A stretch of 64,000 nucleotides of DNA from Methylotenera sp. (lineage in GTDB: Bacteria; Pseudomonadota; Gammaproteobacteria; Burkholderiales; Methylophilaceae). Below are positions 1-64,000 of this stretch, piece by piece; within the stretch, counting starts at the first letter, position 1, and each line of letters begins with the position of its first letter. The stretch is from NCBI GenBank assembly GCA_005777825.1, contig SXLB01000018.1, positions 10,550 to 74,549 on the forward strand. The letters run 5' to 3'. Position numbers and translations under genes: made by a program. The notes under the pieces were generated by a model. The model searched no databases, was not told the origin of the DNA, and worked only from the letters and a program-made list of their open reading frames with translations.

Positions 1-2
1 AA

Positions 3-920
3 AAAGTATTGTCGTGGAAAGAAGCAGCCCAACACGTGCAATTACTTGACCCAACGCAAGCCGGTCAACAAGCCGGCTTGGCGCTGTCTCATCCTGCCTT
101 ATACTTTGCCAACGCGGCTTGGCTAAACCCGGTAACCCTATGCCGCGCATTAATCACGCATCCGAATATCAGCGTAAAAACATCAACAAATCCCAATAAG
201 ATATTGAAAAATAATGGCTTATTTGAAATTTACGCAGGCGAACTATGCCTAGAAAAAGCCGAAGCTGTTATATTAGCTAATGCCAATCAGGCCGAAGAGC
301 TAGGCATGGGCTTGCAGCTAAAAACGCTATCGGTACGCGGGCAACTTAGCCTGGTCAAAGCCAGCGAAGTCAGCTTGCCATTGCGCACCATTGTTTGCAG
401 TGACGGCTACTTAAGCCCAGCCAAGCAAGGCGTGCATACGCTAGGCGCCAGCTTTTCATCAGACCAGTCGCTCGCCATAGACGAATACGATCACCAGGCT
501 AATTTAAACAAATTAAACAGCTATTCCCCCGCATTACACGACAGCCTAAAAAACAGCGTGGTGGGCGGTCGGGTGTCGTTTCGATGCACCAGCGCCGATT
601 ACTTCCCTTTGCTGGGGGAATTATTAGATCATGCCACCATCCAGGCATCACCACCAAGGCCAAATGCCAACCCATCCTCCCTGCCCTGGACAAATGGACT
701 GTATGTCAATTTAGCCCACGGTAGCCGAGGGTTTACCAGCGCGCCCTATTGCGGCGAGATACTGGCCAGCTTAATGTGCCAAGAAAGCCCAGCAATTAAT
801 CCAGCCATGCTGAGCTTAATCAACCCCAATCGTTTCTTATTGCGTAAATTGGGTTTAAAAAAACTGGCTCGCAGCCTGCCTGCCGTCGCTGCAAGTGGCA
901 TAAAACCGACTTTAGGTTAA
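3..920 (+). CDS. mnmC: C-terminal part of bifunctional tRNA mnm5s2U34 biosynthesis protein MnmC (FAD-dependent oxidoreductase domain); 5'-truncated by window edge
   Basis: Frame is open to the window start; DAO-family motifs 'VRGQLS', 'DGYLSPA...HTLGASF', 'GRVSFRC...DYFPLLG', 'GLYVNLAHGSRGFTSAP' and 'NPNRF' are typical of the MnmC C-terminus. Confidence 0.85.
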   Translation, partial: KVLSWKEAAQHVQLLDPTQAGQQAGLALSHPALYFANAAWLNPVTLCRALITHPNISVKTSTNPNKILKNNGLFEIYAGELCLEKAEAVILANANQAEELGMGLQLKTLSVRGQLSLVKASEVSLPLRTIVCSDGYLSPAKQGVHTLGASFSSDQSLAIDEYDHQANLNKLNSYSPALHDSLKNSVVGGRVSFRCTSADYFPLLGELLDHATIQASPPRPNANPSSLPWTNGLYVNLAHGSRGFTSAPYCGEILASLMCQESPAINPAMLSLINPNRFLLRKLGLKKLARSLPAVAASGIKPTLG

Positions 921-929
921 AATTAAAGC

Positions 930-2870
930 ATGGCCAACCCCCTTTATGCGCAAGCCCTAACACTTTATCAAGCTGGTCAGCCGCAGGCCGCTGAAGCTAA
1001 GCTGCAAGCCTTGCTAAACCAGCAAGCTGATCACCACGACGCATTGCAGTTGCTGGCCATCCTATGCTACCAAAGCCAGCGCATAGTCGATGCCGCAGCT
1101 TGCTACCGCCGCTTGTTGCACAGCCACGGCCCTAACGATCAAAGCCGCTTAGCACTTGGTCATTGCTTATTGCTTGCTGGTAATCAGGCGCATGCAGAAG
1201 GCCAATACCGCCAAGCCGCAGCGTGTTTTAATGAAGCATTGAGCTCGCAGCCACAAGACGCCATGGACAAGGCGGCCCTGCACTACAATTTAGCCAATGC
1301 CAAACGCGAACTTGGACAACCGCAGGACGCCGCCCAGCATTACCAAGCAGCCCTGCAATTCGACCCCAATGATGCCGACACGCACAATAATCTAGGCAAC
1401 GTGCAGCGTGAGTTAGGCCAACTTGATTTAGCCATAGCGAGCTACCAACGCGCGCTCAGCCTTAACCCACAACTGCATCATGCCAAAGTGCACCTGGTGC
1501 ATCAAAAACAACATGTTTGCGATTGGCACGGCTTGCCTGAGCAGATTGCAGCAATACGCCATGCCTTAGCCACCGACCCGCGTGCGCAAATATCGCCCTT
1601 CGCCTTCTTAGCCATGCCAGGCACCACGCAAGCCGAACAATTACGCTGCGCGGATTTATGGGTGGCACAGCGCTTTGGCCGCTTGTTGGCGCAAAACGCG
1701 CCGTCCTCATTTAATTACCAACATGGTCATGACCGAGCTATTAAACGTAAATTAAAAATAGGCTATTTGTCCGCCGATTTTAGGTTGCATCCCTTAGCCT
1801 TTTTAGTCACCGAGCTGATCGAGCAGCACGATCGATCGGCTTATGAAATTCACGCTTACTCGTACGGTAAAAACGATCTATCCCCAGCCAGATTAAGGTT
1901 AGAAAAAGCCTTCGATCAGTTTCACGACATCCAAGCTTTATCCGAAACCGAGGCGGCTAAAAAAATTAACGGCCATGCCATAGACATACTGGTGGATTTA
2001 AGCGGCTACACGCAAACCAGCCGCAGCGGCATCGTCGCCTTAAAGCCGGCGATCATCCACGTCAATTGGTTAGGCTTTCCTGGCAGTATGGGCCATGCCA
2101 GCTTTGCAAACGGCCATAAACGCCCCTTATTTGACTACTTAATCAGCGACGCCTTCATCACCCCCGCCGCTAGCGCGCAAGATTACGCGGAAAAATTAGC
2201 CTTACTGCCCTGTTACCAAGCCAATGATAGCCAACGTCCATTGGCCGATGCGCCCACTAGAGCCAGTTGCCAGCTGCCAGAAGGCGCTTTTGTTTACTGC
2301 TGCTTCAACCAAACATTCAAGATCAGCGCCGAGGTGTTTGGCGTGTGGATGCGCTTATTAAAAACGCAAGCCCATAGCGTGCTGTGGTTGCTGGAATGCA
2401 ACCCATGGGCCAAACAAAACTTAATCAATGCGGCAATGGCGCAAGGCGTGTCAGCGGACAGATTGGTTTTTGCGCCGCGCTTGCCGATAGCCGAGCACCT
2501 GGCCAGGCACGTGCATGCCGATTTATTTTTAGACACCCTACCCTATAACGCCCATACTACTTGCAGCGATGCCTTATGGATGGGCTTGCCGGTGTTAAGC
2601 TGCGTAGGCAACACCTTTTCCGCCCGCGTGGCCGGCAGTTTGTTGACAGCACTGGGCTTAAAAGAAATGGTCACGGACAACTTGGCCGACTACGAAAGCC
2701 GCGCAAGCTATTACACGACCAATCCTGAGGCTTTATTGGCGATAAAACAGCGCCTACAAAAGCAGCGAACCACGAGCGCATTATTTAATCCGACCGACTT
2801 TGCTCGTGGCCTAGAGCAGCAATACCAAAATATGTGGCAGGATGGAACGGGGGCAGTTAAGCCGATTTAG
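930..2870 (+). CDS. TPR-repeat O-GlcNAc transferase-like protein (SPINDLY/GT41 family)
   Basis: N-terminal TPRs (e.g. 'HNNLGNVQRELGQLDLAIASYQRAL'); GT41 motifs 'KIGYLSADFRLHP', 'IDILVDLSGYT', 'NWLGFPGS', 'CFNQTFKIS', 'DLFLDTLPYNAHTTCSDALWMGLPV'. Confidence 0.88.
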   Translation: MANPLYAQALTLYQAGQPQAAEAKLQALLNQQADHHDALQLLAILCYQSQRIVDAAACYRRLLHSHGPNDQSRLALGHCLLLAGNQAHAEGQYRQAAACFNEALSSQPQDAMDKAALHYNLANAKRELGQPQDAAQHYQAALQFDPNDADTHNNLGNVQRELGQLDLAIASYQRALSLNPQLHHAKVHLVHQKQHVCDWHGLPEQIAAIRHALATDPRAQISPFAFLAMPGTTQAEQLRCADLWVAQRFGRLLAQNAPSSFNYQHGHDRAIKRKLKIGYLSADFRLHPLAFLVTELIEQHDRSAYEIHAYSYGKNDLSPARLRLEKAFDQFHDIQALSETEAAKKINGHAIDILVDLSGYTQTSRSGIVALKPAIIHVNWLGFPGSMGHASFANGHKRPLFDYLISDAFITPAASAQDYAEKLALLPCYQANDSQRPLADAPTRASCQLPEGAFVYCCFNQTFKISAEVFGVWMRLLKTQAHSVLWLLECNPWAKQNLINAAMAQGVSADRLVFAPRLPIAEHLARHVHADLFLDTLPYNAHTTCSDALWMGLPVLSCVGNTFSARVAGSLLTALGLKEMVTDNLADYESRASYYTTNPEALLAIKQRLQKQRTTSALFNPTDFARGLEQQYQNMWQDGTGAVKPI

Positions 2871-3756
2871 CCGCAAACAGCGCAGCCAGGACGATCAAGC
2901 TGCCGCCCAGCCATTCATTGAGCGCCATGCTCTCGTTAGCCAAATAATAGGAGGCGATGGCGGCCACCACCAACTCAAACAAAAACACCACCGATGCACG
3001 GGTCGCCGGCAACCTAGTGACACCGTATTGCACCAACACGGTCGCCGCCAAGAGCAATATCGCTATCAGCCCCATCACCACCCATTGACTGCAACTAAAA
3101 AAGTACGGGCTAGGCCATGCTGCGGCGCTAAACGGGATAAACAGCAAACTGACCAGCAACACCCCCAACCACACTGCGAACGATTTAGCCTGCAAACTCA
3201 AGCCGCGGGCCTGGCGCGTCAGCACATTGGTTAAGGAAAAGCCTATACCGGATGACAAGGCTAACCATTCGGATTGGGTTCTAGGCAAGGGCCAGGGACT
3301 GAGCGCGGGATCATAGAGCATAATAAAAGCACCCAGTAAGGAGATGACGATGGCTAGGTAGCCGCTTTTAGGGGTCTTTTCTTTCAAATAAAAGTGCGCC
3401 AATATCAAGGTCCACAAAGGCGACAAATAAAACAGCAGCATCACGCGCATGACCTCGCCATCTATTACCGCCAACACGTAAGCCAGATTGGTCCAACCGG
3501 CTACCAATGCCAGGTAAACGATGCTAAAAGGCTGCTTGAATAGACCGCGCCAATGTTTAGCAAAATACAGGCTGGCCAACAACACGGTGATGCCGTAGGT
3601 GTAAAAGCTGGAGGCCACGCCCGATACCCCCATGTCAGCCATGAGCCGATACGGGTACCAAATAATGCCCCAGCACACGGCGCCAAATAGCAATCCGGAT
3701 ACGGCTAGGTACTGTCTATTTTGGGCGGGCTGCGCTGTTTGCTGATGGCTGGACAT
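2857..3756 (-). CDS. DMT/EamA family transporter
   Basis: About 10 hydrophobic helices in two EamA-like repeats ('LLFYLSPLWT...LKEK', 'FLFELVVAA...LANE'); start uncertain (3756-3786). Confidence 0.85.
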   Translation of the reverse strand: MSSHQQTAQPAQNRQYLAVSGLLFGAVCWGIIWYPYRLMADMGVSGVASSFYTYGITVLLASLYFAKHWRGLFKQPFSIVYLALVAGWTNLAYVLAVIDGEVMRVMLLFYLSPLWTLILAHFYLKEKTPKSGYLAIVISLLGAFIMLYDPALSPWPLPRTQSEWLALSSGIGFSLTNVLTRQARGLSLQAKSFAVWLGVLLVSLLFIPFSAAAWPSPYFFSCSQWVVMGLIAILLLAATVLVQYGVTRLPATRASVVFLFELVVAAIASYYLANESMALNEWLGGSLIVLAALFAAKSA

Positions 3757-3852
3757 GGCTTCTTTCTTCATAAGTTGCAGTGGCACTCGATGCTAACAGC
3801 AATGCGTGCTAAGGGCTATGGAATGTCTGCCACGTATATTACAATATCGGCC

Positions 3853-5058
3853 ATGAATGCCAACCTAAACTTACTGCAAGCCTACCCTTTTCAGCGTCTA
3901 CGCGATTTATTCAAGGGCACCACAGCCAATCCCGCCTACACCCCGATTAATTTATCCATAGGCGAGCCCAAGCACGCTACGCCGCCTTTGATTGAACAGG
4001 CTTTGGTGGACAATTTGGCCGGCTTGGCCACTTACCCGACGACATTGGGTAGCCCTGCCCTGCGTGAGACCATAGCCAACTGGTTAAGTCGTCGTTACGG
4101 CATCCCCGCGCTTAACCCTGAAACGCAGATACTGCCTGTGACCGGCAGCCGCGAAGCCTTGTTTGCTTTCGCGCAAGTCATCATAGACTGCAGCAGCGCC
4201 ATCAAGCCGGTGGTGATGTCCCCCAATCCGTTTTATCAAATATACGAAGGCGCGGCTTTCTTAGCCGGCGCCGAACCCTACTTTTTAAATACTTTGCCGG
4301 AAAATCAGCATGCCATGGACTTTGCCAGCGTGCCCAAGGAGGTATTGAAACGCACACAACTGGTCTACGTATGCAGCCCTGGCAACCCATCCGGCAAGGT
4401 GATGACCTTGGCACAATGGCAAACGGTGTTTGATTTATCCGATCAGTACGGCTTCGTCATTGCCGCCGACGAATGCTACTCGGAGATCTATTTTGACGAA
4501 AGTAAGCCGCCCTTAGGCGCCTTGCAAGCTGCACGGTTACTCAATCGTGATTACAAAAATCTAGTGGTGTTCAGCTCTTTATCCAAGCGCTCCAATGTAC
4601 CTGGGATGCGTTCCGGTTTTGTTGCGGGGGATGCCGCCATCATAGAAAAATTTACGCTGTACCGCACCTACCATGGTTGCGCCATGAATCCTGCCGTGCA
4701 GGCCGCCAGCATGGCAGCGTGGAACGACGAGTTGCACGTCATTGAAAACCGCCGTCTGTATGCTGAAAAGTTTGCAGCGGTAACGCCCTTATTAAGCGAG
4801 GTATTGGAGGCAAGTTTGCCCGATGCGGCTTTTTACTTGTGGTGCAAGATTAAACCTCAATCAGGCAAAGCCATTAGCGACAGTGAATTTGCCCTAAGCT
4901 TATACCGTGATTTTAATGTGACGGTGTTGCCTGGCAGTTACCTAGCCAGACAAGCGCACGGCATTAATCCGGGAGAGCATTTTGTCCGATTGGCCTTGGT
5001 GGCGAGTTTGGATGAATGCTTAGAAGCAGCCAAGCGCATCAAGCTGGCCTGCGCGTAA
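3853..5058 (+). CDS. dapC: Succinyldiaminopimelate transaminase (class I/II PLP aminotransferase)
   Basis: 'LQAYPFQRL', 'INLSIGEPKH', 'GSREALFA', 'DECYSEIY', PLP lysine motif 'SLSKRSNVPGMRSGF'; start trimmed to ATG 3853. Confidence 0.9.
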   Translation: MNANLNLLQAYPFQRLRDLFKGTTANPAYTPINLSIGEPKHATPPLIEQALVDNLAGLATYPTTLGSPALRETIANWLSRRYGIPALNPETQILPVTGSREALFAFAQVIIDCSSAIKPVVMSPNPFYQIYEGAAFLAGAEPYFLNTLPENQHAMDFASVPKEVLKRTQLVYVCSPGNPSGKVMTLAQWQTVFDLSDQYGFVIAADECYSEIYFDESKPPLGALQAARLLNRDYKNLVVFSSLSKRSNVPGMRSGFVAGDAAIIEKFTLYRTYHGCAMNPAVQAASMAAWNDELHVIENRRLYAEKFAAVTPLLSEVLEASLPDAAFYLWCKIKPQSGKAISDSEFALSLYRDFNVTVLPGSYLARQAHGINPGEHFVRLALVASLDECLEAAKRIKLACA

Positions 5059-5071
5059 TTAACAAACTACA

Positions 5072-6016
5072 TTAACTATTGTTTTTAATAACCTGATTAA
5101 CTTCATTAAAAACCAATTCATTTGCATTGCTTTGCAAGCAATCCAAGGCCCGCACCTGCGGCATGCTACGCAACCAAGTGAGCTGCCTCTTAGCCAATTG
5201 GCGGGTCGCGAAAATCCCGCGATCACGCAGTTCTTCCAAGCCAATTTCACCGGCTAAATAGTGCAAGGCCTGGCGGTAGCCAACGCAGCGCATGGCAGTC
5301 GATTCGGCCGTTAATGCCGGGTATTTAATCAACAATCTCCGCACCTCATCCACCAAGCCTGCCGCCAGCATCTGCTCGAAACGCATGGCGATGCGCGCAT
5401 GCAGCTGCTGACGATCACTGGGCAATAAGGCTATTTTCAAAACCTGGTATGGCAGTACCTGGCTGCTTTGCTCCGCGATCAATTCAGACAGGCGACGGCC
5501 GCTAATGGCATGCACCTCTAATGCACGCTGTATGCGTTGACTGTCATTGGGCGCCAAGCGCGCAGCCGTTAGCGCGTCCACGCTGGCTAGTTTTGCATGC
5601 ATGGCCGGCCAACCTATGGCCGCCGCTTCCTCATCCAAGCGCATGCGCACTTGCGCATCCGCCTCCGGCAAGCCACCCATGCCCTGCTCCAGCGCTTTGA
5701 AATACAGCATGGTGCCGCCGACCAACAAAGGGATACGCCCGCGCGCGCTGATGTCAGCCATTAAGTCCAAAGCGTCTTGACGAAAGTTAGCGGCGGAATA
5801 AGCCTGTGTAGGCGGAATCAGATTAATTAGATGGTGCGGCGCCTGTTGCAAGGTGGCTGCATCCGGCTTGGCCGTGCCTATGTCCATGTCACGGTAGACC
5901 AAGGCCGAATCAACACTGATGATCTCCACTGGCAAGGCAGCGGCTAAGGCCACCGCGGCACCGGTCTTGCCGCTGGCGGTTGGGCCCATTAAGAATATGG
6001 CTGGAGCTGGCGTCAT
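5072..6016 (-). CDS. miaA: tRNA dimethylallyltransferase
   Basis: 'GPTASGKT', '[18 protein letters not shown]', 'VGGTMLY', '[11 protein letters not shown]'; follows mutL. Confidence 0.97.
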
Positions 6017-6022
6017 CTCGGC

Positions 6023-7840
6023 CTATTTACCGCGCATGAACATTTTATCCAAATCGGCTATGCCAACTTGAAACCAGGTTGGTCGTCCGTGATTGCATAA
6101 ACCACTGCGTTCGGTCGCCTCCATGTCGCGCAACAAGGCATTCATTTCCGTTAGGCTTAGGCTGCGATTAGCTCGCACCGCTGCATGGCAGGCCATGGTG
6201 CCTAACAACTCATTGCGGCGTTCGGTTAATGCACGGCTGGCACCGAACTCGCGCAGATCGCGTAAGACATCCCTGGCCAGACTGACGGCATCGGCATTTT
6301 GCAGCATGCTAGGCACGGCCCGCACCACCAAGGTGGTGGGTGACAACACCGCTAAATCGAAGCCCAATTGCTGCAACTCGCCATCCTGGCTAGCCAAGGC
6401 TTCTTGTACGGTCGCCACCTCCAATTTATCGGCGCTAAAACTGACTGGAATTAGCAAAGGCTGCATGGCCACGGCCTGCTGATCCAATGCGTTTTTTAGC
6501 CGCTCGTACATAATGCGCTCGTGCGCCGCGTGCATGTCCACCACCACCAAACCCAAGGCATTTTGCGCCAAGACATAAATGCCGTGAATTTGCGCGACGG
6601 CAAACCCCAGTGGGTGCGCATCGTGTGCTATCTCATCTGTGGCAGCATCGCCAGCATGCTCGTCCCTATTGGCTTGCAGGGCAGCACTTGCGCTACTGAT
6701 TGGCTGTTCTTTGGCGCCAAATAAACGCCCATAAAAATCCGGTGTTTGCTGCAGGCTTAAATCTATTTGCGTTTGCTCAATCGGATACGGTCTAGCGCTG
6801 GCAGCCGAAAATGGGTTGTATGCAGCTTGGGTAGCGCTCGCCGCATTGGACACGCCGGTTGGGCTGGCCAGGGCTTTGTGTAAGGCGTGAAAAATAAAAC
6901 GGTGCAGCGCTTGGCTATCTCTAAAACGCACCTCGGTTTTACTTGGGTGCACATTGACGTCAACCAAACTGGAGTCCAACTCGATAAACAAGACAAATGC
7001 CGGGTGCCTATCGTGGTGCAACACGTCTTGGTAAGCTTGGCGTATGGCGTGGCTAATGAGTTTATCACGTACAAAGCGGCCGTTGACGTAGACGTATTGG
7101 CAATCGCTTTTATGCCGATTAAACGTTGGTTTAGCCGTAACGCCCCATAGGCGTAGGCCCGCTGCCGATTCATCAATGGCAATCGATTCTGCACTAAAAG
7201 CGGCACCTAAAATATCGCCAAAACGCTTAGTCGGTTCGCTCGCCGGATAGCGGCATAAGGCCCTGCCGTTATGCTGCAACATAAAACTCACGTCCGGGCG
7301 CGATAGCGCAATGCGATTAAAAGCGGCTTCGCAATGCGCAAACTCGGTGCCCTCGGTTTTTAAAAACTTACGGCGCGCCGGTGTATTGAAATACAAATCG
7401 TTTACTTCTATCACCGTGCCAGCGTCTAGGGCGGCCGGTGCTATGGGTGAAATTTGGCTGCCATCCGATTGGATGCGCCAAGCATGGCCCGCATAGGCAC
7501 GGCGGCTGACAATGTGCGTGCGGGATACCGAGGCGATGCTGGCTAAGGCTTCGCCGCGGAAACCCAAACTGGCGACCGCTTCCAAATCGTCTAGACTGGC
7601 AATCTTGCTGGTGGCGTGACGGGTCAAGGCCATGGCCAAGTCGTCTTCGGCTATGCCCAAGCCATTGTCCATGATGCGCATTTGCTTGACGCCGCCCTCT
7701 AACAAGGCCACTTGAATATCGTTGCTGGCTGCATCCAAGCTGTTCTCTAGCAATTCCTTTAAAGCCGAGGCGGGCCGCTCCACCACTTCGCCAGCGGCGA
7801 TTTGGCTAATCAATTGATCGGGTAACAGGCGAATGCGCAT
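6023..7840 (-). CDS. mutL: DNA mismatch repair endonuclease MutL
   Basis: 'QIAAGEVVERPAS..KELLENSLDA', 'GFRGEAL', endonuclease motifs 'DMHAAHERIMYE' and 'CNHGRP'. Confidence 0.98.
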   Translation of the reverse strand: MRIRLLPDQLISQIAAGEVVERPASALKELLENSLDAASNDIQVALLEGGVKQMRIMDNGLGIAEDDLAMALTRHATSKIASLDDLEAVASLGFRGEALASIASVSRTHIVSRRAYAGHAWRIQSDGSQISPIAPAALDAGTVIEVNDLYFNTPARRKFLKTEGTEFAHCEAAFNRIALSRPDVSFMLQHNGRALCRYPASEPTKRFGDILGAAFSAESIAIDESAAGLRLWGVTAKPTFNRHKSDCQYVYVNGRFVRDKLISHAIRQAYQDVLHHDRHPAFVLFIELDSSLVDVNVHPSKTEVRFRDSQALHRFIFHALHKALASPTGVSNAASATQAAYNPFSAASARPYPIEQTQIDLSLQQTPDFYGRLFGAKEQPISSASAALQANRDEHAGDAATDEIAHDAHPLGFAVAQIHGIYVLAQNALGLVVVDMHAAHERIMYERLKNALDQQAVAMQPLLIPVSFSADKLEVATVQEALASQDGELQQLGFDLAVLSPTTLVVRAVPSMLQNADAVSLARDVLRDLREFGASRALTERRNELLGTMACHAAVRANRSLSLTEMNALLRDMEATERSGLCNHGRPTWFQVGIADLDKMFMRGK

Positions 7841-7940
7841 AGTGGTGGCTATTTTACCTTTTTTAAGGCAATTTCTTGAGCGCCTCCACGCATTAAATCC
7901 ACGCTGCTAAAAATAATCCGTAAAAACGGCTTGGCAAAGC

Positions 7941-7967
7941 CAAGTACAAGTACAAGTACAAGTACAA
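7941..7967. repeat. Hexanucleotide tandem repeat (CAAGTA)4.5
   Basis: caagta-caagta-caagta-caagta-caa read directly at 7941-7967. Confidence 0.95.
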
Positions 7968-7972
7968 AAAAA

Positions 7973-8026
7973 TTATATTGCCCATATTTTTTATATTGAC
8001 TATGTTTTTTATATTGACATATATCA
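7973..8026. repeat. Three imperfect 18-bp direct repeats (core TTATATTG), candidate operator array
   Basis: TTATATTG starts at 7973, 7991 and 8009: ttatattgcccatatttt / ttatattgactatgtttt / ttatattgacatatatca. Confidence 0.8.
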
Positions 8027-8042
8027 TCCGGCTGTAAATAAT
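8014..8042 (+). promoter_or_regulatory. Putative sigma70 promoter for the LuxR-family gene
   Basis: TTGACA (8014-8019), 17-nt spacer, AATAAT (8037-8042); AAGGGG SD-like sequence before ATG 8064. Confidence 0.6.
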
Positions 8043-8063
8043 ACCGATTAATAAGGGGTAAAA

Positions 8064-8387
8064 ATGACAACAAAGGCCGGCAACACGCTTTTTAACATCG
8101 TCTCATCGTTGGAAATGGATCAAACCAAATTGGTGCATATTTACAGCGAACGATTAAGTCTATTAACGAAAAAACAAAGAGTGATCTTTGATTTACTTAG
8201 TCACGGCATGTTAGTCAAAGACATCGCCAAGCATTTAGATTTGGCCGAGATCACCGTCAAGGTGGTCAAGGCAAGGGTCATGAAGTTGCTGGATATCAGC
8301 AGTTTGCAAGAATTGGCTGTCATCGGCAAATGCTGCGCCTGCCCCTACGTCAAACCGTTTATTCAAATGCAATCCCAAGAAAACTAA
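8064..8387 (+). CDS. Small LuxR/FixJ-type helix-turn-helix regulator with no receiver domain and a C-terminal CCxC motif
   Basis: 'LTKKQRVIFDLLSHGMLVKDIAKHLDLAEITVKVVKARVMKLL' matches a LuxR/FixJ HTH; SD present. Confidence 0.8.
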   Translation: MTTKAGNTLFNIVSSLEMDQTKLVHIYSERLSLLTKKQRVIFDLLSHGMLVKDIAKHLDLAEITVKVVKARVMKLLDISSLQELAVIGKCCACPYVKPFIQMQSQEN

Positions 8388-9760
8388 TCTAGGCTAACCG
8401 TTTCCAAATAATCGGGCACGGTCACCGACCAATGCAATTGCTCTTCTAGGTGCAAACGCATGGCATCGGCAGCAACCGGTTCGCCATGGGTGATAAAGGT
8501 CCTCTTCGGTGGCGTGCTAAACCCGCTTAACCAAGTCAAAATCTCCGCGTAATCGGCGTGTGCCGATAAATTGCTAATCAAGGCAACCTTGGCTAAAACT
8601 GGCACGTACTCGCCGTGTATTTTGATGCTCTGCGCCCCGTCCAGCATGGCCGCGCCGCGCGTGCCAGCCGCCTGAAAGCCAACAAATAAAATCGTGTTAT
8701 TGGCATGCGGCGCAAACGCTTTTAAATGGTGTACCACGCGCCCACCGGTGGCCATGCCGCTGGCTGACAATATAATCATGGGGCCATGCATTAAATTAAG
8801 GCGCTTGGACTCTTCCACCCCGTTCACCATGTGCGCAACCCGGCATAAGGCATGACTTTGCTCAGCGCTTAATCGATGTTCATCGCTAAAGTGATTGAAT
8901 ATGGCCGTGGCATCGACCGCCATCGGGCTATTTAGATAAACCGGCAGGTCTTTAGGAATGCTCCCAGCCGCTTTGAGCAAATGGATGTAATAAAGCAATT
9001 CTTGCGCGCGACCAACGGCAAAAACCGGTATCAACACCACGCCTTTTTGCTTAACGGTTTGGTTGATGATCTCGGCTAACTGAATTTGCGGATCACTGCG
9101 TTCGTGCAAGCGATTACCGTAGGTCGACTCCAATACCAAATAATCCGCTTGCTTGATGGTCGCTGGCGCTTTCATCAGAATATCGTGCGGCCTACCTATG
9201 TCGCCGGAAAACAAAATAGAGGTTTTTTTACTGTGTATGCGCACGAAAGCCGAACCCAAAATATGGCCGCTGGGCGCCAGGCGTAGTGTTAAGCCAGCGC
9301 CTAAATCCTGGTCTTTGTCGTAGGTAATCGGCACCAACAAGGCCAAGGCATTTTGCGCGTCTTCGGTGCTATACAAAGGCAGTGCCGGGTTGTGTTTCGA
9401 AAAACCGCTTTTGTTGGCATAGCGCGCTTCTTCTTCCTGCAAATGCGCCGAATCCAACAACAAGACTTCGCACAAATCCCGCGTCGCGGGCGTGCAATAC
9501 ACCTTGCCAGAAAAGCCATGTTTAACCAACAAGGGCAAGTAGCCGCTGTGGTCAATGTGGGCATGGGTCAACACCACCGCATCGATGGTTCTAGGGTCTA
9601 TGGGCAAATCGGCCCAGTTCCTTAAACGCAATTGCTTGAGACCTTGAAACAGGCCGCAATCTATCAAAATTCGCTTAGCGGAACCGTCTGCCGCTTGATG
9701 GCTGAGCAAGTATTTCGATCCGGTGACGGTGCCGGTTGCACCTAAAAAACGTAATTGCAT
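8384..9760 (-). CDS. MBL-fold beta-CASP ribonuclease-like metallo-hydrolase (COG1236-like)
   Basis: 'FLGATGTVTGS', 'THAHIDHSG', 'GHILGSA', 'FSGDIG', 'ESTYG', 'FAVGRAQE', 'SASGM', 'SAHAD', 'HGE'. Confidence 0.92.
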   Translation of the reverse strand: MQLRFLGATGTVTGSKYLLSHQAADGSAKRILIDCGLFQGLKQLRLRNWADLPIDPRTIDAVVLTHAHIDHSGYLPLLVKHGFSGKVYCTPATRDLCEVLLLDSAHLQEEEARYANKSGFSKHNPALPLYSTEDAQNALALLVPITYDKDQDLGAGLTLRLAPSGHILGSAFVRIHSKKTSILFSGDIGRPHDILMKAPATIKQADYLVLESTYGNRLHERSDPQIQLAEIINQTVKQKGVVLIPVFAVGRAQELLYYIHLLKAAGSIPKDLPVYLNSPMAVDATAIFNHFSDEHRLSAEQSHALCRVAHMVNGVEESKRLNLMHGPMIILSASGMATGGRVVHHLKAFAPHANNTILFVGFQAAGTRGAAMLDGAQSIKIHGEYVPVLAKVALISNLSAHADYAEILTWLSGFSTPPKRTFITHGEPVAADAMRLHLEEQLHWSVTVPDYLETVSLD

Positions 9761-9807
9761 GCTAGACCTCGTTTAATGCTGGTCTATGGCGCAAGAGTCA
9801 GTGGGCA

Positions 9808-11157
9808 TTATTCGTATGCCACTTTACTTTTTGCCAGGGCCGGGTTGGTGGAAAAATACTTCTTAATGCCGTTTAAAATCGACGTGCAAAGTTGCTCTTG
9901 GTAGGATTCATCATTCAAGCGGCGCTCTTCTTCCGGGTTGCTAATGAAGGCGGTCTCAACCAGTATGGATGGAATATCCGGTGATTTAAGCACCGCAAAA
10001 GCCGCCTGCTCCACCCTTTTGGCGTGCAAGGTATTGATTTCGCCTATCTCAGACAACACCGCTTTACCCAATTTCAAGCTGTCATTAATGGTCGCTGTTT
10101 GCGATAAATCCAGCAAGGTTCTGGCTAATATGGGGTCTTTATCGTTCAAGCTTACCCCGCCTATTAAATCCGATTCGTTCTCTTTTTTCGCCAAATACCT
10201 GGCACTGGCACTGGTGGCACCGCGTTCCGACAAAGCAAAAACCGATGAGCCGCGTGCCGACTGCTTGGTGAAAGCATCGGCATGGATAGACACAAATAAA
10301 TCGGCTTGCATGCCTCTGGCTTTAACCACGCGCCCATGCAAAGGAATGAAGTAATCGCCATCGCGTGTTAATACCGCACGCATATTCGGTTCCGCATCAA
10401 TTTGCTGCTTGAGCTTCTTGGCTATCATGAGCGTGATGTCTTTTTCCCGACTGCCATTCGCGCCATTAGCACCGGGATCTTCACCGCCATGACCAGCGTC
10501 AATCGCCACAGTAATTTGCCTGCCTACTTTTTTCACTTCGTCAGGCATGTTTTTAATCACCGGCCCTTCTGTTGTGCTTGGCGGGTTTGCCGGAGCGGTT
10601 TGACTAACTGCATTATTGGTCAGTGCTGCCGATTCCACCGCAGCCGGTTCGGGCGCAGTCGTGGCTGGCGCCGGCGCATCCGCCGTTAGTGCTGCAGCGG
10701 TTGACGGGGCAGGATCGCGCTCAGCCACCATAGCCATCAAGGGATCCAAGGCCGGATAAACATCCAACACCAATCGGTATTTGTATGCGCCGGTGGGGGT
10801 TAATGTGAAGGCATTGGGTTTGGCCGCGGCTTTTAAATCCACCACCAGGCGCACGCCTTGCTGAAAATTAGCGCTGCGTATCTGCTTGATGTAAGGGTCG
10901 TTAGCCTGCACTTTATCGGCCAATGATTTGATGGCTGGGTTGAGTTCGACTTGATCTATATCCAACACCACCCGATCCGGATTTTGCATGTAGCTCATTT
11001 TATAAGTGAAGGCGCTGTTAGCCTCCAACGTAATGCGCGTGTAGTCTTGTGCCGGCCAAACCCGAACTGCACTGACCAAGTTGGCGGCCAAGGCAAACTG
11101 ATTTAAGTGCAACAACAGCAGCAGGCTCAATAGGCCTTGCACTAAGCTTTTTTTCAT
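9808..11157 (-). CDS. amiC: N-acetylmuramoyl-L-alanine amidase (AMIN + Amidase_3)
   Basis: Signal peptide, AMIN domain 'AVRVWPAQDYTR', 'IDAGHGGEDPGA', 'FVSIHADA', 'ETAFISN'; ATG 11157 overlaps the tsaE stop. Confidence 0.9.
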   Translation of the reverse strand: MKKSLVQGLLSLLLLLHLNQFALAANLVSAVRVWPAQDYTRITLEANSAFTYKMSYMQNPDRVVLDIDQVELNPAIKSLADKVQANDPYIKQIRSANFQQGVRLVVDLKAAAKPNAFTLTPTGAYKYRLVLDVYPALDPLMAMVAERDPAPSTAAALTADAPAPATTAPEPAAVESAALTNNAVSQTAPANPPSTTEGPVIKNMPDEVKKVGRQITVAIDAGHGGEDPGANGANGSREKDITLMIAKKLKQQIDAEPNMRAVLTRDGDYFIPLHGRVVKARGMQADLFVSIHADAFTKQSARGSSVFALSERGATSASARYLAKKENESDLIGGVSLNDKDPILARTLLDLSQTATINDSLKLGKAVLSEIGEINTLHAKRVEQAAFAVLKSPDIPSILVETAFISNPEEERRLNDESYQEQLCTSILNGIKKYFSTNPALAKSKVAYE

Positions 11158-11651
11158 AGGCTGCTTGGTATCCCTTGCAAACATTTTTTTCCTAATGGGG
11201 TGTGCGCCACTATACGCACACAACGGCCTAAGGCCACGCCCAACATTTTAACGTCAAAAACAATTTCGAGGTCAGGCCTGTTTAAACAATTTTTCGCCTT
11301 ATTTGGCCACTCTATTAGACACAAAGTGTGCGCATTAAAGTACTCACGAAACCCAGCCGATTCCCATTCCTCCTCGTCATTAAAACGGTATAAATCAAAA
11401 TGGCATAACTGCACCGGGGTTTGATTGGCTAAAGAAACGGGATAGGTTTCAAGCAAGGTGTAGGTCGGGCTTTTAACTTTGCCGTTAAAGCCCAAGGCGT
11501 GCAATAAACCCCGCACCAATGTAGTCTTGCCGGCGCCCAGATCCCCTTGTAAATACACCGTCATATTGGCTTGCAGGGCTGGTGCCAACAATTGGCCTAA
11601 AGCCAAGGTTGCCGCCTCATCTGGCAAATCAAGTGTAAAATCAACGCTCAT
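11154..11651 (-). CDS. tsaE: tRNA threonylcarbamoyladenosine biosynthesis ATPase TsaE
   Basis: 'LQGDLGAGKTT', 'VKSPTYTL', 'HFDLYR', 'LIEWP'. Confidence 0.95.
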   Translation of the reverse strand: MSVDFTLDLPDEAATLALGQLLAPALQANMTVYLQGDLGAGKTTLVRGLLHALGFNGKVKSPTYTLLETYPVSLANQTPVQLCHFDLYRFNDEEEWESAGFREYFNAHTLCLIEWPNKAKNCLNRPDLEIVFDVKMLGVALGRCVRIVAHTPLGKKCLQGIPSSL

Positions 11652-12723
11652 GACAGACCAAACTACATTACTAACGCTCGCCCAAGACATCAAACGCTGG
11701 GGCATGGCGCTGGGTTTTAATCAAATCGGCATTACCGATACGAATTTGCAGGAGGCGGAAGCGCATCATCAAGCTTGGATTGCTAAAGGATTTCATGGTG
11801 AAATGGATTATATGGCAAAACACGGCCTCAAGCGCACCCGCCCTGAAGAATTGGTGCCACGCACGCTAAGGGTGATTTCGGCTCGCTTGGATTACCTGCC
11901 GGCTAATGCGCTAGGGAGTGATGCGGTGCTCAACGATGCGTCCAAGGCTTTTATATCGCGTTACGCCTTGGCGCGCGATTACCACAAAGTGATGCGCAAA
12001 AAACTGCAAACACTCAGTGAAAAAATAGCCATCGCCTTAGAAAAATGCGAGCAAACCGACTTTAGTTACAGGGTGTTCACCGACAGCGCGCCGGTATTGG
12101 AAGTGGCTTTAGCAGAAAAAGCCGGCATGGGCTGGCGCGGCAAACACACCTTACTGATCAATAAAGACCACGGCTCTTGGTTTTTCTTAGGCGAGATTTA
12201 CACCAACCTACCCTTACCGGTTGACGCACCCGGCAGCAACCATTGCGGCACCTGCCAAAACTGCATAGACGTGTGCCCCACTCAAGCCATCGTGGCGCCC
12301 TACCAAGTCGATGCCAGGCGCTGCATATCCTACCTAACCATAGAGTTAAAAGGCAGCATACCTTTGCAATTCAGGCCCATGATAGGCAACCGCGTATACG
12401 GTTGCGATGACTGCCAACTGGCATGCCCATGGAATAAATTTGCCGAAGTGAGTCACGAGCCGGATTTTGTCATCAAGCACGGTTTGGACGACATAAGCTT
12501 AGTAGAATGCTTTGCGTGGACAGAGGCAGAATTTAACAGCAAGTTAGCCGGCAGCGCGATATACCGCATTGGCTACCAACAATGGTTACGCAATATCGCC
12601 GTGGGCTTAGGCAACGCTAAAACCAGCCAGGAAATTATTGCGGCTTTGCAAGCGCGGGCTAATGATGGATCGGTCTTATTGCGCGAACACGTGCTGTGGG
12701 CGTTGGCGCAACACCAACACTAA
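11650..12723 (+). CDS. queG: Epoxyqueuosine reductase
   Basis: 'SRYALARDYHKV', 'TDSAPVLE', 'GSWFFLGE', CxxCxxCxxxCP ferredoxin motif, 'YGCDDCQLACPWN'. Confidence 0.95.
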   Translation: MTDQTTLLTLAQDIKRWGMALGFNQIGITDTNLQEAEAHHQAWIAKGFHGEMDYMAKHGLKRTRPEELVPRTLRVISARLDYLPANALGSDAVLNDASKAFISRYALARDYHKVMRKKLQTLSEKIAIALEKCEQTDFSYRVFTDSAPVLEVALAEKAGMGWRGKHTLLINKDHGSWFFLGEIYTNLPLPVDAPGSNHCGTCQNCIDVCPTQAIVAPYQVDARRCISYLTIELKGSIPLQFRPMIGNRVYGCDDCQLACPWNKFAEVSHEPDFVIKHGLDDISLVECFAWTEAEFNSKLAGSAIYRIGYQQWLRNIAVGLGNAKTSQEIIAALQARANDGSVLLREHVLWALAQHQH

Positions 12724-12728
12724 CTCGC

Positions 12729-13919
12729 TCAATCGTCGGCGCTGGAGCCGATTTTGTGCACGCTTAAATCGGCACCATCAAACTCTTCTTCCTGACTCAA
12801 GCGTATGCCTACTAGCATTTTTAGAACGCCGTATACCAATGCACCGCCAACCACGGCAATCAACACGCCCAAGCCCGTACCTAGCAGTTGCGCCATAAAA
12901 CTAATGCCACCCAGGCCACCTAAGGCAGTCGTACCAAAAATACCGGCAGCTAACCCGCCCCAAGCACCGCACAAGCCGTGCAATGGCCAAACACCCAATA
13001 CGTCATCAATTTTTAAGCGGTTTTGCGTTAAATTAAATGCCCAGACGAACAAGGCACCGGCCACGACACCGGTAGCCAAGGCGCCCAGTGGATGCATCAC
13101 GTCAGAACCAGCACAAACGGCAACCAAGCCAGCCAAGGGGCCGTTGTGGACAAAGCCTGGGTCATTTTTACCAACCACCAAAGCCGCCAAGGTGCCACCG
13201 ACTAAAGCCATCAATGAATTCACCGCCACTAAACCGGATATACCCTGTATAGCCTGCGCAGACATAACGTTAAAGCCAAACCAACCAACAGTCAGTATCC
13301 ATGCACCTAGCGCTAAAAACGGGATATTGGATGGCGGGTAGGCATGCAGCCTGCCGTCTTTGCTGTAACGGCCATTGCGCGCGCCCAATAACATGACCGC
13401 GGCCAAGGCAATCCAGCCACCCATGGCATGCACCACTACCGACCCAGCAAAATCGTGGAATTTAGCACCATAGCTAGCGTTTAACCATTCTTGAAAGCCG
13501 TAATGGTTATTCCATGCGATGCCCTCAAAAAATGGATAAACAAAACCAACCAAGGCAAAAGTGGCGGCCAATTGTGGATGAAATTTAGCGCGTTCGGCTA
13601 TGCCCCCAGAAACGATGGCGGGAATGGCAGCGGCAAAAGTCAGCAAGAAAAAGAACTTCACTAAATCGTAGCCATTTTTCGCGGCCAACACCTCGGCCCC
13701 GCTAAAAAAGTTAAGACCATAAGCAATGCTGTAGCCTATAAAAAAATAAGCCACGGTGGACACCGAAAAATCCACCATAATTTTAACCAAGGCATTGACT
13801 TGATTTTTCTTACGCACCGTACCCACCTCCAAAAAGGCAAATCCAGCATGCATAGCAAGCACCATAATGGCACCTAATAAAACAAATAACACATCGTTTG
13901 CTGAGACTAATGTTTCCAT
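12729..13919 (-). CDS. amt: Ammonium transporter (Amt family)
   Basis: 'AMHAGFAFLEVG', 'DFAGSVVVH', 'GWFGFN', 'IDDVLGVWPLHG' (both conserved pore histidines present). Confidence 0.95.
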   Translation of the reverse strand: METLVSANDVLFVLLGAIMVLAMHAGFAFLEVGTVRKKNQVNALVKIMVDFSVSTVAYFFIGYSIAYGLNFFSGAEVLAAKNGYDLVKFFFLLTFAAAIPAIVSGGIAERAKFHPQLAATFALVGFVYPFFEGIAWNNHYGFQEWLNASYGAKFHDFAGSVVVHAMGGWIALAAVMLLGARNGRYSKDGRLHAYPPSNIPFLALGAWILTVGWFGFNVMSAQAIQGISGLVAVNSLMALVGGTLAALVVGKNDPGFVHNGPLAGLVAVCAGSDVMHPLGALATGVVAGALFVWAFNLTQNRLKIDDVLGVWPLHGLCGAWGGLAAGIFGTTALGGLGGISFMAQLLGTGLGVLIAVVGGALVYGVLKMLVGIRLSQEEEFDGADLSVHKIGSSADD

Positions 13920-13956
13920 TTTTTCGCTACTCCAAAATTTTCATGACGTATTTGTA

Positions 13957-13973
13957 AGCAAATAGCGCGCCAA
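13957..13973 (-). promoter_or_regulatory. sigma54 (-24/-12) promoter of amt
   Basis: Minus strand TTGGCGCGCTATTTGCT fits TGGCAC/G-N5-TTGC, about 40 nt upstream of the amt ATG. Confidence 0.85.
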
Positions 13974-14025
13974 AACTTAAGTAATTGTTTTTTAAATAAC
14001 TATCTCATGATATCACCCTATTGAA

Positions 14026-14072
14026 TGCACGAAATGAGTGCAAGGCACTTTGCATGGCACCATAACAGTGCT
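14026..14072. promoter_or_regulatory. Tandem NtrC-type enhancer sites upstream of amt
   Basis: TGCAC-gaaatga-GTGCA (14026-14042) and GGCAC-cataaca-GTGCT (14056-14072), 30 bp apart; NtrC consensus is TGCAC-N7-GTGCA. Confidence 0.8.
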
Positions 14073-14137
14073 TATTAATGCTCTTTACAAGCCACGCCAG
14101 CCGCCACATACTGCGCTAACAATTCAATTAATGGTGC

Positions 14138-14446
14138 ATGGACATGGAATTAATATTGATGCTAATTTTGTTTTTGGCCGCCTGGTTTTGGCTAGACAGC
14201 ATGGGCAAACGCGAACGAGCCATACTGCTGGGTAGCGAATTAGCCGCGCGCTACAACCTACAACTGCTGGATGAAAGCGTGGCTTGCACCAAGTTGAGCC
14301 TGGGGCGTAACAGCCGTGGGCACGCGCAATTCCTGCGCCGTTATGCATTTGATGTGAGCGCCCGTGGCGTAGATCGCTTACATTGCGAATTGACCCTACT
14401 CGGCGATCAATTGCAAACCTGGCACATTCCACCCTATCAGCAATAA
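14138..14446 (+). CDS. DUF3301-like small membrane-anchored protein
   Basis: N-terminal TM helix; 'RERA....L..YNLQLLDESVA' and 'RRYAFDVS..G..R..C.L' patterns. Confidence 0.7.
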   Translation: MDMELILMLILFLAAWFWLDSMGKRERAILLGSELAARYNLQLLDESVACTKLSLGRNSRGHAQFLRRYAFDVSARGVDRLHCELTLLGDQLQTWHIPPYQQ

Positions 14447-14491
14447 ACATCCTTCCTTGGGAATGCGCTGGGGCAATGTTAAAATGCGCGC

Positions 14492-15400
14492 ATGGAAAAT
14501 AATCAAGACACCCTACAGCGCTTCATATTTGAAAGCAGCCCGGTACGAGGCAATCTAGTGCACCTAGGTCTCACCTTGCAAATGGCTTTAAATAAGCAAA
14601 ACTTGCCTAGCGGTTTACGCCAATCATTGGGGGAATTGATGGCAGCCAGCGCCTTATTGGCTGCCACACTGAAAATGAACGGCAGCATGGTCTTGCAGAT
14701 TCAAAGCAAAGGCACGCTCAAACTGTTGGTTGTGGAATGCACCTGCGACGACGATGCGCCCCTTAGAATGCGCGCCACGGCAAAATGGTCAGGCGACATA
14801 GACGAGCAACAGCACTTGTTTGATCTCATCACACAAGGTCAATTCATCATCACCCTGGATCCAAAAGACGGCAATCAAGCCTACCAGGGTATCGTGCCAT
14901 TAGAAGGCGACAGCATCGCCACCATATTGGAAAATTACATGCTGCGCTCGGAGCAAATCGATACGCGCATTTGGCTGTGTTGCGACGGCAATACAGCGGC
15001 TGGCATGCTATTGCAAAAACTACCGGAAACCATGAACCAAACAACAGTAGAACACGATGCTGACATATGGAACCGTGTCGGCCATCTAGCCAACACCATG
15101 CAGGACGAAGAATTGTTGCACTTGCCCGCAGAAACCTTGCTGACTAGGTTGTTTCATGAGGAGCAAGTGCGCCTGTTTGCTGCCAGCAATACCCAGTTTT
15201 TCTGCAGTTGCAGCCGCGATAGCGTGGCCAGCATGTTGCGTATGCTAGGTGACGAGGAGTTGCAGAGTATATTGGCCGAACAAGGCCAGATAGAAGTGAA
15301 TTGCGATTTTTGCAACACCCATTACGCCTTTGACAAGGTGGATGCTACGCAGCTATTGATGACGCCGGTGGTGGCCCCCAGTCAGCCTAACATTCATTAG
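14492..15400 (+). CDS. hslO: Redox-regulated chaperone Hsp33
   Basis: 'D.LQRFIFE..PVRG', 'YQGIVPL', 'SEQIDT', zinc motif 'CSCSR...CDFC'. Confidence 0.95.
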   Translation: MENNQDTLQRFIFESSPVRGNLVHLGLTLQMALNKQNLPSGLRQSLGELMAASALLAATLKMNGSMVLQIQSKGTLKLLVVECTCDDDAPLRMRATAKWSGDIDEQQHLFDLITQGQFIITLDPKDGNQAYQGIVPLEGDSIATILENYMLRSEQIDTRIWLCCDGNTAAGMLLQKLPETMNQTTVEHDADIWNRVGHLANTMQDEELLHLPAETLLTRLFHEEQVRLFAASNTQFFCSCSRDSVASMLRMLGDEELQSILAEQGQIEVNCDFCNTHYAFDKVDATQLLMTPVVAPSQPNIH

Positions 15401-16188
15401 TGGCTAAGCTGCTGCCGCCTGCGCTCAAATAAACACACTGCCGCTGCGGCGGCGGCATTGAGCGATTCTATTCGACCTAGCTGCCCTTGCGCCATGGGAA
15501 TCGTCACCCGCTTGCTGGCTGCTGCCATGGTGTCTTTACGCAGCCCCGCCCCCTCATTACCAAAAACAAAAGCGCAAGCGCCTCGCAAGTCTTGGCTATA
15601 CAAAGACTCGCCATTCATAGCGGTGGCATAACTGTCACCGTTAAATCGTTCTAGCTCAGCGACTATGTCAGCACGTGTTTGCATGGCCAGCACGAATTGC
15701 GCACCCTGCCCACCACGTAAGGCTTTAGGTGACCATGGGTCGGTGCAACTGCTGCTTAAATAGACCGCTTCCACCCCTGCTGCGGCCGCCGTGCGTAGCA
15801 TGCTGCCTAGATTACCTGGGTCCTGTATGTCTTCTAACATTAAGACAAAGCTGGGTTGATAGTCTAAAGCTAACTGTTGGATCTTGACCATGGCCAGTAT
15901 GCCGGTGGAGCTTACTACCGGGCTGAGTTCGGCAAACATCAGCGTGGGCAGCATAATGGTATCTAGGTGCTCCAAGCTTTGCATTAAACCGGTGGCCTCC
16001 ACGCTACTTTGGCCTTCTGGAATAATGACCAACTCGGGCTCACCAAAGGCCGCTAGGTAATCTTCAATAAGGTGCACCCCATCCAGCAATGTCAGCCCTT
16101 CGCTGCGTCTTTCCCTGGCGTTATCGGCCAATCTTTTTAACTGCTTAAAAACCGGATTATCACGCGAAACGATGTGCTTAAAAGACAT
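15397..16188 (-). CDS. TrmH/SpoU family RNA 2'-O-methyltransferase
   Basis: 'IQDPGNLGSMLRTAAA', 'FGNEGAGL', 'ESLNAAAAAAVCLFE'. Confidence 0.92.
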   Translation of the reverse strand: MSFKHIVSRDNPVFKQLKRLADNARERRSEGLTLLDGVHLIEDYLAAFGEPELVIIPEGQSSVEATGLMQSLEHLDTIMLPTLMFAELSPVVSSTGILAMVKIQQLALDYQPSFVLMLEDIQDPGNLGSMLRTAAAAGVEAVYLSSSCTDPWSPKALRGGQGAQFVLAMQTRADIVAELERFNGDSYATAMNGESLYSQDLRGACAFVFGNEGAGLRKDTMAAASKRVTIPMAQGQLGRIESLNAAAAAAVCLFERRRQQLSH

Positions 16189-16212
16189 GCGGTGCTCACC
16201 TATGGTGCCTTA

Positions 16213-16255
16213 AGAAAATGCGCTTGCGCTGCGCCTAAGCACGCAGAACAAGCGC
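16213..16255 (-). terminator. Putative stem-loop/terminator downstream of argG
   Basis: Minus strand GCGCTTG-tt-CTGCG...CGCAG-cg-CAAGCGC followed by ATTTTCT. Confidence 0.45.
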
Positions 16256-16269
16256 CGAGTGCTTGATGA

Positions 16270-17505
16270 TTACTTTTGTCTAAGTTTTAAATTAGCCGCT
16301 ATGCGTAAGCGCAAGGCATTTAACTTAATAAAACCACCGGCGTCTTTTTGGTCGTAAGCACCTTTGTCGTCTTCAAAAGTAGCAATAGTCGAATCAAACA
16401 AGGAATTGGTTTTGCTATCACGGCCCGTGACGATCACATTGCCTTTATATAACTTAACGCGCACCCAGCCGTTTACCACGGTTTGTGTGTGGTCTATCAA
16501 GGTTTGCAAGGCTATGCGCTCCGGACTCCACCAATAACCGTTATAAATCATGCTGGCATAGCGTGGCATTAAATCGTCTTTTAAGTGCGCCACTTCGCGA
16601 TCCAAAGTGATGGACTCAATAGCGCGGTGCGCTTTTAACAATATGGTGCCGCCCGGCGTTTCATAACAACCGCGAGACTTCATGCCGACGTAGCGATTTT
16701 CCACTAAATCCAAACGGCCTATACCGTGCTTACCACCCATTTTATTAAGGTGGGCCAATATGGCATGCGGCTTCATGGCCTCGCCATTCAAGCTCACCGG
16801 GTCGCCATTCACGTATTCAATGTCCAAGTACTCAGCGGCATCCGGTGCTTTTTCTGGGCTCACGCTCCAACGCCACATCGACTCTTCTGCCTCGGCAGCC
16901 GGGTCCTCCAAGTGACGGCCTTCGTAGGAAATGTGCAATAAATTAGCATCCATGCTGTATGGGCTGCCACCTTGCTTGTGCTTCATGTCGACCGGAATGC
17001 CGTGCTTTTCCGCGTAGGCCATCAATTTTTCACGGCTCAATAAATCCCACTCACGCCATGGCGCAATGATTTGTATGTTTGGATTTAAGGCGTACGCACC
17101 CAACTCAAAGCGCACTTGGTCGTTACCCTTGCCGGTAGCGCCATGTGAGATGGCGTCTGCATTGGTTTCGGCGGCAATTTCAATGAGGCGTTTGGCGATC
17201 AATGGGCGCGCAATCGAGGTGCCCAATAGGTATTCACCTTCGTAGACGGTGTTGGCTCTGAACATAGGAAAGACAAAGTCACGCACAAATTCTTCACGGC
17301 AATCGTCTATGTAAATCTCTTTAACGCCTGCTGCCGTGGCCTTAGCCCTTGCTGGCTCCAACTCTTCACCTTGACCTAGGTCTGCGGTGAAGGTGACCAC
17401 TTCGCATTGGTACTCGTCTTGTAACCATTTCAGAATAACCGAAGTATCCAGGCCGCCTGAATAGGCTAACACCACTTTTTTAATGTCTTTTTTAACTGTG
17501 CTCAT
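16270..17505 (-). CDS. argG: Argininosuccinate synthase
   Basis: '[13 protein letters not shown]', '[10 protein letters not shown]', '[13 protein letters not shown]', '[11 protein letters not shown]'. Confidence 0.98.
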
Positions 17506-17508
17506 TGC

Positions 17509-18423
17509 TTAAACTTTTCCTAATAATAAATATTCCATTAACGCTTTTTGCACGTGCAATCGATTCTCTGCCTCGTCCCAAACCACGGATTGGCGCCCGT
17601 CTATCACTTCAGCTGACACTTCCTCGCCGCGGTGCGCCGGTAGGCAATGCATGAACAAAGCGTCTTCAGCTGCCACTTGCATCATGTCGGCATCGACCTG
17701 CCAATCCACAAAGTCACGCAAGCGCTCTTCGTTTTCTGCCTCAAAGCCCATGCTGGTCCAAACATCGGTGGTAACCAAATGTGCACCTCTGGCCGCATCC
17801 ATAGGATCAGCAAAGACTTCGAAATGGTTATTACCGTACAAGTTTGCCCGCTCAGGCTCGACTTCGTAGCCCGGTGGCGTAGAAACATGCACATTGAAAT
17901 CCAGCACCTCGGCCGCTTGCAACCAGGTATTGCAAACGTTGTTACTATCGCCTATCCACGCCACGGTCTTGCCTTTTATGGAGCCACGGTGCTCGATGTA
18001 GGTGAAAATGTCCGCCAATATTTGGCAAGGATGGTATTCATTGGTTAAACCATTGACCACTGGCACACGTGAATTTGCCGCAAAACGCTCGATAATCTCC
18101 TGCTCAAAGGTCCGTATCATAACGATGTCACTCATGCGCGAAATGACTTGCGCGGCGTCTTCGACTGGTTCACCACGGCCCAATTGCGAATCACGGGTAT
18201 TGAGGTAAATGGCGGAGCCGCCTAACTGCTGCATACCTGCTTCGAAAGACAAGCGGGTGCGGGTGCTGGCCTTTTCAAAGATCATCACCAAGGTGCGATC
18301 CTGCAGGGGCCAGTATTGTTGGTATGCCTTAAATTGACTCTTAATGATGCGGGTGCGCTCAAACACGTAGAGCAGCTCTTCGCGAGATAAGTCATTGAAT
18401 TGTAAGAAATGTTTTATTGACAT
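17509..18423 (-). CDS. argF: Ornithine carbamoyltransferase
   Basis: 'FEKASTRTRLSFE', 'HPCQILAD', 'TDVWTSMG', 'HCLPAHRGEE'. Confidence 0.97.
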   Translation of the reverse strand: MSIKHFLQFNDLSREELLYVFERTRIIKSQFKAYQQYWPLQDRTLVMIFEKASTRTRLSFEAGMQQLGGSAIYLNTRDSQLGRGEPVEDAAQVISRMSDIVMIRTFEQEIIERFAANSRVPVVNGLTNEYHPCQILADIFTYIEHRGSIKGKTVAWIGDSNNVCNTWLQAAEVLDFNVHVSTPPGYEVEPERANLYGNNHFEVFADPMDAARGAHLVTTDVWTSMGFEAENEERLRDFVDWQVDADMMQVAAEDALFMHCLPAHRGEEVSAEVIDGRQSVVWDEAENRLHVQKALMEYLLLGKV

Positions 18424-18492
18424 GTGTTTACCGCTTTGCTTCCAAATAACGCTTGCTATTTTTAATCTAACTTATTAAGTTTAAATTACAAC

Positions 18493-19674
18493 TTATTGTT
18501 TTAAATATTCTTTTATAACAGCAGACAAACGCTTAACCAATTCTTGCGCCTCGTCTTGCTTGATGACCAAAGGCGGCAACAATCGCACCACCTTGTCTGC
18601 CGTGACGTTGATTAGCAACTTGGCTTCTAAGGCCATTTTAACCAATTCCCCGCAAGGCCTATCCAGCTCTATGCCTATCATTAAACCGGCATTACGCACC
18701 ATTTTGACGGCCGGCGTATCAGCAAACGCTGTCTGGAAACCCAATTTAATCAGCTCGCCCATTTTTTCTGCATGAGCACACAAGCCCTCGTCTTCTATCG
18801 TCGCCAATGTCGCCAAGCCGGCCGCACAGGCTAAGGGGTTGCCGCCAAAGGTTGATCCGTGTTTACCATAAACAAACACCTCAGCCGCTTTACCCCTTGC
18901 CAAGCATGCTCCTATGGGCACACCGGAACCCAAGCCCTTAGCTAAACTCATGACATCCGGCATAATTGCCGTGTGTTGGTAAGCAAACCAAGTGCCGGTA
19001 CGACCTATGCCAGTTTGCACTTCATCAACCATGAGCAGCCAGCCGTGGGCATCGCAAATTTGCCGCAGGGTTTCCAAATAGGCACTGCTGTCTTTAGGAA
19101 TATTGATGCCGCCTTCACCTTGAACCGGCTCAACCAATATGGCCACCACATTCGGGTTGCTACTGGCCACTTGCTTAACCGCATCGACGTCATCGTAAGG
19201 CACGCGTATAAAACCGCTGACCAAGGGCTCAAAGCCAGCTTGCACCTTGCGATTGCCGGTTGCCGATAAAGTCGCCATGGTGCGTCCGTGAAAGGACTTG
19301 TCCATCACAATAATTTCTGGGCTGCTGATGCCTTTGTTGTGCCCATAAAGCCTAGCCAACTTGATACTGGCTTCATTGGCTTCGCAACCGGAATTGCAAA
19401 AGAACACCTTATCCATGCCCGAGATAGCACACAACTTATCGGCCAAAGCGGCCTGCTCGGCAATCTGGTAGATATTCGATACGTGTATGAGCTTGGCGGC
19501 CTGCTCACTAATGGCCGCAACCAGTTTAGGGTGCGCATGGCCCAAGCCATTTACCGCCACCCCAGCTAAGGCGTCCAGGTATTTTTCCCCATTCGCGTCC
19601 CACAGCCACACCCCCTCGCCTTTAGTAAAGGTGACCGGCTGACGCATATAGGTGTTCATTAAATGATCTGACAT
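18493..19674 (-). CDS. argD: Acetylornithine aminotransferase (class III)
   Basis: 'FFCNSGCEANE', 'SFHGRT', 'EPVQGEGG', 'DEVQTGIGRTG', 'AKGLGSG', 'HGSTFGGNPLAC'; directly upstream of argF-argG. Confidence 0.93.
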   Translation of the reverse strand: MSDHLMNTYMRQPVTFTKGEGVWLWDANGEKYLDALAGVAVNGLGHAHPKLVAAISEQAAKLIHVSNIYQIAEQAALADKLCAISGMDKVFFCNSGCEANEASIKLARLYGHNKGISSPEIIVMDKSFHGRTMATLSATGNRKVQAGFEPLVSGFIRVPYDDVDAVKQVASSNPNVVAILVEPVQGEGGINIPKDSSAYLETLRQICDAHGWLLMVDEVQTGIGRTGTWFAYQHTAIMPDVMSLAKGLGSGVPIGACLARGKAAEVFVYGKHGSTFGGNPLACAAGLATLATIEDEGLCAHAEKMGELIKLGFQTAFADTPAVKMVRNAGLMIGIELDRPCGELVKMALEAKLLINVTADKVVRLLPPLVIKQDEAQELVKRLSAVIKEYLKQ

Positions 19675-19692
19675 AGCACTCTTTAATAAAAA

Positions 19693-19824
19693 TTAACCCA
19701 AAACAATAATGAAAAACGGCGACCAATGCCGCCGTTGGGACTGAAGTGTGTGGATTGGGTATGGGCCACAGCCTGAATTTATAATCGCCAGCGATTGCTT
19801 TAAAGCAAACACCATTGCATTCAT
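19693..19824 (-). CDS. Putative 43-aa leader peptide of the argDFG operon (tandem Arg codons)
   Basis: ATG 19824 to TAA 19693: MNAMVFALKQSLAIINSGCGPYPIHTLQSQRRHWSPFFIIVLG; its only Arg residues are CGG-CGG at 19734-19729; no obvious SD. Confidence 0.35.
   Translation of the reverse strand: MNAMVFALKQSLAIINSGCGPYPIHTLQSQRRHWSPFFIIVLG
19711..19736 (-). terminator. Intrinsic terminator-like hairpin in the argD leader (candidate attenuator)
   Basis: Minus strand AACGGCGGC-AUUG-GUCGCCGUU-UUUC: 9-bp GC-rich stem plus a U5 run, about 40 nt upstream of the argD ATG, in the sense orientation. Confidence 0.65.
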
Positions 19825-19932
19825 AAATACACGTAAAATAATAAGTGTGAGATTATCTGAAAACCCCGTATTTGGCAAGCTGTAGTCTAGCTGGCTAGCA
19901 TATTAAAAACAGTAGCTTAGCACACAAAATCC

Positions 19933-20862
19933 ATGCAAAAAATCAAAGCTTTTCGATTAAACCTCAGCAGTTTGCCTAATCTAGGCAGCCTATGGATGCT
20001 GCTTGCTGCGCTTGGCTTTGCGCTAATGGGCGCATTGGTTAAGCTCGGAGCAACAAAATTTAGCAGCAGCGAACTGGTGTTTTACCGCTCTTTATTTGGC
20101 TTAATCACGGTAACCCTCTACCTGCATTGTCAAAAAATAAGCCTGGCCACGCCGGTGCTTTTCAAGCAGATGTCACGCGCACTGGTTGGCTTTGCCTCCT
20201 TGGTGTTATTTTTTTACGCCATCGCACACTTGCCGCTCGCAACCGCCATGACGCTTAATTACACCTCGCCTTTATTCCTCGCTTTATTGTCGCCTTTTTT
20301 ATTGCAGGAAGCACTCAAAAGAACGCTGCTATTAGCGCTCATCATAGGCTTTATTGGCGTCAGCTTGCTACTGAAACCCACTTTAAACAGCGGTAACGCC
20401 TTGGCCGGCAGCCTGGGTTTATTGTCTGGGCTTGGCGCTGCTTGGGCCTATGTGCACGTCAAACAATTGGGGCAACAAAACGAACCGGATACCCGCACGG
20501 TGTTTTACTTTACCTTGGTGTCTACCGTATTGGCAGGATTGTGGATGCTGATGGCGCCGCAACTCCAACGCTTAGACGGCATGAACAGCCTGCTACTAAA
20601 CGGATTTCATCGCTTGAATTGGCAAGATATGCCGCTGCTAATCGGCTTAGGTGCCACGGCCACCGTCGCCCAGCTAGCCATGACGCGGGCCTATCGCACT
20701 GGCGACACCTTGGTGGTAGCCAGTTTAGCTTACACCACGGTGATGTTAGCGAGCCTATTTGGTGTGTTGTGGTGGGGAGAGCAGTTAAGCTTCAGCGATT
20801 GCCTAGCCATAGCCCTGATAGTCTTAAGCGGACTCATCAGCCTACGCAGCAAAGCCGTCTAA
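19933..20862 (+). CDS. DMT/EamA family transporter
   Basis: 'ELVFYRS', 'LPLATAMTLNYTSPLF', 'QLAMTRAY' and about 10 TM helices. Confidence 0.88.
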   Translation: MQKIKAFRLNLSSLPNLGSLWMLLAALGFALMGALVKLGATKFSSSELVFYRSLFGLITVTLYLHCQKISLATPVLFKQMSRALVGFASLVLFFYAIAHLPLATAMTLNYTSPLFLALLSPFLLQEALKRTLLLALIIGFIGVSLLLKPTLNSGNALAGSLGLLSGLGAAWAYVHVKQLGQQNEPDTRTVFYFTLVSTVLAGLWMLMAPQLQRLDGMNSLLLNGFHRLNWQDMPLLIGLGATATVAQLAMTRAYRTGDTLVVASLAYTTVMLASLFGVLWWGEQLSFSDCLAIALIVLSGLISLRSKAV

Positions 20863-20866
20863 CTTA

Positions 20867-21505
20867 CTAGGCTTCCAACAAGCCGCTGCGCATGGCAATC
20901 AAGGCAATTTCCGCCGAGTTGTTTGCATTTAACTTTTGCTTGATGTTGTATAGATGGGTGCCCACCGTACGTGGGCTTAAAAATAAGGTTTCAGCAATCT
21001 CATTGGTGGTTTTACCCTTAGCCAATGCCATGAACACCTCAAACTCCCTAGGGGATAACACGTCCACTGGATTTTGATCGCCAGACAATTGCTGTATGGC
21101 CATTTGCTGAGCCACGCCCGCTTCCAAGTATTTCTTGCCACTGGCCACCACGCGTATCGCTTTGATCATCTCTTCGGCGGCACTGCGTTTAGTTAAATAG
21201 CCCATGGCACCGGCATTGAGCACGCGTTTGGGATGCACCGAATCCTCATGGGCCGACAGCACCAGTATTTTTGCCGCACTGTCTTTGGCTAAAATGCGCT
21301 CTATGGCTTCCAAGCCGCCTATACCCGGCATGGTGATATCCATGACCACCACATGTGGCTTGAATTCCATGTAACGCTGTATGGCTTGCTCACCGCTTTC
21401 GGCTTCGCACACCACCTTAATGTCCGCATCGGTTTCCAGTAGCATTTTAAAACCCATGCGCACTACCGCATGATCGTCCACCAACATCACATTAATTACG
21501 CTCAT
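20867..21505 (-). CDS. NarL/LuxR-family response regulator (MxcE/MoxX-like)
   Basis: Receiver motifs 'LVDDHAVVR', 'MDITMPG', 'GYLTK'; LuxR HTH 'LSPREFEVF...KTTNEIAETLFLSPRTVGTHLYNIKQKL'. Confidence 0.9.
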   Translation of the reverse strand: MSVINVMLVDDHAVVRMGFKMLLETDADIKVVCEAESGEQAIQRYMEFKPHVVVMDITMPGIGGLEAIERILAKDSAAKILVLSAHEDSVHPKRVLNAGAMGYLTKRSAAEEMIKAIRVVASGKKYLEAGVAQQMAIQQLSGDQNPVDVLSPREFEVFMALAKGKTTNEIAETLFLSPRTVGTHLYNIKQKLNANNSAEIALIAMRSGLLEA

Positions 21506-21533
21506 TATTTTTTACCCGTTCACTAAAAGCGGC

Positions 21534-22862
21534 CTAACTTACCCGCGGAATGTTGATATGGATCGCGGTACCACGATTCGGTTCAGACAGCAGACTAAAG
21601 CTGCCGTGAAAACCCTGCACACGCTCGCGTATGCCTAGCAAACCGAAATGCTGAGATTGATCGACTGACGCCATGTTCATGCCTACGCCATCGTCCTTAA
21701 TCAGCAACTGCAACTCGTTTTCAAGCAAGGTCAAACTGACCTCTATGCTTGATGCTTGCGCGTGCTTTAAGGCATTGTTAATGGATTCTTGAACTATGCG
21801 AAAAACATTGATATTCAAGCTCTCGCCCAAATCGTCTAACTGACCGTTTAACTTTAATTCGAAACGCACGTTAGCATGCAGTTTTTGCCAGTAATTCATC
21901 GTATCGCGCAAGGTTTCGGACAAGCCTAAGTTGTCTAAAGCTCCGGGGCGCAACTGCCTTATGATGCTGTGCATGCCTTCGTAAATTTGGTTGGCTGCGC
22001 CCACTATGGTTTGCGCATTGGCCGCTATGTCCGGCGATTTATCCTTGGCCTTATTGGCGATTGCCACCGCAAAGGTTTTGATGGCCGTGACATACTGACC
22101 AAGCTCATCATGTAATTCTCTCGCCAAACTGCGACGCTCGTCTTCAATGTGGGTTTGAATCAACTGGGTGAGCTGACGGTTTTCTTCCAATTGGCGCTCC
22201 ATGGCTAAAGACTCGGCCATGCGGTTCAAACTATGGCCTATGCGATTGAATTCCGGGAGCGTAAAGGTCGGCAAGCGCGTGCTTAAATCGCCTCGCTCCA
22301 TTCGGTTAATCGAGGTCAATATAGGTTTAATCGGCTTCAAGGAGTGGCTTAACAAGGCATACACCATCAAATTGAGCAACACGAAAAAAAACAAACCCAC
22401 CCACATCAACTGCCTAAAACCCGACCAAGCTTCGCGTATTGAACCGGCGGCACTGGACGACACCACCAAGGTACCATAACGTATACGGCGTTCCACTGTC
22501 TCCACTGGCGGCTGGACCATTTTCTCAAACCACGATGGCGCGTGAACATCCGCCTTGTAGGTCGATGCCGGCGAAGTATACAAAACGTTGCCACTGATGT
22601 CGTACAGCACGATGTGGCTGCTGCGCACGTAACCTAGAGACTGCAAAAAGCTTTGTAAGACCTTATCTGTTTGACCGTATTCCGGATTAAGGGCAGAACT
22701 AATGATTACCGTATCAAGTAATTGCACAGTGACACGACTGGCCGCCTCAACTCGCTCGCGTATGGATGTGCGCGTGTCGTTGACCAGTATACTGCCCACC
22801 ACCAAGATAAAAGCCAGTGACAACAATGTAATGAGAAGATTTAAACGGAATTTTAAGCTCAT
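21534..22862 (-). CDS. Membrane sensor histidine kinase (HAMP, HisKA_3, HATPase), MoxY/MxcQ-like
   Basis: Two TMs, HAMP, 'EDERRSLARELHDELGQ', 'FRIVQESINNALKHA', 'DDGVG', 'FGLLGIRERV'; N-terminus 'MSLKFRLNLLI' resembles methylotroph MoxY/MxcQ sensors (from recall). Confidence 0.85.
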   Translation of the reverse strand: MSLKFRLNLLITLLSLAFILVVGSILVNDTRTSIRERVEAASRVTVQLLDTVIISSALNPEYGQTDKVLQSFLQSLGYVRSSHIVLYDISGNVLYTSPASTYKADVHAPSWFEKMVQPPVETVERRIRYGTLVVSSSAAGSIREAWSGFRQLMWVGLFFFVLLNLMVYALLSHSLKPIKPILTSINRMERGDLSTRLPTFTLPEFNRIGHSLNRMAESLAMERQLEENRQLTQLIQTHIEDERRSLARELHDELGQYVTAIKTFAVAIANKAKDKSPDIAANAQTIVGAANQIYEGMHSIIRQLRPGALDNLGLSETLRDTMNYWQKLHANVRFELKLNGQLDDLGESLNINVFRIVQESINNALKHAQASSIEVSLTLLENELQLLIKDDGVGMNMASVDQSQHFGLLGIRERVQGFHGSFSLLSEPNRGTAIHINIPRVS

Positions 22863-22989
22863 GTAGAAGACAGATTTTGCTTTATTGTAGGCAGTTGAAA
22901 TGACAAGTTAACATGTGTAGAGTTTAGCAAGTTTAACGCAATTGCAATATAGTGATATTCACTAGAAAACAAAATGGAACCCATCCTCC

Positions 22990-23637
22990 ATGCACACCGC
23001 CTTCCTTTTAGACGCTGCAAAAGCCGTACAAAAATCCATCCTAGACAACGAAGCAGCTTTGGAATCACTAGACCGTGCCATAGGTGACGGTGACCACTAC
23101 ATCAACATGGTGCGTGGCGCACAAGCTATCGTTAGCATGGAAGACGAGTTGACCTCATTAAGTGTTGCACTAGCCTTAAATAAAATTGGCTTGAAACTGC
23201 TTAGCACCTTAGGAGGTGCATCTGGGGCGCTGATGGCTAGCTTTTTTATCAGCATGGCAAAACAATGGCCGACTGCAGAAAATACCAATCCACTCTCGAT
23301 TGCACTGGCTTTTGATGCCGGCGTGCAAGCCATCATGCTTCGAGGCAAAGCCGGCCTGGGCGAAAAAACCATGCTGGATGTACTCATACCGGTATCGCAA
23401 CAATTTAAGCTGCTGGCCGAAAAAAAACAGAGCACACCCCTAATTTGCAAGGCCATAATTGATACCGCAGACCAAGGCTTGCAAAACACGCGCGACCTTA
23501 TCGCGACCAAAGGACGAGCGGCCGGGTTAGGTGAGCGAGCAATAGGCCATTTGGATCCCGGCGCCAAAAGTTGTCAGTTAATAATAACAGCCATCTGCCA
23601 GTTAGCATCGCACCCCATAAATAGCACACGATATTAA
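22990..23637 (+). CDS. dhaL: Dihydroxyacetone kinase ADP-binding subunit DhaL
   Basis: 'LDRAIGDGDH..NM.RG', 'GGASGAL', 'GEKTMLDVL', 'KGRAAGLGERAIGHLDPGA'. Confidence 0.92.
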   Translation: MHTAFLLDAAKAVQKSILDNEAALESLDRAIGDGDHYINMVRGAQAIVSMEDELTSLSVALALNKIGLKLLSTLGGASGALMASFFISMAKQWPTAENTNPLSIALAFDAGVQAIMLRGKAGLGEKTMLDVLIPVSQQFKLLAEKKQSTPLICKAIIDTADQGLQNTRDLIATKGRAAGLGERAIGHLDPGAKSCQLIITAICQLASHPINSTRY

Positions 23638-23650
23638 GTCAGGATAAACA

Positions 23651-24655
23651 ATGAAAAAATTCATAAACAAACTGGATGACGTCTTAATAGAAAGCTTGAG
23701 TGGCTTTGCACAAGCGCATGCCGACTTAGTCAACCTATCACTAAACCCGCATTTTCTCAGTCGCAAAAAACCAGCAGCGAATAAAGTGGCGTTAATTTCT
23801 GGCGGCGGTTCTGGCCACGAACCCCTGCACGCTGGCTACATAGGTTACGGCATGCTCGATGCTGCCTGCCCAGGCCACGTATTCACCTCACCCACCCCAG
23901 ACCAAATGCTGACAGCAGCAGAGCACATCGCCAGCGACAAGGGCGTGTTATTTATAGTCAAAAACTACGCCGGTGATGTCATGAATTTTGAAATGGCAGC
24001 AGAAATGTTGTCGGTTGAAAATGCCACGGTCTATACCAGTGACGATTGCGCTGTGGTAAACAGCACCTACACCGAGGGCCGCCGTGGGGTAGCCGGCACC
24101 GTCATCGTGGAAAAATGCGTGGGCAGCCTAGCCGAAACTGGCGCCAGTCTTGCCGATTGCAAAGCCCTAGGCGAAAAAGTAAATGTGCGCACTTCCAGCA
24201 TGGGCGTAGCACTGACCAGCTGCACGGTGCCAGCGGCTGGTCGCCCTACCTTTGCCATAGGCGACAATGAAATAGAAATGGGCGTTGGCATACACGGTGA
24301 ACCCGGTCGACACCGAGTCAAAATGCAAGAGGCAGACGCCATTGTTAATGAGTGCGTTAAGGCCATACTGGCGGATTGGCAACAAAAGCAATTATGTCTA
24401 AAAGGTCAGCCTGAAGCTTTGTTGTTAGTTAACGGCTTTGGCGCCACTCCCTTAATGGAACTGTATTTAATCTACCATAGCGCAGCAACATTACTCAAAA
24501 AACATGGCATAGCCATCTCACGCTCATTGGTAGGTAATTACACCACGGCTCTCGACATGGCAGGGGCTTCGGTAAGCTTATGCCTATTGGACGATGAAAT
24601 TAAACACCATTGGGACAGTCCAGTACACACAGCGGCACTGCGATGGGGCTGTTAA
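23651..24655 (+). CDS. dhaK: Dihydroxyacetone kinase substrate-binding subunit DhaK
   Basis: 'MKKFIN', 'SGGGSGHEPLHAG', 'FTSPTPDQ', 'KNYAGD', 'GIHGEPG', 'W..PVHTAALRWG'. Confidence 0.95.
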   Translation: MKKFINKLDDVLIESLSGFAQAHADLVNLSLNPHFLSRKKPAANKVALISGGGSGHEPLHAGYIGYGMLDAACPGHVFTSPTPDQMLTAAEHIASDKGVLFIVKNYAGDVMNFEMAAEMLSVENATVYTSDDCAVVNSTYTEGRRGVAGTVIVEKCVGSLAETGASLADCKALGEKVNVRTSSMGVALTSCTVPAAGRPTFAIGDNEIEMGVGIHGEPGRHRVKMQEADAIVNECVKAILADWQQKQLCLKGQPEALLLVNGFGATPLMELYLIYHSAATLLKKHGIAISRSLVGNYTTALDMAGASVSLCLLDDEIKHHWDSPVHTAALRWGC

Positions 24656-25473
24656 GCCATAAAGCGAGCGCGCAGATCCATTAAATTCAAGCTTTGCAAT
24701 ATCGCCTGCAAGCGAGCCATAGCGTTCTTACGCGGCTGACCGGTGTACTTGGCGACGATTAACTCATTTTTCATGGAGTGCTCCCAGCCCACCAGCTCGG
24801 TGACGGTGACTTGGTATCCAGCCGCCTCCAACTGCAAACAGCGTAAGACATTGGTCAGTTGGCTACCAAATTCACGGGTGTGTATAGGGTGGCGCCAAAT
24901 TTCACTCAATGGTGATAGTGAAAAACTTTCGTTTTTATGCAGACGCAAGGCTTCCGCCACTTCCGCCTGACAACATGGCACCAATACCATGTAACTGGCT
25001 TGCTTGCTTAAGCCAAAGCGTATGGCATCGTCGGTCGCCGTGTTGCAAGCATGCAAAGCGGTCACCATGTCCACTTTAGCCGGCAAGCTGGGTGAAGTGA
25101 TGGATTCGGCTACCGTTAAATGCTGAAAGTCCATGCGCGTAAATTGCAGCTCTGCCGCCAATTGCTGGGATTTCGCCACCAACTCAGGTCGGCTTTCTAT
25201 GCCTATTACTTGGCCAGCCGCATGCTGCTTTAATAATAAGTCATACAAGATAAAACCCAAATAAGACTTGCCTGCCCCATGGTCAACAATAACAGGCTGC
25301 TCATTGCGCAACAGCGCCTCCTTAAACAAGGGCTCGATGAAGTTTACTAAATGGTAAACCTGCTTCAGTTTGCGTCTACTGTCTTGGTTGAGCTTGCCGT
25401 CGCGCGTGAGGATGTGCAAGGCTTTAAGCAAGTCTATGGATTGATTGGGGCGAATTTCTGCGGGCATGGTCAT
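24652..25473 (-). CDS. Class I SAM-dependent methyltransferase (Methyltransf_32-like)
   Basis: 'VDHGAGKSYLGF', 'ALHACNTATDDA', 'VPCCQ'. Confidence 0.85.
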   Translation of the reverse strand: MTMPAEIRPNQSIDLLKALHILTRDGKLNQDSRRKLKQVYHLVNFIEPLFKEALLRNEQPVIVDHGAGKSYLGFILYDLLLKQHAAGQVIGIESRPELVAKSQQLAAELQFTRMDFQHLTVAESITSPSLPAKVDMVTALHACNTATDDAIRFGLSKQASYMVLVPCCQAEVAEALRLHKNESFSLSPLSEIWRHPIHTREFGSQLTNVLRCLQLEAAGYQVTVTELVGWEHSMKNELIVAKYTGQPRKNAMARLQAILQSLNLMDLRARFMA

Positions 25474-25638
25474 GCCGCTATTTTAAGGCAAAATCCGAAC
25501 AAACTGCCGGCTCGCAGATAAAAAGGGGAATTACTCTAGGCAATGTTAAAATGCGCGGACAGAGCAATGCAATGCCTCAAAAAATCTAAACATGTTGAGG
25601 CGCTTCAACAAAGCAAGCACGGAAGAAGGATGATATAG

Positions 25639-26589
25639 ATGGCGATTCAGTGGTACCCAGGGCACATGACCCAAGCGCGCAAAAAAGCCGAAGAAACGAT
25701 GGAGTTCACCGACATCGTCATCGAGGTGTTGGATGCCCGGGTGCCTGCTGCCAGCCACAACCCCATGATAGATGAAATGCGTTTATTCCGTCAGCGCCCG
25801 CAACTCAAAATCCTCAACAAAGCCGATCTGGCTGACCCCTTGGCCACCCAAGCATGGCTTAATTATTTCAACAGCCAACCCAACACCAAAGCCGTCGCGC
25901 TGTCTTGCAAAAAGCCCGGTGACGCCAATAAAATTCCTAAGCACTGCCTAGCCCTAACGCCGCACCGCGGCACGCACTTAAAACCCTTACGCATGCTGAT
26001 CATGGGCATCCCCAATGTGGGCAAGTCTACTTTAATGAACGCCCTATTGAATCGACGCGTGGCTAAGGTGGGCGACGAACCAGCCGTCACCAAAAGTCAA
26101 CAGCGTTTTGATTTATCTGAAACCATGAGCATCACCGACACACCAGGCATGATGTGGCCCAAGATACAATACGAATCCGATGGCTACATGCTGGCCGCCA
26201 GCCACGCCATAGGCCGCAACGCCGTCATAGACGAAGACGTAGCGCTTTTTTTGGCCGACAACTTGCTTAAAACCTACCCCGCCCTGCTTAATGCGCGCTA
26301 CAAATTGGATAGCATGAAGCACAATGGCGCCCTGCTCGATGTGAGCAAGATGGACGGTGTGGATTTATTGGAAGCCATAGCAAAACGCCGAACCTATAAG
26401 CGGCATGACGGCTTATGGGACATGGAAAAAACCGCCATGGCGTTTTTAACCGATTACCGCAGTGGCGCCATAGGCCGCATTAGCTTAGAAACGCCAAATA
26501 GTCGCGCCTTGATGACGCAAGCAAGCCTAGTGTTGCCAGACAATGCTACAGACAATGACACGGACGAGACCGCAGCAACCCCAAGCTAA
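25639..26589 (+). CDS. rbgA: Ribosome biogenesis GTPase RbgA/YlqF
   Basis: 'IQWYPGHM', circularly permuted G motifs 'NKAD', 'GIPNVGKST', 'DTPG'. Confidence 0.93.
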   Translation: MAIQWYPGHMTQARKKAEETMEFTDIVIEVLDARVPAASHNPMIDEMRLFRQRPQLKILNKADLADPLATQAWLNYFNSQPNTKAVALSCKKPGDANKIPKHCLALTPHRGTHLKPLRMLIMGIPNVGKSTLMNALLNRRVAKVGDEPAVTKSQQRFDLSETMSITDTPGMMWPKIQYESDGYMLAASHAIGRNAVIDEDVALFLADNLLKTYPALLNARYKLDSMKHNGALLDVSKMDGVDLLEAIAKRRTYKRHDGLWDMEKTAMAFLTDYRSGAIGRISLETPNSRALMTQASLVLPDNATDNDTDETAATPS

Positions 26590-26846
26590 GTGCTTTTTTT
26601 CTGCAACTGCTTACTAAACGCCAGGTCTAGCTTGCTCACGCGCTTGACTATTTGCGGGCCGTAGCCATTCACCCACGCAACAAATTCATCCATGGCCATG
26701 GGCTCACATAAGCGCGTGCTGTTACCCAAGCCGTCGCCTAACTGCAAGCTAAACAGCCCAGCGCTGCTCATGCTCATGGAATAAAGCGGGTTATCACTGC
26801 GGCGCTTAAGTCTATCAATGGCAGCGCTGGCCTTAGTCGATCGCAT
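26586..26846 (-). CDS. Small basic hypothetical protein (86 aa)
   Basis: ATG with AGGA SD ('cacaggaacaaacATG'); fills the gap between rbgA and rep. Confidence 0.65.
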   Translation of the reverse strand: MRSTKASAAIDRLKRRSDNPLYSMSMSSAGLFSLQLGDGLGNSTRLCEPMAMDEFVAWVNGYGPQIVKRVSKLDLAFSKQLQKKST

Positions 26847-26994
26847 GTTTGTTCCTGTGCTTGATGATTAAAAATGAATTATGGCACGCTTTACGCAAAG
26901 CACCGGCAGACGCAAGTTTAAGTAGCTAGTTAAACCGGTAAACGCTAAAATCTCAGCCTGCCCGATTACCTCAATTCCCATCACACACTAGCGC

Positions 26995-29025
26995 ATGTTA
27001 AACAGCCTTAATTCTCCCCAACGCGAAGCGGTCAAATACCTAGATGGCCCCTTGTTGGTTCTGGCTGGCGCAGGTAGCGGCAAGACCCGAGTCATCACGC
27101 AAAAAATCAGCTATTTGATCGACGAGGCCGGTTATTCACCTAAAGAAATAGCGGCCATCACCTTCACCAATAAAGCTGCACGCGAAATGCAAGATCGGGT
27201 GGGCAAATTAATGCAAGGCAAAAGCACTAAAGGCCTGACCATAGCGACCTTCCATTCACTAGGCCTGCAAATGCTGCGTGCCGAAGCCGCCCTATTGGGT
27301 TACAAGCCGCAGTTTTCCATACTGGATTCCTCAGACAGCTACAAAATTGTGGCAGACATATTGGCCACCACAGACAAACAAATAATTCGTAAAACCCAAT
27401 GGCAAATTTCGGCATGGAAAAATGCATTCTTAAATGCCGATCAAGCCAAAGCTCAAGCCGATGAAGATTTAACTGTGGCAGCGGCTAAGGTCTACCAACT
27501 CTACCAACAAACCCTAAAAGCTTACCAAGCAGTGGATTTCGATGATTTAATCAAATTGCCCGTAGAGCTTTTTCAGGCGCACGAAAGCGCCCTGAATAAA
27601 TGGCAGCGGAAATTGCAGTATTTGCTTATCGACGAATACCAAGACACCAATGCTTGCCAATATAAATTGGTCAAAATGCTCACTGGCCTGCGCGGGCAAT
27701 TCACTGCCGTGGGCGACGACGACCAAGCTATCTATGGTTGGCGCGGGGCCGATGTGGAAAATTTACGCCAACTCACCGATGACTTTAGCAAGCTAAAAGT
27801 CATTAAATTGGAACAAAACTACCGCTCCACGGTGCGCATATTGCGCGCGGCCAACCAGGTGATCAGCAACAACCCCAAGTTGTTTGAGAAGAAATTATGG
27901 AGCGATTTGGGCACCGGCGATTTGATACAAGTGTCGGCCGCCATGAGCGAGGAAGCCGAGGCAGAATCGGTCATCATGAAAATACAAGCGCATAAATTTG
28001 AGCATCGCAGCAAATTTATGGATTACGCGGTTTTATACCGAGGCAATCACCAGGCGCGCATTTTTGAGCAACAATTGCGTAATCATAAAATTCCCTACAC
28101 GGTATCAGGCGGTCAATCTTTCTTTGACAAGGCGGAGATTAAAGACTTAGTCAGTTATTTACGCCTGGTAGCCAACGAAGACGATGACCCGGCTTTTATA
28201 CGCGCCGCCACCACCCCGAAAAAAGGCATAGGCAACACCACCTTGGAACGTTTGGGCGAGTATGCCAGCTTGCAGAAAATATCCCTATTCGCTGCGGCAT
28301 TTGAAGCGGACTTTCAAAGCGACGTGGGCGCTAAGCAATTGGACGATTTACTCAACTTCTGCGCCTACATCAGCAAGTTGCAGCAACGCGCCGTGCGCGA
28401 CCCGGCGAACGAGGTGTTGGACGACTTACTCAACACCATCCAATACGAAGCGTTTTTATACGACAGCGAAGAACCACGTGCAGCCGAAGTAAAATGGGCT
28501 AACGTCATGGACTTCATAGGCTGGCTGAGTAAAAAAGGCGAGCCCAATACCGAATACGGTAATGAAGCCGAGGCAAAAAATCTGCTGGAACTGACGCAAA
28601 TGGTTTCCTTAATGAGCATGCTAGAAGGCCAAGAGACAGGCGAAGTCGATGCGGTTAAGCTGTCCACTTTGCATGCCGCCAAGGGTTTGGAGTTTGGCCA
28701 CGTTTTTTTAATCGGTGTAGAAGAAGGCATACTGCCGCATAGGGAGAGCGTAGACCTAGGTGTGACCGACCCAACTAAAATCGAAGAAGAACGCCGCCTT
28801 ATGTACGTAGGCATTACCCGCGCACAAAAATCCTTAAACATATCCTGGTGCAAGAAACGCAAGCGCGCCGGTGAAATGGAGTTGTGCGAACCCAGTCGCT
28901 TCATTGCCGAATTGCCCAAGGACGACGTGCGCCATTTTGGCAATCCCTTTAATGACCCAGAAATTAGCAAAGATTTTGGCAAATCAAAAATGGCTAATAT
29001 CAAAGCCATGCTGGCTAATAAGTAA
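26995..29025 (+). CDS. rep: ATP-dependent DNA helicase Rep (UvrD/Rep family)
   Basis: 'LAGAGSGKTRVIT', 'TFTNKAAREM', 'DEYQDTN', 'VGDDDQAIY', 'LEQNYRS', 'YRGNHQ', 'EERRLMYVGITRA'. Confidence 0.92.
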   Translation: MLNSLNSPQREAVKYLDGPLLVLAGAGSGKTRVITQKISYLIDEAGYSPKEIAAITFTNKAAREMQDRVGKLMQGKSTKGLTIATFHSLGLQMLRAEAALLGYKPQFSILDSSDSYKIVADILATTDKQIIRKTQWQISAWKNAFLNADQAKAQADEDLTVAAAKVYQLYQQTLKAYQAVDFDDLIKLPVELFQAHESALNKWQRKLQYLLIDEYQDTNACQYKLVKMLTGLRGQFTAVGDDDQAIYGWRGADVENLRQLTDDFSKLKVIKLEQNYRSTVRILRAANQVISNNPKLFEKKLWSDLGTGDLIQVSAAMSEEAEAESVIMKIQAHKFEHRSKFMDYAVLYRGNHQARIFEQQLRNHKIPYTVSGGQSFFDKAEIKDLVSYLRLVANEDDDPAFIRAATTPKKGIGNTTLERLGEYASLQKISLFAAAFEADFQSDVGAKQLDDLLNFCAYISKLQQRAVRDPANEVLDDLLNTIQYEAFLYDSEEPRAAEVKWANVMDFIGWLSKKGEPNTEYGNEAEAKNLLELTQMVSLMSMLEGQETGEVDAVKLSTLHAAKGLEFGHVFLIGVEEGILPHRESVDLGVTDPTKIEEERRLMYVGITRAQKSLNISWCKKRKRAGEMELCEPSRFIAELPKDDVRHFGNPFNDPEISKDFGKSKMANIKAMLANK

Positions 29026-29112
29026 GGCCGGCCTGAAATCGAGCAGAGCTCGGTTATAATCGCACTAAAGCTGAACTTCTAGCACCAACCCTTTAGAAAA
29101 CCATCAAAACCC

Positions 29113-31038
29113 ATGCCTTTTATTACCTTAGATAACGCCTCCCTTGCTTTTGGTCATCACGCCCTACTTGATCACGCTGCCTTTCAACTGGACGCAGGCG
29201 AACGAGTGGGCTTAATTGGTCGCAACGGCGCCGGCAAATCCAGCTTATTGAAAGCCATAGCCGGCACCATCAAATTGGATGAAGGCAACGTTTGGCGCGC
29301 ACCCAATGCCCGCGTAGTTTACGTGCCACAAGAACCGGAATTGAACACCGCGCACACGGTATTTGAAGCGGTGGCAGAAGGCTTGGGCGCCTTGCAACAA
29401 ACCATCATTGATTACCATCAAGTGACCCACGACATGGGCATGCCTGAAGCCGACATCGACGCCTTGATGACTAAGATGCAGCATTTGCAACACGAATTGG
29501 ACATGCAAAACGGTTGGGCGGCGCAATCGCGTGTAGAAACGGTATTAAGCCGTTTGAAGCTCGATGCCGACGCCTTGATTTCCACCCTATCCGGCGGTTG
29601 GCGCAAACGCGTGGCCCTGGGGCGCGCTCTGGTAGCCGAACCCGAAGTGCTATTGCTGGACGAGCCGACCAACCATTTGGATTTAGAGGCCATACAGTGG
29701 TTAGAAGACTTGTTGTTAAGTTTCACCGGCAGCGTGTTATTCATCACCCACGATCGCCGCTTCCTGGATAGCTTGGCTACCCGCATTACCGAGCTAGATC
29801 GCGGCATATTGACGGATTTTGTCGGCAACTTTAGCCAATATCAAATTAAAAAAGAAGAATTGATCGCCGTGGAAGAAACCCACGCGGCTAAATTTGACAA
29901 ATTCTTAGCTCAAGAAGAAGTCTGGATACGCCAAGGCATTAAGGCCAGACGCACACGCAATGAGGGCCGCGTGCGCAGATTGGAAGCGCTGCGCTTAGAC
30001 CGTGCGGCACGCCGTGAACGCCAAGGCAACGTCAAACTGAATTTGGATGCCGGTGAACGCAGCGGCAAATTGGTCGCCGAACTAGACAATGTCAGCAAAG
30101 CATACGGTGATAGAACCCTGATAAGCCACTTCAGCACACGGATTTTGCGTGGCGACAAGATAGGCTTACTTGGCCCTAACGGCATAGGCAAGACCACCCT
30201 GCTTAAATTAATACTAGGCGACATCGAGGCCGACAGCGGCAAAATTGAACGCGGCACCAAAATCAATGTGGCGTATTTTGATCAAATGCGTGAGCAATTG
30301 GATGAAGAAGCCACCTTGGCCGACACCATCAGTCCGGGCTCGGATTTTGTCGAAATAGGCAACGAACGCAAGCACGTCATCAGCTATTTGGAAGACTTTT
30401 TATTTCCGCCGCAACGCTCACGCTCCCCAGTTAAATCCTTATCCGGCGGCGAACGCAACCGTTTGCTACTGGCTCGATTGTTCGCACGGCCGGCCAATGT
30501 CTTGGTGTTGGACGAACCAACCAACGACTTGGACATCGACACCTTAGAGCTATTGGAAAGCCTGTTGCAAGATTTTACTGGCACGCTATTTCTAGTCAGC
30601 CATGATCGGGCGTTTCTAGAAAACACCGTCACGCAAGTGATTGCCTTTGAAGGCAATGGCATATTAACCGAATTCGGCGGCGGCTTTGACGACTGGCAAC
30701 GCTTTAGCCTACAACGGGCTCAAGCCAATCGAGCAGAAGACAAACGCCTCAGCGAATTGGCGCAGGCGGCCAAACCGCAAAACAAACCGGCAGCCGTGAA
30801 AGCTGCCAGCAAACTCAGCTTTAAGGAGGAAAAAGAGCTGGCCGACATCCCCTTGAGCATAGAACAATTTGAAACGGAACAAGCCGAGATTAATACGCAA
30901 TTGGCTGACAGCGAGATATACAAAACGCAGGCAGCCTTGGTTAAAACCTTGCAAGCGCGCTTAGTTGAAATAGACAGCCTATTGGAAGCCTTGCTCGCCC
31001 GGTGGGAAGTGCTGGATGCCAAGCAAGCTAATGCCTAG
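29113..31038 (+). CDS. uup: ABC-F family ATPase Uup
   Basis: Two ABC domains with linker 'QEEVWIRQGIKARRTRNEGRVRRL'; C-terminal 'KLSFKE' coiled coil. Confidence 0.93.
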   Translation: MPFITLDNASLAFGHHALLDHAAFQLDAGERVGLIGRNGAGKSSLLKAIAGTIKLDEGNVWRAPNARVVYVPQEPELNTAHTVFEAVAEGLGALQQTIIDYHQVTHDMGMPEADIDALMTKMQHLQHELDMQNGWAAQSRVETVLSRLKLDADALISTLSGGWRKRVALGRALVAEPEVLLLDEPTNHLDLEAIQWLEDLLLSFTGSVLFITHDRRFLDSLATRITELDRGILTDFVGNFSQYQIKKEELIAVEETHAAKFDKFLAQEEVWIRQGIKARRTRNEGRVRRLEALRLDRAARRERQGNVKLNLDAGERSGKLVAELDNVSKAYGDRTLISHFSTRILRGDKIGLLGPNGIGKTTLLKLILGDIEADSGKIERGTKINVAYFDQMREQLDEEATLADTISPGSDFVEIGNERKHVISYLEDFLFPPQRSRSPVKSLSGGERNRLLLARLFARPANVLVLDEPTNDLDIDTLELLESLLQDFTGTLFLVSHDRAFLENTVTQVIAFEGNGILTEFGGGFDDWQRFSLQRAQANRAEDKRLSELAQAAKPQNKPAAVKAASKLSFKEEKELADIPLSIEQFETEQAEINTQLADSEIYKTQAALVKTLQARLVEIDSLLEALLARWEVLDAKQANA

Positions 31039-31054
31039 CCCCATCAATCTAAAC

Positions 31055-31789
31055 TTAGCTTAATAGCAGTTTTAAACCGGCAATCAATAACACCAAGGCC
31101 AACAGCTTTTTTATGCCATGAGGCGGAAGGCGTCGACTGCCAAAATAGGCACCTACCATTCCACCTAATGCAGCGGCAATAAGCAAGGGAACAAGGAAGG
31201 ATGGCAAGGCTTTGGTGGCACTAACATTGCCAGCCAGGCCAGCAATCGAATTGAGTAGGACAAACAATGCGGAAACAGCCGCTGCCCGCTTGGCATCCGC
31301 CCAGCCCATCAAGAGTAATAATGGCGTTAAAAAAATGCCGCCGCCGGTGCCAGTCAATCCAGATAAAAAACCTATGCCCGCCCCAGCAACCAAAGCCTGA
31401 GCGCGAGGTGGTTCATGTATTTGCGTGCTTTGTTTAGATTGCACAAAAAACCGCATAGCCGAGTACAGCAAGACCATGCCTAAAAGCATTTTAAATAGCT
31501 GGGTAGGTAAATTAAGCTGCCCACCAACAAAGGCACAAGGCACAGCAAAGGCCGCAAAAGGCCAAAATAGCGACCAGGAAAAATGCCCGGCTCTATAAAA
31601 TTGCCATGTGGCAATTGTTCCCACCAAGATATTCAAAGATAAGGCGGTCGGCTTAATCACATCCGGTGCCAATGACAACAAGGACATGACTGCAATGTAT
31701 CCGGATGCGCCAGCGTGCCCCACAGAGGAGTAAAGCATGGCGATAAGAAAAACAGCCAAAATAAGCAAGTATAAAAATTCAACCGTCAA
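31055..31789 (-). CDS. Sulfite exporter TauE/SafE family membrane protein
   Basis: 'YSSVGHAGASGY', 'SGLTGTGGGIFLTP'; about 8 TMs. Confidence 0.88.
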   Translation of the reverse strand: MTVEFLYLLILAVFLIAMLYSSVGHAGASGYIAVMSLLSLAPDVIKPTALSLNILVGTIATWQFYRAGHFSWSLFWPFAAFAVPCAFVGGQLNLPTQLFKMLLGMVLLYSAMRFFVQSKQSTQIHEPPRAQALVAGAGIGFLSGLTGTGGGIFLTPLLLLMGWADAKRAAAVSALFVLLNSIAGLAGNVSATKALPSFLVPLLIAAALGGMVGAYFGSRRLPPHGIKKLLALVLLIAGLKLLLS

Positions 31790-31838
31790 TTTTTAAAGCT
31801 CCGATACTGAGTCTATAGAAATTATTAGAATGCATGAT

Positions 31839-31914
31839 TGGTGCCCCCGACACGAATCGAACGTGTGACCCTCCCCTTAGGAGGGGGATGCTCTATCCAC
31901 TGAGCTACGGGGGC
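31839..31914 (-). tRNA. tRNA-Arg (anticodon CCT)
   Basis: Minus strand GCCCCCG-TA-GCTCAGTGGATAGAGC-A-TCCCC-CT-CCT-AA-GGGGA-GGGTC-ACACG-TTCGATT-CGTGT-CGGGGGC-A-CCA; complete 76-nt cloverleaf with encoded CCA. Confidence 0.97.
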
Positions 31915-31993
31915 ATGGCCTTAAGCTATGCGCATTGTAGAGAAGTCAAAATCTGCGCACAAGGTAAATCATGCTATTACTGGGCGCACGACT

Positions 31994-34368
31994 TTATTTG
32001 ATGCACACGGCGCGCACTTGATGCATGTCGGTTAAGCCTAGCAAGACTTTCTCTATGCCATCTTGCTTCAAAGTGCGCATGCCTTCATCTAGGGCGGTTG
32101 CAACGATGTCAGCCACCCTAGCGCGTTCTTGTATGTTCTTTTTAACGGCCTCGCTGCCTAGCATCAATTCGTGCAAACCCAACCTGCCCTTATAGCCTGT
32201 GCCATTGCATTTGTCGCAGCCGCATGGTCGGTATAAGGTGAATTGCCGCTGCCCGTCTGCGTAGGCTTTTTGCCAACTGGCTAATACAGCTTGCTCGCTG
32301 GCCTGCGGATCGCGTTGCCATGCCGCTGTGTTTTTCAACTCTTCACTGTATTCCTGCAGCAATAGTTGCATTTCATCCAGCGAGGCCTGGTAAGGCTGTT
32401 TGCACTCACACAAGCGCTTAGCTAAACGTTGAGCCAATATGCCTAATAGTGCATCGGCAAAGTTGAATGGATCCATGCCCATGTCCAACAAGCGCACGAC
32501 CGATTCGGGCGCGCTATTGGTGTGCAAGGTGGCAAACACCAAATGCCCTGTTAGGGAGGCCTCAATGCCGGTGGAGACTGTCTCCTTATCACGCATTTCG
32601 CCTACCATGATGACATCCGGGTCCGCGCGTAAAAAAGCCCGCATGATGGTGGCAAAATCCAGCCCGGCTTTTTTATTAATTTGCACTTGGCGCAAGCCTT
32701 TTTGCGTGATCTCCACTGGGTCTTCGGCCGTCCAAATTTTGGTTTCCGGTGTGTTGATGTAGCCCAAGGCAGAATGCAAGGTGGTGGTTTTGCCTGAGCC
32801 GGTTGGGCCGCAAACAAAAAACAAGCCGTAAGGTTTACTTATCACGCTTTTGAGCTGTTGATTATTCCAATCGGATAAGCCCAACTCGTCCAACGGGATG
32901 GGTTTACCCGCCGACAAAATACGCATGACGATGTCTTCCATGCCGCCTGCAGAGGGGATGGCAGCCACCCGCAACTCGATGTCCAGCGGTCCGTATTTTT
33001 TAATTTCATCTTGCCATCTTGCGGCCTGCGCTTCTCGGATATATCCAAGTCGCACATGATTTTTATGCGTGCACACAGGGCGTTACGGTAGCTGGCTGGC
33101 ACCTCTATGTAATTGACCAATGTGCCGTCTTTACGAAAACGAATTTGCGTTTTGCCTTTTTCCGGATAGGGTTCTATGTGGATATCGGACGCACCTTGGT
33201 TGTATGCATCGACCACGATCTTATTGACCAACTTAACCAATTCATTGTCCGTCGCCATGTTCACTTCATCGGCACTCAGGCTGCTTGGCTCTTCCTCATC
33301 GGCCATTTCCGACAACAGATCGCCGACAAAGCCACTGGTGCCGTTACTGCCATAAAACTGCTCAACCGTTAGTGTAAAGTCTTGCTGCAAACAAACGCAG
33401 TACCGGATGTTGGGATAACGTGGCAAAACGTGGCTGACAATGCCGCTGCTTTTAATTCTCTCTGGGTCCGGCGTCAGAATCACCAGGCTATCTTGATTGC
33501 CTAGTGATATTGGTAACCAAGCGTTGGCTTCAACGTATTCCTGTTTGAGCTGCTTAAGCAAATCAACCGGCTTGGGGCGATCGGCTTGGTATGGCTCATA
33601 CGGCACATTAAAAAATTCGGCTAAAGCCCCCCCTATGTGGCGTGCCTGCACTTGGTAGTCGGCGATTAATACCGACTCCAAATCGCTGCCTTGGCTACGC
33701 GCCAAACGTTGGGCGCTGGCTAAGTCCTCTGGGCTAAGGTGGCCGGCGGCCACCAAACCATCATACTTACTCTTGATCAAGGGCATGGCTTGGCGTTGAT
33801 CAAAAGCGATGGCTAGGGTTTTTGCTAGCTCAGGCGCGCCCTCTTCTAATAAACGGGAGAATGGCAAGCCGGATAAACTGTTAATTAATTGCACCACGCC
33901 TATCAAACGCCCGTCGTCCGCGGACAATATTGGAAACACCAACATTTGCTTAGCGTGAAAACCGGTTTTTAAATCGACTTCCTTTAGAAATTGGATGGAC
34001 GGACTGATGGCCAATAACTCGGCATCATCGTAAACATCGGCGATGTTTAGCAAACATTTATTGAGCGCCACGTAACCGGCTATGCTGGTTTGTGTGATGG
34101 CCAATTTCAGTTCTTTGAACTGGTTGAGACCGGTTTTTATTTTAGAGACGATGGCCTTACCGTCATCGCTTTGCAGGTATAGCGTAATGCGCTCTGCCGC
34201 AAACAAATCGCATATCTCGCTGCTGACTTCGGTTAAAATCTCATCTATGCACTTGGCCGCGTGTATTTTATTGGTGGTGTTTTGCAGCTTTTTGCTAAAC
34301 GCCAGTCGGTTGCCGATGTCGGCCATACCGGCTGCTTGCTGGTCTAATGATGTCGTGCTCATGCGCAT
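31994..34368 (-). pseudogene. GAF-domain GspE/PilB-family ATPase split by a 1-nt frameshift at about 33000 (ORFs 32842-34368 and 31994-33076)
   Basis: Upstream ORF has a GAF domain plus 'ASDIHIEP..RFRKDG..RIKIMCDLDISEKRRPQDGKMK'; downstream frame continues 'KKYGPLDIELRVA', Walker A 'GPTGSGKTTT', 'EDPVE', 'LRADPDVIMVGEMRD', 'TLHTN'; junction is an A6 run. Confidence 0.8.
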
Positions 34369-34422
34369 TTATCCTTAATGTTTTTATTGGCTGTTTTGCA
34401 GCCAAGCCTTACACTGACCATC

Positions 34423-34665
34423 ATGAAACCCTGCCCTAGCAATCAAATTAACAACCCGCTACATGGCATTACCCTAGCCACTATGCTATGCCAACTGATT
34501 GAAAATTATGGCTACCCGGGTTTAGCCACCCGCATACCGGTGCGCTGTTTTACTCACGAGCCCAGCCTGGCTTCCAGCCTAAAATTCCTGCGTAAAACCC
34601 CATGGGCCAGGGCTAAAGTCGAATCACTCTATCTCTCTACCCTAACTACACAAAACCAAGCTTAA
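34423..34665 (+). CDS. VF530/DUF2132-family small DNA-binding protein
   Basis: 'NNPLHGITL', 'CF...PS..SSLKFLRKTPWARAKVE.LYL'. Confidence 0.88.
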   Translation: MKPCPSNQINNPLHGITLATMLCQLIENYGYPGLATRIPVRCFTHEPSLASSLKFLRKTPWARAKVESLYLSTLTTQNQA

Positions 34666-35600
34666 TGCTGGCTGTAAGCCTTGGCCAACATGGCAGCCCC
34701 TAGCATGCCAGCTTGATCGCCCAATTCAGACAAATGCAGGCTAATTTTGCCACGCAGCACCGGTATCAAATCCTCGTCCAATTGCTGAGTGAACGCGTCT
34801 GCCATCAATGGCCAGGCTGCTCGCATGCCCCCGCCTATCACCACTTGGCTGATGTCTAGCACTTTCAACACTTGCGCTAAGGCTTGGGCCAAGCTGCTGC
34901 CCGCTATGGCGTAAGCATGCTTAGCGGCTTGATTGCCTGCCTGCGCCAATTCCGCAATGGTCTGCGCACTCTCATGCCGGCCGTTGGACTCAAAAAACGT
35001 TAGGCTAACACCGCTCGCCGAAGCGTATTGCTCCATACAGCCACGGTTACCGCAACCACACAAACGGCCTTGCGGCTGAATAATGACGTGCCCCACTTCC
35101 ATGGCTACGCCGTGTTGACCGGCCACGGCTCGCTGATCCAGTATCATGCCGCCGCCCACCCCGGTGCCTAGGCCCAGATAAATCAAGCTGTTCATTTGCT
35201 GGGCCCGCAAGGCATATTCGCCGTAAGCTGCGGCCAAGGCATCGTTGACCGTCCACACTGGCAAAGCAATTAATCGGCTTAAATCAGCCGACAAATCAAC
35301 TTGATGCAAACCCGGCAAATTAGGCGAAGCCAGTATTTTTTGGCTGTCTGGATCAATAAAACCGGGAAAGCCTATGCCCACGCCCACTACTGCTGAATAT
35401 TGCTGGCGCACCTTGGCAATGGCTTGCGCTAGCGTGCTGACTATTTGCTGCCATGCTTGCTCGGGCGCGTCTTTGTGCGCCATGCACAGTTTGCTGAAGT
35501 CCGCCTGAAAACGCATTTCTTCTAGCAGCTTGGGCGAGCCTTCGTCGGCAAACACGCCTAAACGCAAGTTAGTACCCCCTATGTCCATGCCTATCCACAT
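34662..35600 (-). CDS. ROK-family sugar kinase (probable glucokinase)
   Basis: 'GMDIGGTN', 'NDALAAAYGE', 'LGTGVGGG', 'EVGH', 'CGCGNRGCMEQYAS'. Confidence 0.88.
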   Translation of the reverse strand: MWIGMDIGGTNLRLGVFADEGSPKLLEEMRFQADFSKLCMAHKDAPEQAWQQIVSTLAQAIAKVRQQYSAVVGVGIGFPGFIDPDSQKILASPNLPGLHQVDLSADLSRLIALPVWTVNDALAAAYGEYALRAQQMNSLIYLGLGTGVGGGMILDQRAVAGQHGVAMEVGHVIIQPQGRLCGCGNRGCMEQYASASGVSLTFFESNGRHESAQTIAELAQAGNQAAKHAYAIAGSSLAQALAQVLKVLDISQVVIGGGMRAAWPLMADAFTQQLDEDLIPVLRGKISLHLSELGDQAGMLGAAMLAKAYSQH

Positions 35601-35604
35601 GATT

Positions 35605-37092
35605 TTAAGCCCGCCCACTTTCGCTGACGACACCGGCAAATTGGGCCCGCATGCTATCCGTAAGCTGTGTCCAATTAAAACGCCAATGCCAGTTGCCGCT
35701 GGCCGTGCCTGGCGTGTTCATCCTGTGCTGGCCATCCAATTCCAATACATCTTGCATGGGCACCACGGCCAACAAGGCCTTACAGTGCATGGCCATGCTA
35801 ATCAAATCCATGGGCATGTTAGGCTCATGCGCCTCGCCTAAATGTGCCGCTAAGTGCGCATGCAGATGCTGCAGTTGCGCTTCATCCAAGGCCTTATACC
35901 AACCAAGACTGGTGTCATTGTCGTGCGTACCGGTGTAGGCCACACTGTTTTCTTCTATATTTTCCGGCAAATAAGGGTTGTCGCTGTCGCCACCAAAGGC
36001 AAAATGCAAAATCTTCATGCCAGGCAATTGAAAGTGCAGACGTAAATGATTCACTTCATCGGTGATGATGCCCAAATCCTCAGCAACCAAACAAATATTG
36101 GGCAAGGCTTGCTTGATAGCCGTCAGCAAGGCCACCCCTGGCGCTAATTCCCAACGGCCATTAATGGCCGTGGCCTCATCCACCGGGATCTCCCATGCCG
36201 CTTGCAAGCCTCTAAAGTGGTCTATGCGCACCACATCGAATAAGGCATGTTGCGTTGCCATGCGTGCTATCCACCAGGCATAGTGGTCGCTTGCCATGGC
36301 TTGCCAATCGTAATGTGGGTTACCCCAACGTTGGCCGGTAGCTGAAAAATAATCTGGCGGCACACCTGCTACCACCGCCATATTTTTATTGGCATCCAAT
36401 TTAAACAAATGCGCTTTAGCCCAAACGTCTGCGCTATCGTATGCCACAAAAATTGGGATATCCCCAAATAAACACACGTTTTTTGATGTGGCATAGCCCT
36501 TGAGCTTTTGCCACTGACTAAAGAACAAGTATTGGGCAAATTCATTCTCGGCTATTTCTTTAGCCAAATCCAGGCGCGCCTGATTTAAGGTGGCCGCATC
36601 ACGGTTTTTATAAGGGGCTGGCCACTGATGCCAAGCCTGCTGTTTAAAGTGCTGCCGTAGGGCTAAAAATAGCGAAAAATCCGCTAACCAATAGGCGTGT
36701 TGTTGGCAAAACTCGGCATACGCCTGCTGCATGCCAGCCTGATTAATGCGGGCATAGGCCTGATAAGCTTTAGACAATAGGGCCGGTCTGCTTAAGCGCC
36801 CTTGAAGATCGGCTACACTCAACAATTCATCAGCCACTAGCGCAGACAAATCTATAAAATCGGTATTGCCGGCAAAGGCAGACAGGCACTGATAGGGAGA
36901 ATTATCGGCATGCGGCATATTGATAGGCAAGGTTTGCCAAACGCTGGCACCAACGGCTTGCAAGAAATCAACAAATCGGTAAGCGTCCTCACCCAAATTA
37001 CCTACCGAGTTAGGGCCAGGTAAGGAGCTGATGTGCAGCAACACCCCGGCACGGCGTTTATTTAGGGGGGCGCTGTAGTGTGTATCTGCCAT
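35605..37092 (-). CDS. malQ: 4-alpha-glucanotransferase (amylomaltase, GH77)
   Basis: 'GVLLHISSLP', 'GDIPIFVA.DSAD', 'GVPPDYFS.TGQRWGNP', 'RIDHFRG', 'AEDLG', 'YTGTHDN', 'RMNTPG'. Confidence 0.95.
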   Translation of the reverse strand: MADTHYSAPLNKRRAGVLLHISSLPGPNSVGNLGEDAYRFVDFLQAVGASVWQTLPINMPHADNSPYQCLSAFAGNTDFIDLSALVADELLSVADLQGRLSRPALLSKAYQAYARINQAGMQQAYAEFCQQHAYWLADFSLFLALRQHFKQQAWHQWPAPYKNRDAATLNQARLDLAKEIAENEFAQYLFFSQWQKLKGYATSKNVCLFGDIPIFVAYDSADVWAKAHLFKLDANKNMAVVAGVPPDYFSATGQRWGNPHYDWQAMASDHYAWWIARMATQHALFDVVRIDHFRGLQAAWEIPVDEATAINGRWELAPGVALLTAIKQALPNICLVAEDLGIITDEVNHLRLHFQLPGMKILHFAFGGDSDNPYLPENIEENSVAYTGTHDNDTSLGWYKALDEAQLQHLHAHLAAHLGEAHEPNMPMDLISMAMHCKALLAVVPMQDVLELDGQHRMNTPGTASGNWHWRFNWTQLTDSMRAQFAGVVSESGRA

Positions 37093-37126
37093 GAATGCCT
37101 ATGCCCAATCGCTATGCCGCAGGCGA

Positions 37127-38866
37127 TTAGGCTTGACCTCTACGCATGGTGCCGGCATTGTCCGCATGGCCACCACCGCTACTGATGCTGGTATGCAAGG
37201 CTTTAGGAACGGGCTGTTGCAATAAAGCGTATAAATTCATCAAATTGCGGCGATAAAGCTGATCAAAACTGGCCACACTGTCGGACGAGTTGTAATCCCC
37301 AAACCACCAAAACCAATCCGACCCTTCGCATACAGACAACTGCCGTTCACAGGCGGCGATTTGCTTCGCGTTAAGCTTGTTCGCCGCAATCACGCTGTCG
37401 TAAGTTTTCTTGGCTTCGCACAACAAATCCCAAGCCAAGTTTTTGTCTTTACTGCCTATCCAGGTGCTAAACGTACCGTATACCCAGCTGCCTGCTGCTA
37501 TGTGCGGCAAGGCTGGTGCAGCGATAACGTCTGCTTTGCTAGCCTTGGCTTCAACCATGCTGACGATATCGCTGAAGGTGGTCATTTCGATATCGGGGTG
37601 GGCACTCAAGGCTTCGTATAACTCCGTTAAGAAATAGTAGCCGTTGTAAGGGTAATACTCCCATGCGTTTTCACCGTCCAAAATCACGCTGACTACTTTA
37701 GCTTGGGTGGGATCGCTGCTTTCCGCTTGATGAATGTGCTCTAAGCTGGCAATAAAATCTTGCACGGCATCCGGCGTGTGCATTTTTGCGTATTCAAAGC
37801 CTATCTTATCGGACAGGTTGTCATCCCTAAAAAAGCACAACAAGCTCTGCTTGCCATTGCTGACGCGATAGGGTTGATAGAGGTAATCGTTTTTGTCATC
37901 CACGCTTAACTGTGATTTTAATAAACTGTTGACCAACACCGACTGACCGGTCGCCGCCCATGCCACACCTTGTTCCGCCATCAAAGATAAAGCGGCTTCA
38001 GACACGCTACCTTCAGCTGGCCACATACCGCGCGGCGCTTCATTAAAAATAGATTCGTGGTAAGCCTTGGCTGCCGTTACATGCGCAATAGCACGGCTTA
38101 GTCCACCTGCATACTTGCTGTATTTGGGCAAAGGCGCGTAAGGCATGGCGTCCAGCGTCGTTTTAAAATCCAACAACAAGGGCAAGATTGGATGGTAATA
38201 AGGTGTACTGGAAATCTCAATTTGCTTGCGCTGCAGCAAGGCTTTGTAGCGAGGGATCAGACCGGCTATGGTGTCGGCAATAACGGCAAAAAGTTGCTGC
38301 CTATCGCTCAGGCTAAACAGCACGCCTTTAGCCATCAAGTCTTGTACGACTTTATTGTTCCTACGTAAGCTTTCACCGCACCAGGCTAAGTGATACCAAA
38401 CCAGCAAATCGGCTTTGTATTGACCGGACAAATAGCGAAATTGATCCTGGCAGCCGGTCTGCTCGACTTGTTGGTATATGCTCAATAAACGCTGGTAGTG
38501 CGGAAAGGGGCTGAGCATTTTTTCATGGTGGCTTTTGAAACAGCTTTCAACCACCAATTGGCATTCCGCCTCACTCAAGCTCGACAAATCCTCATGCACC
38601 AGCAAAGCCAAGAGCGGATCACGCAGGCTGTTAGTGCTAAATTGCTCGGTGTAATCTTGCAACTGCTCGAGCAGGATCGGCACAAAATTAAAGCTGACCC
38701 GCGCTTTCGGATTCGCTTCTAGGTGATAAGCCATGTCACTGTAGTCTTTTATGGCATGCAAATAGGTCCAAGGCAATACGTATTCATTGCTAACGGTGTC
38801 GCGGTAATCCGGTTGATGCATGTGCCAATAAAGGTTGAGGTAGAGCTTAGGGCGGGTTGACTTCAA
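37127..38866 (-). CDS. Glycoside hydrolase family 57 (amylopullulanase/alpha-amylase-like)
   Basis: 'WHMHQP', 'PYYHPILPLL', 'WPAEG', 'ILDGENAWE', 'EGSDWFWW'; TTG start. Confidence 0.92.
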   Translation of the reverse strand: MKSTRPKLYLNLYWHMHQPDYRDTVSNEYVLPWTYLHAIKDYSDMAYHLEANPKARVSFNFVPILLEQLQDYTEQFSTNSLRDPLLALLVHEDLSSLSEAECQLVVESCFKSHHEKMLSPFPHYQRLLSIYQQVEQTGCQDQFRYLSGQYKADLLVWYHLAWCGESLRRNNKVVQDLMAKGVLFSLSDRQQLFAVIADTIAGLIPRYKALLQRKQIEISSTPYYHPILPLLLDFKTTLDAMPYAPLPKYSKYAGGLSRAIAHVTAAKAYHESIFNEAPRGMWPAEGSVSEAALSLMAEQGVAWAATGQSVLVNSLLKSQLSVDDKNDYLYQPYRVSNGKQSLLCFFRDDNLSDKIGFEYAKMHTPDAVQDFIASLEHIHQAESSDPTQAKVVSVILDGENAWEYYPYNGYYFLTELYEALSAHPDIEMTTFSDIVSMVEAKASKADVIAAPALPHIAAGSWVYGTFSTWIGSKDKNLAWDLLCEAKKTYDSVIAANKLNAKQIAACERQLSVCEGSDWFWWFGDYNSSDSVASFDQLYRRNLMNLYALLQQPVPKALHTSISSGGGHADNAGTMRRGQA

Positions 38867-38903
38867 TTAAACACAACTTTCATTAAACATTAAAAATACT
38901 TTA

Positions 38904-38916
38904 TAAGCTATTGATT
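38904..38916 (-). promoter_or_regulatory. IHF consensus match between glgC and the GH57 gene
   Basis: Minus strand AATCAA-TAGC-TTA equals WATCAANNNNTTR. Confidence 0.35.
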
Positions 38917-38922
38917 TATAGA

Positions 38923-40215
38923 TCAAACAACTCTGTATAAATCTTGCCCTAACATGTCCGGCGTCACCAAGGTGATGCCTTTTTCAGACACATAAAAACG
39001 TTTTGCATCCAAAGCTAAATCCACGCCTATCTGCATACCCTCAGGAATCACGCAGCCCCGGTCTATCACGGCATTTTTTAATACCACGTGGCGATTCACC
39101 GTAACTTTAGGCAAAATAACCGCGCCTTCAATCTTGCAATAACTGTGCACGCGCACGTCGGAAAACAACACCGAACTGTCTACCGTAGAACCACTGATTA
39201 AACAGCCACCGGAAACCAAGGAATCGGTCGCGCAACCGGCACGCCCCTCGTCATTAAAGACAAATTTAGCCGGTGGCAAGTGCTCTTGATAAGTCCAGAT
39301 TGGCCAATCCCTGTCGTATAGATTGAGCTCAGGAATCACCCGAGTTAACTCCATATTGGCTTCCCAATAGGCGTCTATGGTACCGACATCACGCCAGTAG
39401 TAATTACCATTTTTAGCGCCTACGCAGCTTTCAGTGAAGCGGTGTGCTTGAATTTTGTATTTTTGGATAATGTAAGGAATGATGTCGCCACCGAAATCGT
39501 GGCTGGATTTTGGGTCACCGGCGTCACGCACCAATTGCTCGTATAAAAATTTGGCGTTAAATATATAAATGCCCATGCTGGCAAACGCCTTAGTCGGATC
39601 GCCCGGCATGTGTTTAGGTGAAGCCGGCTTTTCAGCAAACTCCACCACCCTATCCGTCTCGTCTACCGCTAATACACCGAAACCCTTGGCGTCCTCCAAT
39701 GGGACGTTAATGCAGGCAACCGTCATGTCGGCGTTATTTTTCACATGGGTGGCGAGCATTCTGCCGTAATCCATCTTGTAGATATGATCGCCGGCCAATA
39801 TCAAGATGTAGTCGGCACCGCCTTCACGCAATAAATCCATATTTTGGTAGACCGCGTCGGCCGTACCTTTATACCAGTCCTCCGATATGCGTTGCTGCGC
39901 AGGAATAATGTTCACGTACTCATCGAACTCACCGCGCAAGAATCCCCAGCCGCGCTGCAAGTGTTGGATTAAACTTTGTGCCTTGTATTGCGTAGCCACA
40001 TTGACGCGGCGTATACCGGAATTAATGCAATTAGACAGAGGGAAGTCGATAATCCGGTATTTGCCGCCGAATTGCACAGCCGGCTTAGCGCGCCAATCGG
40101 TTAAGTTTTTTAAACGACTGCCGCGTCCACCAGCCAATATGATGGCTGCGGTGTGCTTGGTTAAGGTACTAATAAAACGGTCTGAATGTTGACTCATTTT
40201 TTGTGTATCCGTCAT
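38923..40215 (-). CDS. glgC: Glucose-1-phosphate adenylyltransferase
   Basis: '[27 protein letters not shown]', 'WYKGTADAV', 'GDHIYKMDY', 'YWRDVGT'; strong SD AGGAGG before ATG 40215. Confidence 0.97.
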
Positions 40216-40404
40216 GCTATCCTCCTGAAGTTTGATGAACATCAACCAAACCCCTTGTGCTATATGGTTTAATTAAACATCCACGCATTCTGTTCTACAT
40301 TATAATCAGCTTAAAGCACTATAATCTAGTTAAAACACGGCTAAACAAGCAAATAAAGCCAAATAGTCGCAATTAATTTTGCAATGGAATTAGGGAGAGG
40401 CATC

Positions 40405-42687
40405 TTGGCAAAGACGACAGGCGTCACGGTTAAAAAACCCGCAAAAGTGGCGGTTAAAAACGCAGCCAAACCCATTGCTAAAACCCAATCGTCGCTGCAA
40501 TCAACCGATAAACTTGCCCAAGATGGCTTGCGCATGATTTTAAAAGCCAAGCACCATGATCCATTTAGCTTTTTAGGCATGCACCAAATCGATGGCGGCT
40601 ACGTATACCGAGCCTTTCTTCCACAAGCCGCTAGCGTAAGCGTCAAACACGGCAAGCTTTGGCTAGCACTAAAAAAAACCCACGCCGACGGCTTGTTCGA
40701 AGTGAGTAGTGAAACGCCCTTAAGTCTGCCCTGCTTACTTAAAATCACTATCGGTGATGACGCTTACGAAACCCATGACCCCTACACCTTTGGCAGCAGC
40801 CTTACTCAAGATGAACTGTATTTGTTTGGCGAAGGCCGCTTGCTGCAAGCCTACAAAACCTTGGGCGCGCAATGGAAAGTCCAAGAAAACGTCAGCGGCG
40901 TCCGCTTTGCCGTCTGGGCACCGAATGCTGAACGTGTCAGCGTAACCGGTAGCTTTAATAATTGGGATGGCCGCGTGCATTCCATGCGCGCCCATGGTTC
41001 AAGCGGCGTTTGGGATATTTTCATTCCTGGACTTAGCAGCAACGACAGCTATAAATTTGAGCTGCGCAACCGCCACAGTGGCGCGGTTTTAGTCAAAACC
41101 GATCCCTATGGCTTCGAATTTGAAGCGCGCCCGGGCACGGCGGCTAAAATCAGCCGCAACCAACATCAATGGCAGGATGAGGCATGGTTGGCTGCACGCA
41201 AAAAAAATGATTGGTTGCACGCGCCGTTTAATTGCTACGAAGTGCATTTGGGATCCTGGCAACGCAACGAGCAAGGGCAGTTTTTAAGCTACCGTGAATT
41301 GGCCGCCACCTTAGTGCCCTACGTGGCCGAGATGGGCTACACCCACGTTGAACTGATGCCTCTGTCTGAGCACCCATTAACCGAATCTTGGGGCTACCAA
41401 ACCACCGGCTATTTTGGCGTCACCAACCGCTTTGGCTCACCCGACGACTTACGCTTTTTGATTGACGCATTCCACCAAGCCAACATCGGCGTGGTATTGG
41501 ATTGGGTACCCGGCCATTTCCCTAAAGACGATTGGGCATTGGCACGCTTTGATGGCACCGCCTTATACGAGCACGAAGACCCGCGCTTAGGCGAACACCA
41601 AGATTGGGGTACCTATATATTTAATTACGGTCGCAATGAGGTGCGTAATTTCTTAATGGCCAACGCGCATTATTGGTTAACGGAATTCCACCTGGATGGC
41701 TTCCGCGTAGATGCCGTGGCATCCATGTTGTATTTGGATTACTCGCGCAAAGCCGGCGAATGGTTACCCAACAAATTTGGTGGCCGAGAAAACCTAGACG
41801 TTATCGATTTCTTCAAGCAATTTAATGTGATGGTCGGTGAAGAGTTTCCTGGCGTCTTGACCATAGCCGAGGAATCCACCGCATGGCCTGGTGTATCGCG
41901 TCCAGTCTATTTGGGCGGACTGGGCTTTAGTATGAAGTGGAACATGGGCTGGATGAACGATACCCTCGCCTACATTGAGCACGACCCCGTGCACAGGCGC
42001 TACTACCATGACATGCTGACCTTTGGTCAACTCTACGCCTACTCGGAAAATTTTGTGCTGCCCTTCTCGCACGACGAAGTAGTGCACGGCAAGCATTCTT
42101 TATTGGATAAAATGCCCGGTGATGCTTGGCAAAAATTCGCTAACTTGCGCCTGCTGATGACTTACCAAATGACCACACCGGGTAAAAAGCTCAATTTCAT
42201 GGGCAATGAATTCGGTCAAGGACGCGAGTGGAACGTCAACAGCAGCTTGGATTGGCATTTACTGGGTGACGATTACCAGGGCCACCAATGGCACCGCGGC
42301 ATCAAACAAGTCAGTGGCGATTTAAATAAACTGTATAAACAACAGCATGCATTGCATGCCCTGGATTTTGAATCACAAGGCTTTGCTTGGATAGATTGCC
42401 ACGATAGCGACAAATCAATTGTTAGCTACCTACGGCGCGGTTTGGACAATAGTTTTGTTATAATAGCGCTTAATTTCACACCGGTATTACGCAACAGCTA
42501 CCGGATAGGCGTGCCACAAGCAGGCAGTTACCAAGAAATCTTTAACAGCGATGCGGCTTGCTATGGCGGCAGCAATCAAGGTAACGGACTAGGCTTGCAC
42601 ACGGAAAACGTGGCATGGATGCAACACAATCAATCACTGGTCATAACTTTACCCCCATTGGCAGGTATCGTTTTACAGTTAAATTAA
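40405..42687 (+). CDS. glgB: 1,4-alpha-glucan branching enzyme
   Basis: 'FAVWAPNA', 'YEVHLGSW', 'SWGYQ', 'LDWVPGHF', '[13 protein letters not shown]', 'AEEST', 'SHDEVVHGK'; TTG start after SD AGGGAGAGG. Confidence 0.97.
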
Positions 42688-42713
42688 CTTTAAATTAAAG
42701 CACGACTAAATAA

Positions 42714-44366
42714 ATGGCTGCACTAACAACTTTACCGGTATGGCAAGCGCTATGCCGCCATCAGAAAACCATCGCGGCAAGCAATATGCGCGATTTATTT
42801 GCTCAAGATACCAATCGCTTCGATAAATTCAGCTTTCAGCTTGATGATATGTTGTTTGATTTCTCTAAACACCGTATCAACGATGAAACGCTACCTTTAC
42901 TCATGCAGTTAGCCAGAGAAGCGCAGCTAGAAAATTGGCGTGACCGTATGTTCGCCGGCGAGAAAATCAATATCACGGAAAATCGGGCTGTGTTGCACAC
43001 GGCCTTACGCAACCGTAGCAATCGCCCAGTATTGGTCGATGGCGTGGACGTCATGCCTGAGGTCAATGCAGTGTTAGCGCAAATGCGCGATTTTTCAGAA
43101 AAAGTCCGTTCAGGTGCGTGGTTAGGTTACACCGGCAAACGCATCACCGACGTGGTTAACATAGGCATAGGCGGATCAGACCTAGGCCCAGTCATGGTTT
43201 GCGATGCATTAAAACCTTACGCCAGCGCAGATTTGGCGGTGCATTTTGTTTCAAACATCGACGGCGCCCACTTGATGCGCGCCTTAGAAAAATGCCAGCC
43301 TGAAACCACCCTATTTATCGTGGCGTCTAAAACATTCACTACTCAAGAAACCATGACCAACGCCATATCAGCGCGCACCTGGTTTTTAAACAAGGCGCAG
43401 GATAATGCCCACGTGGCCAAACACTTCGTTGCCCTCTCCACTAACGCCAAGGCGGTCACCGACTTTGGTATCGATCAAGCGAATATGTTTGCTTTTTGGG
43501 ATTGGGTGGGCGGTCGTTATTCCTTGTGGTCGGCCATAGGCTTATCCATTGCCTTGTACGTAGGCATGGATCATTTCGAAGCCTTATTAAGCGGTGCACA
43601 TGAAATGGATAGACATTTTCAAACTGCGCCGTTAGAAGAGAATATGCCGGTGATCATGGCGCTGATAGGGATTTGGTACAACAACTTCTTTGACATCGCC
43701 ACCCACGCGATATTGCCTTACGATCAAGGCATGTCACGCTTCCCCGCTTACTTGCAGCAAGCCGATATGGAAAGCAACGGTAAATTCATTTGCCGCGATG
43801 GCAAGCGCATACAATACAAAACTGGCCCAGTGATTTGGGGCGAAGCCGGCACCAATGGTCAGCACGCTTTTTATCAATTGATACACCAAGGCACGCAAGT
43901 CGTGCCCTGCGATTTTTTAATGCCTGTGCACAGCCACTACGCCATAGGCAAACACGGTTACGCCCACCACAAAATTTTACTGGCAAACTTCCTTGCCCAA
44001 ACCCAAGCCTTAATGCTGGGCAAGACAACGGATGAAGCGCGTTTGGAATTGCAAGAACAAGGCTTGAATAGTGCGGAAGTAGAACACCTATTGCCGCATA
44101 AGGTGTTTGAAGGCAATCGCCCAAGCACGTCCATTTTGTTCGATAAACTTACACCCAATACGCTAGGCAAACTGATCGCCTTGTACGAGCATAAAATATT
44201 CGTCCAAGGCATGATTTGGGACATCAATAGCTACGATCAATGGGGTGTGGAATACGGCAAGCAAATTGCCCAAGAAATTCTACCCTTATTAACCAGTGAT
44301 GGCGTTGTCACAAGCTTTGACAGCTCCACCAATGGCTTAATTAATTACACCAAATCACACAAATAA
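42714..44366 (+). CDS. pgi: Glucose-6-phosphate isomerase
   Basis: '[11 protein letters not shown]', 'SKTFTTQET', '[12 protein letters not shown]', '[10 protein letters not shown]', 'DQWGVEYGK'. Confidence 0.98.
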
Positions 44367-44367
44367 G

Positions 44368-45324
44368 TTAATGCAACTTTGGTTCGCCGCTGCTCGTCAG
44401 CTGACGCGCTATACCCTCGCCTAAGCTGGCACTAGCGCTAGCACCTATGCGCTTAGCTAAGCGGCTAGCAAAGTCATCTTGGTAAGTGAAGTCGACTATG
44501 TCTTCTTGTTTGATCACCTCACGCGCCACAAAATCGGTACTGCCTATGGCATCCGCCAAACCCATCTTAACGCTTTGCTCACCGCTCCAAAATAAGCCAC
44601 TAAAGGTTTCCGGTGTTTCTTTCAAACGCTGACCACGGCCTTCACGCACCACGGTTTTAAATTGCTCGTGGATTTCATTAAGCATGGTTTGCGCGTAGGC
44701 TTGGTGTTTAGGATTGACGGGCGAGAACGGGTCTAACATGGCCTTGTTTTCGCCGGCCGTCATCAAGCGGCGCTCCACCCCTACTTTTTTCATTAGCTCG
44801 GTAAAGCCATAACCGTCCATCAACACCCCTATGGAGCCAACTATGCTGGCTTTATCCACGTATATCCTATCCGCCGCCGCGGCAATGTAATAACCACCCG
44901 AAGCGCAAATGTCCTCCACCACCGCATACACCGGTATGGTCGGGTGCAAGCGTTTTTGCCGCTCAATTTCATCATTAATAATCCCGGCTTGCACCGGACT
45001 GCCGCCTGGGCTATTGATGCGCAAGATAATGCCCTTGGTGTGTTTGTCTTCGTAGGCATCGTGCAAGCTACCAATAAAACTGTCGGCATTGACTTCGCCA
45101 TCGGCTTCAATGACACCGGCCACTTCAATCAGAGCCGTGTGATCACTAAGCGTTTTCTTGCTCTCACCTAGCCAGCCCATGGCTAAAAACAACAAGAAAA
45201 ACAAATACGCGTACATCAATATTTTAAAAAACACCCCCCAACGCCTAGCCGATTTTTGCTCGTTTAAGGCGGCGCTAGCCAATTTTTCTATGGCATCACG
45301 TTGCCAATTATTCTCTTCTGACAT
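44368..45324 (-). CDS. S49 family signal peptide peptidase (SppA-like)
   Basis: 'RINSPGGSP', 'CASGGYYIA', 'VGSIGV'. Confidence 0.92.
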   Translation of the reverse strand: MSEENNWQRDAIEKLASAALNEQKSARRWGVFFKILMYAYLFFLLFLAMGWLGESKKTLSDHTALIEVAGVIEADGEVNADSFIGSLHDAYEDKHTKGIILRINSPGGSPVQAGIINDEIERQKRLHPTIPVYAVVEDICASGGYYIAAAADRIYVDKASIVGSIGVLMDGYGFTELMKKVGVERRLMTAGENKAMLDPFSPVNPKHQAYAQTMLNEIHEQFKTVVREGRGQRLKETPETFSGLFWSGEQSVKMGLADAIGSTDFVAREVIKQEDIVDFTYQDDFASRLAKRIGASASASLGEGIARQLTSSGEPKLH

Positions 45325-45347
45325 GGTATTTTTCTCTAAAATTAGGG

Positions 45348-45707
45348 TTAAGAAATGGCACTAATATCTATGCTAATGATTTGATTTTGTTCAGTAAGCG
45401 GTATGGCGCGCAAACGCTTCCCCTTGCATGGCCCCATCACGCAATAACCGTTATCGGGTCGATAATGGGCACCGTGTGTGGCGCAAATTAAATGCTCTTT
45501 TTCAGCAGTAAAAAACTCGCCTTCGTTCCAATCAAGTTCCACGGCCACATGCGCACATTGATTGACATAGGCATAAGCTAGTCCGTGATAACGAACAACA
45601 AAGCCGCTGGCAAATTCACCCAGCGCAGGCAGTGCAAAACGCAAGCCTTTACCCTGCTCTTGCACATCTTCACTTTTAAACACTACGCACGGGCTAGGAT
45701 CACTCAT
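45348..45707 (-). CDS. Rieske 2Fe-2S domain protein
   Basis: 'NQCAH' and 'CATHGA.Y....G.C..GPC' Rieske ligands. Confidence 0.9.
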   Translation of the reverse strand: MSDPSPCVVFKSEDVQEQGKGLRFALPALGEFASGFVVRYHGLAYAYVNQCAHVAVELDWNEGEFFTAEKEHLICATHGAHYRPDNGYCVMGPCKGKRLRAIPLTEQNQIISIDISAIS

Positions 45708-46362
45708 CTTCTCCCTCCAACAACCATGCACTTAAACTAGCAAAATCAGCGAATTGGCGAAGCGGCTCAAGGTGTTGCCATTGTTCGGCTTTTTGCGCAC
45801 CGTAAGTAACGCCCACCGCACTCACGCCCGCATTTTTAGCCATTTGCAAATCGTAACTGGTGTCACCTATCATCAGTGTGCGCTCAGGCAACACCACTAA
45901 AGCTTCCATCAATTCGTGCAGCATTTGTGGATGGGGTTTAGAAAAACACTCGTCCACAGTGCGAGTGGCGTGAAAATAATGCGTCAAGGCACAGTGCTGC
46001 AAAGCCAGATTCAATCCTCGCCTACCCTTGCCAGTGGCGACGGCTAATTTAAAGCCGCGTTTATTAAGCGTCTTAATGGTATCCACCGCGCCAGCGAACA
46101 ATGGGATGCGGCTTTCTCCGGCGTAATAATTATTGCTGTATTGCGTGGCCAAGGCCTGCGCCTGTGCGGCCGGTATGTCGCCGTATAAGGCATGAATGGC
46201 TTCACGCAAACCCAAACCTATAATGCTACTGGCCTCGCTGCTGGTCAATGTCGGTAACCCTACCTGCGCCGCTGCATTAAGCAAGGCCTCAGCAATCATG
46301 CCAGTGGAGTCAGCTAAAGTGCCATCCCAATCCCAAACGATTAAATCAAATTGCTTTTGCAT
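45700..46362 (-). CDS. HAD-IA family hydrolase (phosphoglycolate phosphatase-like)
   Basis: 'WDWDGTL.DS', 'VATGKGR', 'SKPHP', 'MIGDT.YD'; usual neighbour of rluC. Confidence 0.9.
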   Translation of the reverse strand: MQKQFDLIVWDWDGTLADSTGMIAEALLNAAAQVGLPTLTSSEASSIIGLGLREAIHALYGDIPAAQAQALATQYSNNYYAGESRIPLFAGAVDTIKTLNKRGFKLAVATGKGRRGLNLALQHCALTHYFHATRTVDECFSKPHPQMLHELMEALVVLPERTLMIGDTSYDLQMAKNAGVSAVGVTYGAQKAEQWQHLEPLRQFADFASLSAWLLEGEDE

Positions 46363-46420
46363 GCCTTACGGTACTTTCTTAATTCTTGGTTTCTAATTTA
46401 ATGGTTTCTAAACTATTGTT

Positions 46421-47449
46421 TTATTCACTAATGGCTTCTAATTTTTGTAAAAATTGATCTAATTCGACCGGCAAAGGCGCAATCAATTCCAGCTTAGCTT
46501 GCGTCAGTGGGTGATTGATTTTAGTGATCGCGGAATGCAAAAACATGCGCTTCAAGCCATGTTTTTGCAGGGCTTTATTGGCAGCAAAATCGCCGTATTT
46601 ATCGTCCCCAACAATCACAAAGCCCAAATGGGCCAACTGCACGCGCAACTGATGCGTGCGTCCAGTCACCAATTGCGCTTCCAATAAGCTAAACGGCCCC
46701 AATTGCGGATGGTTAAAGTTTTTAACTAATTTAAATAGCGTTTCCGAGCTTAGGCGCTCATTGTATTTATCCTTGCTCGCGTCCGTCACTACATTGACGC
46801 GTCGCTCCCCATTGGGCAATAGATAGCGCTGCAAGTCCAACACCACACGCTTTTTCTTTTCCAACCAGGTGCCTTGCACCAACATTAGGTAGCGCTTATC
46901 CGTTTGGTTGTGGCGTATGGCTTCGTGCAAGGCAACCAGCGCACTGCGTTTTTTTGCCAACATCAGCACGCCCGACGTTTCCCTATCCAGGCGGTGGACT
47001 AATTCCAAAAATTTGGCCTTAGGGCGCTCCAATCGCATTTGCTCAATGACCCCACGGCTGATGCCGCTTCCACCATGCACTGCAAAGCCCGCCGGTTTAT
47101 CAATGACCAAGAGCGCATCGTCTTCAAACAAAATGGCATCAGCAAACTTCGACACACTGGGTGGCTTTATCTCAGGCGTATCAATCTGCTTGGCGCGCGT
47201 GGGCGGTATGCGCACCACGTCGCCTAAACTTAAGCGAAAATCCGCAGCTATACGTTTTTTATTTACTCGCACTTCACCACTGCGCAAGATACGATAAACA
47301 TGGCTCTTAGGCACCCCTTTTAAGGTTTTAGCCAAAAAGTTATCCACTCGCTGCCCCTCGCTTGCCTCGTCAACCGTTAGAAAAGCCGCTGCCAATGCAC
47401 TAACATGCTCCGAACTGGATGGCTGATTTTGTGGACTGATAGTGTTCAT
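46421..47449 (-). CDS. rluC: 23S rRNA pseudouridine synthase RluC
   Basis: S4 domain 'GQRVDNFL...GVPKS.VYRILRSGEVRVN', 'VHRLDRETSG', 'TGRTHQLRV'; divergent from rne. Confidence 0.93.
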   Translation of the reverse strand: MNTISPQNQPSSSEHVSALAAAFLTVDEASEGQRVDNFLAKTLKGVPKSHVYRILRSGEVRVNKKRIAADFRLSLGDVVRIPPTRAKQIDTPEIKPPSVSKFADAILFEDDALLVIDKPAGFAVHGGSGISRGVIEQMRLERPKAKFLELVHRLDRETSGVLMLAKKRSALVALHEAIRHNQTDKRYLMLVQGTWLEKKKRVVLDLQRYLLPNGERRVNVVTDASKDKYNERLSSETLFKLVKNFNHPQLGPFSLLEAQLVTGRTHQLRVQLAHLGFVIVGDDKYGDFAANKALQKHGLKRMFLHSAITKINHPLTQAKLELIAPLPVELDQFLQKLEAISE

Positions 47450-47452
47450 TCT

Positions 47453-47481
47453 TTGCTTAAATGTTAGTAGTAGCCTATACT
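47453..47481 (+). promoter_or_regulatory. Putative sigma70 promoter of rne
   Basis: TTGCTT (47453-58), 17 nt, TATACT (47476-81). Confidence 0.55.
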
Positions 47482-47487
47482 TACGCC

Positions 47488-48077
47488 ATTATCAATTAAT
47501 TAAAGATTAATTGATGTAGAAAATACACTTAAATGGCAATAAGTTAGCCTGCACCGCACGCTGACCTGGCTTTTTAAAGTGGAAACAGATACTTGGTTAA
47601 CGCCGCTCGCCATATTATAAAGTAGCAGCAAGTAAAAATTAGCGCTCAAGCCGCCGCAGACAAATAAACATAAAGCGCGACTTAACGTGGTAGTCCGATT
47701 TGGCGTATCGCTAAATAGGCATTTACTGAAGATAGAATTTTAACGAATTTACGCCACTACGGCATAAATTTTAATGATTAGTTTAATTTAACGACAGTCA
47801 GAAACTTTGTAAGTTACTGCCTACCATTGAAACACATGAAATAGAAACCGGTTTAATACAGCCCTTGCACTTGTCAATGCGGCTATAACTTGTTGATTAC
47901 TCATATTTTTAGATCAGAGCGACTTTTTCGCGGCTAGTCTTTATAATTCAAAATCGTTAGATTTCACCAACGCGCACATGTAACGCGCCTTCAGTAGTTT
48001 GGCCAATCCCAATGGCACCATCACCTTAATCTGCCTTCAACACTCAGTCTGCGCCTTGAGCCCTACAGGAGCAAACA
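47488..48077 (+). promoter_or_regulatory. Long structured rne 5' leader (putative autoregulatory UTR)
   Basis: 628-bp ORF-free gap; perfect 10-bp inverted repeat ATCAATTAAT-taaag-ATTAATTGAT (47491-47515) and further hairpins at about 47698-47717 and 47746-47770. Confidence 0.5.
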
Positions 48078-50606
48078 ATGAAACGCATGTTATTTAATGC
48101 AACGCAATCTGAAGAATTACGCGTTGCCATCGTAGACGGTCAAAAACTGATCGATTTAGACATAGAACACGCTGGCAAAGAGCAGCGCAAAAGCAATATT
48201 TACAAGGGTGTCATCACCCGCATAGAACCATCACTGGAAGCGGCATTTGTCGACTACGGCATGGACAGGCACGGCTTTTTACCTTTCAAAGAAGTCGCAC
48301 GCAGCTACTTCAAAGAAGGCGCAGACAGCAAAGCACGCATACAAGACGCCTTAAAAGAAGGCCAAGAAATCATCGTGCAGGTGGACAAAGACGAGCGTGG
48401 CAACAAAGGCGCAGCCCTTACTACGTTCATCTCACTGGCCGGTCGTTATTTAGTGCTTATGCCTAATAACCCACGTGGCGGTGGCGTATCACGCCGCATT
48501 GAAGGCGAAGACAGAGACGAGTTACGCGATGTATTAGCACAATTGGAAGTGCCAAAAGGCATGAGCATCATTGCGCGCACCGCGGGTATTGGTCGCAATG
48601 CCGAAGAGCTGCAATGGGATTTAAATTACTTGACGCAGTTATGGGCAGCCATTGATGGCGCCTCTACCATGCAAAGTGGCGCTTACCTAATCTACCAAGA
48701 AGGCAGCTTAGTGATACGCGCCATACGCGATTACTTTAGCGCCGACATCGGTGAAATACTAATCGACACACCGGACATACACGAACAAGCCTTGCAATTC
48801 ATGAGCCACGTCATGCCTGGTAATGTCGGCCGCGTGAAATTGTACCAAGATGAAATCCCTCTATTCACGCGCTTCCAAATTGAACACCAAATTGAATCGG
48901 CTTTCTCACGCGAAGTGCGCTTGCCCTCAGGCGGCGCGATTGTTATCGACCACACCGAGGCTTTGGTTTCAGTAGACGTCAACTCTGGCCGCGCCACGCG
49001 CGGTAGCGATATCGAACACACCGCCTTCAACACCAATATGGAAGCCGCCGAAGAAGTGGCACGCCAATTACGCTTGCGCGACCTTGGCGGCTTGGTGGTG
49101 ATAGACTTTATTGACATGGAAAGCCAACGCAATCAACGTGAAGTTGAAAATGCACTTCGTGAAGCCTTGCATCACGATCGTGCGCGCGTGCAAACCGGTA
49201 AAATTTCCCGCTTTGGTTTGCTTGAATTGTCACGCCAACGCTTGCGCCCAAGCTTAGGTGAAACCAATCACATCCCTTGCCCACGATGCAATGGTACCGG
49301 TCACATCCGCGGCATTGAATCCACCGCCTTGCACATATTGCGCATCACGCAAGAAGATGCCATGAAAGACAACAGCGCAATCATACAAGTGCAGTTGCCA
49401 GTTGAAGTGGCAACTTTCCTATTAAACGAAAAACGTGCTGACATACATGCCATAGAACAACGCATGGGCGTTGAAGTGGTGTTAATACCTAATATTCACC
49501 TGGAAACACCCAATTACAACATCGTGCGTGTTAAACACGATGACGTGACCGAAGAAACCAGTCGCGCCAGCTACAAATTAGTGGAGTTGCCAACTGAAAC
49601 GTCTTACATCCCTACAGCAGAACAAACTGCCAAGGAAGTCAGACCAGTGGCCGCAGTGCGAGGCATCACCCCAGCAGCACCGGCACCAATTGTGGCGGAA
49701 AAATCTGCAGCGGCACCGATCTTATCCTTGCTAGGCCGCATCAAAAACTTATTCAGTAGCGCATCGGCCAGCAGCAAACAAAAAACCGAAGCGGAGAAAA
49801 ACGAAGAATTCAACCGCGATCGCAACCGCAACAACCGCAATCGCAACCGCAATCGAAATGACCGCAACAAAAACGCGCCACAAGATAGGCAAAATCGACC
49901 GAATGACGGCAAGCCACAAGAAGCCAGAACGCAGGAACAACGTCCAGCTAAGCCGCAACAGCCACGTCAACCTCAACATCAACAGGCTAATGGCAATGCG
50001 GAAAACAACCCTAGCGAGACCACGCCCAATAGCGAAAGAACCGGTGGTCGTCGTAACCGCAATAACCGTCGCGGCCGTCGCGATCGTGGTGAGGGCGCGC
50101 AAACCGATGTTAACCGTCCTTTTGTCGCCAACGACTCCGTAGAAGCCGTGGCCACAACTGAGATGCCGGTAGCCAACACGGTAGAAAACGTGGTGGTGAA
50201 TACACCGGCTGCGGCATCTGCAACGGTAAGCGAGACAACAAAACCGGCCAAAAAAGCCAGACCAGAAAAAGCCGCCAAAATCGACGCCGAACTAGTCCTT
50301 GTTGACAGGGCAGCAACCGCAACAACAGCAACGAGCGAGCCACTTGTCAGTGACAAAGCCGTTGCGGCCAACACTAAAGCCGACAACAAACGCCCTGCTC
50401 GTGCTCGCAAAGCCGCTGCTAAGCCAGTTGATTTAGCTGCGGCTGGCTTGCAATTGGTGGAAACCAAAGCGGATGCACCCAAAGCCAATCCGGTGGTGAA
50501 TGAGCCTAAAGCGCGTGCGCCTAGGAAGCCAGCCGCATGGCAAAAAGAGACAAAAACAGAAAGCATCAATGAGCCTATGGTGATGGTGGAAACGCAGAAC
50601 AAATAA
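48078..50606 (+). CDS. rne: Ribonuclease E
   Basis: '[21 protein letters not shown]', S1 domain, 'DVNSGRAT', 'DFIDM', 'CPRC.GTG'; Arg/Asn-rich disordered C-terminal region. Confidence 0.98.
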
Positions 50607-50648
50607 GCGCTCTGCATTAGCTCAGCCAGTATCCGCTGAAGCAAAATG

Positions 50649-50679
50649 AAAAAAGGCCATGATGAATCATGGCCTTTTT
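50649..50679. terminator. Bidirectional intrinsic terminator between rne and crcB
   Basis: AAAAAA-GGCCATGA-tgaa-TCATGGCC-TTTTT. Confidence 0.9.
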
Positions 50680-50716
50680 CTTGTCTGCGCGAAATCGATT
50701 GCGCATAAGAAAATAA

Positions 50717-51100
50717 TTAGCTTCTAAGCATGTGTACCGTCAATAAACCCAGGCCTGTCATCGCTAAAGAGCCAAGCACATGCAAGGCTATATGGGTGCC
50801 TGCCCATGCATACTGACCTTTAGTAAGCAAGGTCATGGCTTCACCAGAAAAACTAGAAAAAGTCGTTAAGCCGCCCAATAAGCCGGTAATTAGAAAAAGA
50901 CGGGTCTCGGCACTGATGGATGGGTTAAAGGTAAAGCATGCCATGAATAACCCCATAAAATAGCTGCCTATTAAATTAGCCAGCAAGGTGCCTATCGGCA
51001 AGGCCAATAAACTACTATTAAACATCAAGGCTAATAACCACCTAAACCAAGCACCGATTGCAGCACCAAGGCCGACCAGCACAAAACCCTGCAAACTCAT
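50717..51100 (-). CDS. crcB: Fluoride efflux channel CrcB/FluC
   Basis: 'GAAIGAWFRW', 'PIGTLLANLIGS', 'TGLLGGLTTFSSFS.E'. Confidence 0.93.
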   Translation of the reverse strand: MSLQGFVLVGLGAAIGAWFRWLLALMFNSSLLALPIGTLLANLIGSYFMGLFMACFTFNPSISAETRLFLITGLLGGLTTFSSFSGEAMTLLTKGQYAWAGTHIALHVLGSLAMTGLGLLTVHMLRS

Positions 51101-51183
51101 GCCCACCCTCCAAAATCATTATTAGCCAGCCGAACTTTATACAATATAATAATGCATCCCTACCACATTCAAGAAAGCTTATT

Positions 51184-52659
51184 TTGCGGGTATTGTTTAG
51201 CACTTCCGAAGCGTTCCCTCTAATAAAAACCGGCGGCCTAGCTGACGTAAGCGGCTCCCTGCCGCAGGCATTGCAAAAATTAGGCGTGGACATCCGCCTT
51301 CTTATCCCTGGCTATCCTGCTGTATTAAATCAGCTTAGCAATCTAAAAGTGATCGCTAAGTTAGATAAGCTACCCATGATCATGCACGCCGATTTGATGA
51401 TGGGCGAATTGGCCGACAGCAAGCTCAGAGTGATGGTCATCAAAGCCGCTAACCTGTATGAGCGAGACGGCGGTCCGTATGCCGATGCAAACGGACTGGA
51501 GTGGCTAGATAACGCATTGCGCTTTGGCATACTGTCCAAAGTGGCGGCCATTTTAAGCAGCAGCCAATCGCCTGTACCCGACTGGCATCCAGACATCGTG
51601 CATTGCAACGACTGGCAAACCGGACTCACCCCGGCCTACATGAAGCTGCTCGAGCACGGCACAGCAAAATCCATTATCAGCTTGCATAATATGGCATTCC
51701 AAGGCTGCTTTGCACCCGCCTGGCTGACCACCCTCGCCCTACCGCCTAGTCATTTTGCCATTGATGGCTTTGAATACCATGGCCAGTTGTCTTTTCTAAA
51801 AGCCGGTATTTTCTACGCCGATGGCATCACCACGGTAAGCCCAAGCTACGCCAAAGAAATACAAACAGCGGAATTTGGTTTTGGCCTAGAAGGCTTACTA
51901 AGCTTACGCGGCAGTGAAATTAAGGGAATACTAAACGGCATAGAAACAGAACAATGGAACCCTAAAACCGATCCGCATTTAATTAAAAATTACAGCGCCA
52001 AGGCCTTAGCCGGTAAGAAACAAGTTAAATTAGCCTTGCAAAAAAAATTAGGGCTACAAATTGATGCAAGCGCACCATTATTAGGCGTAGTCAGTCGACT
52101 CACCCACCAAAAAGGCTTGGACATGCTGCTGCCTATCAGTCAGCAATTAATCGATGCAGGCTGCCAATTGGTCGTACTGGGTAGCGGCGATCCGACCTTA
52201 GAAGACGCCTTTAGCAAGCTGGCTCAAAACAATCCCAAACAAGTCAGTGTGACCATATCGTATAACGAAGCCCTGTCGCACCAAATCATGGCAGGATGCG
52301 ATATATTCATCATGCCTTCGCGTTTTGAACCTTGCGGTCTAAACCAAATGTATGGCTTAGCTTATGGCACTCCCCCGGTAGTCAACGCTACGGGTGGCTT
52401 AGCTGACACGGTGGTGGACACCAATCTAATTAGCTTTAAAAATAAAAAGGCCAATGGCTTTGTCATGAGCGAAGCCAGCTCAACCAGCTTACTCAAAGCC
52501 ATCAAACAAGCCTTAAATGTTTACAAAAACGATGCAGCCGCGTGGAAGCAAATTCAAATCAACGGTATGAACCTAGACTTAAGTTGGGATAAAAGTGCCT
52601 TGGCGTATTTGGCTGCATATAAAGCCTTGCTCATGCCTAGCGCCGAGAAAAATGACTGA
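51184..52659 (+). CDS. glgA: Glycogen synthase
   Basis: 'SE.FPLIKTGGLADV', 'HCNDWQT', 'HNMAFQG', 'VSRLTHQKG', 'PSRFEPCGL.QM'; probable TTG start at 51184. Confidence 0.96.
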   Translation: MRVLFSTSEAFPLIKTGGLADVSGSLPQALQKLGVDIRLLIPGYPAVLNQLSNLKVIAKLDKLPMIMHADLMMGELADSKLRVMVIKAANLYERDGGPYADANGLEWLDNALRFGILSKVAAILSSSQSPVPDWHPDIVHCNDWQTGLTPAYMKLLEHGTAKSIISLHNMAFQGCFAPAWLTTLALPPSHFAIDGFEYHGQLSFLKAGIFYADGITTVSPSYAKEIQTAEFGFGLEGLLSLRGSEIKGILNGIETEQWNPKTDPHLIKNYSAKALAGKKQVKLALQKKLGLQIDASAPLLGVVSRLTHQKGLDMLLPISQQLIDAGCQLVVLGSGDPTLEDAFSKLAQNNPKQVSVTISYNEALSHQIMAGCDIFIMPSRFEPCGLNQMYGLAYGTPPVVNATGGLADTVVDTNLISFKNKKANGFVMSEASSTSLLKAIKQALNVYKNDAAAWKQIQINGMNLDLSWDKSALAYLAAYKALLMPSAEKND

Positions 52660-52679
52660 TTTTTAAGGGGACAGTAAAC

Positions 52680-52696
52680 TTGGCACGCTAAATGCT
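52680..52696 (+). promoter_or_regulatory. sigma54-type promoter in the glgA-orn intergenic region
   Basis: TTGGCACG-CTAA-ATGCT, with GG and GC separated by exactly 10 nt. Confidence 0.6.
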
Positions 52697-52701
52697 TAAG
52701 T

Positions 52702-52768
52702 AATAACAAGCTTCTCCAAAGCTGTTATTCTCCTCCTCCGGGGCGCCTTGACGGGCGCCCTCTTTTTT
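52702..52768 (+). ncRNA. Candidate small regulatory RNA with anti-SD (CUCC) motifs
   Basis: Hairpin AAUAAC-a-AGCU-ucuccaa-AGCU-GUUAUU, single-stranded CUCCUCCUCC, then a GC-rich terminator; sigma54 motif immediately upstream. Confidence 0.55.
52740..52768 (+). terminator. Intrinsic terminator (+ strand)
   Basis: GGGCGCC-ttgacg-GGCGCCC-tc-TTTTTT. Confidence 0.85.
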
Positions 52769-52773
52769 CTCGT

Positions 52774-53346
52774 TTATTTAACGATGAAATGTTCGCGGTA
52801 GTATTTTAATTCGTCTATGGATTCGTAGATGTCGGCCAAGGCCTCATGTTTGCTGGCTTTTTTAAAGCCCGAGTATATTTCCGGCTTCCATCGACGCGCT
52901 AACTCTTTAAACACACTGACATCCAGATTGCGGTAGTGAAAATACTTTTCCAAATCGGGCATATAGCGCGCCATGAAGCGGCGGTCCTGGCATATGGAAT
53001 TGCCACACATGGGCGATTTACCAACTGGCACCCAATTTTTCAAAAATGCCAGCATTTGCAAACTGGCTTGCTCCTCATCCAAGGTCGAGTCTTTTACTTT
53101 TTGGATCAAGCCTGAACGACCGTGCGTGCCTTTATTCCAGGCATCCATACCCTCTAGAACGGCATCAGATTGGTGTATAACCAAGACCGGCGATTCGGCC
53201 AGGACGTTTAATTCGGCATCGGTGACCACGGCCGCCAATTCCAATATGCGGTCTGAATCGGGCAGCAGACCACTCATCTCCATGTCCAACCAAATTAAAT
53301 TGTTCTGATTAGTACTACTTGCTATTTCCGCCATCATGATTTCCAT
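52774..53346 (-). CDS. orn: Oligoribonuclease
   Basis: '[11 protein letters not shown]', '[11 protein letters not shown]', 'HYRNLDVS', 'H.AL.DI.ESI.EL.YYR'; true start may be a few codons downstream. Confidence 0.96.
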
Positions 53347-53429
53347 TAAAATGTATGTTTTATACCAATATCAGTGAACCATACGCCTGCTTATGCTTCA
53401 CAATGGCATCATATTAACCGAACTTGACC

Positions 53430-54680
53430 ATGACCATGACCTTTACCCTTACATTTATTAGCTTAGTGATTGCCTCAACGATGGTGCGTCTTTGGCTTGC
53501 AGGTAGGCACATCCGCCACGTGCAACAACACCGAGATCATGTACCCACTGCTTTCAGCGCCACCATCACACTGGATGCGCACCAGAAAGCGGCTGACTAC
53601 ACGGCAGCTAAATCCAAATTAGGTTTAAGCGAGGGCTTGGTGCAGACCCTGCTGTTATTAGCCTTAACCTTAGGTGGGGGCTTACAAAGCATGGATAATT
53701 TTTGGCAAGCGTTGTTTGCGGATCAAGCCATCATACGAGGCGTAGCGGTAATTTGCAGCGCGATGTTGTTAACCAGCTTAATTGATTTGCCTTTTGATTA
53801 TTACAAAACATTTGTCATAGACGAAAAATTTGGCTTTAACAAAATGACGGTTCCCATGTTCATCAATGACTTAATCAAACACGGTCTATTAGGGCTGGCT
53901 TTAGGCGGCCCCATTTTATTGCTAGCGCTTTGGTTGATGCAAGGAGCCGGCGCCTATTGGTGGCTGTATTTATGGTTTGCCTGGAGTGCCTTTAACCTCA
54001 TTATGCTAGCGGTTTACCCCAGCTTCATCGCGCCATTATTTAATAAATTTAGCCCCTTGCATGACGAGCAATTAAAAACACGTATCGAATCGCTATTGAC
54101 TAAGTGCGGCTTTAAATCGCAAGGCCTGTTTGTCATGGACGGCTCAACTCGCAGCAGTCATGGCAATGCCTATTTCACCGGCTTTGGTGCATCCAAACGG
54201 GTGGTGTTCTTTGATACCTTGCTAGCACGCTTAAACACCGATGAAATAGAGTCGGTTTTGGCCCACGAATTAGGCCACTTTAAACACCATCACGTTATCA
54301 AACGCATAGCCATGCTGTTCTCTGTAAGCTTTATAGGCTTAGCATTATTGGGCTGGCTCATGCAGCAGCCCTGGTTTTATACTGGCCTAGGCGTGCAAAA
54401 CGCTAGCAATTACATGGCTTTAATGCTGTTCTTGTTGGTTTCACCGGTATTTTTATTTTTATTGCGCCCGGCCATGGCCAGTTACTCACGTAAAAATGAA
54501 TTTGAGGCCGACGCGTATGCGGCTAAACAAGCCAGCGCTAAAGATTTGGTGAGTGCCTTGGTTAAACTATACCGTGACAATGCCGCTACCTTGACACCAG
54601 ATCCCTTGCATTCTGCATTTTATGACTCGCATCCGCCAGCCAGTCTAAGGATAGCCAAGCTGGCAGCGTACAGCAGCTAA
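53430..54680 (+). CDS. M48 family (Ste24-like) membrane zinc metallopeptidase
   Basis: 'RSSHGNAYFTGFG', 'AHELGHF', 'EFEADAYA', 'SHPP...RI'. Confidence 0.93.
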   Translation: MTMTFTLTFISLVIASTMVRLWLAGRHIRHVQQHRDHVPTAFSATITLDAHQKAADYTAAKSKLGLSEGLVQTLLLLALTLGGGLQSMDNFWQALFADQAIIRGVAVICSAMLLTSLIDLPFDYYKTFVIDEKFGFNKMTVPMFINDLIKHGLLGLALGGPILLLALWLMQGAGAYWWLYLWFAWSAFNLIMLAVYPSFIAPLFNKFSPLHDEQLKTRIESLLTKCGFKSQGLFVMDGSTRSSHGNAYFTGFGASKRVVFFDTLLARLNTDEIESVLAHELGHFKHHHVIKRIAMLFSVSFIGLALLGWLMQQPWFYTGLGVQNASNYMALMLFLLVSPVFLFLLRPAMASYSRKNEFEADAYAAKQASAKDLVSALVKLYRDNAATLTPDPLHSAFYDSHPPASLRIAKLAAYSS

Positions 54681-54745
54681 TTTTTAGCGCATAATGCCAG
54701 CACTTAAATTTAAATTGTACAGACCTTAATCTGACCGCTAGCCTT

Positions 54746-55648
54746 TTGACCGACACCATCTCTACTCAGACTAAATTCATTGCGCCATTGCAAGGCACCG
54801 TGGTGGCAGCATACGGCAAACGCTATCAAATTGAATTGCCAGATAAAAAACGCATCAGCTGCGTGACCCGTGGCAAAAAAACCGATCTAGCCTGTGGCGA
54901 CAGAGTCAATCTGCAACTCACCGACAAGCACGAGGGCGTGATCGATAGCACTCTGCCGCGCCAGACCTTGCTGTACCGCAGCAATGCCTTTAAGAGCAAA
55001 ATGCTGGCGGCCAATGTAACGCAAATCATCATAGTTTTAGCCACGCAGCCTAGCTTTTACGAAGCCTTGTTAAACCGCTGCTTGATTGCGGCCGAAGCGG
55101 CGCATATTAAACCGCTCATAGTGCTTAATAAATGCGACTTGGAGGACAGCTCGCAAGCCAAGCAAAAACTTGGCTTGTACAGCGCTTTGGGTTATCAGGT
55201 GCTGACACTGTCAGCCAAAGAGGATATTTCCAGCCTAAGGCCTTATTTGCAAGGGGAAGCCAGCATTTTAGTAGGCCAATCCGGCATGGGTAAATCCACT
55301 ATGATTAATGCCTTGTTACCCGAAGAAGCGGTGCGTACCAGAGAAGTCAGCATGAGCCTAGACAGCGGCAAACACACCACCACCGCCGCCCATTTATACC
55401 ATTTGGACGCGCACAGCCAGCTGATAGATTCGCCCGGCTTACAAGAGTTTGGCTTACACCATCTCAACACGGATGAATTAGAACACGCGTTTATTGAATT
55501 TAGGCCACATTTAGGTTTATGCCGATTCAGCAACTGCAAACACACGCAAGAACCAGACTGCGCGATTAAACAAGCTATGCAAGATGGCAAGATCAGCCAA
55601 GAAAGATTAGCCATTTACCAGTTATTGCGAACAGAAATCGAGCATTAA
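54746..55648 (+). CDS. rsgA: Ribosome small subunit-dependent GTPase A
   Basis: 'NKCDL', 'GQSGMGKST', 'GKHTTT', 'DSPG', zinc finger 'CRFSNCKH..EPDC'. Confidence 0.95.
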   Translation: MTDTISTQTKFIAPLQGTVVAAYGKRYQIELPDKKRISCVTRGKKTDLACGDRVNLQLTDKHEGVIDSTLPRQTLLYRSNAFKSKMLAANVTQIIIVLATQPSFYEALLNRCLIAAEAAHIKPLIVLNKCDLEDSSQAKQKLGLYSALGYQVLTLSAKEDISSLRPYLQGEASILVGQSGMGKSTMINALLPEEAVRTREVSMSLDSGKHTTTAAHLYHLDAHSQLIDSPGLQEFGLHHLNTDELEHAFIEFRPHLGLCRFSNCKHTQEPDCAIKQAMQDGKISQERLAIYQLLRTEIEH

Positions 55649-55723
55649 GCCAGCTTGGTCGCAGGCTAAAAAATGCCTGTAGATGGCGTATAATCGGTCC
55701 ATTCATTTTTCAAGTAGCAGATC

Positions 55724-56164
55724 ATGCAAATTACCACTCGCCTAGAATTCGATGCCGGCCACCGCATTCCCAGCCATAAAAGCCAATGTAAGAATTTGCA
55801 TGGTCACCGCTATGCCATTGAAATAACCTTGTCTGGCGACATCATTAGTCAAGCTGGCGCATCCGAGAATGGCATGGTGATGGATTTTTCAGAGGTAAAA
55901 GCGATTGCTAAATCTGCCGTGGTGGATGTTTGGGATCATGCTTTCCTGGTCTATCAAGACGATGCTGACGTGCTTAATTTTTTAAACGGCCTGACTAACC
56001 ATAAAACCGTGGTTTTCCCTACCGTACCAACGGCTGAAAACATGGCCAATGAAGCATTTAAAATTCTGAAGAATCGCTACTTAGACAGCTATGGCACGCA
56101 CTTAAAATTAGAAAAAGTGCGCTTGTACGAAACCCCCAATAATTGGGCCGATGCCTTAGGCTAG
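55724..56164 (+). CDS. queD: 6-carboxytetrahydropterin synthase
   Basis: 'EFDAGHRI..H..QC.NLHGH', 'GMVMDF', 'PTAEN', 'YETPN'. Confidence 0.92.
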   Translation: MQITTRLEFDAGHRIPSHKSQCKNLHGHRYAIEITLSGDIISQAGASENGMVMDFSEVKAIAKSAVVDVWDHAFLVYQDDADVLNFLNGLTNHKTVVFPTVPTAENMANEAFKILKNRYLDSYGTHLKLEKVRLYETPNNWADALG

Positions 56165-57241
56165 CTCTTCACCGCGCTCGGCATAATGCTTGGCTACCCA
56201 ATGACGGTAATCGCCACTGGTGACGTTATTTACCCAGTCCTGGTTTGCCAAATACCAATCCACCGTTTTTTCTATCCCCGTATCAAAACTTTCTGCCGGC
56301 TTCCAGCCTAATTCTTGGTGCAACTTGCTGGCATCAATGGCGTAGCGTTGATCATGACCCAACCTGTCTTCCACGAAGCTAATTTGCTCGGCATACGATT
56401 TGCCATCTGATCGCGGTTTTTTGCTATCCAATATACGGCATAAGGTTTTAACCACCTCTATATTAGCCATCTCGTTCCAACCGCCGACGTTGTATACCTC
56501 GCCCACTTTACCAGCCTCCAAAACCCTGCGTATTGCCGCACAATGGTCGGTTACATAAAGCCAATCGCGTATCTGTTGACCGCTACCGTAAATTGGCAAG
56601 GGTTTTCCAGTTAAGGCGTTGTGTATCACCAAAGGAATTAATTTTTCTGGGAAATGGTGTGGTCCATAATTGTTGGAACAATTGGTCGTGAGCGTAGGGA
56701 GCCCATAGGTGTGATGGTAAGCCCGGACCAGGTGATCGGATGCCGCCTTGGAGGCAGAATATGGGCTATTCGGAGCATAGGCATGCTGCTCAGTAAAAGC
56801 CGCCGCATCAGGCATTAAGGATCCGTATACCTCATCGGTGGAGACATGCAAAAAACGCCATGCCTGACGGTCGACTGTGCTTAATTGTGTCCAATAGGCC
56901 CGCACGGCTTCCAATAAATGAAAAGTGCCCACCACATTGGTTTGAATGAAATCTTCAGGACCGTGTATGGACCTGTCCACATGGCTTTCGGCGGCAAAAT
57001 TAACGATGGCAGAAGGTTGATAGTCTTGCAGCAATTTGCTCACTAGTGCCTGATCGCCTATGTCGCCATGCACGAAAACATGCTGTGGATTATGTTGCAC
57101 CGCCGTTAAATTTTCCAAATTCCCGGCATATGTCAACTTGTCCAAATTCACCACTCGGCCTAATCCCAAGCGCAACCATTCAAGCACGAAATTAGCACCA
57201 ATAAAACCCGCCCCACCGGTTACCAAAATTGTTTTAGTCAT
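56156..57241 (-). CDS. rfbB: dTDP-glucose 4,6-dehydratase
   Basis: 'VTGGAGFIG', 'DKLTYAGN', 'AAESHVDRSI', 'HVSTDEVYG', 'YSASK', 'GHDQRYAID'. Confidence 0.96.
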   Translation of the reverse strand: MTKTILVTGGAGFIGANFVLEWLRLGLGRVVNLDKLTYAGNLENLTAVQHNPQHVFVHGDIGDQALVSKLLQDYQPSAIVNFAAESHVDRSIHGPEDFIQTNVVGTFHLLEAVRAYWTQLSTVDRQAWRFLHVSTDEVYGSLMPDAAAFTEQHAYAPNSPYSASKAASDHLVRAYHHTYGLPTLTTNCSNNYGPHHFPEKLIPLVIHNALTGKPLPIYGSGQQIRDWLYVTDHCAAIRRVLEAGKVGEVYNVGGWNEMANIEVVKTLCRILDSKKPRSDGKSYAEQISFVEDRLGHDQRYAIDASKLHQELGWKPAESFDTGIEKTVDWYLANQDWVNNVTSGDYRHWVAKHYAERGEELA

Positions 57242-57254
57242 GCAGATTACTTTC

Positions 57255-57965
57255 TTATTTTTCAATTGTTGATGATTCCAGGGCAGCCCATAAACAATCC
57301 CCGGATTTATTCAATGCTGCCAGATAAGCCTCATGGGCCTCTAGTTCAGTGGCATTTGCTAACATAACGATGCCGGCTTGATTAAATGCAGCTTTAGGTT
57401 CAACCGCCTGCGTTGTTTGAGGCTGGTCCATGCTGATCATCAAACTGTCTTGCCCGCGCGTCATGGCCATGTACACATCGGCCAACAATTCCGCATCCAA
57501 CAAGGCGCCGTGTAAGGTGCGTTTAGAGTTGTCTATGCCAAAATGCCGACACAAAGCATCCAAACTATTACGCTGACCTGGGCGCATTTCTTTGGCTATT
57601 TTAAGCGTATCGGTCACCCTAGCGACGATGCTCTCCAAGGGTTTTTGCTCGATCAAACCCAGCTCACAATTTAAAAAGCCCACGTCAAAGGGTGCGTTAT
57701 GCATAATCAGCTCGGCATCGGCAATGAAATCCAGCAACTCGTTAACAATGTCAGGAAAGCGCGGCTTGTCCTGCAAAAATTCCAAAGAAATACCGTGCAC
57801 CTCTTGTGCGCCTTGGTCTATTTCACGATCGGGATTGAGGTAATAATGAAAATGCTGTTTGGTTAATCGGCGGTTGACCACCTCAACCGCAGCAATCTCT
57901 ATTACCCTATGGCCTTGTGCATGATACAAACCGGTGGTTTCCGTATCCAAAAAGATTTGTCTCAT
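57255..57965 (-). CDS. dnaQ: DNA polymerase III epsilon subunit
   Basis: 'LDTETTG', 'HNAPFD', 'LDALC', 'HGALLDA', 'MTRGQ'. Confidence 0.96.
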
Positions 57966-58420
57966 GATGCTGCCTCCTGTAAAACCTGCTCCACGCCCTT
58001 ATTAGCCAAACTGTCAGCCCGCTCATTACCAACATTGCCAGCGTGCCCCTTAACCCATATCCACTGCACCGTATGCTGCTGGGCCAGGCCATCTAAAATG
58101 CGCCATAAATCATCGTTTTTCACCGGCTTTTTATCTGCAGTGCGCCAATTCCTGGCTTTCCAGCCGACTATCCATTCGGAAATGCCTTTCTGCACGTAAA
58201 CCGAATCCGTGTAAACCATTGCATGGCAGCTGCGATTTAACGCCTCAAGGGCGCGTATCACCGCAGTTAACTCCATGCGGTTATTGGTGGTGAGCAATTC
58301 GCCACCAAACAGTTCTTTTTCTTGGCCAGCGTAACGAATCCAAGCACCCCAGCCCCCAGGACCTGGGTTGCCCTTGCATGCCCCATCGGCGTAAATTTCC
58401 ACTGCTTTAGTCGTGCTCAT
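57962..58420 (-). CDS. rnhA: Ribonuclease HI
   Basis: '[14 protein letters not shown]', 'TTNNRMEL', 'TDS.YV', 'WVKGHAG..GNERAD.LA'. Confidence 0.97.
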
Positions 58421-59229
58421 GGTGTTTTTTCTAATGTCTTTCTGGATAAACGGTTTAATTTGTCTCGTGACTTAGTTGGCCTGCCAATGGATTTGGGTCT
58501 AGCTGTCAGTAAATTGGTGGCGCCCGATTGTTTCCAATTTGGTTTAATCGGCGTCATGCCGGGCACGCGTTTTTTTGCCACGATAAAATAGACCCCGGCC
58601 AATCTCGAAAAGGCATGCTGGCCTAGCTTATCCATAAATAACAGGCGCTTATGCCAAGCAATATTTTCAAACGGCGGGACATGGCAACAGCTACGCACGT
58701 TTACAACCTCAAAACCCAGCAAGGCTAACCAATCTTTTAAGCGATTCAAGCCTATCAAGCGAGCATGCCATGGGTAATTTAACTGCTTACAAAACAGTTT
58801 CTTTATAAACGCACACGCGCCCCAGGCGCTGATAGGATTGAAGCCGGAAATAATTAAATGTCCATCTGGCATCATTACGCGAGCCGCCTCACGCAAGGTT
58901 TGGTGTGGCCTATCACTGAACTCCAGCCTGTGCGGCAAAAGCAATAAATCCAAACTCATTTCAGCAAAAGGTAAAAAATCATCACTGCACAACACGTTAG
59001 CCTGGCATTCGCCATTCACCATGCCACCGGCTTCAATAGCAAAGGCTTTATAGCGGTTGGGCATGCGCGAGTTGGTCAACAAGTCTAGCGGCATAGACCC
59101 GACCTGTAGCGCATTAAAGCCAAATAAATCGGATACTGCTTGGTCAAACAAGGGTTTTTCGCTGGCTTGCAAATACTGGCCTGCTGTGGATTTGAACCAA
59201 TCTTGTATGGGCGCCGCGACTATTGACAT
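58417..59229 (-). CDS. Class I SAM-dependent methyltransferase (YafS-like)
   Basis: Conserved position between gloB and rnhA; 'LPH.LEF...PHQ.LREA.RV', 'GFNP.S.WG', 'RLKDWL.LLGF'. Confidence 0.85.
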
Positions 59230-59258
59230 TTAACCGTATAGAACAAATGATAGTGGGT

Positions 59259-60038
59259 ATGCATCATAATGTTCAAATTATACCCATTCCAGCATTTAAG
59301 GATAACTATATCTGGCTCATGCACAACGGCCAACAAGCCGTAGCCGTTGACCCAGGGGATGCCCAGCCAGTCATACAAACGCTCAAGCAACTCAATCTTA
59401 ACCTAAGCGGCATACTCATTACCCACCACCACCAAGATCACATTGCCGGGGTAACCGAATTGCTAAAAGTCTATCCTGACATAGGCATTTATGCGCCAAA
59501 ACTAGAGGATTACTCGTTTGCGCACACACCAGTCGATGACGAACAGGAGATACAGCTGACCGACTTGGGGCTAAGTTTTAGCGTCATGCACTTGCCAGGG
59601 CACACCTTAGGCCATGTGGCCTACTACACTGAAAACAAGTTAGGCGATAAATGGCTGCTTTGTGGGGACACCTTGTTTGGTGCCGGCTGCGGCCGTTTAT
59701 TTGAAGGCACGCCAGCCCAAATGCACCACTCGCTAAAACGCTTAGCTGCTTTAGCCGGCAGCACTCAAGTCTATTGCAGCCACGAATACACATTACGCAA
59801 CATTGACTTTGCCTTGAGCCTGGAGCCAAATAACCCCACATTGCAACAACGTAAGTTAGACACACAGGCGCTGCGCGACAAAGGCATGGCCAGCCTGCCA
59901 TCCAACATCGAATTGGAACGCGCGACCAATCCTTTTTTACGTTGCCATATCGGCAGCATTCAAATTAGCAGTGGCTTAAACCTAGCCGATGAGGTGGCTG
60001 TTTTTAGCCGAATAAGAGAATTAAGAAATGTATATTAA
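59259..60038 (+). CDS. gloB: Hydroxyacylglutathione hydrolase (glyoxalase II)
   Basis: 'IPAFKDNYIW', 'THHHQDH', 'PGHTLGH', 'GDTLF.AGCGRLFEG', 'HEYT', 'TNPFLR'. Confidence 0.95.
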   Translation: MHHNVQIIPIPAFKDNYIWLMHNGQQAVAVDPGDAQPVIQTLKQLNLNLSGILITHHHQDHIAGVTELLKVYPDIGIYAPKLEDYSFAHTPVDDEQEIQLTDLGLSFSVMHLPGHTLGHVAYYTENKLGDKWLLCGDTLFGAGCGRLFEGTPAQMHHSLKRLAALAGSTQVYCSHEYTLRNIDFALSLEPNNPTLQQRKLDTQALRDKGMASLPSNIELERATNPFLRCHIGSIQISSGLNLADEVAVFSRIRELRNVY

Positions 60039-60086
60039 TCATATATATACATAATTAATTTAAAGTAATTATTAAATATTTACGTC

Positions 60087-60115
60087 TTGACTTTAAGGTC
60101 ATTGTTTTTTACTAT
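60087..60115 (+). promoter_or_regulatory. Putative sigma70 promoter of mltD
   Basis: TTGACT-N17-TACTAT with an AT-rich upstream segment. Confidence 0.55.
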
Positions 60116-60180
60116 ATGGCCTTACATCAATCAGGGCAAACAGCCGCAGTTGTCACGCCCACTCACACCTTAAGCCATCA

Positions 60181-61905
60181 TTGACGAATTCTTTTAGCCA
60201 TACTATCGCCCGCCTTCTTATAGCAAGCAGCTTACTGCTCCCAGTCACAGCAAGCTATGCTGAATCGAATGTAATCGGCGAGGAAATCACCGTCACCGGT
60301 GAAGAAGCGATTAAATCCATCAATAAAGAGCCAAACTCGATGGATGCCGCAACCAACAAAAAAACACCAGCCAACTCACAAGGCGTCAACATAGATCCAT
60401 CCCTACGCAATCTAAGCGACGAAGCCACGCCTGTTATCGTGATCAGCAGCGATGACCTGTGGCAAAGAATAAAAGACGGTTATGCCATGCCGGACTCCAC
60501 CTCTAACTTAGTTGCAAATCACGAGAAATGGTATAGCACTAGGCCAGACTACATTAGGCGCATGGTAGAACGCAGTCAAAAATACTTGTTTCACATCGTA
60601 GAAGAAGTGGAAAAACGCGGCATGCCAACGGAAATCGCTTTGCTCCCCATGATAGAAAGCGCCTACAACCCCCAAGCCTATTCGAGAAGTCAGGCGTCGG
60701 GCATTTGGCAGTTCATCCCGTCCACGGGCAAGCATTTTGGCTTGCAACAAAATTGGTGGATAGATAACCGACGCAACGTAATTGTGGCGACCGATGCGGC
60801 GCTGACCTATTTGCAAAAACTGCATGGCATGTTTGGCTCATGGGATTTAGCTCTGGCGGCCTACAATGCCGGTGAAGGCACCGTAGGCCGTGCGATAGAA
60901 CGAAATCGCAGATTAGGCCTAGGCACGGACTACGAAAGTTTAAACTTGCCACCGGAAACCCGAAATTACGTGCCTAAATTGCAAGCCGTTAAAAACATCA
61001 TGACCAACCCGGGCAAGTACGGCTTAAAAATACAAACCATAGCCAACACGGCATACTTCACCCGCGTTTCCGCCCCAGCTCAGATTGATGCGCACTTGGC
61101 CGCCAAATTAGCCGAAATCAGTGATGAGGAATTTTTAGCGCTTAACCCAAGCAACAACAGGCCGCTCATAGGCAATAACGATGAAAAACACGAACTGCTG
61201 CTGCCTATTCTGGCCGCTCAGACTTTTAGGGACAATTTAGCCAACTACAATAAACCCTTAGTCAGTTGGAAAACCTATTTAGCAAAACGCGGTGAGCGCA
61301 TGGAGAAAATAGCCGCCAAATTTGGCATACAACTGTCTAAACTGCGCAATGTAAATAACTTACCTAATCAAAATAAAATAAAAAAATCCTCAACTATCTT
61401 GGTGCCAAACGGAAACCAAACTGACTTTACGCCCAACGGCAGCGCGCTTAAGACTGCGGATGCCAATGGCGCTTATCCTTTGGACCCCAACCTATCGCAC
61501 AGTGCGGATGCTGCCCTCGCAGAAAAAAATCAGCTCAATAGCACCGATGAAACGGAACCTAGCAAGGCCAATAACGTCACACACCTAGTTAAAAAAGGCG
61601 AGACCATTTTTGCCATTGCCAAGCTCTACCAAGTTAGCATAGACGATATCGTGAACGCGAATGGCCTGGCTAATCAGGACATTAAAATTGGTCAAAGCTT
61701 GAGCATCAGCAACACGGCATCTATTAGCACGCAAACTGAATCAGCTAAGCAGGAAAGCAATGCGAGTGAGAAAAAATTACCTGAAAAAAACAAAGCAAAA
61801 AGTAAAAAAAGCAAAGCAAATAAAAGCAAGTTAAAAAAACCCAAGGCCAGTAAATCTCAGCATAAAAAACTTAAGAAAAAGCGTAGCCCAAACTCGAAAA
61901 AATAA
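60181..61905 (+). CDS. mltD: Lytic murein transglycosylase MltD-like (SLT + LysM domains) with Lys-rich C-terminal tail
   Basis: 'LLPMIESAYNP', 'GIWQFIPSTG', 'AAYNAGEG', 'ETRNYVPKL'; two LysM repeats; adjacent to gloB. Confidence 0.88.
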   Translation: MTNSFSHTIARLLIASSLLLPVTASYAESNVIGEEITVTGEEAIKSINKEPNSMDAATNKKTPANSQGVNIDPSLRNLSDEATPVIVISSDDLWQRIKDGYAMPDSTSNLVANHEKWYSTRPDYIRRMVERSQKYLFHIVEEVEKRGMPTEIALLPMIESAYNPQAYSRSQASGIWQFIPSTGKHFGLQQNWWIDNRRNVIVATDAALTYLQKLHGMFGSWDLALAAYNAGEGTVGRAIERNRRLGLGTDYESLNLPPETRNYVPKLQAVKNIMTNPGKYGLKIQTIANTAYFTRVSAPAQIDAHLAAKLAEISDEEFLALNPSNNRPLIGNNDEKHELLLPILAAQTFRDNLANYNKPLVSWKTYLAKRGERMEKIAAKFGIQLSKLRNVNNLPNQNKIKKSSTILVPNGNQTDFTPNGSALKTADANGAYPLDPNLSHSADAALAEKNQLNSTDETEPSKANNVTHLVKKGETIFAIAKLYQVSIDDIVNANGLANQDIKIGQSLSISNTASISTQTESAKQESNASEKKLPEKNKAKSKKSKANKSKLKKPKASKSQHKKLKKKRSPNSKK

Positions 61906-63591
61906 TTGATTGATGCCATGTTAATGCCCACACAGATCACGCGATACATCCAACTATGGCTAATAGTGTTCGGCATCTGCGCTATGAGTGCTTGCAGCAA
62001 CGGTGAAGACGCTGCTAAAAAATTAAAGCCAAACTACGACGCACCTCACCCGACCAGCCTAGGTGGCACCATGATTGATGCCATGACAGGTGAACCCAGC
62101 GGTTTAATTGCCATGATAGCCGGTGAATCAGCGGCGTCGGCGATTGCCGGCAACATCTTTAACAGCCTGCTTAAATACGACAAAAATTTAGAGCTGACCG
62201 GTGAACTCGCTCAGTCATGGGAAGTATCGGCCGACCAACGCACCATTACCTTTCATTTAAAGCCCAATCTTAAATGGGCGGACCAGCGGCCCTTAAGCAG
62301 TGCAGACGTTTTATTTACTTGGCAAAAAGTAACGGATGACAACACGCGCACGCCTTATGGCTCGGATTTTAAATTAGTTAGCAAAGCCGAAGCGCCTGAT
62401 GCACAAACATTTAGAGTGACCTACGCCGTCCCCTACGCGCCTGCTTTAGACACTTGGGCAGGCTTGCACATCCTGCCTAAACACTTATTGCAAGACCAAG
62501 ACATTAACAACACGGCTTTTGCTCGCCATCCGGTAGGCAGTCACTATTACAAGCTGTCGGATTGGAAAAATGGCCAATACCTAAAATTAAGCCGCAACCC
62601 TTACGCCAGCCAAGGTCAAGCAAATATAGAGCACTTGCTTTCTCGCATTATTCCAGACAAAGCAGCTCAATTTTTAGAACTGAGCGCAGACAACATAGAC
62701 TCCATGGCCTTAAACCCTATCCAATACGCCAGGATATTCCCATCCAGACCCGATCTCAGCAAAAACATAGGCTTGTACAAAGAATTGGGTAACAGCTACT
62801 CCTACATGGGGTTTAATTTAAAACGCAAACCGTTTGATGATGTACGCGTGCGCCAAGCGATCAACTACGCCATCGATAAACAAGAAATTATCGATGGGGT
62901 ATTGCTAGGACTAGGTGAACCGGTGGCATCACCCTATAAACCTGGCACACGCTGGAGCAACCCGAGCCTGCAGCCCTACCCCTACGACCCAAACAAAGCC
63001 CGCGCATTACTTCGTGAAGCTGGCTTTTCCGACACAAACGGCGATGGCATATTGGAAAAAGACGGGAAGCCGTTTAGCTTTGAAATACTGACCAATCAAA
63101 ACAAAGAACGTGAAATGACGGCAGTTTTAATTCAACGCCGACTTAAAGAGGTAGGCATAGAGGTTAATATACGCGTACTGGAGTGGGCTAGCTTTTTAGG
63201 TCGCTTCATCAAACCCAAGCAATTCGACGCCGTGGTATTGGGCTGGAGCTTGTCTTTAGACCCCGATCAGTATGGGATTTGGCACTCAAGTCAACAAGCG
63301 CCAGGCCAATTCAACTTTATTAGTTACAGCAACCCGCAAGCAGACAAGCTACTGGAAGCAGGCCGTATAGAATTAAATCCAGACAAGCGCATGAAAATTT
63401 ACCACGCTTTTTCAAAAATCCTACTTGAAGACAGCCCGGTTGTTTACTTGTCAGCTGGCTACGGCTTATCGGCCATCCATAAACGCGTCAAGGGCATTAG
63501 CAGCCCTGCCCCAGCGGCCGGTATAGGTCATAACACATACGAGTGGTTTATTCCTAAAGCCTATTACCGCAACGAAATAAATGATCAATAA
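61906..63591 (+). CDS. Peptide ABC transporter substrate-binding lipoprotein (family 5, OppA/AppA-like)
   Basis: Lipobox 'MSAC', 'LA.SWEVS.D..T.TFHL', 'PFDDVRVRQAI.YAID..EII'; start may be ATG 61918 or 61924. Confidence 0.92.
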   Translation: MIDAMLMPTQITRYIQLWLIVFGICAMSACSNGEDAAKKLKPNYDAPHPTSLGGTMIDAMTGEPSGLIAMIAGESAASAIAGNIFNSLLKYDKNLELTGELAQSWEVSADQRTITFHLKPNLKWADQRPLSSADVLFTWQKVTDDNTRTPYGSDFKLVSKAEAPDAQTFRVTYAVPYAPALDTWAGLHILPKHLLQDQDINNTAFARHPVGSHYYKLSDWKNGQYLKLSRNPYASQGQANIEHLLSRIIPDKAAQFLELSADNIDSMALNPIQYARIFPSRPDLSKNIGLYKELGNSYSYMGFNLKRKPFDDVRVRQAINYAIDKQEIIDGVLLGLGEPVASPYKPGTRWSNPSLQPYPYDPNKARALLREAGFSDTNGDGILEKDGKPFSFEILTNQNKEREMTAVLIQRRLKEVGIEVNIRVLEWASFLGRFIKPKQFDAVVLGWSLSLDPDQYGIWHSSQQAPGQFNFISYSNPQADKLLEAGRIELNPDKRMKIYHAFSKILLEDSPVVYLSAGYGLSAIHKRVKGISSPAPAAGIGHNTYEWFIPKAYYRNEINDQ

Positions 63592-63600
63592 AAGGCAACC

Positions 63601-64000
63601 ATGGCTAGCTACTTATTAAAACGCATTTTATGGATGGTACCGCTGTTAGTAGGCATCAGTCTGATTTCATTCTTCATCATGCACCTCGCACCCGGTGACA
63701 TCACCACCAGTGAGGCCAGTTTTAATCCTAAAGCCAGCGAAGAATCCAGACAGAAATTACGCGCCTTGTACAATTTAGACAAGCCAGTCATCGTGCAGTA
63801 CGGCTTATGGGTTAAACGCCTAGCCAAGTTAGACTTTGGTACGTCCTTTGCCTCCCACCAAAGGCCAGTTTTTTGGCAAACTACCGATAAAGACGGCAAC
63901 GTCACACTCGGCATGATACAAGAAGCCTTGCCCATCACTTTATTAATCAATGTACTGAGTTTGCTCCTCATCATAGGCATCGCCTTACCGCTGGGCGTCA
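63601..64000 (+). CDS. Peptide ABC transporter permease (OppB/DppB-like), 3'-truncated by window edge
   Basis: Not in the ORF track; ATG 63601 gives MASYLLKRILWMVPLLVGISLISFFIMHLAPGD...YNLDKPVIVQYGLWVKRLAKLDFGTSF...ALPITLL, open to the window end. Confidence 0.9.
   Translation, partial: MASYLLKRILWMVPLLVGISLISFFIMHLAPGDITTSEASFNPKASEESRQKLRALYNLDKPVIVQYGLWVKRLAKLDFGTSFASHQRPVFWQTTDKDGNVTLGMIQEALPITLLINVLSLLLIIGIALPLGV

Follow-up and report, generated by a model that had tools for sequence, protein, structure and literature searches.

A conserved small RNA unit with a sigma-54 promoter motif between glgA and orn in the Methylophilaceae and its predicted link to NtrC

Between the glycogen synthase gene glgA and the oligoribonuclease gene orn, the window (the whole 64,000-nt stretch of Methylotenera DNA analysed here) carries a conserved unit that is not a product of chance. 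A sigma-54-type promoter motif stands ahead of a predicted double-hairpin RNA, which very probably is a real RNA gene; this gene is found family-wide in the Methylophilaceae and apparently has not been described before. Comparison of the glgA and orn sequences shows that silent codon positions preserve NtrC-like palindromes, whose presence follows that of the promoter. Taken together, these patterns make it reasonably probable that the unit encodes an anti-Shine-Dalgarno repressor sRNA which is controlled by NtrC and sigma-54 in nitrogen limitation, with enhancers embedded in the neighbouring genes.

Results

Layout of the glgA–orn interval

The window belongs to a draft genome (G000; 1.36 Mb, 83% complete). 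The initial annotation, made from the letters of the window, had proposed a promoter, a hairpin, a CU-rich tract and a terminator ending in U6, all of which were found where it had placed them:

51058 to 52659, plus strand: glgA, glycogen synthase (ORF from the first TTG; NF001899, 597.8 bits against a cut-off of 459)
52774 to 53346, minus strand: orn, oligoribonuclease, convergent to glgA and the unit
52681 to 52697, plus strand: sigma-54 -24/-12 promoter motif (GG at 52682-83, GC at 52694-95)
52707 to 52768, plus strand: predicted small RNA of about 62 nt, double hairpin, two CU motifs
52709 to 52723, plus strand: 5′ hairpin, 5-bp stem, loop CUCCA
52728 to 52739, plus strand: single-stranded CU tract UUCUCCUCCUCC, an anti-Shine-Dalgarno-like predicted seed with the core UCUCCUCC
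52740 to 52768, plus strand: intrinsic terminator (stem 52740-52761, U6 at 52763-52768)

The true start of glgA is probably later than the first TTG. The promoter motif reads TTGGCACG-N4-ATGCT from 52680, about 20 nt past the glgA stop (52659). Sigma-54 start sites are spaced 12 nt from the C of the -12 element; by this count we infer a +1 at about 52707, and the RNA would therefore be about 62 nt long. Across the 1.36-Mb genome there are four matches to the strict promoter pattern and a single match each to the tract and to the loop word. The U run is absent from the minus strand at the terminator. A small-protein reading of the unit was rejected since it has no start codon, and a tRNA/tmRNA search of window positions 45000-60000 found none. 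Elsewhere in the window, a PilB/GspE-type ATPase (31994-34368, minus strand) is split into overlapping ORFs (32842-34368 and 31994-33076), perhaps by a frameshift or an assembly error.

Fold and covariation

The region 52700-52770 folds with a z-score of -4.05, none of 200 shuffled sequences being as stable, and the CU tract is unpaired in the predicted fold. Pairing in a MAFFT alignment was 84.0% compared to 78.7% when shuffled, and 9 of the 13 pairs changed on both sides. In the model-fitted alignment (A4), which leans towards the covariance model and whose pairing figures are biased that way, the values were 94.6% and 12 of 13. Two-sided changes affect four of the five stem pairs of the 5′ hairpin and, in A4, all eight of the terminator. 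The loop letters are conserved in 62-70 of 73 rows and those of the core UCUCCUCC in 65-73 of 73. Loop and tract thus keep their sequence while the stems vary, which is the pattern expected of a base-pairing seed. The hairpin proposed earlier is confirmed, but conservation favours a 5-bp stem with the loop CUCCA over the proposed loop UCUCCAA. The unit furthermore shows marks of Hfq-type sRNAs, namely a U-tail terminator, an unpaired conserved seed and an hfq gene in the genome. An anti-Shine-Dalgarno repressor is the likely nature of the predicted RNA.

Conservation across the Methylophilaceae

To avoid selecting on the motif, 80 loci were fetched by their Orn protein alone. Of these, 72 carry the box and, behind it, the RNA no more than 700 nt from the orn end; among the eight others, six lack glgA beside orn, one ends after 31 nt and one carries an insertion. 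Promoter letters outside the search pattern were also kept (A before TGC in 71 of 72, T after TGC in all 72). A covariance model (R1), built from the RNA alone with the promoter excluded, gave matches in 114 of 149 genomes of the family, spread over 26 of 29 genera, with one strong match in G000 and one to three matches per genome in the family. Forty of these matches were fetched over genera and score ranges: 28 have a box within 45 nt, which in 23 of the 28 lies exactly 24 nt above the model start. The promoter accompanies 27 of 28 R1 matches linked to glgA or orn, in distant genera, and 17 of 20 further fetched matches. The conservation in relatives that the initial annotation had named as a check was observed for promoter, CU motifs and terminator in most of the family.

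The three misses all belong to genus g17, in which the RNA is kept intact at L177 and L204-L206 and the -24/-12 box has decayed. A conserved inverted repeat is located about 70-110 nt above the RNA in this genus (L177, L204-L206, L254-L258) and outlasts the decayed box in some genomes; a rewiring to another regulator is possible there. At L249 (G013), a degenerate remnant of the RNA lies between glgA and orn, and the promoter box is absent.

In the small-genome genera, R1 matched none of ten g23 genomes and one of 18 g27 genomes, and this sole g27 match (L159) was rejected as spurious, the promoter being absent. glgA is also mostly missing from these genera (present in 1 of 10 and 2 of 18, respectively). 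The streamlined genera have kept rpoN, ntrC and hfq without the RNA; rpoN is present in 147 of 149 family genomes, and co-occurrence therefore does not discriminate. All five genomes without the RNA that were examined for hfq carry it. When the model search was extended to the whole order, only weak matches appeared outside the family; they come from 12 genomes, do not exceed 36.4 bits and mostly lack a sigma-54 box.

Sigma-54 promoter and independence from glgA

The box has the conserved form GG-N10-GC at a fixed spacing to the RNA, and G000 encodes both rpoN and an enhancer-binding protein. Other sigma-54 boxes in these loci are not conserved (72 at the RNA, 4 in the next best bin). With high probability, the motif is a sigma-54 promoter. 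Boxes from the strict and a looser list for G000 also precede a torF-glnK-amtB-like operon, glnA and a nitrate/nitrite cluster, as well as a glycogen-phosphorylase-like and an aconitase-B-like ORF, all named by recognition from their translations. Three boxes, C11:22389 (minus), C60:28809 (plus) and C44:11317 (minus), are associated with the glycogen-phosphorylase-like ORF, the aconitase-B-like ORF and, in one case, no long ORF directly behind; none of the three is near an NtrC site, and the glgP-like gene has a 14.9-bit NtrC-like site inside.

In 6 of 25 genera, each represented by one locus, the glgA stop and the box are separated by an intrinsic terminator. Moreover, the unit occurs without glgA upstream at L004, L150 and L162, and in genus g36 the RNA is found in seven of nine genomes and glgA in four of nine. 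Together with the conservation and with rpoN, hfq and ntrC in the genome, these observations support the earlier proposal of an independent sigma-54-dependent RNA gene. The box follows glgA without an intervening terminator in 19 of 25 genera, including the window's; glgA read-through would stop at the RNA's own terminator there, and a mixed origin is therefore possible. The glgA mRNA of the window's lineage probably ends at this terminator too, so that part of the RNA may also derive from the 3′ end of glgA. No same-strand gene is located downstream of the unit. Of 22 expression runs, all of them contigs, four were examined, and contigs span the unit in three; since contigs are unable to show ends, strand or level, this is not evidence of expression. 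At several loci (L139, L140, L143, L145, L153, L164, L173, L199 and L209), a TGT(A/C)ACA-like word precedes the -24 box by 35-50 nt, in many cases right behind the glgA terminator.

NtrC-like sites inside glgA and orn

In glgA-linked loci, no NtrC-like site above background was detected within 400 nt upstream of the unit. An activator site at the usual 80-150 bp upstream is absent, and sites at about -400 to -630 in glgA are found instead; the same scan revealed a conserved NtrC-like site 570-640 bp upstream, inside glgA. The initial annotation had seen no clear enhancer; this is correct as far as the 400 nt upstream are concerned, but the wider locus does contain NtrC-like sites:

52052 to 52068, no strand assigned: NtrC-like site A in glgA, codons 294-299 (counted from 51172), 8.8 bits
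52071 to 52087, no strand assigned: NtrC-like site B in glgA, codons 300-306, 14.1 bits, some 600 bp upstream of the promoter
52277 to 52293, no strand assigned: third NtrC-like site in glgA, around codon 369, 11.8 bits, with weaker support

The matrix was derived in the analysis from glnA upstream regions only (28 of 30 loci, 53 sites); the consensus labels for NtrC and sigma-54 follow the textbook motifs. Only 17 of 1,358,630 genome positions score at least 14.1 bits. Of 29 tandem pairs, the A/B pair ranks fifth; the four ahead of it comprise two at glnA and one each at an amt-like gene and at C69. The codon-369 site reaches 11.5 bits in only four loci, and a site at orn codon 57 that is carried in other genera scores only 6.8 bits in the window.

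We compared silent sites over 113 four-fold-degenerate columns in 121 sequences of glgA. When these columns are ordered by constraint, the third bases of Gly305, Gly294, Pro302, Ala301 and Ala299 take ranks 1, 2, 3, 6 and 11, and the constrained silent bases spell two GC-N11-GC palindromes; for Gly294, the third base is G in 88 of 111 sequences versus a background of 11%. Both palindromes are intact in 78 of 121 glgA genes with the promoter versus 1 of 18 without it, a comparison confounded by kinship.

Synonymous codons were then shuffled within each locus and the best site in the last 400 glgA codons plus orn was scored. The real site was significant at 73 of 120 promoter loci (mean 14.0 vs 7.6), which are kin, 82 of them sharing the codon-300 site, and at 1 of 18 loci without promoter (6.5 vs 5.7), this one (L251) being an extra glgA copy. 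Best sites also differ within genera, being 18.4, 14.7, 14.7 and 19.0 bits with the promoter versus 4.3, 1.0, 4.8 and 3.1 without it in g16, 14.1 and 14.1 versus 5.6 and 5.6 in g18, and 17.1 and 13.3 versus 8.5 in g13; g17 is mixed (0.0, 12.8 and 15.5 vs 8.1, 6.3, 12.1, 5.4 and 3.3). With one locus per genus, the representatives having been chosen after the scores were seen, the real matrix gave an excess of 6.26 bits and 16 of 25 genera, compared to -1.5 to +1.2 bits and at most three genera for 25 column-permuted matrices. As control coding sequences, glnA and amt-like genes gave 2 of 30 and 1 of 30, respectively.

Sites of at least 11.5 bits fall at glgA codons 157/164, 294/300, 369 and 414-437 and at orn codon 57, and their location in glgA or orn differs between genera. 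At L162, where glgA is absent, a 19.8-bit site is located in intergenic DNA at -155. Five of the 25 promoter-keeping genera (g4, g19, g30, g32 and g35) show no excess NtrC site in glgA or orn, and the best in-gene site of promoter locus L147 scores 0.0. Upstream coding sequence can hold activator sites, usually at a distance of 80-150 bp according to the accessible part of one report (PMC7910581); an enhancer distance of 400-1000 bp is unusual. Judging from these sequence patterns, we lean towards the in-gene enhancer being the working one.

Activators and the nitrogen link

G000 encodes two sigma-54 activators in addition to rpoN and hfq, and three complete close relatives also have just two. 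One is NtrC (TIGR01818, 704.7 bits against a cut-off of 558.6). The second sits behind a TonB-receptor-like ORF, a placement like that of Mfla_1254, for which the accessible text of PMC9988556 describes induction by lanthanum or lanthanides. This second activator is found in 96 of 149 genomes and in none of nine in genus g36, where seven of nine carry the RNA. In the drafts G062, G103 and G004 (92-96% complete), the promoter is kept with a single activator, which by-eye ORF inspection places as NtrC-like behind an NtrB-like ORF. NtrC thus appears to be the probable activator, and the nitrogen link that had been raised as a possibility gains support from the NtrC-like sites.

Candidate targets

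Two ribosome-binding regions in the window were retained as candidates:

13920 to 13945, minus strand: candidate target 1, ribosome-binding region of an amt-family gene (gene 12729-13919), prediction only
40216 to 40226, minus strand: candidate target 2, glgC Shine-Dalgarno region, predicted duplex of 11 bp up to the start codon at 40215

A plain duplex ranking was discarded, being dominated by GC-rich noise and poor start calls. An accessibility-aware ranking within the own genome used custom gene calls that were restricted to ATG starts and left 50 leaders after filtering; glgC came first with a net -12.3 kcal/mol versus -9.9 for the next. Scoring across 55 genomes with their own RNA, from a set of 83 leaders of which some had no paired RNA, against a background of 150 leaders, all from G000, placed glgC in the top 5% in 10 of 55 genomes at a median of the 18.7th percentile. 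The median for glnA (top 5% in 1 of 23) was equal, and glgC as a family-wide target is unsupported. The amt-family leader had a median at the 6.3rd percentile and was in the top 5% in 8 of 20. Four amt-family leaders from g23, which has no RNA, lay at the 34th-74th percentile, and that of G050, where the RNA was not found, at the 5th; target scores largely track Shine-Dalgarno strength. Perfect-seed matches include slmA and nirB. Pattern scans for shared leaders revealed no recurring orthologue among the matches listed (150 of 311 and 150 of 687).

The amt-family gene has a conserved NtrC-like pair at 14026-14072 (17.2 and 15.0 bits) and no sigma-54 motif. Of 30 genomes, 28 have strong NtrC pairs ahead of this gene and just two a sigma-54-like match; judging from these motifs, its promoter is probably NtrC-repressed. 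We consider the amt-family transporter gene the best candidate target and glgC a second candidate, in the window's clade, on these predictions; it is somewhat doubtful that either of them is correct.

In many genera, a conserved ACTATAAAT-like word immediately precedes the Shine-Dalgarno sequence of glgC (L422-L481). In the window, glgC lies in a glycogen cluster (34662-44366), some 7-17 kb away from glgA, together with ROK kinase-, malQ-, GH57-, glgB- and pgi-like ORFs; the names come from translations, and only glgC was profile-scanned.

Related units elsewhere

A second, longer unit (about 100 nt) with a sigma-54 box and a CU tract was detected before a conserved ORF in g17 and g22. It has a canonical NtrC site about 90 bp upstream (184 bp in L197) and stands behind amtB in three of four loci read (L194, L197 and L165). 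Loci of this kind are L194 and L197 (g17), L165 and L168 (g22) and L157 (g39), none of which reaches an Rfam cut-off. Furthermore, a pattern of box, CUCCUCC and U-run occurs in 18 of 381 genomes of the order, 14 of them outside the family in eight families; the reversed pattern gave no match among the matches listed. At the loci of these 14 genomes (L362-L368 and L373-L379), we observed a sigma-54 box, a 5′ hairpin often opening with GAAGGC, a CCUCCUCC tract and a terminator. The out-of-family pattern RNAs remain below Rfam cut-offs, with suhB look-alike scores of 25.8-28.6 bits (about 26-29), and an NtrC site of at least 10 bits is nearby in only 3 of 14 genomes.

Discussion

Comparison with known RNAs

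Anti-Shine-Dalgarno double-hairpin RNAs and NtrC/sigma-54-controlled sRNAs are both known kinds. We ran the Infernal/Rfam scan suggested in the initial annotation, and no family reached its gathering cut-off for the unit in the window, in the own genome or in relatives. In Rfam 15 and in the accessible full-text literature, which covers few subscription papers, we found no description of the unit's RNA; within the same scope, no regulatory sRNA of the Methylophilaceae was found. The accessible part of an Azoarcus RNA-seq study mentions uncharacterised small RNAs without detail (PMC8467165).

The closest parallels are considered here as far as the accessible parts of the cited papers describe them. 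The unit resembles the RF02278 toxic or double-hairpin RNAs (B. cenocepacia ncS03/05/27/62 and Bordetella S17S; PMC5688073; PMC11722255), which are 57-67 nt long with two hairpins and have, as here, two CU-rich unpaired stretches predicted to lie over ribosome-binding sites. The previously drawn parallel to the ‘toxic’ sRNAs therefore stands for the architecture but fails as family membership: by covariance model (cut-off 50 bits), RF02278 matched no locus (own genome at E≤10, five others at E≤1, the RNA in 18 loci). RF02278 RNAs are also marked by inhibiting growth when over-expressed and by three to five copies per genome; the unit has a single strong match in G000 and one to three in the family. 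Bordetella S17 differs in its sigma-A promoter and RNase E processing (PMC11722255), and sigma-54/NtrC control of RF02278-type RNAs is unreported in the accessible parts of these papers (PMC5688073; PMC11722255).

The best recurring Rfam resemblance is to RF00519 (SuhB/MmgR; 17.6, 24.3 and 27.2 bits, gathering score 41). MmgR (alpha-r8) is likewise a short anti-Shine-Dalgarno sRNA; it is described as NtrC-induced in nitrogen limitation, tied to the carbon-storage polymer PHB and preceded by predicted RpoD/RpoN motifs (PMC7143759), and our unit adjoins glycogen synthase. However, SuhB/MmgR is alphaproteobacterial, and the CUCCA-loop hairpin is unmatched in its alignment to the unit. In its predicted promoter logic, the unit is like Pseudomonas NrsZ, which needs RpoN and NtrBC and is induced in nitrogen limitation. 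NrsZ, in contrast, is a processed three-module RNA with a ACAGGCAG loop that activates rhlA, no anti-Shine-Dalgarno tract being apparent in the accessible text (PMC4253122), and Rfam gave no match to NrsZ at the unit. NcS25 of Burkholderia (RF02869) was the top Rfam match at the window (20.1 bits, E 0.55, gathering score 46) and shares a 5′ hairpin with a UCC loop, a CU tract and a terminator; it is reported as an 84-nt constitutive RNA, unchanged by nitrogen depletion, that represses a porin at the Shine-Dalgarno sequence (PMC10117139). Finally, Sinorhizobium NfeR1 (alpha-r14), also named in the initial annotation, shares anti-Shine-Dalgarno CCUCCUCCC seeds and induction by nitrogen stress, but is described as a three-loop RNA that is NtrC-repressed, lacks a sigma-54 signature and is Hfq-independent (PMC10746234). 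Since it is NtrC-repressed, sigma-70-type and Hfq-independent, it remains a loose comparison.

Proposed mechanism and alternative explanations

Under the preferred reading, sigma-54 polymerase would start at about 52707 after phosphorylated NtrC, bound to the pair at 52052-52087, had looped across about 600 bp and opened the promoter. In other genera, NtrC would use glgA codons 157/164 or 414-437, or orn codon 57, which is downstream. The RNA would bind Hfq through its U-tail, and its UCUCCUCC tract, perhaps helped by the CUCCA loop, would cover GGAG-type ribosome-binding sites. Since the amt-family promoter has an NtrC pair without a sigma-54 motif, NtrC would shut this gene at both levels. 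The placement recalls Myxococcus Nla28, for which the accessible literature describes enhancer-binding-protein sites inside genes; the sites described here differ in being 400-1000 bp away or downstream, in serving an RNA gene and in codons that vary by genus. As a fuller picture that we put forward tentatively, and consider possible rather than probable, the unit would be a nitrogen-starvation sRNA whose NtrC enhancer, written in silent codons of its neighbours, has moved repeatedly. It would be a branch of a hitherto undescribed clan, the CCUCCUCC RNAs driven by sigma-54 in at least eight more betaproteobacterial families, would close an NtrC feed-forward loop on an ammonium transporter and would tune glycogen synthesis via glgC.

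The RNA might be sigma-54-driven and yet answer to an activator other than NtrC, or to NtrC without the in-gene sites, the palindromes acting otherwise, for example as a roadblock on glgA/orn transcription. The five of 25 genera without a site excess, the TGT(A/C)ACA-like word that several genera carry 45-50 nt above the promoter and the long distance of the sites from the promoter would all fit, as would the second activator in 96 of 149 genomes, placed like Mfla_1254 (lanthanide-induced in the accessible text of PMC9988556). We nevertheless regard this as unlikely, given that the sites are lost with the promoter (1 of 18; within-genus contrasts), that no other conserved sigma-54 motif is nearby, that the RNA persists where the second activator is absent and that glgA-less copies have intergenic NtrC sites. 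It is distinctly improbable that the unit is only a terminator or 3′ UTR of glgA, or an RNA cut from its mRNA, as GlnZ reportedly is from the glnA mRNA, with the box as a roadblock or insulator and not a start. Terminators separate glgA and box in 6 of 25 genera, the unit exists without upstream glgA (L004, L150 and L162; in g36, RNA in seven and glgA in four of nine genomes), the box-to-hairpin spacing is fixed and there is no downstream same-strand gene to insulate. What speaks for it is that the box of the window lies 21 nt behind the glgA stop and that no terminator intervenes, as is the case in 19 of 25 genera, that some g17 genomes have the RNA without the box, and that CT-rich motifs in sigma-54 promoters can insulate read-through, as stated in the accessible part of a preprint (bioRxiv 10.1101/086108).

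The opposite strand offers a further alternative. The minus strand reads GGAG repeats, and the functional RNA might be transcribed from it at the 3′ end of orn, its GGA-rich loops serving as a sponge for CsrA/RsmA; alternatively, the RNA of the plus strand could itself be a sponge for another RNA, for which the lack of a strong family-wide mRNA target among our results could speak. We consider this very improbable indeed: a search of five genomes, complete or nearly so, found no csrA, the promoter and the U-run belong to the plus strand, plus-strand G-U pairs would be A-C mismatches on the minus strand, and the minus strand folds less well (z -2.2 vs -2.6 over the same span).

Implications

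If NtrC and sigma-54 do control the unit as an anti-Shine-Dalgarno repressor, it would provide a testable link from nitrogen status to translation in an abundant family of freshwater methylotrophs. It would also show, with a clarity unusual for a natural system, how long-range enhancers of bacteria can be maintained in coding sequence by codon choice and can turn over between genes. The prediction of NtrC regulons would be affected, as scans limited to intergenic regions would miss such sites, and the finding would moreover bear on what synonymous recoding can break.
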